A stretch of DNA of 64,000 nt, taken from positions 2,624,001 to 2,688,000 of the forward strand of contig OY970320.1 in NCBI GenBank assembly GCA_963716745.1, read 5' to 3'. Shown piece by piece: positions 1 to 64,000 of this stretch; the stretch's first letter is position 1; each line of letters starts with the position of its first letter. Under the pieces are notes generated by a model. It worked only from the letters and a program-made list of their open reading frames with translations, was not told where the DNA came from and did no database searches. The position numbers and the translations under genes were made by a program. The stretch comes from an uncultured Gemmatimonadaceae bacterium (GTDB lineage: Bacteria > Gemmatimonadota > Gemmatimonadetes > Gemmatimonadales > Gemmatimonadaceae).

Positions 1-2318
1 CGGCCGCGGGCACCAACCTGGAACTCACCGTGCTGCGGCGTCTCGCCGGCAGCCTGCGCGACCAGGGCGATTTCGGGAAGGCCGTGCTCGCATACAAGGA
101 GATCCAGCAGAAGGCGCCGCTCGACTCCACGGCGCTCGCGGTGCAGTCCGACATCATCGACATCTACCAGAACCGCGTGCTCGAGCCCGACAGCGCGCAG
201 GCCGCGCGGCTCGCGCTCGTGAACGACTTCGGTCCGAACACGAATTGGGGGAAGGCGAACCCGAACCTGCTCCCGGCCGCGACCGCGGCGCGTGAGCAGG
301 CGCTCCGCCAGAGCGCGCAGTACGCGCTCTCGGAAGCGCAGCGCAAGAAGTCCAAGGACAAGGTGCCGGCCAAGACGCGCTACTCCGAAGCGGCCGCGCT
401 CTACGGGCGCTACCTCACCGAGTTCGCGTCGAGTGACAGCGCGCAGGCCATGGCGTTCTACGAGGGTGAAGCCCTCTTCGGCGCCGGCGATTATTCGGAC
501 GCCGGCGCGTCGTACTCCCTCGCCGCGTACACCTACAAGAGCTCGGATGCGAAGCTCGCCGACAAGGCCGGACAGGACGCGATCGTCGCGTACGATTCCG
601 CCACGGCGCACGGCCGCGGCGATAAGGCCGCGCAGGATTCCCTCTTCGCGAGCGTGGACCGCTACGTCACCGCGTTCCCCGAGAGCCCGGTCGCGAAGAC
701 GGCGCTCATTCAGAAGGGCAAACGCGCCTCGGAGTCGAAGCGCTGGGACGTGATGGAGGCCACCTTCCGCGCGTACATCGCCAAGTATCCGAATGACAAG
801 TATGTGCCCACCGCCCAGAAGCTGGTCGGCGACGCAATGTACAAGCAAGGCGAGTACGGCAAGGCGCAGGCCCAGTGGGAATCGGCGGGCGCGCTGGCGG
901 CCAGCTCCGGCAATAAGGTGCTCGCCGATTCGATCACGCGCATCCGGAACGCGGCCACGGTCACGTTCGGCGATTCGCTCGTGAAGGCGGGCGACTACAA
1001 CCGCGCCGCCGAGGAAGTGTACATCGGCTACGCCGACCGGAATCCCAAGTCGGACAAGGCGCCGGACGCGCTGCGGAACGCGGTGGAAGTGTACATGCTG
1101 GCCGACAGCGCGGCGCTCGCGAAGCACGACACAGCGGCGTCGACCGCGGCGCGTGAACACGCGCTGAACGTCGCCGATCGCATCACGCGCGACTATCCGA
1201 CCTACAAGTACAAGGTGCAGTACCAGGCGCTCCAAGCGCAGCTGCTGGGCGAACTGGGCCATCGCGACAGCGCCGCGGCGGTGCTCTCCACGCTCGTCAA
1301 GGAGAATCCGACGTGGCCGGGGCGCGCCGACGCAATGGTGCGCATCGCGGTCGACCTCGACTCGCTGGGCAAATACAAGGAATCGGCCGACGCGTACGAA
1401 CGGTTCGCGGCGTCGTATCCGAAGGACAAGCGCGCGCCGGACGCGCAGTACAACGCCGCGGCCGCGTATCTCCAGGCGGGCGACAGCGCGAACGCCGCCC
1501 GGGCGCTCGGCGCCTTCGTGAAGGTGAATCCGCGCGACAAGCGCGCGCCGGACGCGACCGCTGAGCGGATCGCGCTGCTCAAGGCGACGGGCGCGTCGGC
1601 AGCGGCCGACGCGGAGTTGGCGAAACTGTGCGGTCATCCGACCGCGCAGCTGAAGTCGGAGTGTGCCGCGCGCGCCGGTGCGGCGGCATTCGCGAGCGGC
1701 CAGGCGCTCTGGGCGAAATACCAGGGGATGCAGCTCGTCATTGCGAGGAAGAACAACCTGACGCGCGCCGGTGTGGCGCGGCTCTCGCAGCCCAAGAAGG
1801 ACCTGCTCGCGAAGATGAACGGCGAGTTCGCGAAGGCGATCGAGACCGGCTCGCCTGAGTGGGTGTCGGCGGGCAGCTACTACGCCGGCCTCGCGCAGTG
1901 GGAGTATGGAAACTTCCTGGCGAATGTAACGCTTCCGAAGGATCTCTCGCCGGAGGAGAGCCAGGCGGCGCAGGCAGGTGCGGCGAAGCAGGGAGAAGCG
2001 TACTATCAGGCAGCGAACAAGCTCTGGAAGGCTCTCGTGGACAAGTCGGTGAAGGAGAAGTTCACCAACGCATGGGTGGATCGTGCGCAGGCGGCGCTCG
2101 CGGGCAAGGTGGATGCGACGCCCGGAGCGGTGGCGCCCGCGCCGGCCGCGCCCGCGCCGGCGAAGCCCGCACCGCCCGCGCCCGCTACTGCGAAGCCGCC
2201 CGCGCCCGCCGCTGCGAAGCCGCCCGCGCCTGCCGCTGCGAAGCCGCCCGCGCCCGCTACTGCGAAGCCGCCCGCGCCCGCACCGGCGAAGCCACCAACA
2301 TCGGGAGGTGGGCGATGA
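1..2318 (+). CDS. Large TPR-repeat protein, GltD/AgmU-like (5' truncated by window), with Pro/Ala-rich C-terminal tail
   Basis: Open frame from the window start. Repeated BamD/YbgF-like TPR motifs (RYIAKYPNDKYVPTAQKLVGD, FAASYPKDKRAPDAQYNAA). C-terminal GSPEWVSAGSYYAG...LSPEE segment recalls GltD. Lies upstream of motA/exbD/agmX-like genes. Confidence 0.75.
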   Translation, partial: AAGTNLELTVLRRLAGSLRDQGDFGKAVLAYKEIQQKAPLDSTALAVQSDIIDIYQNRVLEPDSAQAARLALVNDFGPNTNWGKANPNLLPAATAAREQALRQSAQYALSEAQRKKSKDKVPAKTRYSEAAALYGRYLTEFASSDSAQAMAFYEGEALFGAGDYSDAGASYSLAAYTYKSSDAKLADKAGQDAIVAYDSATAHGRGDKAAQDSLFASVDRYVTAFPESPVAKTALIQKGKRASESKRWDVMEATFRAYIAKYPNDKYVPTAQKLVGDAMYKQGEYGKAQAQWESAGALAASSGNKVLADSITRIRNAATVTFGDSLVKAGDYNRAAEEVYIGYADRNPKSDKAPDALRNAVEVYMLADSAALAKHDTAASTAAREHALNVADRITRDYPTYKYKVQYQALQAQLLGELGHRDSAAAVLSTLVKENPTWPGRADAMVRIAVDLDSLGKYKESADAYERFAASYPKDKRAPDAQYNAAAAYLQAGDSANAARALGAFVKVNPRDKRAPDATAERIALLKATGASAAADAELAKLCGHPTAQLKSECAARAGAAAFASGQALWAKYQGMQLVIARKNNLTRAGVARLSQPKKDLLAKMNGEFAKAIETGSPEWVSAGSYYAGLAQWEYGNFLANVTLPKDLSPEESQAAQAGAAKQGEAYYQAANKLWKALVDKSVKEKFTNAWVDRAQAALAGKVDATPGAVAPAPAAPAPAKPAPPAPATAKPPAPAAAKPPAPAAAKPPAPATAKPPAPAPAKPPTSGGGR
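2130..2298 (+). repeat. Coding tandem repeat, ~24-nt unit (PAPA[T/A]AKP) x ~5-6
   Basis: Repeated gcgaagccgcccgcgcccgc... units. Confidence 0.85.
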
Positions 2319-3076
2319 GCACCGGCACCTGCACGCGTGCGCGGCTCATCGTCGCGCTGACGCTCGTGATGGTCTTGGCCGTCGCCGGTGGTGCGCAGGC
2401 GCAGCAGCCGCCCGTGAAGAAGCCGGCCACGACCGGGCAAACGATCGAGATCCGCGGCCAGGCGCCGACGCCACAGGTGGTCACCGTGCGTCCGCGCGAG
2501 GTGCCCGACTATAAGGCGGGCGGGCTGCCCAGCGCCGTGATGGGATCGGGATCGTGGCCATCGGTGACCGCCGGATACGCGATCACGCCCGCGAACCAAC
2601 TGGCGGGACGTCTGCCGCTCGACACGAGCGCGGCCGGGATCGCGCGCGGCGGGACCACTGTGGGCGGCGTGGCGCTCGCGGGTGGAGCGGCCGCCGGTGC
2701 GGCGGCGGGCGCACCCGGAGGCGCGCCAGGCAGCGCGCCTGGCGGGAGCGCGGCCGAGATCGAAGCGATGCGGAAGGAGCTGGCGATGCGCAAAGCGCGT
2801 CTCGATTCGCTCCAGCGCGCGCAGAACGAGAACCAGGCGCATCAGGCCGCGCTCGGCGCAGCGCCCGCGGGCGCTAGGCATGCGACCGCCGCCGACTCGG
2901 CGGCCCGCGTCGCGGAGATCGAAGCGATCCGCAAAGAGCTGAATTACCGCATGCAGCGGCTGGATTCGCTGCAGCGGGAAGTGAATAACCTGGGTGGCAA
3001 GAAGGCCGCGCCCGTGAAGGCCGACACCACGAAGAAGGGGACGCCCGGCAGCAAGCCGCCGCGCGGCTCCCGTTGA
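2315..3076 (+). CDS. Exported hypothetical protein with coiled-coil repeats
   Basis: ATGA overlap with the upstream stop. Signal peptide (LIVALTLVMVLAVAGGAQA). Duplicated AEIEA(M/I)RKEL..R..RLDSLQR motif. Confidence 0.7.
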   Translation: MSTGTCTRARLIVALTLVMVLAVAGGAQAQQPPVKKPATTGQTIEIRGQAPTPQVVTVRPREVPDYKAGGLPSAVMGSGSWPSVTAGYAITPANQLAGRLPLDTSAAGIARGGTTVGGVALAGGAAAGAAAGAPGGAPGSAPGGSAAEIEAMRKELAMRKARLDSLQRAQNENQAHQAALGAAPAGARHATAADSAARVAEIEAIRKELNYRMQRLDSLQREVNNLGGKKAAPVKADTTKKGTPGSKPPRGSR

Positions 3077-3117
3077 ACCCTGACCGCGTTCGAAATCCTA
3101 CGGAGGATCCGCGTCGA

Positions 3118-3756
3118 ATGAATCTCATCCAGTATTTCCGGAACGGCGGCCCGATCATGTATCCCATCCTTCTGACGGCGATCGTCGGGATGGCGATATT
3201 CTTCGAGCGGTTGTACACGATCGTGATCCGGTCGAAGATCAACGGCCGCGCATTCATCGAGCGTGTGATCCAGCTCGTCCGCGCGGGCAAGGCCGACGAC
3301 GCGATCAAACTCTGCCAGCAGTCGAAGGCCGTGCTGCCGGACATGGGCATGCTGATCCTGCGCAGCCGGAGCCGCGACGAGGCGGACCTGCAGAACGTGG
3401 CGGACGCGGCGGCGCTCTCGGTGCTCCCGCGGCTCACGCGCCGGCTCCATTATCTCCCGATGCTCGCGAACGTCGCGACGCTCATCGGGCTGCTCGGCAC
3501 GATCTTCGGCCTGCAGGCGGCCTTCGCGTCGGTCGGTCTCGCCAGTGCGGCCGCACGAAGCGGAGAGCTGGCGAAGGGTATCTCGGTGGCACTGTACGCG
3601 ACGGGCTTCGGCCTGCTCACGGCGATCCCGCTGTCGGTGGGACACGCCTATCTTGTGAGCCAGGCGGAAGGGATCATCGAGCAGGTGGACGAGTTCCAGG
3701 TGCGGTTGATCAATGCGCTGATCGACCGGCCCGACGTGCGCATCGGGAACCGGTAG
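3118..3756 (+). CDS. MotA/TolQ/ExbB proton channel protein (AglR-like)
   Basis: GGPIMYPIL, ATLIGLLGTIFG, GISVALYATGFGLLTAIP motifs; RBS GGAGG. Confidence 0.92.
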   Translation: MNLIQYFRNGGPIMYPILLTAIVGMAIFFERLYTIVIRSKINGRAFIERVIQLVRAGKADDAIKLCQQSKAVLPDMGMLILRSRSRDEADLQNVADAAALSVLPRLTRRLHYLPMLANVATLIGLLGTIFGLQAAFASVGLASAAARSGELAKGISVALYATGFGLLTAIPLSVGHAYLVSQAEGIIEQVDEFQVRLINALIDRPDVRIGNR

Positions 3757-3823
3757 TGACGGTGTGCACGTCCGGCCGCGGCCGGCGTCCATCCGTAGTC
3801 CGACTTACCTGAGCTGATCCGAT

Positions 3824-4354
3824 ATGGCTTCGCTATTCCATCGATCCACCAATCGGCGCAAGGCGGCCGCGCCCCTGACGGCGCACGGGAACATCAATCT
3901 CGTGCCGCTCGTGGACATCCTCACGTCCATCGTCTTCTTCTCGCTCATCACGCTGCAGAACGCCGACGTCGCGACGCTCACGAGCTTCGACCTCGCGCTG
4001 CCGCCGGTGGTGGTGACCACGCCCGAGCAGATGAGCAAGCTGAAGTCGGACCAGGCGCTGGACCTGCTGCTCACCGTGCGCGTGGACAACGAGAAGATGC
4101 TCGTCGAGCACTCGGAGGAAGGCGGCTTCCATCGGCAGATCAACGGCGTCGATTCGGCATCGCTCGTGCAGCTGCAGGCGCTGATGACCGAGATCCGCAC
4201 GAAGTATCCGCAGAACAGCGATGTGACCGTGATCCCGGACGACGACGTGAGTTACGACAACCTCGTGCACGTGCTCGAGCACCTCAAACTCGCGCACTTC
4301 ACCGGCATCTCGCTGGGCACCCGTTCGCGCGGCGCCGCCGCGCCGGGAGCGTAG
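3824..4354 (+). CDS. ExbD/TolR family protein (AglQ/S-like)
   Basis: INLVPLVDILTSIVFF TM motif with conserved Asp; IPDDDVSYDNLVHVL. Confidence 0.9.
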   Translation: MASLFHRSTNRRKAAAPLTAHGNINLVPLVDILTSIVFFSLITLQNADVATLTSFDLALPPVVVTTPEQMSKLKSDQALDLLLTVRVDNEKMLVEHSEEGGFHRQINGVDSASLVQLQALMTEIRTKYPQNSDVTVIPDDDVSYDNLVHVLEHLKLAHFTGISLGTRSRGAAAPGA

Positions 4355-4355
4355 C

Positions 4356-4943
4356 ATGGCCGCCCGGGGCCGTGATGCCCGCGCCCAACGGCGCGCCGCG
4401 CAGTTCGCGAAGTTCCGGATCACGGAACTGAACCTCGTGCCGCTCGTGGACACGTTCGTGTCCATCGTGTTCTTCGCGCTCACCAGCGCGACCGTGGGCG
4501 AGCTCGCGCCGGTGGCCGCTGGCGTGCGGCTGCCCGAGGCGTCGGTGGGCAGCAGCGCGCTGCAGCAGCTCACCCTGGGCGTGGGGCGGGACCTCACGCT
4601 CGGCGGCGCGCGCGTCACCGGAACGCTCAATGCGGCCGCGGCGGTCTCAACCGATCCCACGCAGCCGCTCATGATCCCCGTGCTGCTCGCTGCACTCAAG
4701 GAAGCGGGCGATTCCATCAAGACCGCGCATGGCATCGCGCCCGACCAGCCGGTGGATGCGCCGCTCGCGATCCAGGCCGACAAGAGCATGCGCTACGATC
4801 TGCTCGCGCGGCTCATGCAGACATCCAGGCTCGCGGGCTTCAAGAACATCTCGTTGCAGGTGAAGCGCGTGGGTGAAGCCACGGCCGTCGTGGACAGCAC
4901 CGCCGCGCCGCCGCCCGCGGCCCCGCCGACGGGAGGGCGCTGA
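4356..4943 (+). CDS. ExbD/TolR family protein (AglQ/S-like)
   Basis: LNLVPLVDTFVSIVFF; IQADKSMRYDLLARLMQTSRLAGF. Confidence 0.9.
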   Translation: MAARGRDARAQRRAAQFAKFRITELNLVPLVDTFVSIVFFALTSATVGELAPVAAGVRLPEASVGSSALQQLTLGVGRDLTLGGARVTGTLNAAAAVSTDPTQPLMIPVLLAALKEAGDSIKTAHGIAPDQPVDAPLAIQADKSMRYDLLARLMQTSRLAGFKNISLQVKRVGEATAVVDSTAAPPPAAPPTGGR

Positions 4944-4944
4944 C

Positions 4945-5899
4945 ATGAACAAGCCGCCTTCGCGCCCGCCCGAGATCCGCAAGCGTGTGGACGAGGTCTC
5001 GTTCACGCGCAACATGCGATTCGAGATCGCCGACGCCGAAGGGCGCGCGCTCCTGTGGAGTTATGTGCTCGCCGGATCCATGGGCCTCATCTGGCTGCTC
5101 ATGGTGTGGTTCGGTCCATCGTCGCAGTCGCTGATCAGCCTGCTGCCGCCGGAGGAGACGCCGGTGGAAGTGAAGTTCGAATGACGCGAAGCCGGCGCCG
5201 ACGCCGACCGCCGCGCCTGTGGCGGCGCCTGCGGCGGCGGCTCCCGCGCCCAAGCCCGCCGGCGGCAATGAAGGGCAGAATCAGAAGAACATCAAGAAGA
5301 TGGGCGACGCGTTCGGCGGCGCCTCGAAGGGCGGCGGCGGGATGGTGGGCAATGTGACCAACGCGCTGCGCGGCGTGGACGTGAGTTCCTCCACCGGTGG
5401 CTCGCCCGGCATGCAGGGGAAAGCGGTGATCGGCTACGGCCAGGGCGGACAGGGATCGCGCACGCCCGGACGCGGCGGACTCGGCACCGGACTGGGCACC
5501 GGCGGCGGCGGGATTGGCGGCGTCGGCGGCACGGGCGTCGGATACTCCGGCGTGCTCGTCGCCGCGCCGCAGGTGATCCACGCGACCAACGCGGGCGGCC
5601 CCGGGCGTAACACGTCCGACCTCGGCAATTACGTGCGCGGCCGCGACTCGCAGCTCCGGTTCTGCTATGAGGAATACGGACTGAAGGTGAACCCGAGCCT
5701 CGCCGGATCCGTCACGGCGGCGGTGACCCTCACCGGCCAGGGGAACGTGACCGACGTCGCGATCAGCGACCGCACGTGGAGCGGCGCCGGATCATCGGAA
5801 GCAGAGAATTGCATCAAGCAGCGGATTTCGGGATGGAGGTTCCCGCCGTCCGAAGCAGGGGGCGGGACGTACTCCTTCAGCTTCTCCTTCTCCAAGTAA
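4945..5899 (+). CDS. TonB-like AgmX/PglI (GltG-like) C-terminal domain protein; frameshift near 5180
   Basis: N-terminal TM, Gly-rich linker, C-terminal LRFCYE...NPSLAGSV...ENCIKQRISGWRFP...YSFSF domain. Joins ORFs 4873..5184 and 5219..5899. Confidence 0.82.
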
Positions 5900-5902
5900 C
5901 TA

Positions 5903-6083
5903 CGAACGGCGTGAGTACCGAGTCGTGCGTGTTGGAGCACGCACGGCGTGAGTACGGAGTCGTGCGTATTGGACCACTGACGGCGTGAGTACCGACTCGG
6001 TATTCACGCCGTTCGCGATACGGACGACTCGGTCCTCGCGCCGTTGCGTGGTCGAACACGTACGACTCGGTACTCACGCGGTT
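5903..6083. repeat. Imperfect palindromic intergenic element (family A)
   Basis: cgtgagtaccgagtcgtgcgt ... acgtacgactcggtactcacg arms, shared with 15082, 34880 and 55795. Confidence 0.85.
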
Positions 6084-6681
6084 AGTTGTTGATCGCGAGC
6101 GTATCCACCTTGTCCGCGCCGATCTCGACTCTCTTGGGAGTACCGAGTGCCTCCCCCCGTGCGCCGAGCGTCACAATGTACCATGTGCCCGTCGTCAGCG
6201 AGAACGACGCCCGTTCGTTCACGATCTTCTCGCGCGCGAGCGTCCGGCCCGCGGCGGTCGCTTCTTTCGTGAGTTCCTCAATGTCGAGTGCGCGCACCGG
6301 TCCGGCGTGGAGGCGCAGGCTGTCGCGTCGCATCCGGAGACTCTCGGCGCTCGCGGCGTCGCGCGTGAACGCCGCGTATGCCAATGCATATCCCGGCGTC
6401 CGGCGGTCCGTGCGATCCATGGAATCGGCGCGCGCATTGAGCACCGTGCGCACGCGCCGGTACACCGCGTTGAGCGAATCCGCCGAATGACGCGCCGGAT
6501 CGTTCACGATGAGCAGGGCGGGGTCCACCGGGGTCGCGAGGACTTCCACGCCTCCGGGCACGGTGGTAGAATCCAGCACCACGCGCAGGGTGCCGCTGCG
6601 CGCGCAGGCGATCGCGGCGAGAGCCAGGGCGGGGGCGGCGCGCCGCAGTCTTCCAATGAGGGCGCACACTGAGTGTGGCAT
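6082..6681 (-). CDS. Hypothetical lipoprotein (start uncertain)
   Basis: Lipobox-like LALAAIAC followed by a protein-like sequence. Fills the gap; upstream part of the ORF-track call overlaps the TPM gene. Confidence 0.55.
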   Translation of the reverse strand: MPHSVCALIGRLRRAAPALALAAIACARSGTLRVVLDSTTVPGGVEVLATPVDPALLIVNDPARHSADSLNAVYRRVRTVLNARADSMDRTDRRTPGYALAYAAFTRDAASAESLRMRRDSLRLHAGPVRALDIEELTKEATAAGRTLAREKIVNERASFSLTTGTWYIVTLGARGEALGTPKRVEIGADKVDTLAINN

Positions 6682-7461
6682 AGAGCGCTGCAAGGTATCG
6701 GCGCCCTCTGGGTGCTGCAAGCGGCGCCGGCGCTGCCGGAACCCCGCGGATACATCAACGACTTCGCGAACGTCATTCCCGCCGATGACGCCGCGCGCAT
6801 GAGCGCCATCATAAATGATGTGCGCGCGAAGTCGGGCGGCGAGATCGTCGTCATCACGATGCCGAGCATTGGCGACCGCGATGTGAACGACATGGCGCTC
6901 CAGTTCGGCCGCCAATGGAAGGTGGGCAAGAAGGCCGCGCCGGGCAATGCCGCGCGCAACACGGGCATCATAATCCTCGTGGTGCCCAAGGAGACCAGCT
7001 CCGACGGCCGCGGCCACGTAGCGGTCGCGACGGGTACCGGCACGGAAGGGTTCATCACTGACGGCGACGCGGGGCAGATCCGCGACGAGGCCATCCCGCT
7101 CTTCCGTCAACAGAACTACGGAGGCGCGATCGAGCTCATGGTCTCGCGCGTGGCCGAGCGTTATGCGCGCGAGTTCAACTTCCCGCTCGATTCGTCGCTC
7201 GCGATCGCGCCGCAACCCATCCGCGTGCCACCCGCGCGCCTGCCGAGGATCGATCCGTTCTGGATATTCTTCGTCATCATAATCGTCATTAACTTGGTGC
7301 GGCTGCTCATGGGCCGGCGCGGTTGCGTCGGCTGCGCGGCGCCAATGTTCATTGGCGGCGGGGGCGGCGGCAGCAGTTGGAGCGGGGGAGGCGGCGGCGG
7401 TTTCGGCGGGTTCGGTGGCGGCGGGGGGTTCGGTGGTGGCGGCGCAAGCGGGAGTTGGTGA
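6673..7461 (+). CDS. TPM domain (YgcG-like) membrane protein
   Basis: GYINDFANVI, WKVGKK, VATGTGTEGFITD motifs; TM; Gly-rich GGGFGGGGASGSW end. Confidence 0.9.
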   Translation: MWHRALQGIGALWVLQAAPALPEPRGYINDFANVIPADDAARMSAIINDVRAKSGGEIVVITMPSIGDRDVNDMALQFGRQWKVGKKAAPGNAARNTGIIILVVPKETSSDGRGHVAVATGTGTEGFITDGDAGQIRDEAIPLFRQQNYGGAIELMVSRVAERYAREFNFPLDSSLAIAPQPIRVPPARLPRIDPFWIFFVIIIVINLVRLLMGRRGCVGCAAPMFIGGGGGGSSWSGGGGGGFGGFGGGGGFGGGGASGSW

Positions 7462-7463
7462 CC

Positions 7464-8177
7464 ATGGCCAAGATGACGCTCGACGGACTCGTGTCCCAAT
7501 TGAAGCTCGCCTTCGGCGGCGAGCTCGTGGCCGTCGTGCTCTACGGCTCCGCGGCGCGCGACGCGTCGGGCGCGACGCCGCGCGGCAGCAACGTGCTCGT
7601 GGTAGTCGCGCGCATCACAATGGAGACGCTCGCGCGCGAGGCGGCGATCGCGGCCGCGTGGACCGAGGCGGGCCATCCGCCGCTGCTCACGATGACGTCC
7701 GACGAATTCCACGGATCCGCCGACATCTTCCCGATCGAGTACGCCGACTTGCTCGACGCACACCGTGTGCTCTACGGCGAGATCGCCCTCGATGCGATGC
7801 AGGTCGAGCGCGCCGATCTCCGGCTGCATCTCGAGCACGAAGCGATGGGGAAACTGCTGCGGCTTCGCCGCGGCATCCTCGCCACGGGTGGCGCGAAGAA
7901 GCCGCAGCTCGCGCTGCTGTCCGAGAGCGTGGGTGCATTCCTCGTGCTCTTTCGCGCGCTCTTGCGCGTGCACGGCGACATGGTGCCCGCCGACCCGGCG
8001 GCGCTCGTGACCGCCGCGGCCGCGCGCGCCGGATTCGATCCCGCACCCTTCCACTTGGCGCTGCACCACGCGCGCGGCGAGAAGATCCCCTCGGCCGACG
8101 CGCCGGCCATCCTCTCGGCGTACCTCGCGGGCGCCACGCAATTGGCGCACTACATCGATCGCATGGGAGCAACATGA
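7464..8177 (+). CDS. Nucleotidyltransferase-like domain protein
   Basis: VVLYGSAAR motif; SADIFPIEYADL...RVLYG. Typical LemA/TPM neighbour. Confidence 0.75.
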   Translation: MAKMTLDGLVSQLKLAFGGELVAVVLYGSAARDASGATPRGSNVLVVVARITMETLAREAAIAAAWTEAGHPPLLTMTSDEFHGSADIFPIEYADLLDAHRVLYGEIALDAMQVERADLRLHLEHEAMGKLLRLRRGILATGGAKKPQLALLSESVGAFLVLFRALLRVHGDMVPADPAALVTAAAARAGFDPAPFHLALHHARGEKIPSADAPAILSAYLAGATQLAHYIDRMGAT

Positions 8178-8659
8178 AACGACTCGCGCTCTTCCCGCTC
8201 GCGCTCTTGTTCGCGCTCGTCCTCGCGGCGTGCCCGGACAAACCCAAGCCCGCGCCTGTCGCGGTGGACACGACGCCCTTGAATCTCGATTCGGTGAAGA
8301 CGGCGATCGCACCGGCCGCGCCCGACACTTTCACGCCGATCAAGATCGCCCAGCCGATCCCGCCGGCCCCGCCGGCGCTGCTGGAGGCGGTGCAACGCGA
8401 GCAGTCGTTCAGCAAGTTCTGCTACCAGGAGTTCGGCCAGAAGGCCGACCCGTCGCTCGCCGGCGGCGTTGCGATGGTGGTCACGGTGGAAGCCAGCGGC
8501 ATCACCGACGCACACGTGCGCGCCGACAGCTGGACCTCCAAGGCCGGGAAGGCGGTGAACACCTGCCTGAACGAGAAGGCGCCGCTCGCGTGGAAGCCGG
8601 AACCCGGTGCGGTGAAGCCGGGCAAGTACATCGTGCAACTCGCCTTCCGGCCGTCGTGA
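8174..8659 (+). CDS. Lipoprotein with AgmX/PglI C-terminal (TonB_C-like) domain
   Basis: Lipobox LAAC; FCYQEFGQKADPSLAGGV...NTCL resembles the C-terminus of 4945..5899. Confidence 0.75.
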   Translation: MKRLALFPLALLFALVLAACPDKPKPAPVAVDTTPLNLDSVKTAIAPAAPDTFTPIKIAQPIPPAPPALLEAVQREQSFSKFCYQEFGQKADPSLAGGVAMVVTVEASGITDAHVRADSWTSKAGKAVNTCLNEKAPLAWKPEPGAVKPGKYIVQLAFRPS

Positions 8660-8760
8660 TCGCGCAGATCTCGTTCACGCACGACTCACGTCTCACGACT
8701 AACGCCTGCACGCACGACTCACGCCTGCAGTTTCTTTTCTTCAGATTCGGAGATCCCCTG

Positions 8761-9384
8761 ATGCGCAAGAACAAGTGGCTGGCTCTCGTGCTCCCGCTCG
8801 CGATGGCGGGATGCGGCTACAACCGCATCCAGACCATGGACGAAGCGGCGAATTCCGCGCGCAGCCAGATCGAGGTGCAATTGCAGCGCCGCGCCGACCT
8901 GATCCCGAATCTCGTGAGCACGGTGAAGGGATACGCGGCGCACGAGGACGAAGTGTTCACGAAGGTCGCCGAGGCGCGCAGCGCGCTGGTGGGCGCGATC
9001 GGCACGCACGATCCCGAGCAAATGGCGGCGGCGAACGCGCAGACCACGAGCGCGCTCGGCCGGCTGCTCGCGATCTCGGAGAATTATCCGCAGCTCAAGG
9101 CGGACCAGAGTTTCATCCGCTTGCAGGATGAGCTGACGGGCACCGAGAACCGGATCGCCGTGGCGCGCAGCGATTACAATCAAGCCGCGCAGGCGTACAA
9201 CGCGTTCATCCGGCAATTCCCCACCGTGCTCACGGCGAAGGTGATCGGCGCGAAGGCGAAGCCATACTTCGAGACGCTCACCGCCGGCGCGGGCACCGCG
9301 CCCACCGTGGACTTCACGAAGCCGGGCGCGGCACCGCCGCCGGCGCCTGCTCCCGCACCGGCGCCGTCGAAGAAAGTGCCTTGA
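8761..9384 (+). CDS. lemA: LemA family protein
   Basis: LQRRADLIPNLVSTVKGYAAHE, ENYPQLKAD, ENRIAVAR motifs. Confidence 0.95.
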   Translation: MRKNKWLALVLPLAMAGCGYNRIQTMDEAANSARSQIEVQLQRRADLIPNLVSTVKGYAAHEDEVFTKVAEARSALVGAIGTHDPEQMAAANAQTTSALGRLLAISENYPQLKADQSFIRLQDELTGTENRIAVARSDYNQAAQAYNAFIRQFPTVLTAKVIGAKAKPYFETLTAGAGTAPTVDFTKPGAAPPPAPAPAPAPSKKVP

Positions 9385-9452
9385 TCAAAGCAGTGGAGGC
9401 GTGAGTCGTGAGTCGTGCGTGAAGGCGTGACGCGAGAGTCGTTCGTGAGAGC

Positions 9453-10043
9453 GTGCGTCAGGGTCGGGCGTGCTTGAGGGCGTGCGCGGTGGTGTTGATC
9501 GCCGCGTGCGCCGGCGGACCGCCGCCCGGTTCGCCGGGCGCGCCGCCTCCGGTCGTGCCGATCTTGTTCCCGCTCGTGATCGATTCCGTGCGATTCACGA
9601 GCGGATGGGGCGATGACCGTGAGGGCGGCCGCAGTCATCACGGCCAGGACATGTTCTGTCCCAAGTGGACGCCGATCATGGCGGTGGTGAACGGCACGGT
9701 GGACTGGATCCTCAGTGCACCGCCGAAGCAGCCGAAGGGCTACCACATCCTGCTGCGCGGCGATGACGGGAACGTCTATCTGTACGAGCATCTCAACAAC
9801 GACGATCCCGGCACGAGCGACAACAAGGGCGCGCCGCGCTATGCCTACGCGCGCAACCTGAAGAACGGCGACCGGGTGGAGGCCGGCGACATCATCGGGT
9901 ACGTCGGCGATTCCGGGAATGCCGAGAAGTGGGGCGCGCATCTCCACTTCGAGATCCACATTGGGAAGTGGGGGAATCCGGTGGACCCCGCGCCCTCATT
10001 GCACGCCGCCCTGGCGCGCCGCCGCGCGAATTCCTCGAATTAG
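9453..10043 (+). CDS. M23 family metallopeptidase (probable lipoprotein)
   Basis: HHGQD and HLHFE zinc motifs. Confidence 0.88.
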   Translation: MRQGRACLRACAVVLIAACAGGPPPGSPGAPPPVVPILFPLVIDSVRFTSGWGDDREGGRSHHGQDMFCPKWTPIMAVVNGTVDWILSAPPKQPKGYHILLRGDDGNVYLYEHLNNDDPGTSDNKGAPRYAYARNLKNGDRVEAGDIIGYVGDSGNAEKWGAHLHFEIHIGKWGNPVDPAPSLHAALARRRANSSN

Positions 10044-10044
10044 T

Positions 10045-10122
10045 GGATTCTTAGGATAGCGCAGGGGATTCTTACGATACGGCCGGGGCGTTCTTGACAG
10101 CCCTGTTACCAAGTCGTAAGCT
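10045..10122 (+). promoter_or_regulatory. Sigma70-type promoter for susC with upstream direct repeats
   Basis: TTGACA(10094-10099)-17 nt-TAAGCT(10117-10122); GGATTCTTA(G/C)GATA at 10045 and 10066. Confidence 0.55.
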
Positions 10123-10278
10123 CGCGATGACAGACAGCTCCAGCCCGATCGATCGTACCGGATATACCGGTGCGCTCGCCGTTCTGGACCTCTGGAAAGG
10201 AGGTGCGGCCGACAGGACGTGTTACTCGAACGTTCCGGAAAGGTTCCGCAAATGAGTTCTCCAATCCAGGAGGCGCGT

Positions 10279-13200
10279 ATGAAGTGGCGAGTTCTGTCAG
10301 CGCTCGCGGTGCTTGCGCTGCTGCCCCTCGCGGCGGCGGCGCAACAAGAAGGGCTGATCACCGGCAAGGTGACCAGCGATGCCGGAGCTCCGGTGGCCGG
10401 CGCCCAGGTGTACATCGAGAAGATGAACCTCGGCACGCAGACGAAGGACGACGGCACGTACCGCATCGTGATCCCCGCCGGCCGCGCGAACAGCCAGCAG
10501 GCGTCGTTGAGCGTGAAGCTGATCGGGTTCAAGCCGAAGTCCGTGCTCATCGCGCTCAAGCCCACCACGCAGACCATGGACTTCGTGCTCGGCGCGCAGG
10601 CCGTGGTGCTGCAGCAGGTCGTGATCACCGGTGAAGGGATCATGACCACGAACGAGAAGCTCGGTGAGACCGTGAACACCGTGCACGCGGACGCGATCAC
10701 CGGATCCAACGAGACGAACGTGACCAACGCACTCTCGGGCAAGGCGCCGAACGTGCAAGTGCAATCGTCCTCGGGCGATCCGGGATCCTCCACATCGATC
10801 CAGATCCGCGGCCTCAAGTCCTTCACCGGCGACGGCCAGCCGCTGTTCGTCGTGGACGGCGTGCCGCTCGACAATTCGTCGGTGAGCACGGACCAGTACG
10901 CCATAGGCAATCAGGGGCAGGGCGTGGTCACGTCGAACCGCATTGCCGACGTCAATCCGAACGATATCGAATCGGTGACGATCCTGAAGGGCGCCGCGGC
11001 CGCCGCGATCTACGGCGCGCGTGCGTCGCAGGGCGTGGTGCTGATCACCACGAAGAGCGGCAAGTCGGGTCAGACGCGCTATTCGTTCACGAGCTCACTC
11101 TCGCTGAACGACGTCACCCAGGGTTACCCGTTGCAGACCACGTACGGGCTGGGCACGGACGGCGTGGCGGCGACCTGCGATGCCACGTCACTCCCGGGCA
11201 GCACCGACGGCGGCAGCGACTGCTCGATGAGCACCGCACGTTCATGGGGCCCGGCGCTGCCGGCCGGCACGACGACGTACGATCACTTCGGTGAGATGTT
11301 CACCACCGGTACGCTGTGGGACAACATCCTGTCGATGTCGGGCGGCGATGACCGCCGCAGCTTCTACTTCTCGGCGGGATACTCGGCGAACGCGGGCGAC
11401 GTGACCGGCAATCAGAACGACTACAACCGCGCGACCTTCAAGCTGAAGGGCTCGCAGATGATCGCCGACCAGATGCAGATCTCGGCGAACTTCAACTACG
11501 TGAACGTCACCGGCAATTTCATCCAGCGTGGCGACAACGTGGACGGCATCATGCTGGGCTCGCTGCGCACACCCGCGAACTTCAACAACTTCTACTACCT
11601 CGACAGCGCGTCCGGACTGCAGCGGGCGTTCCGGTATCCGAATCCGAGCGCCTTCTCCAGCACGACCGGCCGTGGATTCGATAACCCGATCTGGGTGGCG
11701 AATTCGATGCCGGCGACGCAGGACCTGAACCGCTTCTACGGCAACTTCATGTTCAACTGGACGCCGCAGGATTATCTGACCGTCCAGTGGACGCCGGGCG
11801 TCGACTACTACGCCGACCAGCGTTTGGAAGCGTTCCCGCTGACTTCCTCGGGATTCCCGACAGGGCAGATCTTCCGCACCGACATGAACAGCTTCATCGT
11901 GTCGAGCCTGCTGACGATCATCGGGTCGCATACGTTCAACCCGAACTTCTCGGGCACGATCACGCTGGGCAACGATCTCAACAGCCAGTCGTTCAACCAG
12001 AATTTCATTCAGGGCTTCACGCTCATTTCACCGCTTCCCTACACGATCAGCAACACCGTGAGCTGGTTCCCGAACGACGATGAGACGCTGGTGCACCGCC
12101 AGTCGTACTTCGCACAGGCGACCGCAGACCTGTGGGACCAGCTCTACCTCACCGCCGCGATCCGCAACGACGGCTTCTCGACCTTCGCCCAGAACGATCC
12201 GCGGGCGTGGTACCCGAAGGCGAGCGCGGCGTGGACGTTCACCAAGACCACGGGCACCCGCGACTGGCTCCAGTACGGCAAGTTGCGCGCGGCATACGGC
12301 GAGACGGGCAAGGAACCGCAGGCCTACTCGACCCTCAACAATTATCAGGTGAACAAGATCTACGAGTACGGCGGTGTCGGGTTCCTCAATAGCGTGTACG
12401 AGGGGATCCCGGGACTCACGTCTTCCACGAAACTCGGCAACGATGGGCTGCAGCCGGAGCGCTCGAAAGAGTGGGAGACGGGTTTCGACCTGGGCTTCTT
12501 CAATGGCATGTCGGACATGAGCTTCTCGTACTACAACAGCAAGACGTACGACGTGATCTTCCAGGTGCCGCTGCCTCCCTCGAGCGGTTACCAGAGCCAA
12601 GTGCAGAACGGCGCGACGATCTCGAACAAGGGCTACGAGGTCCAGTGGAACTTCAATTCCAAGCCGCAGGCGAATATGCAGTGGTCGCTTGGCCTGCTCT
12701 GGGCGCAGAACCGGAACAACGTCGATGCCATCCACAACGCATTCGATCGTCTTCCTGCCCAACTCCATCGTGAACGCGGTCGCGATCGTCGGGTCGCCCG
12801 TGGGTTCGATCTACGGATATGACTTCTATCGCTGCGGCAAGGGCGAGACCGTCGCCAATGTCGACATCGACAACACGCCGACGTCGGGTGGCGGCTGCGG
12901 TACGGGCTACGCCAAGAACGCCATGTATATCGGCGCCGATGGCTTCCCGATCATCAATACCGATTCGAACATCCCGCTGGGCAGCGCCCAGCCGAACTGG
13001 ACGGGCGCGATCCGCGGTTCCCTCACGCCGATCAAGAACCTCCAGTTCTCGTTCCTGTTCGACATTCGCAATGGGAGCCAGGCCTACAACGGCACCCGCG
13101 GCGCGCTGTACGTGTATGGCACGCACAGAGACACCGATGTTCGCGGCCAGAACCTGATCTTCGGCACGTCGATCGATCCGGGCGCAGTCGCCGGACCGGG

Positions 13201-13534
13201 CGCCGGGCAGGCCGTACTCATCGACGCGAACTGGTTCCAGGGAGACGGCGGGTCGTTCGGCAACAACACCGCCAGCTTCGTGGAAGACGCCGGATTCACC
13301 AAGCTCCGCGAGATCGCCCTCGCTTACACCTGGGATGGCCGCTGGGTGACGCACAACCTTGGCCTGAGCAGCCTTCAGCTGCGCGTCGCCGGCCGAAACC
13401 TGTACACATGGACCAAGTACACCGGCATCGACCCCGAATTCAATCTCGAGGGCGTAGCGCTGGTGCAGGGTGTGGACTGGTTCAGCAATCCGCAGGCGCG
13501 TTCGTTCGTGATGTCCATCACCCTCAACCGCTAA
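10279..13534 (+). CDS. susC: SusC/RagA family TonB-dependent outer membrane receptor; frameshift near 12740
   Basis: N-terminal carboxypeptidase-regulatory-like domain; plug PLFVVDGVP, DIESVTILKGAAAAAIYGARASQGVVLITTK; WTKYTGIDPE. Confidence 0.93.
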
Positions 13535-13549
13535 CCAGAGGTGAGCACA

Positions 13550-15005
13550 ATGAAGAAGCAACTCAAGCTCGCACTGGCAGCGGCGAGTTCGGTGCTGCTG
13601 CTGGCCGCCTGTACGGACTTCCTCAAGGGTCCTGGGCTGAACAACAATCCCAACCAGCCGACGTCCGCCACGGCCGACCAGCTCTGGGTCGGTTCGCAGG
13701 TGGCGGTGATGGCGCAGTGGGAGAACTATCCGTTCATGCTGTTCTTCCTGTGGGCGCAGCAGATCTCCGGCGTGAACCGGCAGTGGCAGAACTACGCACG
13801 CTTCCAGGCCGGGACCGATCAGAACACCGCCGATGGCGCTTTCAACCAGACGTACGGCCCCGGCGGGCTCGTGGATCTGCGGCAAGTGGATACCCTGACC
13901 ACCAAGAGCGGCAATCTGAAGATGCGTGGTGAGTCGGAGGTGCTCGAGGCGCTGTACATCGGAACGGCCGCCGACATCTTCGGCGCGATCCCGTACAGCA
14001 ACGCGCTCACCGCGCAGCCGACGTACGACGCGCAGGCAACAGTGTACGATGAGGTGCAGACGACGCTGAACAACGCGATCAACGACCTCAACAGCGCGCC
14101 GTCCACGGCGAACGCCGGACCGGTGGCCGACTTCTTCTACACCAACGACTACACGAAGTGGGTCGCGGCCGCGAACACGCTAAAGGCGCGGTTCTTCATG
14201 CACACCGCGCGCACGGGCACTACGACATACAGCGCGGCGATCCTCGACTCTGTGATCAAGTACACGCAGATCGGGATCTCCAGCTCGGCAGGCGATCTGT
14301 CCACGACCCACACGGGAACGCCGGGAGAACAGAACCTGTTCTTCAGCTTCCTGTTCAGCCGTCAGGGCGACGTGGAGCCGAGTGCGATGCACATCAATCT
14401 GATCAAGCAGGCTGGTGAGACGGGGCTGCTGGCCGTCTACTACCTGCCGAATTCAAGTGACAGCACGTTCGGCTCGGCGCCTGACGCGTCGTTGCCGGGT
14501 GTGGCGGCGTTCGCGACACAAGCCACGACGCCGGTGCCGATCGTCACGTACGTCGAGAACCAGAATGCTGTTGGCGGAAGCCAACCTCATCAACGGCACG
14601 TCGGTGGGCGGTACGCCGCTGGCGATCCTGAATGCGTATCGTGCGACCGTGGGAGGTGCGGCGCTCGCTTCATCGGGCGCGGTGCTCCACCAGAATATCA
14701 TTCGTGAGAAGTACATCCACATCTTCTTCAATGTCGAAGTGTGGGATGACTACCTCCGCACCTGCTATCCGAACGTGCCGACGACGCCGAATATGATCTC
14801 GCCGGGTGGAAGCGTGGGGCCGTATGTGCCCGCGCGGTTGCCGATCGGCATCACGGAACAGTCGGCCAATCCGAACGTTCCGGCGACCGTTCCGGGCGGA
14901 CAGCCGATGAACGGGAACAACGCCGCGAATCCGACCAATCCGAAGAATCTGGTGGATCTGGTTGGAGCGGCATGCGTCGGGCAAGTGAACCGGCCGGGGA
15001 CTTGA
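13550..15005 (+). CDS. susD: SusD/RagB family lipoprotein; frameshift near 14560
   Basis: Lipobox LAAC; DIFGAIPYS; IIREKYI...EVWDDYLRT; directly follows susC. Confidence 0.88.
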
Positions 15006-15032
15006 GATCCCGGTAGTTCGACGAACGAAATG

Positions 15033-15067
15033 AAAGAGCCCGGGTCGATGCTGACCCGGGCTTTTTC
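15033..15067 (+). terminator. Rho-independent terminator
   Basis: agcccgggtc-gatgct-gacccgggct hairpin followed by T-run. Confidence 0.85.
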
Positions 15068-15081
15068 ACATCCTGCGAACC

Positions 15082-15340
15082 CGAACGGCGTGAGTCGAAC
15101 CCCGAACACCGTGACTCGTAACCCTGACGCCGTGAGTGCCGAGTCGTGCGTCGTACTGACTGTGATGCGTGTGTGGTACCCCGAACTCCGTGCGTCGCGC
15201 CCCGAACGCCGTGAGTGACTCACGACGCACGGAGTTCAGGGGTGCGAGTCACGCCGTACAGTCAGTACGACGCACGACTCGGTACTCACGGTGTTCGGGG
15301 TACGACGAACGGCGTTGGGGGTACGACTCACGCCGTTCGT
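15082..15340. repeat. ~260-bp imperfect palindromic element (family A) with 21-nt periodic arms
   Basis: cgaacggcgtgagtcg...cgactcacgccgttcg ends; centre cgtgagtgactcacg. Confidence 0.9.
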
Positions 15341-15342
15341 AG

Positions 15343-16230
15343 TCAGTCGGGGATCGCCGTGCCGGGAAGGACGTACGTGAGTGGATCCACCGCACGTCCG
15401 TTCACGTGGATCTCATAATGCAGATGCGGCCCGGTGGAGAGTCCCGTGTTGCCAACGTTCGCGATCACCTGGCCGCGCTTCACCTTCTGGCCGGGGCGCA
15501 CGACGATGCGCGAGCAGTGCGCATACTTCGTGGTGATGCCGAAGCCGTGATCGATCTCGAGCACGTTGCCGTAGCCCGTTTCGCGGCGCACCGCCATCAC
15601 GACGCCGCCCGCGGGCGCGACGATCGGCGCGCCCATCGGCGCGCTCACGTCGATGCCCTCGTGCGGCCGCGCGATGTGCAGGATCGGATGGAATCGCGAG
15701 CGGCTGAAGCTGCTCGAGAGCCAGCCGGCGGTCGGCATGATGCTCGGGATCGACTGGAATTTCGCGGCGCCGGCGCGGAGCGTGTCGGACACTTCGGCGA
15801 AGCTCGCCGAGAGCGTCTTGGCGCGTACGATCATCCCGTCGATGTCGGGCTGGTCGGTGTTGAGTCCGAGCGCGGTCAGGCCACGCTTCGTGGAATCGTG
15901 GCGCGCGGCGTACGTGTCATCCGAAGAAAGGCCCGCGAGGAGCCGGATCTCCGTGTCGCGCCGGTCGATCTCATCAAGCGTTCCGGTGAGCGTGTCGATC
16001 TGCGCGCGCAGCGTCGTGACCGCCGCGCGCAAGCTCGCGTCGTCCTGCCCGCGCGCGAAGCTGCTGATGCTGTGGATGCCGATCGTCACCCCGACCACCG
16101 CCGCGAGTGCCAGCGCGCCGAGTCCGGCCACGAGCCAACGCGCGCCCCGCTCCGAAAGCTGGAGCTGGCGCGGCGCACGTTCCCCACCATGGGGGACGAG
16201 GAGGATGGTCCAGCGGCGGGGAGAGTTCAA
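15343..16230 (-). CDS. M23 family metallopeptidase with TM and coiled coil
   Basis: RFHPIL...HEGID, TGPHLHYEI. Confidence 0.92.
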   Translation of the reverse strand: MNSPRRWTILLVPHGGERAPRQLQLSERGARWLVAGLGALALAAVVGVTIGIHSISSFARGQDDASLRAAVTTLRAQIDTLTGTLDEIDRRDTEIRLLAGLSSDDTYAARHDSTKRGLTALGLNTDQPDIDGMIVRAKTLSASFAEVSDTLRAGAAKFQSIPSIMPTAGWLSSSFSRSRFHPILHIARPHEGIDVSAPMGAPIVAPAGGVVMAVRRETGYGNVLEIDHGFGITTKYAHCSRIVVRPGQKVKRGQVIANVGNTGLSTGPHLHYEIHVNGRAVDPLTYVLPGTAIPD

Positions 16231-16233
16231 ACT

Positions 16234-16369
16234 ACTCGGGATTCGGGACTCGGGACTCGGGGGTACAAAACTACACCCTTAAGACTCCCGGCGGGAGACG
16301 GCCGTCACGGCTGTTACGCAGCCGGACGGCGCCGTTTTTGAGTCCCGAGTCCCGAGCGCCGAGTCCCGG
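16234..16369. repeat. Inverted (GGGACTC)n / (GAGTCCC)n heptamer arrays around a hairpin
   Basis: actcgggattcgggactcgggactcggg ... agtcccgagtcccgagcgccgagtccc. Confidence 0.8.
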
Positions 16370-16372
16370 TAG

Positions 16373-17041
16373 TTATTGGTACAGCGCCGGGAATTCCTTC
16401 TTCAGCGCCTCGACCTTCGGAATGTCGTTGTACACGATGTACGGCTGGTCGGGGTGCTTATCGAGGTATCCCTGATGATAGTCCTCCGCCTTGTAGAACT
16501 TCTTCAGCGGAGTGACCTCCGTCACGATCTTGCCGCTGAACGTCTTTGCGGCCGTGAGCTGCGCAATGTAGGCCTTCGCGACACTCTCCTGCTCGGGCGT
16601 CATGTAGAAGATCGCCGAGCGGTACTGCGTGCCGTGGTCGGGGCCCTGGTAGTTGAGTTCAGTGGGATTGTGCGCGACCGAGAAGAACACCTTGAGCAGA
16701 TCGCCGTAGGTGACTTGGCTCGGATCGTAGATGACCTGCACCGATTCCGCGTGGCCCGTGGTGCCCGTGCTCACCGTCTCATAGTCGGCCGTGCCCGCTT
16801 CGCCGCCGGCGTAGCCGGAGGTGGAGGAGATCACGCCCTTCACATGCTCGAACACCGCCTGGATCCCCCAGAAGCAGCCGCCGGCGAAGACAGCCGTGTC
16901 GCGGCCGGGGGCTGTGGTCAGCGCGGTATTCTTTTCAGGATCGGGGACGGGAACGGTCGCGCCGGCTACTCCACAGCCCATGGCGAGGGCGAGGGGGAGC
17001 ATGGCAAACATCATGAGGAAATGAGGGAGGGTGGTACGCAT
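16373..17041 (-). CDS. msrA: Peptide-methionine (S)-S-oxide reductase with N-terminal export signal
   Basis: GGCFWG, TGHAESV, GPDHGTQYRSAIF, AEDYHQ motifs. Confidence 0.95.
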   Translation of the reverse strand: MRTTLPHFLMMFAMLPLALAMGCGVAGATVPVPDPEKNTALTTAPGRDTAVFAGGCFWGIQAVFEHVKGVISSTSGYAGGEAGTADYETVSTGTTGHAESVQVIYDPSQVTYGDLLKVFFSVAHNPTELNYQGPDHGTQYRSAIFYMTPEQESVAKAYIAQLTAAKTFSGKIVTEVTPLKKFYKAEDYHQGYLDKHPDQPYIVYNDIPKVEALKKEFPALYQ

Positions 17042-17112
17042 CTTAATGATCCTCGGAATTGATGGTCGACTGCATTGTATCAACACTTCTCGAGTGGGGC
17101 GAGTTCCGACTT

Positions 17113-17789
17113 ACCGCTAACGGCGGGGTTGGTACCGCTAACGGCGTGTGTGGCGTTGGCGTTGGGAATGCGAGCGCCGGTCAGACCGCGAAATGCCTCT
17201 CAACGCAGAAACATGGTGCCAGAACGCTCATTGCTCAGCGATATCATTGGCTCCTCGCGTAAAGCGGAGGAGCCGGTTGAGCTACGCAGCGTGGGAGTCG
17301 TCAATTCCCGCCGAAGTGCGCGCGGATCCGCTCTGGGGACTGCGGGTGTACCGTGCGGCCCTTTATGCGGGTGATCTCGGGCGCCGCGAGCATGCTGGCT
17401 TGCGCGAAAACCCGGGTTCGCAGACCTTGCCCCGCAATTGGTGCGCGCGACCGGATCGATCAGCGCGAACATCGCCGAAGGATACGGCCGCAATGGCCGC
17501 AAGGATCGCCTGCGATTCTACTGCTTACGCGCTCGGTTCTGCTCGTGAATCGCGCGACTGGTACTACAAGGCACGCGACGCGCTCGGCGCACCGCGCTAC
17601 ACAAGCTCGCATGTCGCTCCACACGTCGATCATTCGCATCATGACCAAGCTTCTGCGCAAGCCGAGCGCCGTCGCACCGCCAGAGCCAGAACAGGCCGAC
17701 TCCTGATCGCAGTCCCCAACGCCAACGCTAGACACGAATCTTGCGGTTCCAACCCCGCCGTCAGCGGTACCAGTCCCGCCGTCAGCGGT
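17113..17789. mobile_element. Inverted-repeat-bounded element carrying a four-helix-bundle gene, inserted between msrB and msrA
   Basis: Arms 17113-17173 and 17707-17789 are inverted copies; the same arms occur empty at 23190-23350. Mobility is inferred. Confidence 0.55.
17277..17706 (+). CDS. Four helix bundle protein (23S rRNA IVP/Avd-like family); several frameshifts
   Basis: Reconstructed DPLWGLRVY...QLVRATGSISANIAEGYGR...RFY.YALGSARESRDWY; RBS GGAGG before TTG. Confidence 0.85.
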
Positions 17790-18404
17790 CAGGCAGTAGC
17801 GAGCTTCACGAACTTCAGCGCCACTGAATTAATGCAGTACCTCAACCCAGTCGGCTTCGGCCCGTCTTCGAATACATGCCCTTGATGCCCATCACATCGC
17901 TTGCACTTGATCTCCGCCAGCGCACCATAGCCGGTGTACGGCGTCTCCAGCACATTCTCTTTCGCGATCGGCTGCCAGAAGCTCGGCCATCCGGTGCCCG
18001 AATCGAACTTGTTGGCGGAGCTGAACAGCGCGGTATCGCAATCGAATGCACCGGTAGATCCCGACATCCTTGAATTCGTCGTACTGCCCCGTGAACGCGC
18101 GCTCGGTGCCTTCCTGCCGTGTGACAATGTACGACTCGGGCGAGAGCTGCGTGCGCCACTCGGCGTCGGTTTTCACCACCTTCGGTACCTTTTTCGCGCC
18201 GAGGTTCTTGCCGTCGGCGCCGAATTCGACGATCAGCACGTCGGTCATTGGAGTGATCTCGGTCTCGGTCATGGTCTGGGCGGGGATCCGGCGGCGGAAC
18301 GCCGCGAGCATCGCGGTGGCCGCCAGCACGCCGCCAGCCGCGAGGAACGCGCGGCGCGTGGAGGGAGCGAACTTGGGGTCGCTCCCCTGATCGGGATTGG
18401 TCAT
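17789..18404 (-). CDS. msrB: Peptide-methionine (R)-S-oxide reductase with Tat signal; frameshift near 18045
   Basis: STRRAFLA Tat motif; [32 protein letters not shown]. Confidence 0.93.
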
Positions 18405-18503
18405 CGTTGTGTTGGATGGTGGTCTTGGTACGCCATATGAATACATACGCTCGCCGCAGGTTCCCGGATTGACAACCTCCGAAATCCCTCCGACATCATA
18501 GCA

Positions 18504-19736
18504 ATGCATACCCCACTTCGCGTCCTAGCGGTAGTTGGCCTTTGGACCCTTTCGACGGTCTCGGCTTCCACGGCCCAAGCGCCGCATGCGACAGCCGACA
18601 GCCGACAGCCTGCAGTCGTAGTTCTCGCTTTCGACGGTTTCGCCCGGCGGTATTTGGATCAGGATTCTGCGCCTACGTTCCATATGCTTGCGCGAGAAGG
18701 GGTGCTCGCCGAGGCGATGATCCCGAGCTTCCCGACGCTCACCTTTCCCAATTTCTACACTCTGGCGACGGGATTGTACCCGGCGCATACGGGGATCGTG
18801 AACAACCGGTTCTGGGACCCATCGTTCAATGCCATGTTCATCTATACCGGCGCGATGGCGAAGGAGGCGCGGTGGTGGGGCGGGGAACCGATCTGGGCCA
18901 CGGCGCAGAAACAGGGGTTGCGCAGCGCTTCGATGTTCTGGGTGGGCAGCGAAGCACCGATCGGCGGGGTCCAGCCGACGATATTCGTCCCGTTCGACAC
19001 GCGAATCCAGTTCGAGTCGCGCATCGTGCAGATCCTGAGTTGGCTGTCGCTACCGGATTCGGTGCGGCCACACCTCATCATGGGCTACTTCGAGGAGCCC
19101 GATCACACGGGGCACTCGTTCGGCCCCGACGCGCCCGAGACCGCCGCGCAGGTGCTGCGCGCCGACAGCATGCTCGCGATGTTCGTGAATGGACTTCGCG
19201 CGCGCGGCCTCTACGACAAGGTGAATCTCATCGTGGTGGCCGATCACGGCATGTCGGCCGTATCGAAGGATCGCGTGATCTACCTGGACGACGTGGTCGA
19301 TTCCGCCAGCGTGCGCGTGGTCGGCGAGACGTCGCCGGTGCTCACGATCAGCGCGCGCGACGGGAACGACTCAGCGCTCGTGCGCCAGCTGCGAAAGCTT
19401 CCCCACCTTACCGTTTGGCCGCGCGACAGCATCCCGGCTCGGCTCCATTTCTGCTGCAATCAGCGAATCACCGCAGTAGTGGCCGTGACCGACGACGGCT
19501 GGAGCATCACGTGGCGGCACGCCAAACCATCGAAATTGGGCGGCGCGCATGGATACGATAACGCGGACCCGAATATGCGAGCGCTTTTCATTGCGCACGG
19601 GCCGGCGTTCAAGCCGGGGACGACGATCCCCGCGTTCGAGAACGTGAACGTGTACTCATTGCTGGCCGATCTGCTGGGAGTGAAGCCCGCGCCGAATGAC
19701 GGCAGTTTGGCGCCATTTGCTGCGGTGCTGAAGTAG
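18504..19736 (+). CDS. Ectonucleotide pyrophosphatase/phosphodiesterase (alkaline phosphatase superfamily)
   Basis: DGF, PTLTFPNFYTLATGLYP, EPDHTGH, ADHGM, HGYDN. Confidence 0.93.
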   Translation: MHTPLRVLAVVGLWTLSTVSASTAQAPHATADSRQPAVVVLAFDGFARRYLDQDSAPTFHMLAREGVLAEAMIPSFPTLTFPNFYTLATGLYPAHTGIVNNRFWDPSFNAMFIYTGAMAKEARWWGGEPIWATAQKQGLRSASMFWVGSEAPIGGVQPTIFVPFDTRIQFESRIVQILSWLSLPDSVRPHLIMGYFEEPDHTGHSFGPDAPETAAQVLRADSMLAMFVNGLRARGLYDKVNLIVVADHGMSAVSKDRVIYLDDVVDSASVRVVGETSPVLTISARDGNDSALVRQLRKLPHLTVWPRDSIPARLHFCCNQRITAVVAVTDDGWSITWRHAKPSKLGGAHGYDNADPNMRALFIAHGPAFKPGTTIPAFENVNVYSLLADLLGVKPAPNDGSLAPFAAVLK

Positions 19737-19751
19737 GGCTGTGTTTGATTG

Positions 19752-19812
19752 TTGACAAAATCTATCGGGATACCGATCTTGAGGCGCGAACGGTAGGTGA
19801 AAGCCATTCTCA
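19752..19812 (+). promoter_or_regulatory. Putative promoter with Fur-like box
   Basis: TTGACA at 19752; TGAAAGCCATTCTCA at 19798-19812 resembles the Fur 7-1-7 motif. Confidence 0.35.
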
Positions 19813-19823
19813 TCTAAGCGCTC

Positions 19824-19934
19824 ATGCGGAAGCTGACCAGGAACCTGTCCATCGTCGCGTTCCTGCTCTTTCTGCTCAAGGGGCTGATCTGGCTAGCCCT
19901 GCCTGCGCTTCTCGCCATGAAAGGGTGTCCTTGA
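19824..19934 (+). CDS. Small membrane peptide (36 aa; not in ORF track)
   Basis: MRKLTRNLSIVAFLLFLLKGLIWLALPALLAMKGCP*; stop overlaps the TTG start of the heme oxygenase. Confidence 0.6.
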   Translation: MRKLTRNLSIVAFLLFLLKGLIWLALPALLAMKGCP

Positions 19935-20559
19935 GCGACCAGACCGCTGTCCCCGCCTTGTCGTCGGCCCTCGCGCTCCGTGAACGCACTCAACCCACCA
20001 TAAGAACGCAGAGCAGTCCGAGTTCCAGCGACAGTTCGTGAGCGGCAAACTCGAGACGGCCGGCTACATCGGCTGGTTGGGGCAGATGTGGTTCGTCTAC
20101 CGCGCAATGGCGGCGCAATTCAGCGCGCGACCCGGGAAGTCGGCCATTTTCTCTGCTGAGCGCGACCGGACAGCGGACCTCGACGCCGATCTGACGTTCT
20201 TTGGGCTTCCGGCCAAGGCGCGCGAGGCGTTGCCGAGCACAAGGGCGTTCATTGGGTTGCTCGCGCAATGGGGCGCGGCCGAAGGCAACGAGTTGTTGGG
20301 TCCCTTGTATGTGCTGGAAGGGAGCACCAACGGTAGCAAGTTCATCGCGCGCGCGGTGCGAAAGGCGTATTTCCTCGAGGGCTCGCAGGGCACAAGATTT
20401 CTGGACCCATATGGCGACGAGCAGACCGCGAAGTGACAGGCGTTCCGCGCGGAGCTGGACTCAGGCGTCGCCGCCGATCAGGTGGATGCGGTGATCGAAT
20501 CCGCGAAGGCGACCTTCGACGCGGTGACTGCGATCGGCGTGGAGCTGCTCGCGCGCTAG
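19931..20559 (+). CDS. Biliverdin-producing heme oxygenase (frameshift ~19997, in-frame TGA 20434; error or pseudogene)
   Basis: LRERT..HKNAE and LYVLEGSTNG motifs; C-terminal AKATFD. Confidence 0.8.
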
Positions 20560-20575
20560 ACTAGGGCGGATCTGC

Positions 20576-22085
20576 CTAGGCGGCGGGCTCCGGCTTCGGG
20601 AACAGCGCGTCGCCCTTCTTCACTCGCCAGCCCTTCGGCTCGATGAGTTTGCCGAGTGATCCGGGTTCGTCCGCGCGCCCCGGCGCGCCGAGTTGCTTCC
20701 AGAGCTCGGCGGACTTCTCGGGGATGAACGGCGAGATGCATCGCGCGACGCTCGCGATCACGTAGATCAGCGTCGCGAGTGTTTCCTCCAGCTCGGCGCG
20801 CTTCGCGGGATCCTTCGCGAGTTTCCAGGGCGCCTGCTGGTCGACGTACTGGTTCATCGCGGCCACGCGCGCGAGGAGATTCGCGAGACCTTCGTGCAGC
20901 ATGAGGCCGTCCATCGCGGCGTCGTAGTGCTCGAAGCTCCGCTTGGCGTTCACGGGCACGACGCCGTCGCAGTACTTCTCGACCATCGCGATGGTGCGGC
21001 TCGCGAGATTGCCGAGCGCGTTCGCGAGGTCGGCGTTGTAGCGGTCGTCGAAGCGCTCCCAGCTGAAATTGCCGTCGGTGTCGAACGGCACTTCGCGCAT
21101 CAGGAAATAGCGGAACGCGTCGGCGCCGTACTTGTCGATCGCCTCGCCCAGGTCGAGCTTCACGCCGCTGCTCTTCGAGAACTTCTCGCCGGCGAGCTGC
21201 ACGAAGCCGTGCGCCCAGACTCTCTCAGGCAGCGGAAGGCCGGCGGCCATGAGCATCGCGGGCCAGATCACACAATGGAAACGCGTGATGTCCTTGCCGA
21301 TGACGTGCAACTGCGCCGGCCAGCGGTTCTCGAAGCCGGCATCGGGGAAACCGGTGCCGGTGAGATAGTTCGGCAGCGCGTCGAACCAGACGTACACGGT
21401 CTGTTTGTCGCCGTCGCTCGTAGGGCGGGGGAAGGGCACGCCCCATTTCAGTCGCGAACGGCTCGCCGAGATGTCGTCGAGTCCGCCGCGTAGCAGCGCG
21501 AGGATCTCGTTACGGCGGCTCTCAGGCTGCACGAACTCGGGATGCTGCTCGAATGTGCGCGAGCACGCGCGCGGTGTACGCGCTCAACTTGAAGAACCAG
21601 TTCTTCTCCTCCACCCACTCCAGCGTGAGCGTGGGATGGAGCATGCACTTCCCGTCCTTGATCTCGGCGTCCTGCTTGAAGCTCTCGCAGCCCACGCAAT
21701 AATTGCCCGCGTACGCCTTCTCGTAGAAATCGCCGGGATTGGTCTGGAAGATCCGCTCGATGAGCGCCTGCACGCCGCTCACGTGCGCGGGCGCGGTGGT
21801 GCGAACGAACTGATCGTTCGAGATGTTGAGCCGCTTCCACATCTCCTGGAAAATTTCGGCGATGCGATCGGTCTGCTGCTGGGGCGAAACGCCCGCAGCC
21901 GCGGCGGCCTGCTCCACCTTCTGGCCGTGCTCGTCCATCCCAATGAGCAGCCACACGTCGTCACCCTTCAGCCGGCGATAACGCGCGATCACATCGGCGG
22001 CGATCTTCTCGTACGCGTGCCCAATGTGGGGCTCGCCGTTGGAATAATCGATCGCGGTGGTGAGGTAGAACCTGCGAGGGGCCAC
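20576..22085 (-). CDS. metG: Methionine--tRNA ligase; frameshift near 21560
   Basis: FYLTTAIDY, HIGH, YVWFDAL, GKDI, KFSKS. Confidence 0.95.
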
Positions 22086-22090
22086 GCGGA

Positions 22091-23164
22091 CTACGACGCG
22101 GAAGGCGGGCTGCTCGGGCCCGACGATCCACCGCCGCCCTCGCGGCGGCCGCCGCGACGCCCGCGGCGGCGGCGGCGGGGGGCTTCGGATGACGGCGAAC
22201 TGCTGGCTGTCGGCTGTCGGCTGTCGGTGACTGCCGAGCGAGGCTCATCCTCGAGGATCGATTCGCCGTCGACGACGATCGCGTGCGTGCCGGTGTCTTC
22301 GCGCTCCTCTTCGACGACGGCAGGCTGCGAGACGCCGGCGATCTCCGCTTTGTATTCCACGAGCGTGATGATCCGCGTTTCGCCTTCGGCGTTCCGCAGC
22401 GTCACCCGATCGTTGAAAATATCATTCAGCACGATCTTCTCTTCGCCGAGCGCGGTCGTGACGACCTTCCCTTCTTTCGGGAATCGCTTGCGCGCGGCGG
22501 CGTAGAATTCGTGCTCGTAGCGCAGGCAGCACATGAGACGCCCGCACGCGCCGCTGATCTGGCTTGGATTGAGCGACAGCTTCTGATCCTTCGCCGCCTG
22601 CAGGTTCACGGGACGCAGATCGGGCAGCCAGCTCGCCGAGCAATAATCGCGGCCGCAGCGGCCAATGCCGCCGAGCCGCTTCGCCTCGTCGCGCACACCG
22701 ATCTGCTTGAGTTCGATCCGGGTGCGGAACAGTCCTGCGAGATCGCGCACGAGCGCGCGGAAGTCCACGCGCTTCTCAGCCGTGAAATACAGCGTGATCT
22801 TGCGCTTGTCCCACTGCCACTCGGCGTCGCTGATCTTCATCTGCAGCTTGTGCTCGCGCACGCGCTCGGCAGCCTTGCGACGCGCCTCCTCATCGAGCGC
22901 GCGGAGCTCGGCGTGCTTGCGCTCGTCCTCGCCGCTGGCGGTGCGCAGGATCTTGTGGCTCGGCGTAGCGGTGGCGCCGAGTCCGTGCGCGCAGCCGGCG
23001 CAGCGCTTCTCGGCGGCCTCGCCGGTGGCGTGCACCTTGCCGAGATCCTCGCCGCGATCGACCTCCACGATCACGCTGGCGCGTGTCGCGAGAGGAGATT
23101 CGCCCTCCCAGAGGAAGAATTCCTTGCGGTTGCCTTTAAAGGCGACTTCGGTGAGGTGTGGCAC
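22091..23164 (-). CDS. ricT: PSP1-domain protein RicT/YaaT
   Basis: RVDFRALV, QIGVRDEAK, GRCGRDYC, ISGACGRLMCCLRYE. Confidence 0.9.
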   Translation of the reverse strand: MPHLTEVAFKGNRKEFFLWEGESPLATRASVIVEVDRGEDLGKVHATGEAAEKRCAGCAHGLGATATPSHKILRTASGEDERKHAELRALDEEARRKAAERVREHKLQMKISDAEWQWDKRKITLYFTAEKRVDFRALVRDLAGLFRTRIELKQIGVRDEAKRLGGIGRCGRDYCSASWLPDLRPVNLQAAKDQKLSLNPSQISGACGRLMCCLRYEHEFYAAARKRFPKEGKVVTTALGEEKIVLNDIFNDRVTLRNAEGETRIITLVEYKAEIAGVSQPAVVEEEREDTGTHAIVVDGESILEDEPRSAVTDSRQPTASSSPSSEAPRRRRRGRRGGRREGGGGSSGPSSPPSAS

Positions 23165-23189
23165 CCCTACAATCTACTCGCTGAGGGCA

Positions 23190-23350
23190 GAGGGGCGGAA
23201 CTGGAACCGCGAGGGGCGGTGCTGGTACCGCTGAGAGGCGCGTGTGGCGTTGGCGTTGGGTCACTGCGGATCCCGCGGGGCTAGCGGTCGCCCAACGCCA
23301 ACGCTACACGCGCCTCTAGCGGTACCAGCACCGCGCCGTTCAGCGGTGCC
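23190..23350. repeat. Empty inverted-repeat element (family B), same arms as the four-helix-bundle element
   Basis: ggtaccgctgagaggcgcgtgtggcgttggcgttggg - 30 nt - cccaacgccaacgctacacgcgcctctagcggtacc. Confidence 0.88.
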
Positions 23351-23367
23351 ACGCACGCCGCCTGCCG

Positions 23368-24330
23368 TTATTCCGTGACCATCCCCATTCGAAGGAATTT
23401 CTCCCTGCGCCGACGCACCAGTTTATCCGGCTTCACGCGGCGCAGATCATCCAACGCACTCGTCAGCGCGGCCTGCAGCGATTTTGCGGCGGTGGCTTGG
23501 TCGATGTGCGCGCCGCCGAGTGGCTCGGGAACGATCTCGTCGATCACGCCGAACTCGAGGAGATCGGTGGCCGTGATGCGCAGCGCCTTGGCGGCGCGCT
23601 CCTTCATCTCGACGCTCTTGCCGTCCTTCCACAGAATGGCGGCGCAGCCTTCCACGGTGATCACGGAGTAGATCGCGTTCTCGAGCATGAGCACGCGGTC
23701 GGCGACGCCGAGTGCGAGCGCGCCGCCGGAGCCACCCTCGCCGATCACGGTCGCGACGATCGGCACTTCGAGGCGGCTCATCTCCAGCAGATTGCGCGCG
23801 ATCGCTTCGGATTGTCCGCGCTCCTCGGCGCCGAGTCCGGCCCACGCGCCCGGCGTGTCAATGAGCGTGAGCACGGGCACTTGGAATTTCTCGGCGAGCT
23901 TCATGAGGCGCAGCGCTTTCCGGTAGCCCTCGGGGTGGGGCATGCCGAAGTTGCGCTTGAGATTCTCCTTGGTGTCGCGGCCGCGCTGGTGGCCGATGAC
24001 CATGACCGTCTCGCCGTCGAGCCGCGCCCAGCCGCCGACGATCGCGGGATCCTCGCGGAAGGCGCGGTCGCCATGCAGCTCGATGAAATCGGTGAAGGCG
24101 AGCGCGATGTAATCGAGCGTGAACGGCCGCTTGGAATTGCGCGCGACCTGCACGCGCTGCAGCGGCGAGAGGTTGCCGTAGACGATGCGGCGCAGTTCGT
24201 CGAGCTTCGCCGCGAGCGGCGCGATCTCGGCGTCCATGTTCACTTGGCCCTGCGCGCCGGTCTTCTTGAGCTCCTCGATCTGCTTCTCGAGCTCCAGGAT
24301 CGGCCGTTCGAACTCCATCGTCGAGCCCAT
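23368..24330 (-). CDS. accA: Acetyl-CoA carboxylase carboxyltransferase alpha
   Basis: ELHGDR, NFGMPHPEGYRKA, DTPGA, GEGGSGGALA. Confidence 0.97.
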   Translation of the reverse strand: MGSTMEFERPILELEKQIEELKKTGAQGQVNMDAEIAPLAAKLDELRRIVYGNLSPLQRVQVARNSKRPFTLDYIALAFTDFIELHGDRAFREDPAIVGGWARLDGETVMVIGHQRGRDTKENLKRNFGMPHPEGYRKALRLMKLAEKFQVPVLTLIDTPGAWAGLGAEERGQSEAIARNLLEMSRLEVPIVATVIGEGGSGGALALGVADRVLMLENAIYSVITVEGCAAILWKDGKSVEMKERAAKALRITATDLLEFGVIDEIVPEPLGGAHIDQATAAKSLQAALTSALDDLRRVKPDKLVRRRREKFLRMGMVTE

Positions 24331-24331
24331 G

Positions 24332-27821
<3,490 letters not shown>

Positions 27822-27951
27822 AGCTCGGCTCTCGGCGCTCGTCTGTCGGCGGCGGATCGGAGCTATATTATAGCCTGCGGCGAGTTCGACGGTGAGGCCT
27901 TGCGGCCGACGACGGCAATTCTAAACGCTTACGACTAACCACTGGACCACT

Positions 27952-29656
27952 ATGAGACTCTCTTCATGTGCGCCGATCGTCATCGCGGCCTCCGTACTCG
28001 CGGCCTGCAACAGCGCTCCATCGTCGACCGAGACGACCGATCAATGTACGGGGACGCCGTTCACGATGACCGACAACGAGGTCACGACCATTCCGGCGAC
28101 GGACGCGCCGTGCGCGACGATGCCGCCGGATGGTGCCACGTACATCGTGACGCCGCAGTACGGGAGCGGCGTGGGGCCGACGACTTCGGTGGGCTATGAG
28201 ATCGGTGCCGTCGCGCCGCCGCAGCAGGATCGCGCACCGTACATGATGACCGGCGACGCGAATCGAGTTCGGCCGTGGGCACGGCGCGGGCACGGGATGC
28301 AGGAGAAGTTCGATTACGGCCTGCGCGAGCGCGAGCGCGCGATCGCCTCGTCGGGTCACAACATCACGGCGTCGCGGAGGCGCCCCACGTCGGCGCTGCG
28401 CACGCTGCCAGTGATCGTCACCGATACGTTCGAAGTGTGCGTCAGTCTCGACTGCACCCAGTTCAAGCTCGACACGGCGACGCTGAAGTATTCCGGCTCC
28501 CACATCGAGATCTTCGTCAGCAATCGTACGCCCTCGGGCGGTTTCACCCCGGCGAACATCACGGCCATGGGGAACACGTTCGATCAGGACCTCTATCCCA
28601 TCGATACCGTCGCGTTCGGCGCGCCGTCGGATCTTGACGGTAACGGCCGCGTGATCGTGCTCATGACGCCGTACGTGAACCAGATCACGCCGTCGAACCA
28701 GTGCGCGACGCTCGGATTCGTGGCCGGCTTCTTCTTCGGGAACGACCTGACGAACGGCTCGCATTCGAACCACGGCGAGATCTTCTATTCGCTGGTGCCC
28801 GATTCGCTCGGAACCTTCAGCTGCATTCACTCGCGCGGCGAGCGTGGGCCCGATCATCCTGCCGACGTTCATTCACGAGTTCCAGCACATGATCTCGTGG
28901 AACCAGCATGTGATCCTGCGCAGTGGCCCGAGCGAGGAGACGTGGCTCAATGAAGGGATGAGTCATATCGCGGAGGAACTCGGATCGCGTTACTACGAGA
29001 ACAAGTATCCGCCGCCGAATGGGCGGACGGATCCGTCACAGCTCTTCCCCGATTCCGCGGAGGGGTTCATCAGCGGCGACTTGGAGAACTCGTACTCGTT
29101 CCTGCAGTCGTCGCCCGGGTCGTCGATCACGCAATTCGCGAGTTCGGGTTCGCTCGAGGAGCGCGGCGGCGCGTGGCTGTTCCTGCGATGGCTCGCGGAC
29201 CAGAAGGACAGCCTGATCCTCGGCAAGCTCGATCAGACATCGCTCACCGGCGTGACGAACGTCGCGACGCAGGCGGGCGAGCCGTTCGAAGCACTCTTCG
29301 GCGATTTCTCGGCCGCCGTGTTCGGCGACAGTCTGCCCGGATTCCCGCGCAACACCATAGTTGCGCGCGATCGGTTCGCGTCGCGCAACCTGCGTCAGAT
29401 CTACAACCGTCTATTCACGACGTCGGGCGGCAGGCTGCCGACAGCATTCCCGGTCGTGGCGCGCACGATGCCGGTGGGCGGGAAGGCCACATCGACGATG
29501 CTCATCGGTACGATGGAGTATTGGAAGCTCACGATGCCGTCGAGCGGTGGCACGATGCAGCTGCACTTCGCCAAGCAGGGCGGCGGAACCTTCCCGTCGA
29601 GCTACACGGCGCAGGTGAGCATCCTCCGCTGTCCGTCGGCGGCTGCGTGTCCGTGA
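27952..29656 (+). CDS. Lipoprotein zinc metallopeptidase (M30/gluzincin-like); frameshift near 28835
   Basis: Lipobox LAAC; FIHEFQHMI...WLNEGMSHIAE. Confidence 0.8.
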
Positions 29657-29660
29657 CGGC

Positions 29661-30827
29661 ATGATCGACGGCACGAATGAGGGAGCCCGGCGACAGCAGT
29701 CGCCGGGCTCCTTCTCATCCTGGCGCCGCGCGCGCCGCTGGCTCGTGCGCGGCGTGCTGCTCGTGATCGCTGCGCTCGTGCTCTTCGCGGTCGCGACGCC
29801 GATGGGACGGTATCTCGCGCGCGCCGGATGGGCGGAGGCGCGGATCCTGCGGCGGCGCCATCCCATCGCGGCGTTCGTCGCGGACCCGGCGACGGACGCG
29901 GCCACGCGCGCCAAACTCGGACTCGTACTCGCGGCGCGCGGATTCGCCGCGGACTCGCTGCACCTCGATGCGCGCGAGAGCTTCACCACATACAGCGCAC
30001 TCGATCACGACACGCTCGTGCTCGTGGTATCCGCCGCGTACCGAGACACGCTCGCGTTCCACACCTGGTGGTTCCCGATCGTGGGCAGCGTGCCGTACAA
30101 GGGGTTCTTCCGCGCGGCGGACGCGCTCGCCGAAGCGGCTTCTCTCGAACGTGAGGGCTACGACACGATCGTGCGGCCGGCGTCGGCGTTCAGCACGCTC
30201 GGTTGGTTCAACGACCCGCTGCTCTCCACGACGCTCGCCGAGGACAGCACGTCGCTCGCGAACACAGTGATCCACGAGCTGCTGCACAACACGTTCTACG
30301 CGCCGGGTTCATCGGCGTTCAACGAAAGCTTCGCGAATTTCGTGGGCTCGCGCGGCGCTGAGCGGTTCTTCGAGGCGCGGGGCGACAGTGCGCACGCGGC
30401 GAAGGAGCGCGTGGAATGGGAGCGTGAGAAATATCTCGGGCGTTTCTGGACCACCGTATACAACTCCGTGGACTCGGCGTTCAAGGCGCACCCGGGTGAT
30501 CGCGCCGCGCGGCTGGCGGCGCGCGACACCGTGTTCACCCGGATGCGGGAGTATTTCACGCGCGACGTGCGGCCGAACGTACCGGGCGTGCCGCCGGGGG
30601 CGCCGTTGGGCCTGCGGTTGGACAACGTGACCGTGATGTCGCGCCGGCTCTATCGCACCGGGCTCGATGACTTCGACGCGGTGTACGCGCACGAGGGGAA
30701 CGATCTGAATCGCGCGATCGCGAAGATCACCGAGCTGGCGCGCGCACGGCCGAAGGAACCGTTCGCCGCGGTGCGCGAGTGGGTGAGCTCAGCCGGCGCC
30801 GAAGCGCCCGCGCAGCAGCGCCCGTAG
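29661..30827 (+). CDS. Predicted zinc aminopeptidase (DUF2265-like)
   Basis: WWFPIVGSVPYKGFF, AFSTLGWFNDP, HELLH, FNESFA. Confidence 0.88.
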   Translation: MIDGTNEGARRQQSPGSFSSWRRARRWLVRGVLLVIAALVLFAVATPMGRYLARAGWAEARILRRRHPIAAFVADPATDAATRAKLGLVLAARGFAADSLHLDARESFTTYSALDHDTLVLVVSAAYRDTLAFHTWWFPIVGSVPYKGFFRAADALAEAASLEREGYDTIVRPASAFSTLGWFNDPLLSTTLAEDSTSLANTVIHELLHNTFYAPGSSAFNESFANFVGSRGAERFFEARGDSAHAAKERVEWEREKYLGRFWTTVYNSVDSAFKAHPGDRAARLAARDTVFTRMREYFTRDVRPNVPGVPPGAPLGLRLDNVTVMSRRLYRTGLDDFDAVYAHEGNDLNRAIAKITELARARPKEPFAAVREWVSSAGAEAPAQQRP

Positions 30828-32831
30828 GTCCACCGGCTGGCCCGTGAAGGGCGCGGCGTTCGCGCCGGGGCCGGGCAGCACATCGGGAGCGGCGGCGACG
30901 CGGGTCATGAGGTCGCGCACGCCGGTGTCGATGAACCGGCTGAGCTGGTCCACCGAGTACTCGGTGCCGAACCGCGACTGATAGGCGTTGAGCGGATACA
31001 CGGCGTGCAGATGTTTCCGTGCGCGCGTCATCGCGACGTACATGAGGCGGCGCTCTTCTTCGGTATCTTCGTCGGAGCCGAGGGACCGATTCGAGGGGAA
31101 CCAGCCGTCGACGGCCCAGATGATGAACACGGCATCCCACTCGCGTCCCTTGGCGCTGTGCGCGGTGCTGAGGATGAGCGCGTCCTCTTCCGTGTTCGCA
31201 CCGCTCGCGAAGTCGTGCGTGGCGCTCGGCGGTTCGAGGGCGAGTTCGCTCAGGAACGCGGCACGATTGGGGAACGAGCCGGCGATCACCTCGAGCTGCG
31301 CGAGGTCGGCGAGCCGCGGCTCGGCGCGGTCGTAGCGTTCGCGCAGGATCTCGTCGTACATCGCGCGCAGCGCCGCGATCTCCTCGCTCACCGTGCGCTC
31401 GGCGCCCGCGGGATCGGGCTTGCTGAGCACCATTAGAAGGAGGGAGAGCGATGCGTGCGCGACCCGCGCGCGCGGCGGCGGCGTCCACTGCGCGAAGGCG
31501 GCGGGATCCCACGAGCGCTCGGCCATGAGCGTGAGCGCCTGGCGCGCGGTGATGTCGCCGATGCCGGGGAGGAGCGTGAGCACGCGGAACCAGCTCACTT
31601 CGTCGCGCGGGTTCTCGAGGATGCGCAGGAAGGCGAGCACGTCCTTCACGTGCGCGGCCTCGAGGAACTTGATGCCGCCCCATTTCTCGAAGGGGATCTG
31701 GCGGTTCGTGAGCTCGATCTCGAGGTCGGCGGACATGTAGCCGGCGCGGAAGAGCACGGCGATCTCGCGCAGCGGCGTGCCGGCTTCGTGCAGTTCGAGG
31801 ATCCGATCGACCACATACTGGGTTTGCTCGTGCTCATCGCGCGCGGCCACGAGCAACGGGCGGTCGCCGCCGGTGCGCGTGGTGAAGAGCTGCTTGGTGT
31901 AGCGCTGCCGCGCGCGGGAAATGAGTGCATTGCTCACATCGAGCACCGGCTGGGTGGAGCGGTAATTCTGCTCGAGCGTGACGATCGTGGCGTTCTCGAA
32001 CTGCTTGGGGAAGTCGAGCATGTTGCGCACCGTGGCGCCGCGGAAGCTGTAGATGCTCTGCGCGTCGTCGCCGACGACGGTGATGTTCTTGTGCGTCGCG
32101 GCCATGCCGCGCAGGATGCGCGCCTGCAGGACGTTCGTGTCCTGGTATTCGTCGACGAGCACGTGATCGTAGAGCGAGGCGATGCGCGCGCCGAGTTCGG
32201 GGGCTTGCTCGAGCATCATCGCCCAGAGCAGCAGCAGGTCATCGTAATCGACGAGATTGCGCTCGGCTTTGCGCGCGGTGTAGTCGGCGAAGACGCGCAA
32301 GATGTCGGGGATGTCGGCTTCGAACTGCGGGAACTCGTCACGCACGATCGCGTCGACGCCGAGTTCCGTGTTCGCGTGGCGCGAGTAGATGTGGTGCAGC
32401 GTCTCCTTCTTGGGGAAGCGCGATTTGCGCTGTGCGAAACCCAGGTGCGCGCGCGACATCCCGGTGAGATCCTCGGCGTCCGATTGATCGAGGATCGTGA
32501 AATCCTTCGCGATGCCGGCGTGCTGGCCATAGGCGCGGAGCAGGCGATGCGCCGTGGCGTGGAAGGTGCCGCCGTGCACGCGGCCGGTGGCGGCGCCGAC
32601 GAGGCGTTCCGCGCGCGCGAGCATCTCCTGCGCGGAGCGGCGCGTGAACGTCAGCAACAGAATGCGATTCGGTGGAACGCCGCGGCCGATGAGGTGGGCG
32701 ACGCGGTAGACGAGGGCGCGGGTCTTTCCGGTGCCGGCGCCGGCGACGATCAACAGCGGTCCATCGCCGTGCGTAGCGGCGGCGAGCTGGCCGGGGTTCA
32801 ATTCGGAGCTGAAATCAGGAGCGGTGGGCAT
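30789..32831 (-). CDS. UvrD/PcrA-family ATP-dependent helicase
   Basis: AGAGTGKT, VDEYQD, VGDDAQSIYSFRGA, NYRS, HSAKGREW, EERRLMYVAMTRA. Confidence 0.95.
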   Translation of the reverse strand: MPTAPDFSSELNPGQLAAATHGDGPLLIVAGAGTGKTRALVYRVAHLIGRGVPPNRILLLTFTRRSAQEMLARAERLVGAATGRVHGGTFHATAHRLLRAYGQHAGIAKDFTILDQSDAEDLTGMSRAHLGFAQRKSRFPKKETLHHIYSRHANTELGVDAIVRDEFPQFEADIPDILRVFADYTARKAERNLVDYDDLLLLWAMMLEQAPELGARIASLYDHVLVDEYQDTNVLQARILRGMAATHKNITVVGDDAQSIYSFRGATVRNMLDFPKQFENATIVTLEQNYRSTQPVLDVSNALISRARQRYTKQLFTTRTGGDRPLLVAARDEHEQTQYVVDRILELHEAGTPLREIAVLFRAGYMSADLEIELTNRQIPFEKWGGIKFLEAAHVKDVLAFLRILENPRDEVSWFRVLTLLPGIGDITARQALTLMAERSWDPAAFAQWTPPPRARVAHASLSLLLMVLSKPDPAGAERTVSEEIAALRAMYDEILRERYDRAEPRLADLAQLEVIAGSFPNRAAFLSELALEPPSATHDFASGANTEEDALILSTAHSAKGREWDAVFIIWAVDGWFPSNRSLGSDEDTEEERRLMYVAMTRARKHLHAVYPLNAYQSRFGTEYSVDQLSRFIDTGVRDLMTRVAAAPDVLPGPGANAAPFTGQPVDLRALLRGRFGAG

Positions 32832-32876
32832 TCTCAGGAATGTAACGCTCGGAACTCGGGACTCGGGACTCGCGAA

Positions 32877-33647
32877 CTACCCGTGGAACAGGATCGAGAG
32901 GCAGGTGGGGCCGCCCTCGGCCTTCTGCAACTCGGAGAGATCCAGCGCGCGGCATTGGAAGCCGGCGCGCTCGAGGACAGCGCGAGTGGCGGGGAAGGAT
33001 CGAGGGCAGGATGAGCGTGCCATTCACATCCAGAACGCTGGCGCCCCAGGGTTCGTGCTTGGGGACTTCGAGCACGCGCATGCCTTTGAAGGCCTTGATA
33101 TCGGTCCACTCCGGATTCGCGAGCACCGTGTTGCGGCCGGCGTACGTCACGGCGGTCTTCAAATGCAGCGCGCCTTTCACCGCGACGGGGATCACCGTGT
33201 AGCCGAGTGGCGTGAGCATCGTGTGGAATTGCTCGAGACCGGCGGGGTTCGTGCGCTTGCGACAGTCCGACGTAAATGCGTGCGGCCGGCGCGGATCACA
33301 TCGCCGCCGTCGAGTGTGGCGGGGGGCGCGAGCCGCTGGAGCAGTCGGTAGCGCTTGAGCGTGTCGGCGAGCAGCTCGCCTTCCGCGGCGCGCGACGCGG
33401 CGCCGGGGGTGGTGATCACCGCGAATTCCTCGACCACGACCGCGGCATCCTCGACGAACACCGCGTCGGGGAATTCATCGCGTGCGGGGAGATGGACGAT
33501 CGTGGCGCCGAGTGACTCGAGCGCTTCCTCGTAGGCGCGATGCTGCTGGCGCGCGAGCTTGAGGTCGATGGGCTCGCGTTGCTTGTAGGTCAACTGACCC
33601 TGGTCGAGCGTCGAGGAGACGCCGCGGGTGACTGCGGTGAGGGGCAC
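32877..33647 (-). CDS. Dimethylarginine dimethylaminohydrolase / amidinotransferase family; frameshifted
   Basis: PDAVFVED, LDGGDV, LHLKT, C-terminal KAEGGPTCLS in three frames. Confidence 0.88.
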
Positions 33648-33702
33648 GGGAAGCGGGAAGCGGGAAGCGACGAACTGCGGACCGTAGGAAGCTAACGATT
33701 CC

Positions 33703-34077
33703 TCACGGGGCGCAGGGAGCCTTGATCCCGTTCTTCAGCGTGATGACGATCGCGCCTGAACTGGCGCCCTTGCCGTAGGCCGCGGCTGCGTCCGTCGCCG
33801 TGAGTATGTCGACCGACTCTATTGAATTCGGGTCGAGCGACTCGAGGCAACCGTCGACACCCGTCGAGTTCAGCACCCGTTCGTTGATCACGAACATGTA
33901 GGCGGCGTACCTGCCGCAGAGTGGGCCGCACACATTTCTCGAGACGTTCGGGCCGGCGGTCGAGAGCTGCGCTGCGAGCGCTTGCTCTGGAATCCTGGCG
34001 CTCGCTTGCGTTGGCAGTTTGTCGCACGCCGAGAACAGAGCTGTCGGTGCGAGCAGGAGCAGGGCGAGACGGGGCAT
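33703..34077 (-). CDS. Small lipoprotein with isolated TonB-receptor plug-like motif
   Basis: LFSAC lipobox; LDPNSIESVDIL...AAAAYG..ASSGAIVITLK. Confidence 0.65.
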   Translation of the reverse strand: MPRLALLLLAPTALFSACDKLPTQASARIPEQALAAQLSTAGPNVSRNVCGPLCGRYAAYMFVINERVLNSTGVDGCLESLDPNSIESVDILTATDAAAAYGKGASSGAIVITLKNGIKAPCAP

Positions 34078-34135
34078 GACGTACTCCTCGAAAGTGACAA
34101 GAGGGACGTCACAGGACCGGATTCCTACACACCCG

Positions 34136-34861
34136 CTACTTCGTCTTCGACTCCGCCCGTTTCTTGTTGATCATCGCTTGCGAGATGGACATGCCGCCGT
34201 AGCGCTCCTCGGTCCACGGATCGCCGCGCATGTGGTAGCCGTTCTGCTCCCAGAAGCCGGGCATATCGTAATTGAGCAGCTCGAAGCCGCGCACCCATTT
34301 CGCGCTCTTCCAGAAGTACAGATGCGGCACGAGGAGGCGCAGCGGCCAGCCATGGTCGGGGGACAGCGGCATGCCGTTATGCGCCCAGGTGAGCAGATTC
34401 TCGGGGCGGTCGAGATCGGAGAGCGGCAAGTTCGTCGTGAAGCCCTGCTCGGCGTGGATCAAGACGAACGACGCACTCGGCTTCACGCCGGCGCGCTTCA
34501 AAAGATCGGACACGGACACGCCGGTGAAGCGATTGTCCAACCGGCTCCAGCGCGTCACGCAATGGATGTCGCAGAGCGTCTCCTTGTGCGGGAGCGCCAG
34601 GATCTCGTCGTAGGTGAGTTCAAAAGGCGAATCAACGAGGCCATTGATCGAGAACTTCCACGTCTTCAGATCGACGCGCGGCACATCGCCGTAGTGCAGC
34701 ACGGGCCACTTCTCGGTCTTCACCTGACGCGGCGGCACGCGGTCGCGATCGGTAGGGCGCGCATCGACGACGGGATCGTTGTCGGCCACAGGGGACTCCA
34801 TTGGCGGCGGACGGGAACCGGTGCGGCCGATCAACCAACCGCTGAGACGGTCTAGAACCAT
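34136..34861 (-). CDS. Sulfite oxidase-like molybdopterin oxidoreductase
   Basis: DIHCVTRWS, HGWPLRLLVPHLYFWKSAKW, GFWEQNGYH. Confidence 0.92.
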   Translation of the reverse strand: MVLDRLSGWLIGRTGSRPPPMESPVADNDPVVDARPTDRDRVPPRQVKTEKWPVLHYGDVPRVDLKTWKFSINGLVDSPFELTYDEILALPHKETLCDIHCVTRWSRLDNRFTGVSVSDLLKRAGVKPSASFVLIHAEQGFTTNLPLSDLDRPENLLTWAHNGMPLSPDHGWPLRLLVPHLYFWKSAKWVRGFELLNYDMPGFWEQNGYHMRGDPWTEERYGGMSISQAMINKKRAESKTK

Positions 34862-34877
34862 GAGATAATGATACAAC

Positions 34878-35130
34878 CCGAAGCGCGTGCGTCGCACCCC
34901 GAACGCCGTGACTCGTACCCCGAACGCCGTGAGTACCGAGTCGTGCGTCGCACGGATCGTACAGCGTGACTCGCACCCCCGACACCGCTCGTCGTGAGTC
35001 ACTCACGGAGATCGGGTCGCGACGCACGGAGTTCGGGGTTCCAATGACGCCCTCCAGTCAGTTCGACGCACGACTCGGTACTCACGGAGTTCGGGTTACG
35101 AATCACGGAGCCGGGGGTTCGACTCACGCC
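34878..35130. repeat. ~255-bp imperfect palindromic element (family A)
   Basis: Similar to 15082-15340 in reverse orientation; centre cgtgagtcactcacg. Confidence 0.9.
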
Positions 35131-35184
35131 TGTCGCCAGTGTCCCCTCGCAATGTCCCGTGCATAGCCGCAAATTCCCTCGAGT

Positions 35185-35892
35185 ATGGACCGCCCCGCCC
35201 AGCCGGCCGTCGAGTGCATTGCCCTCGCCCATCGCTTCGGCCCGAAATGGGCGCTGCGTGGGATCACGATGCGCATCGCGGCAGGCGAGATCGTCGCGGT
35301 CACGGGCAACAATGGCAGCGGCAAGAGTACGCTGCTGCGCGTCGTCGCGACGGCCCTGCGTCCCTCCCGCGGCTCGGCGCGCGTGTTCGGCCATGACGTG
35401 CGAACGGACGCGGCTTCAGTGCGCGGAATGTGCGCGCTCGTGGGGCACGCGAGCGGGGTGTACGCCGACCTCACCGTGCGCGAGAACCTGGGATTCGCGA
35501 TGCGCATGAGCGGCGAGTCGATGGACGACGCGCGCATTGCCGCCGCGATCGAGCGCGTGAATCTCGCCCACGAGGCCGATACCCGCGCCCGCGACCTCTC
35601 CGCCGGCCAGCAGCGCCGCGTCTCGCTCGCGCGCGTGATGCTCCGCGATGTGCAGCTGCTGTTGCTCGACGAACCGTACACGAGCTTCGATGAAGAAGGC
35701 ATTGCGCGCGTGAATGAACTGCTCCGCGAACTGCGCGCGCGCGGCGGCTCGGCGCTCGTGATCACGCACGATCTCGACCGCACCCGCGCGGTGATGGACC
35801 GCGCGATCCGCCTCGACGCCGGCATGCTCCACGAGCCGTCGCTCACGCCCACCGGCGCGATGCCGGCCTTCCGCCTGGCGAGCCGTGGCTGA
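35185..35892 (+). CDS. ccmA: Heme ABC exporter ATP-binding protein
   Basis: GNNGSGKST, LSAGQQRR, LLLDEP; first gene of the ccm operon. Confidence 0.9.
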   Translation: MDRPAQPAVECIALAHRFGPKWALRGITMRIAAGEIVAVTGNNGSGKSTLLRVVATALRPSRGSARVFGHDVRTDAASVRGMCALVGHASGVYADLTVRENLGFAMRMSGESMDDARIAAAIERVNLAHEADTRARDLSAGQQRRVSLARVMLRDVQLLLLDEPYTSFDEEGIARVNELLRELRARGGSALVITHDLDRTRAVMDRAIRLDAGMLHEPSLTPTGAMPAFRLASRG

Positions 35893-36581
35893 GCGCGCGT
35901 GGTCGCGCGAATTCGCGCGCATGGGCGCGGTGGCGTGGAAGGATCTCGCCGTCGAGCGCCGCTCCAAGGCGAGCGTGAACGCCGTGCTCTTCTTCGCCGC
36001 GCTCACGCTGCTCCTCTTCGGTTTCGCCCTCGGCGCCGACACCGACGCGCTCAAGTCCGCGAGCGCCGGCATGCTCTGGCTCACGGTGCTGTTCTCGGGC
36101 GTGCTCGTGTTCAACCGGTCGTACGAGACGGAACTCGACGGCGGCGCGCTCGAGGTGCTGCTGCTCTATCCCGGGCGAGCGCTGGTCGATCTTCGCCGGC
36201 AAACTCATCGCGAATCTCGCGTTCGTGCTCACGGTAGAAGTCGTGACGCTTCCAGTAGCGGTGGTGCTCTATCACATGCCGCTCGCCAACGCGCCGTGGG
36301 GCGTGGCCGGCGTCATGCTGCTCGGCACGATCGGTTTCGTCACGCTCGGCACGTTCTACGCGGCGATGGCGAGCCGGCTGCGCTCGCGCGAAGTGCTGCT
36401 GCCGCTGCTGCTCTTCCCGATGCTCGTGCCCGTGCTCATCGCCGCGGTGCAGGCGACGCAGGCCATGCTCCTGGGCGATGCGATGGGCGACAGCACGACC
36501 TGGGTGCGCCTGCTCGTGGTGTTCGATGTCATCTTCCTCGTCGCCGCGGTGCTGGCGTTCGAGCACGTGATCGAAGGGTGA
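35885..36581 (+). CDS. ccmB: Heme exporter protein B; frameshift near 36180
   Basis: WKDLAVE, REVLLPLLLFP. Confidence 0.88.
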
Positions 36582-36585
36582 TGCG

Positions 36586-37282
36586 ATGAGCGAAAGCAAG
36601 CGCAAGCCGGTCTTGATCCTCGTCACGGCGCTGCGTGCTCGCGGCGCTCGCCGCCGCGCAGTGGTGGGCGGTGAGTCACTCCGCGCCGGACCGCGACATG
36701 GGCGATCTGCAGAAGATCATGTACGTGCACGTGCCGAGCGCGTGGAGCTTCTTCGTGGCGTTCTTCATCGTGCTCGTCGCGAGCGGGATGTACCTCGCGA
36801 CGCGCGACGAGCGCTACGACCTGATCGCGGCGAGCGCCGCCGAGGTGGGCGCGGTGCTCACCGGGCTGGCGCTGGTGACGGGCTCGATCTGGGGGCGCTC
36901 GACGTGGGGCACGTGGTGGACATGGGACGCGCGCCTCACCAGCACGGCGGTGCTGTTCCTGATCTATCTTGGGTACCTGTCGCTGCGCGCCGCGATCGAC
37001 GACACCACCGTGCGCGCGCGGTGGAGCGCCGCCGTGGGGATCCTTGGCGCGATCAATGTCCCGATCGTATACATGTCGGTGCGCTGGTGGCGCACGCTGC
37101 ACCAGGTGCAATCGAGTCCGAGCACCGTGGCGGGATCGTACGTGACGTCGCTGCGACTGAACGCGGTGGTGATGCTGATGGTGACGGCATGGTTCATCCT
37201 CGCGCGCTACCATGCGGCGATGATCGAGCGCGCGGCGGGCGCGCTGGCGGAGGAAGCGGCGCTCGGTGGGAGGCGGTCATGA
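36586..37282 (+). CDS. ccmC: Heme exporter protein C; frameshift near 36630
   Basis: YVHVPSAW, WGRSTWGTWWTWDARLT, WWRTLHQ. Confidence 0.93.
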
Positions 37283-37425
37283 GCGGTGAATGGAGCTATG
37301 TGACGGCGGCGTACGCGGCGGCGTGGATCTGCTTCGTCGGCTATGCCGTGCGTCTCGTGCGGATCACCATGCGGGCGCGCCGCGACTACGACGCGGCGCG
37401 CGACGCACTGGTGCGATCGCTATGA
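37279..37425 (+). CDS. ccmD: CcmD-like small membrane protein
   Basis: MSGEWSYVTAAYAAAWICFVGY...; position between ccmC and ccmE. Confidence 0.7.
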   Translation: MSGEWSYVTAAYAAAWICFVGYAVRLVRITMRARRDYDAARDALVRSL

Positions 37426-37869
37426 CCAGCACGAAGAAGGCGTTGATCATCGGCGGCGGAGTGATGTTCGCGGCCGCATTCGCCTATCTCCTGTTCGGCG
37501 GGATCGGGAACAACCTCGTGTACTTCCTCACGCCGTCGGAGTTGCTCGCGAAAGGACCGGCGGCGTACGACACGCCCGTGCGGCTCGGCGGGCAAGTGGT
37601 GCCGGGCAGCGTGGTGTGGGATGCGCCGAACGTCGACCTGCGATTCACGATGCAGGACGGCAAGGCGCAGGTGATGCGTGCACTCGCGCGGCGCGCCGCC
37701 GCAGATGTTCCGCGATGGGATCGGGGTGGTGGTCGAAGGCAGATATTCGGCGAAGGGCACCTTCGAGGCGACGAATCTCCTCGTGAAGCACTCGAACGAG
37801 TACAAGCCGCCGAAGGCTGGGCAGGATCCGTCGGAGATGTACAAGTCGCTCATGAAGGGAGGCGCGTAA
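37422..37869 (+). CDS. ccmE: Heme chaperone CcmE; frameshift near 37678
   Basis: LVYFLTPSE, RLGGQV, PQMFRDG, KHSNEY (HxxxY). Confidence 0.9.
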
Positions 37870-39903
37870 TGCTGAACGCGATCGGCTCGAGCGCGCTCAT
37901 CGTCGCGCTCGCGATCTCGGTGTTGGGCCTCGTGGCCGCGGCGGCCGGCGGAGTGCGCCGCAACGCGGCGTTCGTCCGCGCCGCCTACGCGGCGGCGTAC
38001 GTGAACTTCGCCCTGCTCGCGATCGCGGCCGGCACGATGATCACCGCGCTCGTGACGCACGATTTCAGCGTGAGCTACGTGGCGCAGGTGGGCAGCCGCT
38101 CGACGCCGATGCTCTACACCGTCATCTCGCTCTGGGGCGCGCTCGAGGGATCCATCCTCCTCTGGGGCCTGGTGCTCACCGGCTACACCGCCGCGGTGGT
38201 GTACCTCAATCGCGGCCGCGCGGGGCAGCTGCTGCCCTTCGCGACCGCGACGCTCTTCGGGATCGCGACCTTCTTCCTGATCCTGCTCGTGGGCCCGGCG
38301 AATCCGTTCCACACGGTGTTCCCCGTGCCCCCCGACGGTCCGGGGCCGAACGTGCTGCTTCAGAACCATCCGCTGATGGCCATCCATCCGCCGTTCCTCT
38401 ATCTCGGCTACGTCGGCATGAGCGTGCCGTTCGCCTTCGCGATCGGCGCGCTGCTCTCCGGCGAGACGGACGGCGACTGGATCCGCACGACGCGGCGCTG
38501 GACGATGGTCGCGTGGGGCTTCCTCGGCTTCGCGATCGTCGCCGGGATGTGGTGGAGCTACGACGTGCTCGGCTGGGGCGGCTACTGGGCCTGGGATCCG
38601 GTGGAGAACGCGAGCTTCATGCCGTGGCTCACCGCCACCGCGTTCATCCATTCGGAGATCGTCGAGGAGCGGCGCGGCATGCTGCGCGTGTGGAACATGA
38701 CGCTCATCGTCGCGACGTTCATCCTCACGATCCTCGGCACCTTCCTCACGCGCAGCGGCATCCTGAGTTCGGTGCACGCCTTCGCGGAAGGCGTCGTGGG
38801 CTACTACTTCCTCGGATTCATCGCGCTCGTGCTCATTGGCTCGATGATCCTGCTCGCGGGGCGGAGCAATTCGCTCAAGAGCACGGGCCAGCTCGACGCG
38901 ATCGCGAGCCGCGAGACGGTGTTCCTCTTCAATAATCTGCTGCTCTGCGGCTTCATGTTCACGGTGCTGCTCGGCACGCTCTTTCCGCTCGTCGCCGAGG
39001 CGATCCGCGGCGTGAAGGTGAGCGTGGGCGCGCCATTCTTCAACACGATGACGCTGCCGATCGTCGCCGCGCTTGCTGCTGCTCATGGGCGTGGGGCCGG
39101 CGCTGCCGTGGCGGAGCGCGACGAAGGAGCAGGTGCAGCGCCAGCTGATCCCGCCAACGGTGATCATGGTGATCGTGATCGTAGGCAGTCTCGTGGCCGG
39201 GCTCCGCCAGCCGTACGCGATCGCGGCGTTCGCGTTCGGCGCGTTCGCGATCACGGCGAACCTGCGCGAGTACTGGCGCGGCGCGCGGGCGCGCATGCGC
39301 GCGCAGGGGGAGAACTTCTTCGTCGCGCTCGCGCGACTCGTGCAGGGGAACCGACGGCGCTACGGCGGCTACCTCGCGCATCTCGGCGTGCTCACCCTCG
39401 CGCTCGGCGTGACCGCGAGCAGCGCGTTCCGCATGGAGCGTGAGGCGACGATCAAGCCCGGCGGCACGATCACGCTCGCGGGGTACACCGTGCGCCTCAA
39501 TGAGATGTGGGGACGCGAGGAGCCGCAGCGCGTGGTGGTGGGCGCGAGTCTCTTCGTGGAGCGCGGCGGCAAACGCATCGGCACGCTCGATCCGCGTCTC
39601 AATTATTTCCGGACGTCCGAGCAGCCGGTGGCGACGCCCGCGGTGCGGAGCCGCGCGGACGCCGATCTCTACGTGAACCTCATGGCGTTCGAGCGCGACG
39701 GATCGTCCGCGACCTTCCGCGTGCTCGTGGAGCCGCTGGTGGCATGGATCTGGGCGGGCGGGATGATCGTCGCGCTGGGCGCGCTGGTGTGCGTCTGGCC
39801 CGGCGCCGCGGCTCCCGCGTGGGTGCCGGCCGGCATGCGTCGCGCGCGCGCCGAGGCCGTTGAGGAGGAGGAGCCTGCCGTGGCGACGGAAGGCGCCGCG
39901 TGA
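37869..39903 (+). CDS. ccmF: Cytochrome c heme lyase CcmF; frameshift near 39070
   Basis: HPPFLYLGY, WGGYWAWDPVENAS, TRSGILSSVHAF, LAHLG. Confidence 0.95.
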
Positions 39904-40487
39904 ACTGGAAGCGCGCGCTCGTCGCTTTGCTGTGCGCGATCCCGATCATCGCGCTCCTCGCCTTCGGAATGACGCGCGACCCGCGCGAGATCCCGAGTCC
40001 GCTCCCGGGCAACGAGGCGCCGAAGTTCGCGCTGGCCGTCTTCTCCTTCCCGGCGAACGCGCCGGCGGCGCAGGCGAAGGCGGCCGAGCTGCTCAAAGAC
40101 ACCGTGCGTCTCGATACGCTCCGCGGGAAGGTCGTGGTGCTCAATTTCTGGGCGAGCTGGTGCCTGGCGTGCCGCGATGAGCACACCGCGCTCTCCGAGG
40201 CCGCGACCGCGCTCAAAGGCACCGATGCGCGTTTCTTCGGCGTGCTCTACCAGGACGTGCCGCAGAACGGCCGCGACTGGATCAAGCAGATGGGCGGGCA
40301 ATCATATCCTGGATTGTTCGATCCCAAGTCACGCACGGCGATCGATTACGGACTGTACGGCGTGCCGGAGACGTTCTTCATCGGGCGCGACGGCCGGGTC
40401 GCGTACAAGCACGTGGGCGCGGTGCCGATGGACGTGATCATGGGCACGGTGCAGAAGCTGCTCGCCGAGCAGCCGGGGGCGCGGTGA
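39900..40487 (+). CDS. ccmG: Thiol:disulfide oxidoreductase CcmG/TlpA
   Basis: NFWASWCLAC, YGVPETFFI. Confidence 0.9.
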   Translation: MNWKRALVALLCAIPIIALLAFGMTRDPREIPSPLPGNEAPKFALAVFSFPANAPAAQAKAAELLKDTVRLDTLRGKVVVLNFWASWCLACRDEHTALSEAATALKGTDARFFGVLYQDVPQNGRDWIKQMGGQSYPGLFDPKSRTAIDYGLYGVPETFFIGRDGRVAYKHVGAVPMDVIMGTVQKLLAEQPGAR

Positions 40488-40919
40488 TCGTGCGGTGCGC
40501 GGCTCGGCGGACGCTGTGCTTCGCTCTGGCGGCGCTTGTGTCATCTCGTTGCATTCTCATAGTGCGGCCTGTCAGGGCGATTCCCGACTGGATGACTCGG
40601 TGACGGGCGGTCGCATTCGCAATTGCGATGCCCCGTGTGCCAGGGCGAATCGATCCAGGATTCGCCATCGGGACTCGCGAAGGAAATGCGAGATGTGGTG
40701 CGCGAGCAGCTGGCCGCGGGCCGGTCGAGCGAAGAGGTGAAAGCGTATTTCGTGAGCAAGTACGGCGAGTGGATCCTGCTGGAGCCGAAGGCGCACGGCG
40801 CGAACCTCACGGTGTATCTGTTGCCGTTCGTGATGTTGCTGGGCGGTGCATCGCTGATCGTGATCGCGGTCCGGCGATGGACGCGACCGAGCGCGGTGTC
40901 GCAGTCGGAGTCGCCGTAG
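40484..40919 (+). CDS. ccmH: Cytochrome c biogenesis protein CcmH (5' part frameshifted, start approximate)
   Basis: LRCPVCQGESIQDS, YFVSKYGEWILLEP. Confidence 0.88.
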
Positions 40920-40967
40920 ATCGACGGTCGCGACGCTCGTGGTCCTCAGATCCAGCGGAGGAGCGCC

Positions 40968-42445
40968 ATGAGATCATTCCCTCGTTCGAGTCTGCACTTG
41001 CTCCGCGTGGCGGCGTTCGCGGCGCTGGGGCTCATCGGCTGCACGGAGACCGTATACAAGGACTTCCCCGGTTTCGCGCCGCCGCCGTCGGGCGCCGGCG
41101 AATACCTCGGCTACACGAGCGGCTCTGGACCCGCTGCCCGGTGTGCGGCAACTGCCACGCGAGCCACCAGGCGCTCTGGACTCACCGCCAAGCACTCGAA
41201 GGCGTGGGCGAATCTCCAGGCGAGCGGGCACGCGGCGCCGGAGTGCGGCGTATGCCACTCCGTGAGCACGCTCGGCAATGACACGGGCGCGGCGCGGTTC
41301 GGCTACCAAGGTTCGCCGAGCGAGCGCTATCAGGACGTGCAGTGTGAGGCGTGCCATGGCCCGGGACAGAATCACGTAGAGAATGCGGAGGTCGATCGCG
41401 AACCAGCCCATCCCATCGATCTACGTGGCGGCGGGACTGAATTCGAGTTGCAGCGGATGCCACACCGGCGAGCACCAGCCGTTCGTGGAGGAGTGGTCGC
41501 AGTCGGCGCACGGGATCGTGCCGCACTTCGCGAATGGCGCCGGCAACACGTCGTGCCAGCCATGCCATACGGGGCAGGTGGCGCTCACGGCCACGATGGG
41601 CGTCACGAACACCGTGTACAAGGAGATCAACAACCCGCTCACGACGCAGGGGCCGAACGGCGCGCTCACGATCGTGTGCGCGGTGTGTCACGATCCGCAC
41701 GGCAGCCCGAACCTTGGCCAGACGCGTTTCCCGGTGGACACGGTGGATGTGGCCACGAATCTCTGCGCGCGTTGTCACAACCGGCGGTCGGTGCCCGATC
41801 AGAGCGGCAACAAGGGTCCGCACGCGCCGGAAGGTCCGCTCCTCATCGGCAACAACGATGTGGGCTGGCGGCCGCCGAACATGACGCAGGACAACATCCA
41901 CGGGTCGCACGGCGATACGCTGGTGAACTCGAAGCTCTGTGCCACGTGCCACATCTTCAAGAGCCAGAGCACCGATTCGTCGGGCATCACGTTCTTCTCG
42001 ACGGGCCATCTGTTCCTCGCGATCCCGTGCGTCGATGCGAACGGGAAGCCGCTGCCGACCGATTGCGCGGAGGCGAACCGCACGTTCAACGCGTGCGCGA
42101 CCTGCCACGGCGTCGGGCGCGGTCGCGAAGAGCCTGATGGACAACGAGGTGCTCATCATCAACGGGCTGCTCAACACGATGTACGGCATCCTGACGAACC
42201 AGGCGAAGATCCCGTGCTCGCAGTACACATCGACGTCGGGTGCGCCGTGGACCACCGCGCGCGGCGCCCGATTCAATTATCTGCTCGCGGCGGAATCGGG
42301 GAGCGCCGTCGCCGGCCAAGCGTGCGGGAGCGATCTCGCGCTGCCGCCCGCGGTGAGCAAGCTCGGCTCGGCTGTGCACAACGTGCCGCTCATGGAGCAG
42401 CTGCTGATCAACAGCATCGACCAGCTGAATCAGGACTACCCGTAG
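40968..42445 (+). CDS. Multiheme c-type cytochrome lipoprotein, 9 CxxCH; several frameshifts
   Basis: Lipobox LIGC; CGNCH, CGVCH, CEACH, CSGCH, CQPCH, CAVCH, CARCH, CATCH, CATCH across frames; helical C-terminus VHNVPLMEQLLINSIDQL. Confidence 0.85.
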
Positions 42446-42562
42446 AGCGAACCTGCTTGACGGGAAGGGCCCGCGACTGCACTCATAGAGGCAGGTCGCA
42501 TCCGCACCGGGGGGCGTTCAGCTCCCCGGCCGCGCATTGGAGCCCACGCTCGGGAGACGCGA

Positions 42563-44393
42563 TTGATCCAGCAGATCGCTCAGTCGCTCCCGGATTCAGT
42601 CCGCGAAGTCACGGTGGTGAAGACGCCGATTCCCGGCGGCGTCGGCGTGTTCGTGCGCTGGCTGATGAACCTGCCGAGCTGGATCCAGATCACGGCGTGC
42701 TGCGATCGCGGCGGTGATCGGCATCGTGGTGCTCCGGTATCTCTGGAAGCGGCGCAAGGCGATCTGGGCATGGTTCACGACGCGCTCGCGCGGCACCAAG
42801 ATCGCGATCGGCGGCCTCGTCACCGCCGGTCGTGGCGGCGGTTCATCGCGTTCGGCGCGGTGTAGTGGCACTACATGATGCACAACAACGAATTCTGCAG
42901 CAGCTGCCACGTCATGACGAGCGCGTACTCGCGCTTTCAGCATAGCGAGCACAGCAAGCTGCAGTGCCACGATTGTCACGTGCAATCGATCTTCGTGAGC
43001 GCGCGGCAGCTCGTGCTCTGGGTGGCGGAGAAGCCGCAGGTGATCCCGCCGCACGCGAAGGTGCCGAACAAAGTGTGCGGCGAGTGCCACCTCCAGAAAC
43101 CGGGACAGGACAGCATCTGGAAGCGGATCAGCGCCACCGCGGGCCACCATCTGCATCTCAATTCGACCAAGCCGGCGCTCAAGGACATGCAGTGCACCAC
43201 GTGCCACGGCGTGGACGTGCATCACTTCGCGCCGGAGAACGCGTCGTGCGGACAGGCGGGGTGCCACGATAACCTGCCGATGAAGCTCGCGAAGATGAGA
43301 GACCAGACCGAGCTCCATTGCACGAAATGCCATCAGTTCACGCTCCCGGTGGCGGAGAACATCAGCATCGATTCCGCGAAGCAGGCATTGAATCCGACGT
43401 TCGGCCAGTGTGTCGGCTGTCACGACATGAAGAAGGCGCTGGGCAACTACGATCTCGCAGCGGACCCGCACAAGGGCGTGTGCGGCTCGTGCCACAATCC
43501 GCATACGCAGGAAACGCCGCAGGCCGCGTGGACGCTCGTGCGCGAACTCGGGCTGCCACGAGAATGCGGTGACGCTCACGCCGTTCCATAAGGGGATCGC
43601 GGCTGCGGCGCTGCAAAAGTGCTCGACGTGCCACCAGGCGCACACGTGGGCGGTGAGCGGCGACAAGTGCATCGTCTGTCACTCGCGCATCTACGAGGAC
43701 CGGCCGGCGGCCGCGACCGCGAATGCCGGCGGTACGCCAGCGCGGCTCGCCTCGTCAGGCGGCGCGCCGGCGTACTCGGGCTCCGAGAAATTCTCGCACA
43801 ACCGGCATCGCGGTGTCACGTGCACGTCGTGCCATGGCACGGGCACTGCGCACGGGGCGCTGTTGGTAAAGACGGAGGCGGATTGCCAGCGCTGCCACCA
43901 TTCGACGGCGGCGGGCGGCGCGATGTCGGGCGCGCCGGCGCGCACGTGCACGAGCTGTCACGCGTCGGCCAGCTTCGCACGGCGATCGCGGAGACGCTCA
44001 CGGTGAAACTCTCCGTGTGGAAGGCGCCGCGCGCGAGAGTGCTCGCGTTCCCGCACGACCAGCACAGCTCGGTGGCCTGCGTCTCGTGCCACTCGACGCC
44101 CGTGACGATGGCGGTGCCGGCCGAACGGGAACTGCGCGAGCTGCCACGAGAAGCATCACACGCCCGACAACCGCTGCATGTCGTGCCACACCACGCCCAA
44201 GGCCGCGCACACGCGTGAGGCGCACCTCGGGTGCCAGAGCGCGCAGTGCCATGCGCCGCAGTCGGTGTCGGCGTTGAAGCCGCAGCGCAACGTGTGCCTC
44301 ACCTGTCACTCCGACAAGGTGAATCACAAGCCGGGCAAGGAGTGCGCGGCGTGCCATCAGGTGGAGTGGCTCACGGCACAGAAGGGCACCTGA
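42563..44393 (+). CDS. Inner-membrane-anchored multiheme cytochrome, NapC/NirT-like N-terminus, 17 CxxCH + 3 Cx4CH; frameshifts and one in-frame TAG (42863)
   Basis: N-terminal hydrophobic helices; FCSSCHVM..AY.RF..S.H...CHDCH; continuous heme motifs through ORFs 42875, 43569, 43619 and 44178. Confidence 0.8.
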
Positions 44394-44395
44394 TC

Positions 44396-45856
44396 GTGCG
44401 CGCACGTTCGGCGTTCGCGGCGATGGCATCACTGGCCGTCATCGTGCTGTCCGGCGCCGCGCAGGAGATCCGCTTCGGCGGGGCGACCGTGGGGCAGGTG
44501 ATCCAGCTGCCCACGCTCGTGATCGACAGCGTGCCGATCGGCGCGACCACCGGCAGCGGGAACTACCGGCAGACGTCGAACGGATACGTGGCGTGGTGTC
44601 CGTCGACCACCGGCTACTGCTTCTATCATCGCTCCGGACCGACGATCACCACGTCGCCGCTCACGCAGGACCTCGAGGTCAACGCCTTCGGATTCGGGCA
44701 GGGGTTGCGCTTCTACGCCGACGTGCGGTTGCGCGTCACCGGCGGGAATCAGGCGTGGCCGCTCTCGGGACAGACGTTCTCCGCGCTCGCCGCCTATCTC
44801 GAGTACGATCGCAGCGATTGGCGCGCGCGGCTCGGGCGGCAGTTCACGTCCAACGGGCTGGGCTACTACAACTACGACGGCCTCGAGGTGCTCTGGCGCG
44901 CGACCCCGTGGATCGATGCGCAGCTCTACGGCGGCGGCGCGCTCATGCAAGGCGTGAACGCGCCGTACACGAACTCCGTGATCACCGATCCGCAGTCGCC
45001 GCCGCTGCCGAATGACAACGCGTGGCTCATCGGCGCGCGCGTGCGCGGCCACTGGCAGAACGGATCGTCGATCTCGGCGCTCTTCCAGGTGATCGATCGC
45101 GACGACTTCGGCGGCCTGTACTCCGAGCGGCTCGCGGTGAACGGTGTCTTCCATGCGGGGATCACGACGATCACCGCCGACGTGCAGGCCGATCTCGCCA
45201 CCAACCAGTTCGATCTCGCGCAGGCGCGGGCGCAGTATCCACTCGCGCGCGGGACCGGCGTGTTCCTCGAGGTGCGCCACTTCGTGCCGGTGTTCGAACT
45301 GTATTCCATCTGGAGCGTATTCTCGCCCGTCGGCTACAACGAGCTCACCGGCGGCGCCTTCTGGGCGTCGCACGACGGTGTGCTCAGCGCACAATTCGGC
45401 GGCGGATATCGCAGCTACGAGCCGACGAACGCGGGCACGGGCGATCTCACGACGAACGGTTGGCGCATCGGCGCCAATGCCACGTGGCAGGCGATCCCGA
45501 AGCTCATTGTGAGAGGCGGCTATCATTACGATCTCGGGCCGGGCGCCGCCGAGAGTGATGGCAATCTCTCCGCACGCTGGGAGCCGAACGAGGACACGTA
45601 CGCGGGCGTCTTCGCGACGGCGTTCCAGACCGCCTACGAGTATCAGCAGGGGTTCGGCACCGTGTTCGGCGGCGGTGTGACCGGGGGGATGAAGCTCGCC
45701 GACTGGGGTCGTGTGGCGGCGGACATCGGCGAGTTCCGGAACACATACGGCGGCAACGCGCCGCAGTCGAACTGGAATCAGTTCCGCGCGCTGCTGCGAT
45801 TCGACTTCCTCGTCGGGAAGGAGCCGGGCTACGCGGGCGGCGGGGTGGTGCGATGA
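44396..45856 (+). CDS. Putative outer membrane beta-barrel (porin) of the cytochrome cluster
   Basis: Signal peptide; many amphipathic strands (AAYLEYD, WRARLGRQ, WRIGANATW, FRALLRFDF); located between two multiheme genes. Confidence 0.72.
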   Translation: MRARSAFAAMASLAVIVLSGAAQEIRFGGATVGQVIQLPTLVIDSVPIGATTGSGNYRQTSNGYVAWCPSTTGYCFYHRSGPTITTSPLTQDLEVNAFGFGQGLRFYADVRLRVTGGNQAWPLSGQTFSALAAYLEYDRSDWRARLGRQFTSNGLGYYNYDGLEVLWRATPWIDAQLYGGGALMQGVNAPYTNSVITDPQSPPLPNDNAWLIGARVRGHWQNGSSISALFQVIDRDDFGGLYSERLAVNGVFHAGITTITADVQADLATNQFDLAQARAQYPLARGTGVFLEVRHFVPVFELYSIWSVFSPVGYNELTGGAFWASHDGVLSAQFGGGYRSYEPTNAGTGDLTTNGWRIGANATWQAIPKLIVRGGYHYDLGPGAAESDGNLSARWEPNEDTYAGVFATAFQTAYEYQQGFGTVFGGGVTGGMKLADWGRVAADIGEFRNTYGGNAPQSNWNQFRALLRFDFLVGKEPGYAGGGVVR

Positions 45857-47364
45857 GGATCGGCCTCGCATTCGTGGCCGCGCTGGCGAGCGTGGCGTTC
45901 GCCGCGCGCGCGCAACAGCCGGCCGTGTTCCCGCACGCGGCGCACGCCAAGGTGTTCCCGTCGTGCACGGGGTGCCACGCCGGCATCGTGAGTGGCGATG
46001 CGAAGACCGTGTTCCCGGCGCCGCAGGCATGCGCCGGATGTCACGACGGACAGCAGACCGTCGAGGGGCGCGTGCTCAAGCCGGTGGCGTACACCGGTGG
46101 GAAATACCTCGTGACGAACTTGAAGTTCTCGCACGTGGATCACGCGCGCGAGACGAACACTACCGGGAGCACGCGCGCGTGCGTGAGCTGTCACCAGCTG
46201 CCGGGTACCACCGAGTTCATGGCGGTGAGCGGTCCGGTACCGTCGGAATGCCTTGCGTGTCACGCGCACGAGGCGCCGAGCCATCTCGCCGACGTAGCGC
46301 AGTGCCGCACATGCCACGTGCCGCTCGCGAGCGCGACGTCGCTCAGTGCTGATGCGATCGCAGGATTCCCAAAGCCGGCGTCGCACGACGCGCCGGGATT
46401 CCTCTCGTCGCATGCGCCGCAGGACAGCGCGGCCGTCGCGCGCTGCGCCGTGTGCCACACGCAGGAGAGCTGCGCGCGTTGTCACATGCAGCCGCCCGCG
46501 ACCGCGCAGATCGCGATGCTCGGCAATAGCGCCATGGTGGCGCAAGCGATCGCGGGCAAGCATGCGGTTTATCCGGTGCCGGCGAGTCACGCCGCGAACG
46601 ATTTCGCGGCGACGCACGGCGCCGCGGCGACGGCGAATCCGGCGTCGTGCGCGAATTGTCACGCACAGGCGAGTTGCAAGACGTGCCACCTGCAGCTCGG
46701 CGCGCGCGCCGTGATCGCACAGTTGCCCACGCCGGCGCCGGGACACGCGCAGGGTGTGCAGCTGCGCAGCGCGAGTGATTTCGCGCTGTTCGCGGCCGTC
46801 GCGTTCCGTGCGCCGTCCAAGAATCCGGCGCGCGGCCGGCCCGACATCTGGACCGTGCGCGTGCACGATCCCGGCTTCTCAAGGAATCACCGCGCCGCCG
46901 CGGCGTCGGCCACGCAGAATTGTCTCGGCTGCCACCAGAAATCGTACTGCGCCGATTGTCACGACGGCGTGGGCAAGCTGAAGTACCATTCCGCGGATTT
47001 CGCGATGGGCCACGCCGCGCAGGCGTACGGCCGCGAGCAGGACTGCGCGAGTTGCCACAATACGCAGGCGTTCTGCCTCACGTGCCACCAGAACCTCGGG
47101 CTCGGCTCGACGGGCCGCGCGGACGGGTCGGTGCACAACGCGTCCGCGAACTGGCTGTTGCAGCACGGCGAAGCGGCGCGGCTGTCGCTGCCGAACTGCA
47201 TTACGTGCCACAAGCAGAGCGACTGCATCAAGTGCCACTCCACCACCACGTGGGGGATCAATCCGCACGGGCCGGACTTCAACGCGGATCGCATGGCGAA
47301 GGCCAACACGCAGATCTGCTACTACTGCCACGTGACGAATCCGGTGGCGAACAAGACACACTAG
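45853..47364 (+). CDS. Periplasmic multiheme cytochrome c, 16 CxxCH
   Basis: Intact 503-aa ORF; Sec signal ending ARA; 16 CxxCH counted. Confidence 0.92.
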   Translation: MRIGLAFVAALASVAFAARAQQPAVFPHAAHAKVFPSCTGCHAGIVSGDAKTVFPAPQACAGCHDGQQTVEGRVLKPVAYTGGKYLVTNLKFSHVDHARETNTTGSTRACVSCHQLPGTTEFMAVSGPVPSECLACHAHEAPSHLADVAQCRTCHVPLASATSLSADAIAGFPKPASHDAPGFLSSHAPQDSAAVARCAVCHTQESCARCHMQPPATAQIAMLGNSAMVAQAIAGKHAVYPVPASHAANDFAATHGAAATANPASCANCHAQASCKTCHLQLGARAVIAQLPTPAPGHAQGVQLRSASDFALFAAVAFRAPSKNPARGRPDIWTVRVHDPGFSRNHRAAAASATQNCLGCHQKSYCADCHDGVGKLKYHSADFAMGHAAQAYGREQDCASCHNTQAFCLTCHQNLGLGSTGRADGSVHNASANWLLQHGEAARLSLPNCITCHKQSDCIKCHSTTTWGINPHGPDFNADRMAKANTQICYYCHVTNPVANKTH

Positions 47365-47389
47365 GCGTTGGCGCGCTTGGGACATCGCG

Positions 47390-47858
47390 CCGCCGGTCGC
47401 GGCGCCGTCTCCGGCTAGGCCGCTTTCGCTCAAACCGCTTCGAGCCTCGCGCAGACTGCGCGCGAGTCTCTCGCTTTTCGCTATCGCGGCTGCGCCGGAG
47501 GCGACGCCGCTCCCTGCGATCGATCGAGGGTGCGCATGCGAGCTACGACTGCAATGCTGCGCCCGTTCGCCCTTGAGCGCGTGGAAGAAGTCAGCGGCGC
47601 GCGATTCGCGCGCGATCGGCCCATGCGCGCGGGCCGTGCGGGGGGAAGGTATCGCGCGCTGCGCCCCAGTCGCGCTCGCTTCGCGAAGAAGGCGCACCGG
47701 TCGCCGGTGCCCCAGGCGGACCATGATCGAGGAGAGGGAGCGAGCCAGCGCCGGCGCAGCCGCGGCAGCGAAAAGCGAGAGACTCGCGCGCAGTCTGCGC
47801 GAGGCTCGAAGCGGTTTGAGCGAAAGCGGCCTAGCTGGCGCTGGCCCGCGACCGGCGG
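47390..47858. repeat. Long inverted repeat (69-bp perfect core, ~105-bp arms) around a ~250-bp spacer; MITE-like
   Basis: 47414-47482 is the exact reverse complement of 47767-47835. Confidence 0.9.
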
Positions 47859-47867
47859 CGCAACAGT

Positions 47868-48563
47868 CTATGACGCCGCGTGCTCGGCGAGCGCGAGATC
47901 CTCGCGGCGCACGGAGCGCAGCGCGAGTGAGAACACGGAGCCGAACGCGCGCGCGACTTCGGCGCGCACCTGTGCATCATCGGCGCGAGCTACGCCGAGC
48001 TCGCGGGCGATGGAGGTCATCGTGACGTCGGGGATCCCGCACGGGACGATGAGTTCGAAGTAACTGAGGTCCGTGTTCACATTGAGCGCGAAGCCGTGCC
48101 ATGTGACCCAGTCGCGCGCGTGCACGCCGATGGACGCGATCTTCCGCCCGCGCGTCCACACGCCGGTCTTGCCCGAGTTCCGCTCAGCGGGAATGCCGAG
48201 CGCGCCGAGTGCGACGATGAGCGCCTCTTCCACCTGGCGCAGGTACCAGTGGAGATCCTGCTTGTGCCGCTTGAGGTCGACGATCGGATAGCCGACGAGC
48301 TGCCCCGGCCCGTGGAAGGTGATGTCCCCGCCGCGCTCCACTTCGAACACCTCCACGCCGCGCGCGCGCAGCGCCTCCGGCGTCGCGAGCATGTTCGCTT
48401 CCTTCGCGGTGCGCCCGAGGGTGACGACCGGCGGATGTTCGAGCAGGATGAGCAGGTCTTCGGCGATCTCGCCCGAGATCCGCGCGCGCGCCGCAGCGCG
48501 CTGGAATTCCAGCGCCTCGCCATACGGCACGAGCCCGAGCTCCGCCACGAGCAGGTCACGCAT
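47868..48563 (-). CDS. lipB: Lipoyl(octanoyl) transferase
   Basis: EHPPVVTLG, RGGDITFHGPGQLVGYP, HGFALN, IVPCG. Confidence 0.96.
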   Translation of the reverse strand: MRDLLVAELGLVPYGEALEFQRAAARARISGEIAEDLLILLEHPPVVTLGRTAKEANMLATPEALRARGVEVFEVERGGDITFHGPGQLVGYPIVDLKRHKQDLHWYLRQVEEALIVALGALGIPAERNSGKTGVWTRGRKIASIGVHARDWVTWHGFALNVNTDLSYFELIVPCGIPDVTMTSIARELGVARADDAQVRAEVARAFGSVFSLALRSVRREDLALAEHAAS

Positions 48564-49957
48564 CGGTCATGCGACCCATCGAGTCGAGCGCCGCCTGCGC
48601 CACCGCCTCCGCCATGGTCGGATGCGCATGGATCGCCAACTCGATCTCTTCAACGGTCAGCTCGCTCTCGCGCGCCACCGCCAGCTCGTGAATGAGTTCC
48701 GTCGCATGCGCGCCGATGATGTGCGCGCCCAGGATCTCGCCGTACTTCGCGTCGCGAATGATCTTCACGAAGCCCTCGGTCTCGCCCGCGGTGCGCGCGC
48801 GCCCGCTCGCCATGAAGGGGAACTTGCCCACCTTGTACGCGATCCCCTTGTCCTTCACCTGCTGCTCGGTCATCCCGATGGACGCGACCTCGGGATGGCA
48901 GTACGTCGCGCCCGGGATGTTCCCGTAGTTCACCGGATGCGACTCGTGTCCCGCGATCAGCTCCACGGCCACGACACCCTCGCGCGAGCCCTTGTGCGCG
49001 AGCATCGGCGGGCCGGCCACATCGCCGATGGCGTAGATGCCCTTGGCGGTCGTCTCCATGCGCTCGTTGATCTTGATGAAGCCGCGATCGGTGAGCTGCA
49101 CGCCGGCTTCCTTGAGCCCAATGTTCTCGACGTTCGGCGCGCGCCCCGCGGCCACGAGCACTCTCTCCACGGTGATCTCCTTCTTCTCCGGCGCGTCGAG
49201 CACGAGGGTCACGCTGTCCTTGCCCACTTTCGTGCTCGAGATGCGCGCGCCCGTGATGATCTCGATCTTCCGCTTGCGGAAGCTCTTCGCGAGTTCGGCG
49301 CCCACCTCGGCGTCCTCCACCGGCAGCAGCGTCGGCAGCACTTCGATCAGCGTGACCTGCGTGCCGAAACTCGTGAACACGTCCGCGAACTCGCACGCCC
49401 ACGGCGCCGGCGCCGATCACGGCCATCGTCTTCGGCGCTTTCTCGGCGATCAGCACTTCGTCGCTCGAGAGCACTGTGCTCTTGTTAATCTCGAGCCCGA
49501 TCTGCGGCAGCCCCTTCACGCGCGAACCGGTCGAGATGATCACGGCCTTCGTGGCGTCGTGCTTCTCCGTCTTCCCATCGGCGGTCTTCACGTTCACGGA
49601 CTTGCCGCCCGCCAGCGTGCCGGTGCCCTTGATCCAGGTGATCTTGTTCTTCTTGAAGAGGAACTCGACGCCCTTGGAATTCTGCAGGCTCACCGCGCGC
49701 GAGCGCTTCATGGCCACGCCGTAGTCGGTGGTCACCTCGCCCACGTTGACGCCGAACTCGGCCGCGTGCTTCAGGCGATTCGCGAGCGCCGCGCTCTCGA
49801 GGAGCGCCTTGGCCGGGATGCATCCCCAGAGCACGCAGGTGCCGCCGAGCCCTTCGCGCTCGACCATCGCGACGTTGAGCCCGAGCTGTGCGCCGCGGAT
49901 CGCGCCGACGTAGCCGGCGGGCCCGCCGCCAATGAAGATCACATCATAGGTCGCCAT
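48556..49957 (-). CDS. lpdA: Dihydrolipoyl dehydrogenase; frameshift near 49400
   Basis: [26 protein letters not shown]. Confidence 0.95.
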
Positions 49958-49984
49958 GAGAGATTCCGGCCGGAGTTGGTGTGG

Positions 49985-51265
49985 TTAGTAGACGAGCATG
50001 AGCGGGTTCTCGAGCAGGCGCCGCAGCGTTTGCAGGAATTTCGCGCCCGTGGCGCCGTCGATCGCGCGATGGTCGCAACTCATCGTGACGCGCAGATGTT
50101 TTGCGACGGCAACGGCGCCGTCGATCACGACCGGCACATCGCTCACCGCGCCGATCGCGAGGATGCCGCGTCTCGGGCGGATTGATGATCGCGGTGAACT
50201 GATCGATGCCGAACATGCCGAGATTCGAAACGGAGAACGTCGAGCCAGTGTATTCCTCGGGCTTGAGCTTGCGGTCGCGCGCGCGTGCGGCGAGCTCGCG
50301 CGATTCCTTCGCGATCTCGCGCAGACGCTTCTGGTCGGCGTCGAAGATCACCGGCGTGATGAGACCGTCCGTCGGATCGCGACCGCCATGCCGAGGTGCA
50401 CGCGGTTGAAGCGGCGGATCTTGTCGCCGAGCCAATGCGCGTTGACTTCGGGGTGCTGCGCGAGCGCGGTGGCGGTGGCCTTCAGGATGATGTCGTTGAA
50501 GGACACCTTGAACTCGTCGCCCACCTCGGCCATCGCGGAGCGCATTTCGGCGACGCGACTGAGATCGAACTCGGCGGTGAGGTAGAACGTCGGGATCGGT
50601 CCGATCGATTCCGCGAGGCGGCGGGCAATGGTCTTGCGCAACTGACTCAGCGGCACGTCTTCGAAGCCAACGCCAGGGGCGGACTGTCGGCTGTTGGCTG
50701 TCGCAGGCGACTGCGACTGCGTGCCGGCGGATTCGATGTCGCGCTTGATGATGCGGCCGCCGGGGCCGGAGCCCTGGAGCTGGTCGAGTGCGACGCCGCG
50801 TTCGCTCGCGAGACGACGCGCGAGGGGCGAACTCCGCAGGCGTCCGCCGGATTCCGCGGCGTGTGGCGCTTGCTCGGTGCGAGCGGCCGCGGGAGTGGAG
50901 GGCGGCGCCGCGGGCGCGGGAGGAGGCGATGCTGGTCTCGGCGGCGCGGTCGGAGTGGGAGCGGGCGCGGCGGCCGCAGCAGGCGCGGGGGCGGCGGCGC
51001 TGCCGGCGATCGCGTCGATGTTCTCGTCGGGGGTGCCGACGATCGCGAGGAGTTCGCCCACCGGGCGCGTCTCCCCTTCGGCGGCGATGATCTTGCGCAT
51101 CACGCCGTCGCCGCGCGCGACGATCTCCATCACCGCCTTGTCGGTCTCCACCTCGGCGAGCACTTCGCCCTTCGTGACCTTGTCGCCCTCCTTCTTGGTC
51201 CACTTCACCAGCTTGCCTTCTTCCATGGTGGGAGAAAGCGCTTCCATCACGACTTTGGTGGCCAT
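49985..51265 (-). CDS. pdhC: Pyruvate dehydrogenase E2 dihydrolipoamide acetyltransferase; frameshifts ~50375 and ~50170
   Basis: Lipoyl [29 protein letters not shown]. Confidence 0.93.
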
Positions 51266-51283
51266 GGCTAGACTCCCGCCGGC

Positions 51284-52261
51284 TTAGACATAGAGCACCT
51301 TCTTCACCGCCGCGATCGTCTTCGCGAGATCGGGCTTCGCGGCCTTCTCGAGATTCTTGGCGTACGGCATCGGCACGTCGGCCTGGTGCACGCGCACCAC
51401 CGGCGAGTCGAGATCGTCGAAGCATTCGCGCTGGATGAAATCCACCACCTGCGCGCCAATGCCGCAGATCTCCCAGCCTTCCTCCACCACCACCGCCCGG
51501 TTGGTCTTCTGCACCGAGGCGGCGATCGTCGCGACATCCATTGGACGAAGCGAGAGCAGGTCGATCACCTCGACCGAGATGTTCTCCTTCGCGAGCGCGT
51601 CGGCCGCCTGCTGCGCGACGAGCACCATCTTCCCGTACGAGATGATCGAGCAGTGGTCGCCCGCACGCTTCACCTGCGCCTTGCCGATCGGGATCGTGAA
51701 ATCGCCGTCGGGCACTTCGCCCTTCGTGTTATAGAGCATCTCGCCCTCGAGCACGATCACGGGATTGTCATCGCGGATCGCGGACTTCAGCAGCCCCTTC
51801 GCGTCGTACGGCGTACCAGGCGCCACCACCTTGAGTCCGGGAATGTGCGCGAGCCAGCCCTCCCACGCCTGCGAGTGCTGCGCCGAGAGTTGCAGCGCGG
51901 CGCCGTTGGGTCCGCGGAACACCATGGGAATGTTGTACTGGCCACCGCTCATGGAGAGCAGCTTCGCGGCCGCGTTCACGACCTGATCGAGCGCGAGGAG
52001 CGCGAAGTTCCACGTCATGAACTCGATCACGGGACGCAGTCCCACCATCGCCGCGCCAACGCCCACGCCGGCGAATCCGAGCTCGGTGATCGGCGTGTCC
52101 ACCACGCGCATCTCGCCGAATTCCTGCAGCAGCCCCTTGCTCACCTTGTACGCACCGTCGTACTCGCCCACTTCCTCACCCATGAGGAAGACGCGGTCGT
52201 CGCGCTGCATTTCTTCGCGGAGCGCCTGGTTGAGCGCATCGCGGTACGTGATGATCGCCAC
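51284..52261 (-). CDS. pdhB: Pyruvate dehydrogenase E1 beta
   Basis: [21 protein letters not shown]. Confidence 0.95.
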
Positions 52262-52263
52262 GG

Positions 52264-53292
52264 TCAGCCCGCCACCGGGGCCGCGTGGCCCCTATCGCTG
52301 GTGGTGTCGGTGGTGATGTCCTCCCAGAGCGCCTCCACCGGCGGCTCGGGGCTCGCGTCGGCGAATTGCCACGCGTCCTCGCACACCGCTTTTACTTCTT
52401 CGTCCATCTTCGCGTAGTCGGCGTCGGACCACTCGCCGTTCTCCTGCATCTCGGCCTTGAGCACCATGATCGGATCGCGCTTCATCTCGCGATCGAGCTC
52501 TTCCTTGCTGCGATACGTGCCGCTCACCGCGTCGGACATCGAGTGTCCCATGAAGCGGTACGTCTGGATCTCGAGCAGCGTGGGCGTGTTCTCGCGGCGG
52601 GCGCGCTCTACGGCGCGCATCGTCGCCTCGCGCACCGCCATCACATTCTGCCCGTCCACCGCTTCCTCGGGCATGTCGTACGAGTGCGCGCGCGTGGAGA
52701 TGTCCACCACCGCGCTGGCGCGCTCGAGCGCCGTGCCCATGCCGTAGCGGTTGTTCTCGATGACGAAGATCACCGGCAGCTTCCAGAGCGCCGCCATGTT
52801 CAGCGATTCGTGGAACGCGCCGGTATTCACGACCGACTCGCCGAAGAAGCACACGCACACCTGGTCGCCGCCGCGATACTTGATCGCGAAGCCGACGCCC
52901 GTGGCGAGCGGGAGATGGCCGCCCACGATCCCGTGGCCGCCCAGGAAATTCACGTTGCGGTCGAACAAGTGCATCGAGCCGCCCTTGCCCTTGGAGCAGC
53001 CGTCGGCGCGGCCGAACAACTCGGCCATGATCGCGCGCGGCGGGATCCCCTTCGCGAGCGCCTGGCCGTGCTCGCGATAGCTCGCGATCACATAGTCATC
53101 ATTGCGCAGCGCGGAGGTGACGCCGGCGCCGACGCCTTCCTGTCCAATGTAGAGGTGGCAGAAGCCGCCGATCTTTCCGAGCGCGTACGCCTCGCCCACG
53201 CGCTCTTCGAACCGGCGCATGAGCATCATCTCGCGGAGCAACGCGCGGCGGAGGGGGGCGGCATCGGCCGCGTCGTTCTTCTTCTTTGCCAT
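52264..53292 (-). CDS. pdhA: Pyruvate dehydrogenase E1 alpha
   Basis: GFCHLYIGQE, GKGGSMH, YRFMGHSMSD. Confidence 0.96.
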   Translation of the reverse strand: MAKKKNDAADAAPLRRALLREMMLMRRFEERVGEAYALGKIGGFCHLYIGQEGVGAGVTSALRNDDYVIASYREHGQALAKGIPPRAIMAELFGRADGCSKGKGGSMHLFDRNVNFLGGHGIVGGHLPLATGVGFAIKYRGGDQVCVCFFGESVVNTGAFHESLNMAALWKLPVIFVIENNRYGMGTALERASAVVDISTRAHSYDMPEEAVDGQNVMAVREATMRAVERARRENTPTLLEIQTYRFMGHSMSDAVSGTYRSKEELDREMKRDPIMVLKAEMQENGEWSDADYAKMDEEVKAVCEDAWQFADASPEPPVEALWEDITTDTTSDRGHAAPVAG

Positions 53293-53325
53293 GTGTGTGG
53301 TTGGTGGACCGTGGCCAGGCCGCGG

Positions 53326-54240
53326 CTAGACGCCCGCGGCCTGCACTTGCTCCCAGGCGTGATAGCTGGAGCGGACGAGCGGCGCCGACTCAACGTGGCG
53401 GAAACCCATCGCCATGCCGGCGTCGCGCAGCGCGCGGAACTCGTCCGGAGTGTAGTAGCGGTCGAGCGGGTGGTGATCGGCCGACGGGCGCAGATACTGG
53501 CCGAGGGTGAGGATGTCGACGTCGACCTTGCGCAGGTCGCGCATGACGGCGAGCACCTCTTCGGTGGTCTCGCCCATGCCGAGGATCATACCGGTCTTGG
53601 TCGGAACGTCGGGGGCGATGCGCTTGGCGAGCGCGAAGATCTCCATGACGCGCTCGTAGCGGCCGCCGGGCCGGCATTTCTTATAGAGGCGCGGGACGGT
53701 CTCGGTGTTGTGATTGTAGATGTCAGGGCGCGCTTCGAGCACGGTGCGAATGGACGCCTCGTTCCCCTGGAAGTCGGGGACGAGCACCTCAACCGAGCAG
53801 CCCGGGAGTTTCGCGCGGATCTGCCGGATGGTCTCGGCGAAGATGAACGCGCCGAAGTCGGGGAGGTCGTCGCGGTCCACCGAGGTGATGACGGCGTGCT
53901 GCAGCTGCATCTCGGCGATCGCGGACGCGACACGCGCCGGTTCACCAATGTCGTACTTGGGCGGACGGCCATGCGCGACGGCGCAATAGGCGCAGTTCCG
54001 CGTGCAGACGTCGCCGAGGATCATGAACGACGCCGTGCCGTGTTCCCAGCACTCGCCGACGTTGGGGCAGTGGGCTTCTTCGCACACCGTGTGCAGATCG
54101 AGGTCGCGCATGAGATGCTTGAGGCGCGAATAATTGGGACCGCCGGGTGCTCTGACTTTGAGCCACGACGGCTTCCGCTCGGGGAGCGGATCGGCCCGGT
54201 GGCGGCCCATTATCTGATACAGGATTTCTCCCATGGTCAT
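53326..54240 (-). CDS. lipA: Lipoyl synthase
   Basis: CEEAHCPNVGEC, CTRNCAYC, RSSYHA. Confidence 0.97.
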   Translation of the reverse strand: MTMGEILYQIMGRHRADPLPERKPSWLKVRAPGGPNYSRLKHLMRDLDLHTVCEEAHCPNVGECWEHGTASFMILGDVCTRNCAYCAVAHGRPPKYDIGEPARVASAIAEMQLQHAVITSVDRDDLPDFGAFIFAETIRQIRAKLPGCSVEVLVPDFQGNEASIRTVLEARPDIYNHNTETVPRLYKKCRPGGRYERVMEIFALAKRIAPDVPTKTGMILGMGETTEEVLAVMRDLRKVDVDILTLGQYLRPSADHHPLDRYYTPDEFRALRDAGMAMGFRHVESAPLVRSSYHAWEQVQAAGV

Positions 54241-54276
54241 GAAGCTAAAGGCCCGTGTCGCAGAGTGCTATAGTAC

Positions 54277-54367
54277 ATAACCGTTAAAACAGTATTTAGC
54301 GGTTAATCATATCTTCTAAGTCATGTAAATCCTGTCAAATGCATTTGACAGGATCAACATGACTTAG
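54277..54367. promoter_or_regulatory. AT-rich region with two palindromes upstream of lipA-pdh
   Basis: taaccgttaaa..tttagcggtta, and a 52-bp loopless palindrome 54316-54367 (24/26 matches). Confidence 0.55.
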
Positions 54368-55440
54368 TTGAAGAACCGCGTTGGAGAGAATGGGCTGAGG
54401 TCGTACCCCGGATCCTTCCCGGCCGCGAGGGCGGCGACAACGTCTCCGGTCAACGGAGCCATGAGGATCCCATTCCTGGAATGTCCGACAGCGTAGATCA
54501 CCGAGGGCACGTTGGCATCCCGTCCGATGATCGGTAGGGAGTCGGGTGTCATGGGTCGAAGACCGGCCCACTGGCGAATAGTGGCGGCGGCGCCGAGCGT
54601 GGGGCAGAGGGTGGCGGCGACGCCGCGCAGATGGGAGGCGGCTTCGGGCGTCGTGGCATTGTCGAATCCGGTGTGCTCAGAGGTCGAGCCGACGAAGGTC
54701 GTACCGTCGGCGCGGGGCACGATGTAGCCGTGTCCGGCGAATGTGACGTGGCGGAGGGGCGCTCCTTCGACGGCGAGCATCTGCCCGCGGAGGGGATGCA
54801 CCGGCATCGCGCTCGGCAGCCCGGCGAGCTGGGCGCTCCACGCTCCGGCCGCGATAACGACAGTACTGCCGCTATACTGGCGCCCAGAAGCGCAGGCGAC
54901 TTTCGGAGCGCCTCCCGCGATCTCGAGCGCTTCTGCGCACTCCGGGACCATCATGATGTTCGGCGCGTGCGAGGCGAACTCTCGCAGCGCGGCCGTGAGG
55001 GCCGCGTTGTCCACGGCGCCGTCGAACTCGTGGTAGAGCGCGCCGTGCGCGCGAGCCAGGGCCGGCTCGAGTTCGTGGAGGCGCGAGGGCCCGAGCCACT
55101 TCGTGCCCGGCGCGCGATCGCGCTGGAGAGAATCCGCCTCGCCCGGCGACTGCGCGAGTTGGAGGATGCCATTCCGGTCGAGCGGGATCCGCGCGCCGGT
55201 AGTGTGCGCTACCCAGTCGAGGAACGTGGTGTAGCGGTCCCGCGCGGCGACGGCGAACTCGTGCGCAGCGCCCGCGCTGGGCTCGACGCCCGGGGCGAGC
55301 ATGCCCGCCGCGGCGGGGGACGCTTCGCCCTCGCGTATCTCGCCGATCAGTGTCACTTTCAACCCACGTTCCGCGAGCGCGGCGGCGGAACAGAGGGCCA
55401 CCAGACCGTAACCGATTACGATCACACGATCATCGTTCAT
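54364..55440 (-). CDS. FAD-dependent oxidoreductase, glycine oxidase ThiO/DAO family
   Basis: ASPAAAGML, PLRGQML, WAGLRP, GHSRNGIL. Confidence 0.88.
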   Translation of the reverse strand: MNDDRVIVIGYGLVALCSAAALAERGLKVTLIGEIREGEASPAAAGMLAPGVEPSAGAAHEFAVAARDRYTTFLDWVAHTTGARIPLDRNGILQLAQSPGEADSLQRDRAPGTKWLGPSRLHELEPALARAHGALYHEFDGAVDNAALTAALREFASHAPNIMMVPECAEALEIAGGAPKVACASGRQYSGSTVVIAAGAWSAQLAGLPSAMPVHPLRGQMLAVEGAPLRHVTFAGHGYIVPRADGTTFVGSTSEHTGFDNATTPEAASHLRGVAATLCPTLGAAATIRQWAGLRPMTPDSLPIIGRDANVPSVIYAVGHSRNGILMAPLTGDVVAALAAGKDPGYDLSPFSPTRFFN

Positions 55441-55551
55441 GAAACACCCGGGCACGCTGACGCGTACATATATGCGAGCGACTGGACGAGCAGATCCCAC
55501 GGCCGATGACCGATGGCCGACGACCAGTCCATTATTTCGGAGAGGTACCCA

Positions 55552-55770
55552 ATGTTCCGCACTGTGATGGCGACTGGCGTGATGGCGATCATCGGGATCA
55601 TCGCGCTCAAGTTCATCTTCGGAGTCTTCGGCGGGCTCGTCGGCCTATTCTTCGTGTTGCTCTTCCTGGCTGTGAAGATCGCGATCATCGGGCTGATCGT
55701 ATACGTCGCGCTGCGGATCTTCATGCCCGCCACCGCCGACAAGATCAAAGAGAAAGCCACCGGCGCGTGA
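55552..55770 (+). CDS. Small membrane protein
   Basis: Hydrophobic ORF with RBS. Confidence 0.65.
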   Translation: MFRTVMATGVMAIIGIIALKFIFGVFGGLVGLFFVLLFLAVKIAIIGLIVYVALRIFMPATADKIKEKATGA

Positions 55771-55772
55771 GA

Positions 55773-55855
55773 CAGCCGTTAGCCGTTCGCCGTTAGACGC
55801 ACGACTCGGTACTCACGCCGCTAGAAACCCACGACTCGGCACTCACGCCGTTAGT
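55773..55855. repeat. Partial family A repeat plus (AGCCGTT)n
   Basis: acgactcggtactcacgccg twice. Confidence 0.75.
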
Positions 55856-56793
55856 CTTTCAATAACCGCCCACGCCAACAAAGGCACCATTATCTCATGG
55901 TGCCCCGTGATCTCGTAGCCGCGCCCGCCACCCATGGTGGGGCGCTGCACGACGTTCATGTGCGGCCGGTAGTGGCGCAGCATATCCATGTCGCAGGCCG
56001 TGAAATCCACCGGGCGGCCCTCATTCAAATTCCGCGCGATCGTGAGCGCCTTGAGGAACACTTCGGGCATGATCACCGCGCTCCCCAGGTTCAGCACCAC
56101 GCCGCCGTCGTGCAGCGACGGCAGCGACGCCGCGAGGCGGCGGAAATCGCGGTGGCTCGTGTCGCCGATCGCCGCGCCGCTCGCCGCCGGATGCTGGTGG
56201 ATGATCTCCGCGCCGATGGCCGCGTGGATGGTGCAGGGCACGCCGAGCTTGCGCGCGCCGAGCAGCAGCGACAGCTCGGGATGCGCGAGCTTCTTCTCCC
56301 CTTCGAGCCCGCGCGCGAACGACTCGCCCATCCCCCAGCTCTCCTTCATGCCGCGAATGAGCGCTTCGTTCATCGCGCGGCCGGTCTCCTCGGCCATCCC
56401 GAACGTGCCATCGCGCAGGCCGGCCGCGACGTCCTCCGACGTTCCACCGAAGCGCGCGATCTCATAGTCATGGATGGCGGCCGAACCGTTCATCGCGAGG
56501 TGCGTGATCACGCCGCGCCGCATGAGATCGAGCAGCACGGGCGCGAGACCGGTCTTCACCACGTGGCCGCCGGTCATGACCACGACGCCGCGCTTGCCCG
56601 CGGCGGCGGCAATGTCCTTCGCCACCGCGAGCAGATCGCGCGCGACGAGCGCGTCGGGCAGCGCCTTCAGGAACGCGCGGAAGGAGCGGTCGGCTCCCGG
56701 TGGCGACGCGAACTCCTCGGCGCGCACCTTGTTCGGGCGCACGGCGATGGGCACCGTGCGCACCTTCGACAGATCCGCTTCCTGGTCGGCCAT
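55843..56793 (-). CDS. Conserved protein, deoxyhypusine-synthase-like fold (inferred)
   Basis: GGHVVKTG, IHDYEIA, GSAVIMPEVFLKA, GHHEIM. Confidence 0.7.
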   Translation of the reverse strand: MADQEADLSKVRTVPIAVRPNKVRAEEFASPPGADRSFRAFLKALPDALVARDLLAVAKDIAAAAGKRGVVVMTGGHVVKTGLAPVLLDLMRRGVITHLAMNGSAAIHDYEIARFGGTSEDVAAGLRDGTFGMAEETGRAMNEALIRGMKESWGMGESFARGLEGEKKLAHPELSLLLGARKLGVPCTIHAAIGAEIIHQHPAASGAAIGDTSHRDFRRLAASLPSLHDGGVVLNLGSAVIMPEVFLKALTIARNLNEGRPVDFTACDMDMLRHYRPHMNVVQRPTMGGGRGYEITGHHEIMVPLLAWAVIERLTA

Positions 56794-57596
56794 CAGTGCT
56801 TCGTGGTGCTGTCGGCCGGCGCGGCGCCCGGCGGCGTGTACTTCTTCAGATACAGATTCAGTGAATTCAGCAGCGGCACCTTGGTCTTCACTTTCATCTG
56901 CACGAGAAGGTGCCGCGGATCGTCGGTGAGCCACATGAGCGCCTCGCCGCCATCCGCGAACAGTCCGCCGGACTTGATCACCGGCTGGATCACGATCGTC
57001 GCGAAGGTGCCGGCGTCGACCTTCACCGTATCGCGCCGCAGGACCTTCACGATCACCGGATTGCGGTCGGCGATGAAATAGCGGTTGAACTCGTACGTCC
57101 TGCCGATCTCGAGCGGAACGGTGCGCACGAAATAGAAGAACGCGCCGTCGTCGAGCGGCTCGTGGACGCTCGGCTCCTCCGGTTTCCCTTCCTGCTGGTA
57201 GATGGCGCGCTCCGGATAGAACTGGTAATCCCGAATGCGATGGTAGTTCACTTCGTTGATGTGCTGTACGAACGCGTACGACACCATCGTGTACGGATCG
57301 AAGTGACTCTCAAGCTGGTCGTTCACGTGCAGGAAGAGCAGGCCGCCCTTCACGAGGAACACGGTGTGCATGGTGCGGTGACCGCGCACCGAATCCCACC
57401 CGGTGACCTCCATCGAGCCGTTGCCCACGCCGATGCCGCCGAGGGTCACGTGGTATTCCAGCTTCTCACCCACGCCGAACGGGAGGTCGGCGACGCGCAC
57501 GCTGCCGGCGGCGAGCGAGTCCTGCGACGCGGCGGACGCGGCGGCCAGCATCGCGAGCGAGAGCAGTGCGCGGCGCGTGCCGCGCGCGTGGATCAC
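56793..57596 (-). CDS. DUF3108 domain protein
   Basis: PFGVGEKLEY, VDAGTFAT, WLTDDPRHL. Confidence 0.8.
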   Translation of the reverse strand: MIHARGTRRALLSLAMLAAASAASQDSLAAGSVRVADLPFGVGEKLEYHVTLGGIGVGNGSMEVTGWDSVRGHRTMHTVFLVKGGLLFLHVNDQLESHFDPYTMVSYAFVQHINEVNYHRIRDYQFYPERAIYQQEGKPEEPSVHEPLDDGAFFYFVRTVPLEIGRTYEFNRYFIADRNPVIVKVLRRDTVKVDAGTFATIVIQPVIKSGGLFADGGEALMWLTDDPRHLLVQMKVKTKVPLLNSLNLYLKKYTPPGAAPADSTTKH

Positions 57597-58334
57597 GAGA
57601 CCCGCGGGGCGCGATGCGCGCGCGCGAACCGGAATAACTCGAGCGCCGATCCCCACGCGCGCACGCGGGTGTCGCGCTGCCGCAGGTCGTAGCGCGGCGC
57701 GGCGAGTTGCACTGCCTCGACGCGGCGCGCGCAGCGGCGCGAAGCACGCGAGCAGCTGTGCGTTCGCGGCCCAGCCCGGTGCGGTGACGAGCGGTGCGTT
57801 GCCTGCGCGTTTGATCGCTTCCCGCGCGACCGCGACGCGCACGAGGCGCATCGTGCCGAGCGGATCGGTCACGCCGGCGGTGCGTCCGAGGGGGCGCAGC
57901 AGCCAGAGCGCGAGGCGGCGCAGCCGGAGGATGGCAGGCGGTGCGCCGGCGGGCGCAGCCGACTCGCCCACGACCAGGTCCGCGCCGCCGTCGAAGGGGC
58001 GAAAGAGCTCCGGGAGCTGCTCGGGGAGATCGGTGAGGTCGCCCTGCATGAGCACGAGCGCGTCGCGGCGCGGATAGCGCGTGCGCGCGGCGGCGGCGCG
58101 CACGAGCGCGTCGAGCGCTGCCGGATATCCCTTCCGCTCGGCATGCCGGATGACCGTGAGCGGCATCACGCGCGCGTACTGCTTGAGCGTCTCGGCGGTG
58201 GCGTCGGTGCTGCCGTCGTCGAGCACGACCACTTCGTATTCGCGCGGATCGGCCTCGAACACCTTGCGCAGGCGCCAGAGGACGATGCCGATCGTTGGCG
58301 CTTCGTCGAACGACGGGATGCAGATCGTGAGCAT
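57593..58334 (-). CDS. Glycosyltransferase family 2; frameshift near 57730
   Basis: ICIPSFDE, LDDGSTDAT; true stop at 57593 in a third frame. Confidence 0.82.
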
Positions 58335-58489
58335 GCGGTTCTCGAGTGATGCGGTGGAGCGACTGCGCGCGATCGCGCTCTCTGAAGGAAGATGGCCGGG
58401 GCCTGTCTGGAAGGCAAACATTCGTTGCTCGCTTGCCCAGCGGCGGTGCGCGACGTAGGGTGAGTGCGCCGCGCGTCGCGCGTCTTCCC

Positions 58490-60070
58490 ATGTCTGGAGA
58501 TTCCGTGGAACGTCGCTCGTTCGCCGCGTGGTGCGCCCTGGCCGCGCTCGCCTGTTCGCCGTCCGCCCCTGAGGCCGCGCCGCCGCCGGCGCCCGTCGCG
58601 GCGCGCGACCGGATCACGGCGGCCGATCTGCGCCGCGACCTCTACATCTTTGCCGACGATTCCTTCCGCGGACGCCGCGCGGGCACGGACGATGCGGTGC
58701 GCGCCGCGCGATTCCTGGCGCAGCAGGCCGCGGCGATCGGCCTCGAGCCGGCGGGCGACAGCGGCGGATACCTGCAGCGCGTGCCGCTCGTGCGCGAATA
58801 CCTCGGTCGCGGCTCGCGTGTGACCGTCACGAGCGCGTCGGGCGCCGTGAATCTTCCGGTCGGGCCGCGCCTGCTGCCGCTGCTCTCGCTGGGCCTGGAT
58901 GTGCCGGCGCCGAGGCTCGATGCCGACGGCGATCTCATCTTCGGGGGATACGGACTCGCGGGCGACCTCGCGGACCGCAGCGTGGCGGGGAAGGTGGTGG
59001 TGTTCGTGCTCGGCGCACCGCCCTCGCTCGACATGGCGGCGCGCGCCGCCGTGATGCGCGATCACCCGCTGGGCGAGCGGCTCGCGTCGCTGGTGGAGCG
59101 CGGGCCGGCGGGGATCATCGTGATCGTGCAGGGGGCGCTGGCCGAGGGGATGGCGCCGGCGGCCGCGGAGCTGAGCGACACCTCGGTGCAGCTCGGCGAC
59201 GGTGCGCCGCCACCGGTGCGGAATCTGCCGCTCGTGCTCGAGGCGGACGTGCGCGGCGCGGCCGCCTTGCTGCCACCGGGGTGGCCCGGCATGACATCGC
59301 CGCGTGGATTGGACGGGCGCCACTTGAGCGCGCACATCGATCTCGTGAGTGCGTCATTGCCCGCGTACAACGTGGTGGCGGTGCGCCGCGGCGGCGATCC
59401 GGCGCTGCGCGGCACATACGTGGCTTTCGGAGCGCACCTCGATCACATCGGGATCCAGCCCGCCGACAATGGCGACTCGATCGCGAACGGCGCCGACGAT
59501 GACGGCACGGGAAGCGTGGCGTTGCTCGCGATCGCGCGCGCGGCGGTGGCACAGCGTCCGGCGCCGCGGCGATCGATGCTCTTCGTGTGGCACACGGGTG
59601 AGGAACTCGGCTTGTTCGGTTCGGAGTGGTTCACGTCGCATCCCACCGTGCCGATCGATTCGATCGTCGCGCAGCTGAACGCCGACATGATCGGCCGCAA
59701 CGGCCGCGATTCGCTCTATCTCGTGGGACCGCGCGCGGCGCCGAACGGCCAGAGTGCGGTGCTCGGCAAGATCGTCGACTCGGTGAACGCGCAACTCAAG
59801 CGGCCCTTCACGATCGACCGCGAGTGGGATTCGCCGACGCATCCCGAACAGATCTACTACCGCAGCGATCACTACAACTACGCGAAGAATGGCGTGCCGG
59901 TAGTGTTCTTCACCACGGGGCTGCACGACGACTATCACAAGGTGAGCGACGAGGCGGGGAAGATCGAGTTCGAGAAGGTGCAGCGGGTGGCCTCGTTCAT
60001 CTACGACGTAGGGTTCTCCGTGGCGGAGCGCGCAACTCGGCCTTACACGCGGCGTCGGGCGGCTCCATAA
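58490..60070 (+). CDS. M28 family peptidase (lipoprotein)
   Basis: AHLDHIG, GADDDGTG, GEELGLFGS, RSDHY, YHKVSD. Confidence 0.93.
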   Translation: MSGDSVERRSFAAWCALAALACSPSAPEAAPPPAPVAARDRITAADLRRDLYIFADDSFRGRRAGTDDAVRAARFLAQQAAAIGLEPAGDSGGYLQRVPLVREYLGRGSRVTVTSASGAVNLPVGPRLLPLLSLGLDVPAPRLDADGDLIFGGYGLAGDLADRSVAGKVVVFVLGAPPSLDMAARAAVMRDHPLGERLASLVERGPAGIIVIVQGALAEGMAPAAAELSDTSVQLGDGAPPPVRNLPLVLEADVRGAAALLPPGWPGMTSPRGLDGRHLSAHIDLVSASLPAYNVVAVRRGGDPALRGTYVAFGAHLDHIGIQPADNGDSIANGADDDGTGSVALLAIARAAVAQRPAPRRSMLFVWHTGEELGLFGSEWFTSHPTVPIDSIVAQLNADMIGRNGRDSLYLVGPRAAPNGQSAVLGKIVDSVNAQLKRPFTIDREWDSPTHPEQIYYRSDHYNYAKNGVPVVFFTTGLHDDYHKVSDEAGKIEFEKVQRVASFIYDVGFSVAERATRPYTRRRAAP

Positions 60071-60113
60071 GAGGTCGCATTCGTCGAGGCCGCATCGTGC
60101 ACAAGCTTGTTGG

Positions 60114-60171
60114 CGTTCGGGACTCGGGACTCGACTACCCGAGCCCGAGTCCCGAGTCCCGCATCCCGAAC
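60114..60171. repeat. (GGGACTC)n heptamer hairpin
   Basis: gttcgggactcgggactcg ... cgagtcccgagtcccgcatcccgaac. Confidence 0.8.
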
Positions 60172-60275
60172 GTAACCAAGCTTAGAATGTGAGCGCGCTC
60201 ACAGAGGCTCGCACGGGCGTGGAACCGCGTTGCATCGCGCATTTCCGGTCGTCGCCCGTATAGAGGAGGAAGCGC

Positions 60276-61007
60276 ATGATCAACGGGCAGATCCGCTCCA
60301 CGCTCACCCGCGACGACGCGCAGCTCGCGCTGCGGCTCATCGCGCGCGGGTCGGCGGAATCGTTGATGGCGTGCGAGGCGCTGCTGCGCGATGGCGGCAT
60401 CGACGCGCTGCTCGACGATCCCCGGCTCGTGCCCGCAATGCTGTCGTCGCGCGCGGGAATGCATTCGTCGCTCCCGCTCTTCTTCTCCGCGGTGGTGCGC
60501 CACGCGCTCGCGCAGGCGGACGAGCACGATCGCGCGCTCGCCGATTACGTCGCCGACATCCTGATCCACTTCGCGGCGCGCGGACGCGCCGAGCGGATCG
60601 CGGAGCACGACGATCAGACATACGACACGCTCGCCGGCCTCCTCGCCGAGGTGGACTCCGCGAGCGCCGAGCGCAGCTTCCTCGCGCGGCAGCATCTGGG
60701 CAACTACGCGCTCTGGCTGAGCGGACTCTTCCCGGACCGCATCGAGACGCGGCGCTGGCGGCGGGGCGGCCCGAGCATCGACTACTACGACGAGCTCGGC
60801 CGGCGCGGCTTCGCGCTCGCCGCCGAGACGCGGGTCGCGAACGATCACGGTATCCGCTCGCTGATGGAGCACGCGGCGGAGCGGTTCGTGGTGCTGCGTG
60901 TGGCGCTCAACCGGGTGAGCGATACGTTGTTCTTTCGCGACCGCAGCTCGCCCGAGCGGCTGATGCGGCAAGTGCGCGACGAGTCGCGCTGGCGGCAGGC
61001 GAGCTAA
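60276..61007 (+). CDS. Conserved hypothetical protein
   Basis: RBS GAGGAG; protein-like ORF (HLGNYALWLSGLFPDRI). Confidence 0.75.
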   Translation: MINGQIRSTLTRDDAQLALRLIARGSAESLMACEALLRDGGIDALLDDPRLVPAMLSSRAGMHSSLPLFFSAVVRHALAQADEHDRALADYVADILIHFAARGRAERIAEHDDQTYDTLAGLLAEVDSASAERSFLARQHLGNYALWLSGLFPDRIETRRWRRGGPSIDYYDELGRRGFALAAETRVANDHGIRSLMEHAAERFVVLRVALNRVSDTLFFRDRSSPERLMRQVRDESRWRQAS

Positions 61008-61723
61008 CGCAGCTTCTGCTCCAGCATCTCTTCCACGAAGGCGCCGAACAGTCCCGCTTCCCACTTGCCGTCGAGTTCTTCGGGGTGCCACTGCACGCCG
61101 ACGGCCCACCAGTCGGGCGTGTCCCATTCGAGCCCCTCGATGATCCCGTCGGGGGCACGCGCGGCGACTCTGAGGCCTCCGCCGATGCGGTCCGGGGCCT
61201 GGTGATGGAACGAGTTCACCTGGATGGCCGAGGCCATGAGCAGGTGAGCGAGGCGCGTGCCCCCCTCGATTTCGACGGGATGCACGCGCGCCGACTGGCG
61301 GTCGCCCTCGTCGTGTGACAGCGCGCCCGGGTGCTCGCTCGGAATGTCCTGCACGAGCGTGCCTCCGAACGCGACGTTCATCAGTTGGATCCCGCGGCAG
61401 ATGGCGAGCACCGGCTTCTTGCGTCCCCGTGCCGCCTCGATGAGCGCGATCTCGGTCGCGTCGCGTGCTTCGCTCACGTGCGTCACGGTCGCGTGTCGTA
61501 CCGCGCCGTAGCGCGCTGGATCCACATCCTCGCCGCCGGTGAGCAGCAGGCCGTCGGCCGCATCGAGAATGCGGCCCGCGTCGCCGTTGTCGAGCAACGG
61601 CGGAACGAGCACCGGGATCCCGCCCGCGTGCTCTACCGCGCGCGCGTAGGCAACGCCAAGATGCACGGCGGGCGCCTTCTCATCGCCGCGCAGGGGGGCT
61701 GTGATGGCGATGATCGGAGCCAT
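61004..61723 (-). CDS. Gamma-glutamyl-gamma-aminobutyrate hydrolase family (peptidase C26)
   Basis: LLTGGEDV, ICRG, NSFHHQA, QWHPE. Confidence 0.92.
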   Translation of the reverse strand: MAPIIAITAPLRGDEKAPAVHLGVAYARAVEHAGGIPVLVPPLLDNGDAGRILDAADGLLLTGGEDVDPARYGAVRHATVTHVSEARDATEIALIEAARGRKKPVLAICRGIQLMNVAFGGTLVQDIPSEHPGALSHDEGDRQSARVHPVEIEGGTRLAHLLMASAIQVNSFHHQAPDRIGGGLRVAARAPDGIIEGLEWDTPDWWAVGVQWHPEELDGKWEAGLFGAFVEEMLEQKLR

Positions 61724-61767
61724 ATTGTATGCTACACCAATGCACCGTCATTCCGCGAGGACCCTGC

Positions 61768-61932
61768 ATGCCGACGTATGAATTCGAGTGCCGGAAGTGC
61801 GGCGAGCACTTCAGCGTGCGCGAGCACATCTCCGATCACGGCAAGTCGACAACGGCGTGCCCCAAGTGCAAGAGCAGCGATGTGGAGCGCGTGTTGAGCG
61901 AATTCTACGCGCGCACGCCGAGAAAATCGTAG
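61768..61932 (+). CDS. FmdB family zinc ribbon protein
   Basis: MPTYEFECRKC...CPKC. Confidence 0.85.
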   Translation: MPTYEFECRKCGEHFSVREHISDHGKSTTACPKCKSSDVERVLSEFYARTPRKS

Positions 61933-61936
61933 GTCG

Positions 61937-62431
61937 ATGCGCCGCGACCGTGCGCCCGGTTCGCTCGCGATGATGCGCGATGCGCTGGTGGAGGCGAGAG
62001 TCTCGGTGGGCCAGTCGCGCGAGGCGCGCGATCTCGCGGCCGCGCAACTCGCGCGCGAGCAAGCCGAACTCGAGACGGTGCGGCGCCGCGGTCAGCTCGC
62101 GACGCAGATCAACGATGCCGAGACGGTGGCGGTCGCCACGCGCTTCGAACAGAAGCACGCCGAGCGCATCGCGATGCTCGAGCGCAAGCTCGCGGCCCTG
62201 GAGACCGAGGTCGCACTCGGCGAGCGCGAGCTCGACGAGATGACGGCGCAATTCAAGGCAATGCAGGGCGGGGCCGAAGCGCCGCCCGCTCCCTCGGCCC
62301 CCGCCGCACAGGCGGGAGTGGACGAGCGAGATATGGAGCACAACGCGCTGCGTCGCGAGGCGAAGCGGAATGAGCAAGAGGCCGACGCGAACGCGCGGCT
62401 GGAGGAGATGAAGCGGAAGATGGGACTGTGA
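61937..62431 (+). CDS. PspA-like coiled-coil protein (start uncertain)
   Basis: Coiled coil ending LEEMKRKMG. Confidence 0.65.
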   Translation: MRRDRAPGSLAMMRDALVEARVSVGQSREARDLAAAQLAREQAELETVRRRGQLATQINDAETVAVATRFEQKHAERIAMLERKLAALETEVALGERELDEMTAQFKAMQGGAEAPPAPSAPAAQAGVDERDMEHNALRREAKRNEQEADANARLEEMKRKMGL

Positions 62432-62438
62432 GTCTAAC

Positions 62439-62492
62439 GGCGGACTGTCGGCTGTCGGCTGTGGCAGGCGACAGCCGACAGCCAACAGCCTG
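62439..62492. repeat. (CGGCTGT)n/(ACAGCCG)n heptamer hairpin between convergent genes
   Basis: ctgtcggctgtcggctgt ... acagccgacagccaacagcc. Confidence 0.8.
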
Positions 62493-62495
62493 CAG

Positions 62496-64000
62496 TTAGG
62501 CTTTTACCGATGCCGTCAGCCTATTGAGCAGCGGCACACACAGCAGCATCAGTCCCGATGCGCCGAAGCCGATCACGACGAAGATCATCCAGAAGCCGCC
62601 GTTCGTGGCGCTCAAGTGCTGAATGAAGCCGCCGAAGCCGGTCTCGGCGGCCTGCGCCGCCTCGCCGGGCGAGGGGATGTAGCCGGCGAACCAACCGGCG
62701 GCCTTGTTCGCCGCGGCGTTCGCGAGGAACCACACGCCCATGAGCAGCGACGCGAACTTGAGCGGCGCGACCTTCGTCACGTACGAGAGGCCGACCGGAC
62801 TCAGGCAGAGTTCGCCCCACGTGTGGAGCACGTACGCACACGTGAGCCAGAGCGGGCTCACGAGGATGCCGGCGTCGGCGCGGCGTCCGCCGGCGACCAT
62901 GAACAGGAAGCCGAGGCCGAGCAGGGAGAGCCCGATCACCATCTTCATTGGCGTGCTCGGCTCCCAGCCACGTTTCGAGAGCTTCACCCAGAGCCAGGCG
63001 AACACGGGCGCGAAGATCACGATGGAGGCGGCGTTCACGTTCTGCATCCACGCGGGCGCGATGCGGAAGCCCCACAAGTTCAGATCGGTGCTGCGGGCGG
63101 CGAACAGATTCATGGAGCTGCCGGCCTGCTCGTACGCGGCCCAGAACGCCGTCATGAAGAATGCGACAATGAACAGGGCGAACACGCGCTTGCGATCCTC
63201 GCCATGGGTGCCGAGCACGGTGATCCCGAGCGTCGCGCCGATGATCGTGCCGAACGCGAGCGGAATAAGATCGTCGATCTTGATCGGCCAGGAAACGCTC
63301 GCGAGGAACCACGACAGCGCGCCGCCAACGAGCGCGCCGCCAAGGCCGTGCACGAGCGTCGAGCTGTCCGCGCTCTTCGCGGCGTCGGCCAGCGAACCGG
63401 CGGCGCCGGCGAGCGCGGACTTCGCGCGCATCGCGGCCGTGCCAAGACCGATCCCCGGCAGATACTTGTCGCGTCCCCAGACATACACGATGAGTCCCGC
63501 GACCATGCCGAATCCGGCGGCGGCGAATCCGATATGCCAGCCGCCATTGCCCCAGCGCACGGGATCGCCGAAGTAGCCGCAGACTGTTTGGCCGAACACG
63601 GCGCCGAGGTTGATGCCCGATATAGAAGAGCGTGAATCCCGCGTCGCGCCGCTCGTCGCCGGTCTTGTAGATCTGGCCCACCATCGTCGACACGTTCGGC
63701 TTGAAGAATCCGGTGCCGATGATGACGAGGCCCAGCCCGAGGTAGAACATGTTCATGCTCGAGAACGCGAGGCAGAAATGTCCCGTGGCGATGATCAGGC
63801 CGCCGATCACGAGCGAGCGTCGCGTGCCGATCCAGCGATCGGCGAGATAGCCGCCGATGAGCGGCGTGAGGTACACGAGCGCCGTGTAATTCCCGTAGAG
63901 CCGCGTCGCGTCTTTGGTGTTCCAGTTGAGCGCCTCGGTGAGGAAGAGCACGAGGATCGCGCGCATCCCGTAGTACGAGAAGCGCTCCCACATCTCGGTG
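62496..64000 (-). CDS. POT family peptide:H+ MFS transporter (5' truncated; frameshift near 63615)
   Basis: EMWERFSYYGMR, GTGFFKPN, GELCLSPVGLS. Confidence 0.95.

Follow-up and report, generated by a model that had tools for sequence, protein, structure and literature searches.

The porin-cytochrome systems MtrCAB of Shewanella (with CymA), MtoAB and PioAB all thread a multiheme cytochrome through a large outer-membrane barrel. MtrCAB/CymA has in addition an outer lipoprotein cytochrome and a NapC/NirT-type inner-membrane quinol dehydrogenase; MtoAB and PioAB function without a surface cytochrome. In the Pcc systems of Geobacter, OmaB and OmcB carry 8 and 12 hemes, respectively. According to He et al. 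2017 (PMC5566968), PCC3 and PCC4 were predicted by genomics only, occur in iron oxidisers, mostly Proteobacteria, and contain a conserved inner-membrane protein of ~300 aa, which has five helices and carries the motif WX3HX13H twice; the median heme numbers of their cytochromes are 34 and 21 in PCC3 and 4, 5 and 10 in PCC4. We read the four-gene cassette described below as a porin-cytochrome conduit of a new type that would span the envelope, set apart from PCC3/PCC4 and the Geobacter systems by description.

The cassette occupies positions 40968-47364 on the + strand of the window, the whole 64-kb stretch of DNA that was analysed, and consists of four co-oriented genes, g1-g4. They lie directly 3' of the System I cytochrome-maturation (ccm) operon at 35185..40919 (+), which contains ccmA, ccmB, a ccmC region, ccmE/ccmF, ccmG and ccmH (Pfam matches ABC_tran, CcmB, CcmE, Cytochrom_C_asm, CcmF_C, Redoxin/AhpC-TSA and CcmH). 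The ccmH stop (40919) and the g1 start are 48 nt apart, and the g3 stop overlaps the g4 start codon (ATGA). On the + strand, g1 (40968-42445) encodes a 9-heme lipoprotein, g2 (42563-44393) a 20-heme membrane-anchored cytochrome with a NapC/NrfH-type head, g3 (from 44396, GTG, or 44423, ATG, to 45856) a protein of 486 aa, and g4 (45853-47364) a secreted 16-heme cytochrome. Between the ccmH stop and the lipoyl-transferase gene at 47868, this strand holds no candidate ORF beyond g1-g4, and the inner-membrane subunit of PCC3/PCC4 is absent there.

From 41144 to 47317, 45 heme-binding motifs were counted on the + strand (42 CXXCH and 3 CX4CH), 9 in g1, 20 in g2 and 16 in g4, while elsewhere in the 64-kb window there are one further + strand motif (CXXCK) and four on the - strand. 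Six-frame translation of the 3.29-Mb genome yields 197 CXXCH, 42 of them within the cassette, and only two other clusters of at least three: one of 5, in a protein beside alternative-complex-III-type subunits, and one of 8, in an 8-heme protein. Since these are the sole other multiheme clusters, no obvious periplasmic shuttle is seen. An earlier note on this DNA had described four co-oriented cytochrome and barrel genes with about 45 hemes and had guessed a Gemmatimonadota host, and both statements hold; its "~20-heme" figure for g2 proves to be exactly 20, with the detail corrected that 3 of the 20 are CX4CH.

The reading frames of g3 and g4 are intact, whereas g1 follows the frame path 2>1>2>0>1 (four frame changes) and g2 changes frame several times. 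In all, 14 single-base indels are spread across g1 and g2; g3 has none and g4 only one compensating pair. Such a distribution would suit g1 and g2 being true pseudogenes in the source genome, with only g3 and g4 still intact, as would the lack of the corrected state in some X1 or X2 contigs at 44121, 43536 and 42840. Relic status is nevertheless very improbable, as dN/dS against the 93%-identical relative G004 is 0.03-0.12 in all four genes, as low in g1 and g2 as in g3 and g4, and G004 has an intact 20-heme g2. Indels relative to G004 are spread over the whole window (0-49 per 2 kb), ccmF is also broken by frameshifts, a gene judged by eye, on its translation, to be lipoamide-dehydrogenase-like is likewise split, and the single-contig genome reaches a completeness score of only 89.8%. 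Contigs from runs X3 and X4, which belong to related strains and not surely to the source strain, as do the other contigs compared, restore the frame at 8 of the 14 indel places. Because of the low dN/dS and the intact genes in relatives, the frameshifts look like assembly noise in genes under purifying selection, and not like the pseudogenisation that the earlier note had named as a ground against its own proposal.

The core of the cassette is the pair g3-g4. g3 starts with a signal-like sequence and has no Pfam or NCBIfam match at E≤0.01; its profile finds no PDB chain, 6R2Q_B included, at E≤1. The AlphaFold2 model (pLDDT 85.6) is an all-beta, plugless barrel of about 22-24 strands, for which Foldseek gives 344 matches at E≤0.001; the matches listed are outer-membrane barrels. 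In VIA-align, 22-strand TonB-dependent barrels score Z 16-19, FimD 17.6 and MtrB 16.3 (354 residues), the last being no better than unrelated barrels. The confident prediction for g3 is thus an outer-membrane beta-barrel that lacks a plug domain and falls outside any named family, and the barrel suggested earlier for 44396-45856 is borne out by both the model and its structural matches.

g4 also has an N-terminal signal-like sequence, and its 16 CXXCH motifs are matched by 16 motifs in 68 of 76 homologous ORFs; all 16, together with 14 further His, are invariant among 53 sequences. Of the 401 Gemmatimonadota genomes sampled, 182 contain g3, which adjoins g4 in every one of the 58 fully flanked loci. 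Complex prediction for the two proteins gave ipSAE values of 0.80, 0.76 and 0.78, against 0.00 for the best of three controls; of 157 solved complexes, 116 attain the mark of the tool, as do 2 of 215 mismatched pairs. Between runs, 64% of contacts or more are shared, partner pLDDT is 74 or higher, and the models are heme-free. Residues 334-492 of g4, its C-terminal third, are predicted to contact barrel residues of g3 all round the lumen, and the lowest-error contacts include the most conserved residues of g3 (P289, L293, I296, W297, F300, P302, V303 and Y332) and, on the g4 side, A441, A442, R443 and Q455, its most conserved non-heme residues. The C-terminal third of g4 is therefore modelled inside g3, the proposed sheath, which agrees with the earlier idea of a complex between the barrel and the 16-heme protein (ipSAE 0.78 versus 0.00), though the score could stem in part from the model having memorised the solved MtrAB complex, to which no sequence similarity is detectable.

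The g4 profile matches HmcA, the Desulfovibrio high-molecular-weight cytochrome c (1H29, 1GWS and 1Z1N; E 7e-12 to 1e-11), which has 16 hemes, as has g4. However, just a single c3/c7-like stretch is matched (profile positions 41-119 or 37-139), the cassette has no hmcBCDEF-type partners, and g4 is paired with a barrel. For the MtrA/DmsE family (TIGR03508), g4 gives no match, and pieces of g1 and g2 reach 19-46 bits, far short of the 192.2 required.

The body of g2 is related to g4: the two align by hhalign over 389 columns (probability 99.1%, E 6.8e-19), and by sequence they are paralogues. Ahead of the first heme, relatives of g2 have one or two hydrophobic helices, which fits the inner-membrane anchor proposed for the ~20-heme protein, and 20 motifs occur in 56 of 70 homologous ORFs. 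The g2 profile matches NrfH (2j7a_C) at E 5.1e-11, the likeness being confined to the first ~60 NrfH residues. For PF03264 (Cytochrom_NNT; gathering score 24.1), an intact homologue (L011:4304-6151) passes with 26.3 bits, while the frameshifted piece from the window obtains 24.0; the NrfH equivalog TIGR03153 gives only 42-46 bits against a cut-off of 134.2. As in NrfH, CymA and NapC/NirT, the N-terminal membrane helix is followed by a CXXCHxM first heme, of which C111, C114 and H115 are invariant and M117 is at least 90% conserved (46 sequences). Members of the NapC/NirT/NrfH family have 4-5 hemes in about 160-200 aa, whereas g2 is about 610 aa long, has 20 hemes and frequently bears a further N-terminal helix. 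On this sequence comparison, g2 is a fusion of a NapC/NirT/NrfH-type head with a g4-like multiheme body.

The outer component, g1, has the lipobox LIGC as read from its sequence; the lipobox Cys is present in all 61 aligned homologues and is followed by C-(T/V)-(D/S)-(E/D)-K, a motif that we take to be possibly linked to surface export, as in export signals of Bacteroidota. Of the 78 complete ORFs homologous to g1 (455-540 aa), 72 have nine motifs. The structure was taken from a heme-free AlphaFold2 model of an intact homologue (L011:2710-4185; pLDDT 83.9), for which Foldseek returns only three matches at E≤0.001: 6i5b_B and 6i5b_A (OcwA) and 6qvm_A (OmhA), with E 1.5e-7 over 471 columns for 6i5b. 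VIA-align gives Z 17.1 for OcwA (rmsd 3.5, 333 aligned) and 16.0 for OmhA over nearly the whole length, compared with 12.7-13.8 for NrfA and 13.6 for ONR; by phmmer, g1 and OcwA/OmhA are related at E 1.3e-4, with 18-24% identity. The heme-free model has the OcwA/OmhA arrangement of a c554-like N-module (the g1 N-terminus matches Pfam Cytochrome_C554), an NrfA-like C-module and a C-terminal helix bundle, with long helices at 384-409, 430-441 and 473-490. Like OcwA of Thermincola potens (6I5B), which has its nine c-type heme sites within about 480-530 aa, g1 has nine, at a similar length (~470 aa mature). OcwA and OmhA of Carboxydothermus ferrireducens (6QVM) are located on the wall or S-layer of monoderm (Gram-positive) thermophiles, whereas g1 is a diderm lipoprotein encoded with a porin. 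Members of the NrfA/c554 superfamily, to which g1 belongs, are mostly periplasmic enzymes. For the MtrC/OmcA family (PF22113 domains), pieces of g1 stay below the cut-off of 30 bits, at 16.9-23.2.

According to PMC6703420, OcwA is a characterised cell-surface iron-oxide reductase that also reduces nitrite and hydroxylamine in vitro, and according to the preprint 10.1101/2022.02.24.481543 it has conserved catalytic His pairs, H281/H282 and H380/H381, beside two open hemes. In g1, only 8 non-motif His are conserved for 9 hemes, so that one of the hemes could be open and catalytic. Taken with the membership of g1 in the NrfA/ONR/c554 superfamily, the in vitro activities of OcwA and the NrfH-like head of g2, this could also describe a periplasmic respiratory or detoxifying pair similar to NrfHA, in which g2 would be the quinol dehydrogenase and g1 a reductase of nitrite, hydroxylamine, NO or sulfur oxyanions, the barrel and g4 having another or an accessory role. 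We regard such a pair as improbable, as it would leave unexplained the strict pairing of g3 with g4, the threading of g4 into the barrel and the 16 extra hemes of g2; moreover, g1 has no CXXCK motif, is closest to two surface reductases and not to NrfA, and is a lipoprotein throughout its aligned homologues. In the conduit reading, which we prefer, g1 is the proposed outer terminal oxidoreductase and would be exposed at the surface.

The four-part architecture is conserved across Gemmatimonadota, to which the cassette is confined as far as seen, and the heme counts 9, 20 and 16 are recurrent. The order g1-g2(long)-g3-g4 is found in 38 of the 58 fully flanked loci, and other orders occur in 20: two g1 copies and no g2 in 8, g2 replaced by a short protein with 9-10 hemes in 5, and no g1, or neither gene, in 7. 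In 27 of the 58 related loci, ccm genes of the same strand precede g1 and end no more than 1.5 kb before it.

Meanwhile, this distribution bears on the direction of electron flow. An invariant core of porin and periplasmic cytochrome resembles MtoAB/PioAB, and the 7 loci without g1 adjoining the core would also suit an inward mode, in which extracellular Fe(II), Mn(II), reduced minerals or humics would feed electrons into g3-g4, as in MtoAB/PioAB, and g2 would relay them to the quinone pool or the aerobic chain. NapC/CymA-type heads are reversible in principle, and the alternative-complex-III-type genes of the genome fit an electron-accepting aerobic chain; NrfH-type proteins, however, usually oxidise menaquinol, and the outer component g1 resembles the characterised terminal reductase OcwA. 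In a metagenome survey (PMC6137239), a Gemmatimonas-like MAG is labelled as having an "mto-like" system, which also favours inward flow. On balance, inward operation appears unlikely.

Compared with the known systems, the cassette shares with MtrCAB/CymA the barrel-threaded cytochrome, the outer lipoprotein and the NapC/NirT-type entry, but g3 has no match to MtrB_PioB (PF11854), which is absent from the whole genome at E≤0.01. The g3 barrel, of 486 aa, is built from about 22-24 strands, whereas MtrB-type barrels have 26 in about 650-700 aa; the heme counts are 16, 9 and 20 against 10, 10 and 4 in MtrCAB/CymA; the outer cytochrome is of the OcwA type and not the MtrC type; and the quinol dehydrogenase, unlike CymA, is fused to a 16-heme extension and encoded within the operon. 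With PCC3/PCC4 it shares a predicted porin, very heme-rich cytochromes and inner-membrane electron entry, but, compared by description, it differs in its c-type NrfH head and its heme counts of 9, 20 and 16. OmaB and OmcB of Geobacter differ from it too in heme count. With no MtrCAB cut-off reached and the signature subunit of PCC3/PCC4 missing, the cassette probably stands outside the described families, as first supposed.

The computed folds, the g3-g4 fit, the g2/g4 paralogy, the conservation and the purifying selection underlie our view that the cassette is likely a trans-outer-membrane electron conduit, whichever its direction. This view is held because the heme-motif density far exceeds the background, g3 is a large plugless barrel with g4 predicted within, g1 matches OcwA/OmhA and the g2 head NrfH/NapC/NirT, and synteny and heme counts are conserved at dN/dS of 0.03-0.12. 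The cassette would connect the quinone pool of the inner membrane electrically with the cell exterior. In g2, the NrfH/CymA-like head would exchange electrons with (mena)quinol, and the 20-heme chain would extend into the periplasm and pass them to the soluble 16-heme paralogue g4, a putative contact. The C-terminal hemes of g4, sheathed by g3, would then cross the outer membrane and hand electrons to the OcwA-like g1, presumably in contact with g4 and exposed at the surface, with Fe(III)/Mn(IV) minerals, humics and possibly soluble N-oxides as proposed acceptors. This outward, acceptor-reducing mode specifically is put forward tentatively, at slightly below an even chance. Gemmatimonadota is a major soil phylum that, to our knowledge, has no reputation for such conduits; on support that is computational throughout, and with a direction and substrate that we infer, this one probably wires the respiration of the cell to the outside.

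Between positions 41144 and 47317, the plus strand of the window carries 45 heme-binding motifs (42 CXXCH and three CX4CH), while the remainder of the window holds one plus-strand match (CXXCK) and four on the minus strand. In a six-frame translation of the single-contig 3.29-Mb genome, 197 CXXCH motifs were counted, 42 of them inside this cassette, and only two clusters of at least three CXXCH occur elsewhere. Gene limits were taken from stop-to-stop reading in three frames. The first gene, g1 (40968–42445, +), encodes a lipoprotein with the lipobox LIGC and nine motifs, read through frames 2>1>2>0>1; g2 (42563–44393, +) encodes a membrane-anchored cytochrome with 20 motifs and several frame changes; g3, which runs from a GTG at 44396 or an ATG at 44423 to 45856 (+), is intact and has no heme motifs; and g4 (45853–47364, +) is intact, with 16 motifs and a signal-like N-terminus. 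Motif count and frame reading thus bear out the four co-oriented genes with 9, 20 and 16 hemes described in the earlier note. The intergenic spacing is tight, with 2 nt between the g2 stop and the g3 start and a g4 start that overlaps the g3 stop. A complete, co-oriented System I cytochrome c maturation operon lies upstream, its ccmH separated from g1 by 48 nt, and a lipoyl-transferase gene lies downstream of g4 on the opposite strand. An inverted-repeat pair of about 112 nt (47387–47498 and 47751–47861), 252 nt apart, takes up the stretch from g4 to the lipoyl-transferase gene; its 95-nt core is 94% complementary, and each copy has a terminator-like hairpin. This unit has 31 blastn matches genome-wide, often as inverted pairs 300–400 nt apart, and looks like a dispersed MITE- or REP-like element.

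The frames of g1 and g2 are interrupted, and real pseudogenisation had been named in the earlier note as a reading that would undo the proposal. Compared with a 93%-identical relative genome (G004), the 6.5-kb region shows 24 single-base indels, six in g1, eight in g2, none in g3 and one compensating pair at the start of g4. Across the window, 134 insertions and 145 deletions are spread patchily, with 0 to 49 per 2 kb and an uneven distribution seen, for instance, at 8000–10000, 22000–24000 and 40000–42000. Similarly, ccmF (37290–39903) is split by single-base indels, as is a lipoamide-dehydrogenase-like gene (48556–49957, −; named by eye from its translation). The window assembly, the G004 assembly or both are noisy, and the completeness of the single-contig genome is only 89.8%. 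Calculated without the indel columns, dN/dS against G004 is 0.03–0.12 for g1, 0.10 for g2, 0.11 for g3 and 0.05 for g4; all four genes have therefore been under purifying selection. In addition, four metagenome runs from soil or rhizosphere (X1–X4) supplied contigs for comparison; these contigs are short, come from related strains and bridge the region in part only, with several bins of the cassette region uncovered. Contigs of X3 and/or X4, and of X1 at one place, carry the frame-restoring state at the indels listed at 41129, 41180, 42696, 42829, 42840, 43536, 43968 and 44121; X1 or X2 contigs do not show that state at 44121, 43536 and 42840, and a 518-nt X1 contig over 43957–44474 has two gaps. 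The low dN/dS, the patchiness of the indels and the restoration of frame at eight places argue against pseudogenisation, and the frameshifts in g1 and g2 are read as assembly errors.

The lipobox cysteine of g1 is found in 61 of 61 aligned homologues, followed by C-(T/V)-(D/S)-(E/D)-K. A PDB sequence search with an intact g1 relative (locus L011) returned only OcwA (6I5B, E 1.3e-4). In Foldseek at E ≤ 0.001, the sole matches to the AlphaFold2 model of this relative (pLDDT 83.9) were two chains of OcwA (E 1.5e-7 over 471 columns) and OmhA (E 1.5e-5). In VIA-align, the Z scores were 17.1 for OcwA (rmsd 3.5, 333 aligned) and 16.0 for OmhA, followed by NrfA (12.7–13.8), octaheme nitrite reductase (13.6), HAO-type and MccA chains (8–9) and MtrA (5.2). 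OcwA is described, in the part of PMC6703420 drawn on here, as a nine-heme cell-surface iron-oxide reductase of Thermincola, built of c554-like and NrfA-like modules, that also turns over nitrite and hydroxylamine. A rival reading makes g1 a periplasmic enzyme, and the NrfA and nitrite reductase scores speak for it; the invariant lipobox and the higher scores of OcwA and OmhA speak against it. g1 is best read as an OcwA-type outer cytochrome that would form the outer end of the proposed conduit. The g1 family comprises at least 586 clusters at 90% identity, whose names in the sources are only "cytochrome c3 family", "multiheme c-type cytochrome" or "hypothetical", and the named clusters come from Gemmatimonadota. 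OcwA and OmhA are called "very poorly represented" in databases in the consulted portion of a preprint (10.1101/2022.02.24.481543).

At the other end, intact g2 relatives begin with one or two hydrophobic helices followed by F-C-x-x-C-H-x-M. Across 46 sequences, the methionine of CXXCHxM is kept in at least 90%, all 20 motifs are invariant, and of the additional histidines 19 are invariant and two nearly so. The head of g2 matches NrfH (PDB 2j7a_C, E 5.1e-11) and TIGR03153 (E about 1e-11, yet far under the cut-off), and an intact homologue passes Pfam Cytochrom_NNT (26.3 versus 24.1 bits); g2 is best read as an NrfH-headed 20-heme inner cytochrome. Its homology to g4 starts immediately after the first heme and extends to the C-terminus (hhalign probability 99.1%, E 6.8e-19, 389 columns), a relationship that makes g4 look, at the level of sequence, like a freed duplicate of the g2 body.

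The third gene was proposed to encode a beta-barrel. No match to g3 was found in Pfam or NCBIfam at E ≤ 0.01, a profile of 54 sequences found no chain among PDB sequences at E ≤ 1, and the MtrB_PioB family has no match anywhere in the genome. In the ESM Atlas, each of the 30 nearest clusters is named "hypothetical protein" and has no Pfam family, and the three clusters listed are commonest in Gemmatimonadota. AlphaFold2 on the 54-sequence alignment (pLDDT 85.6, pTM 0.78) gave an all-beta model of about 22–24 strands with no plug domain. Foldseek returned 344 PDB matches to this model at E ≤ 0.001; those listed are outer-membrane barrels, including FimD ushers, with MtrB at rank 35. VIA-align gave Z 16–19 to 22-strand TonB-dependent barrels, 17.6 to FimD and 16.3 to MtrB (354 residues aligned). 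MtrC, or barrel families beyond those named, were not prominent in the fold-search lists of g1 and g3. The three kinds of structural evidence uphold 44396–45856 as a predicted beta-barrel, and the model and its fold matches suggest a large one whose lumen would need an occupant. Two cysteines, 59 and 66 in the numbering of the 477-aa form (44597–44620), are kept in at least 90% of the 54 sequences; they stand on either side of a small hairpin that precedes the third strand, and a disulfide may link them in a barrel loop.

A likely occupant is g4, in which all 16 CXXCH and 14 further histidines are invariant across 53 sequences, a pattern that fits bis-His electron-transfer hemes. A placing of g4 with HmcA was considered and dropped, the match being local only. 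Complex prediction with g3 residues 12–477 and g4 residues 22–503, with an alignment for each, gave ipSAE values of 0.80, 0.76 and 0.78 against 0.00 for the best of three controls; among solved complexes, 116 of 157 come up to the mark of this tool, as do 2 of 215 mismatched pairs. Contact agreement between runs was 64% or more, and partner pLDDT was at least 74. The predicted contacts set g4 residues 334–492 against barrel residues all round, and those with the lowest error link the best-conserved motif of g3 (residues 289–303, a short helix between two strands) to the neighbourhood of the invariant A442-R443 of g4. A solved MtrAB complex, alike in kind, exists, so the model may remember the arrangement; no sequence likeness to it is detectable. 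The prediction lends support to a putative g3–g4 binding.

Relatives of g3 gave 101 matches, all "hypothetical" and without a name. The gene is present in 24 of the 41 nearest genomes and, in an even sample of the phylum, in 182/401 genomes, 181/395 high-quality genomes and 82/148 genera. A scan of one genome per species, keyed on g3 motif 289–303, found 435 stretches encoding a relative; among the best 80 of these, 76 are labelled Gemmatimonadota (one Longimicrobiales) and four "bacterium" only, in agreement with the initial guess of a Gemmatimonadota host. Over complete ORFs in the 80 loci and ten relatives, nine motifs were counted in 72/78 g1, 20 in 56/70 g2 and 16 in 68/76 g4, with 18 in six more g4. 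Gene order was scored in 58 of the 80 loci, the 22 without full flanks being left out. All 58 have g3 followed by g4; thus the porin–cytochrome pair is the invariant core, as in MtoAB/PioAB. The four-gene order with long g2, the object of the proposed synteny survey, recurs in 38/58, and the other arrangements are g1-g1-g3-g4 (8), a short 9–10-heme c3-like protein instead of g2 (5), g2-g3-g4 (4), g1-g3-g4 (2) and g3-g4 alone (1). The ccm operon lies directly upstream on the same strand in 27/58.

Several variants and neighbours were also observed. Two tandem g1 copies with g2 absent occur at L034, L035, L037, L039, L047, L052 and L063; a 260–275-aa class III cytochrome with 9–10 hemes and a signal or lipobox replaces g2 at L069, L087, L089, L090 and L099; and genome G037 (L014) has additional 16-, 11- and 4-heme genes upstream of the cassette. 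In 60 loci with at least 2.5 kb downstream of g4, a small lipoprotein of about 130–170 aa with a TPR-like motif adjoins g4 in 35 (e.g., L096:6740–7213, L054:9509–10093 and L011:9180–9644, −), 24 on the cassette strand and 12 opposite. It was dropped as a fifth operon member: its orientation is not constant, and tblastn gave no match to it in the genome that holds the window. G004 likewise gave no tblastn match. Downstream of the cassette and co-oriented with it, 15 of the 60 loci have a gene for the small subunit of [NiFe]-hydrogenase and 13 a gene for the large one (e.g., L037:9966–11639, L050:10819–12570 and L045:10346–11908). In 7/60, the cassette is followed by a cytochrome b with a fused c-type domain. 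These loci probably belong to related lineages, and the counts are therefore not independent.

The cassette is real, conserved and under selection. It shares the logic of MtrCAB with CymA, and no match to any of the three Mtr families exceeded the cut-off. The defining traits of PCC3 and PCC4, in the passages of PMC5566968 used here, are a 5-helix diheme-b-type inner-membrane protein, which the cassette lacks, and other heme counts; on that published description they are set apart. No published description of the cassette was found in the literature, in which the figures or supplements of PMC13264449 and PMC6137239 might show such clusters. The nearest published item, in the part of PMC6137239 consulted, is a single line that credits a Gemmatimonas-like MAG with an "mto-like" system and gives no detail, and the consulted part of PMC13264449 catalogues unnamed porin–cytochrome groups in cave MAGs. 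With Mtr compared by models and PCC3/PCC4 by description, the likeliest reading of the cassette is a new type of porin–cytochrome conduit made of unnamed families.

The genome's two other multiheme clusters encode one 5-heme protein and one 8-heme TPR/HEAT protein. Within L106:170–5036 (−; about 703170–708040 of the genome, G000:C1), the 5-heme gene adjoins NrfD-type genes and a molybdopterin/4Fe-4S gene split by a frameshift, a layout that we take to be alternative complex III and that points to an aerobic respiratory chain. The 8-heme gene (784 aa, 8 CXXCH, HEAT and TPR repeats; L105:3452–5809, −), outside the cassette the genome's one large multiheme gene, is directly adjoined by a DUF2490 gene (L105:5811–6566, −), presumably of a predicted outer-membrane barrel family, the two lying at about 2956450–2959570 of G000:C1. 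No obvious candidate for a small periplasmic shuttle was seen among these clusters, which fits a hard-wired path; this reasoning starts from an absence, and the genome is noisy. In such a path, the g2 head would oxidise quinol, electrons would pass along its 20 hemes into the periplasm and on to g4, with the N-terminal two thirds of g4 outside the barrel and the C-terminal third inside, and would cross the outer membrane to g1, which would reduce an external acceptor. We infer direction and substrate alike, and one rival is an inward mode in which the cassette runs as an oxidising system. For the outward path, we propose tentatively, as somewhat more doubtful than probable, that about half of Gemmatimonadota possess a shuttle-free, hard-wired 45-heme wire, in which a quinol-oxidising NrfH head is fused to a periplasm-spanning heme chain that docks directly on its own 16-heme paralogue, sheathed by a new barrel family, and which ends in an OcwA-type reductase on a diderm surface; the wire would serve respiration of minerals or humics when soil turns anoxic and, in some lineages, may be fed by the adjoining uptake [NiFe]-hydrogenase.

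Gemmatimonadota are a major, abundant and hard-to-culture soil phylum regarded as aerobic heterotrophs. To our knowledge, work on porin–cytochrome conduits has dealt almost entirely with Proteobacteria and Geobacter. OcwA/OmhA, hitherto a Gram-positive curiosity, are now tied to a large diderm family, and g2 is a natural example of fusion between a quinol dehydrogenase and a long heme wire, relevant to the question of electron transfer across the periplasm. Should it prove functional, the cassette would supply bioelectrochemical engineering with a further compact module, of four genes, and the ecology of Gemmatimonadota would have to be read differently.
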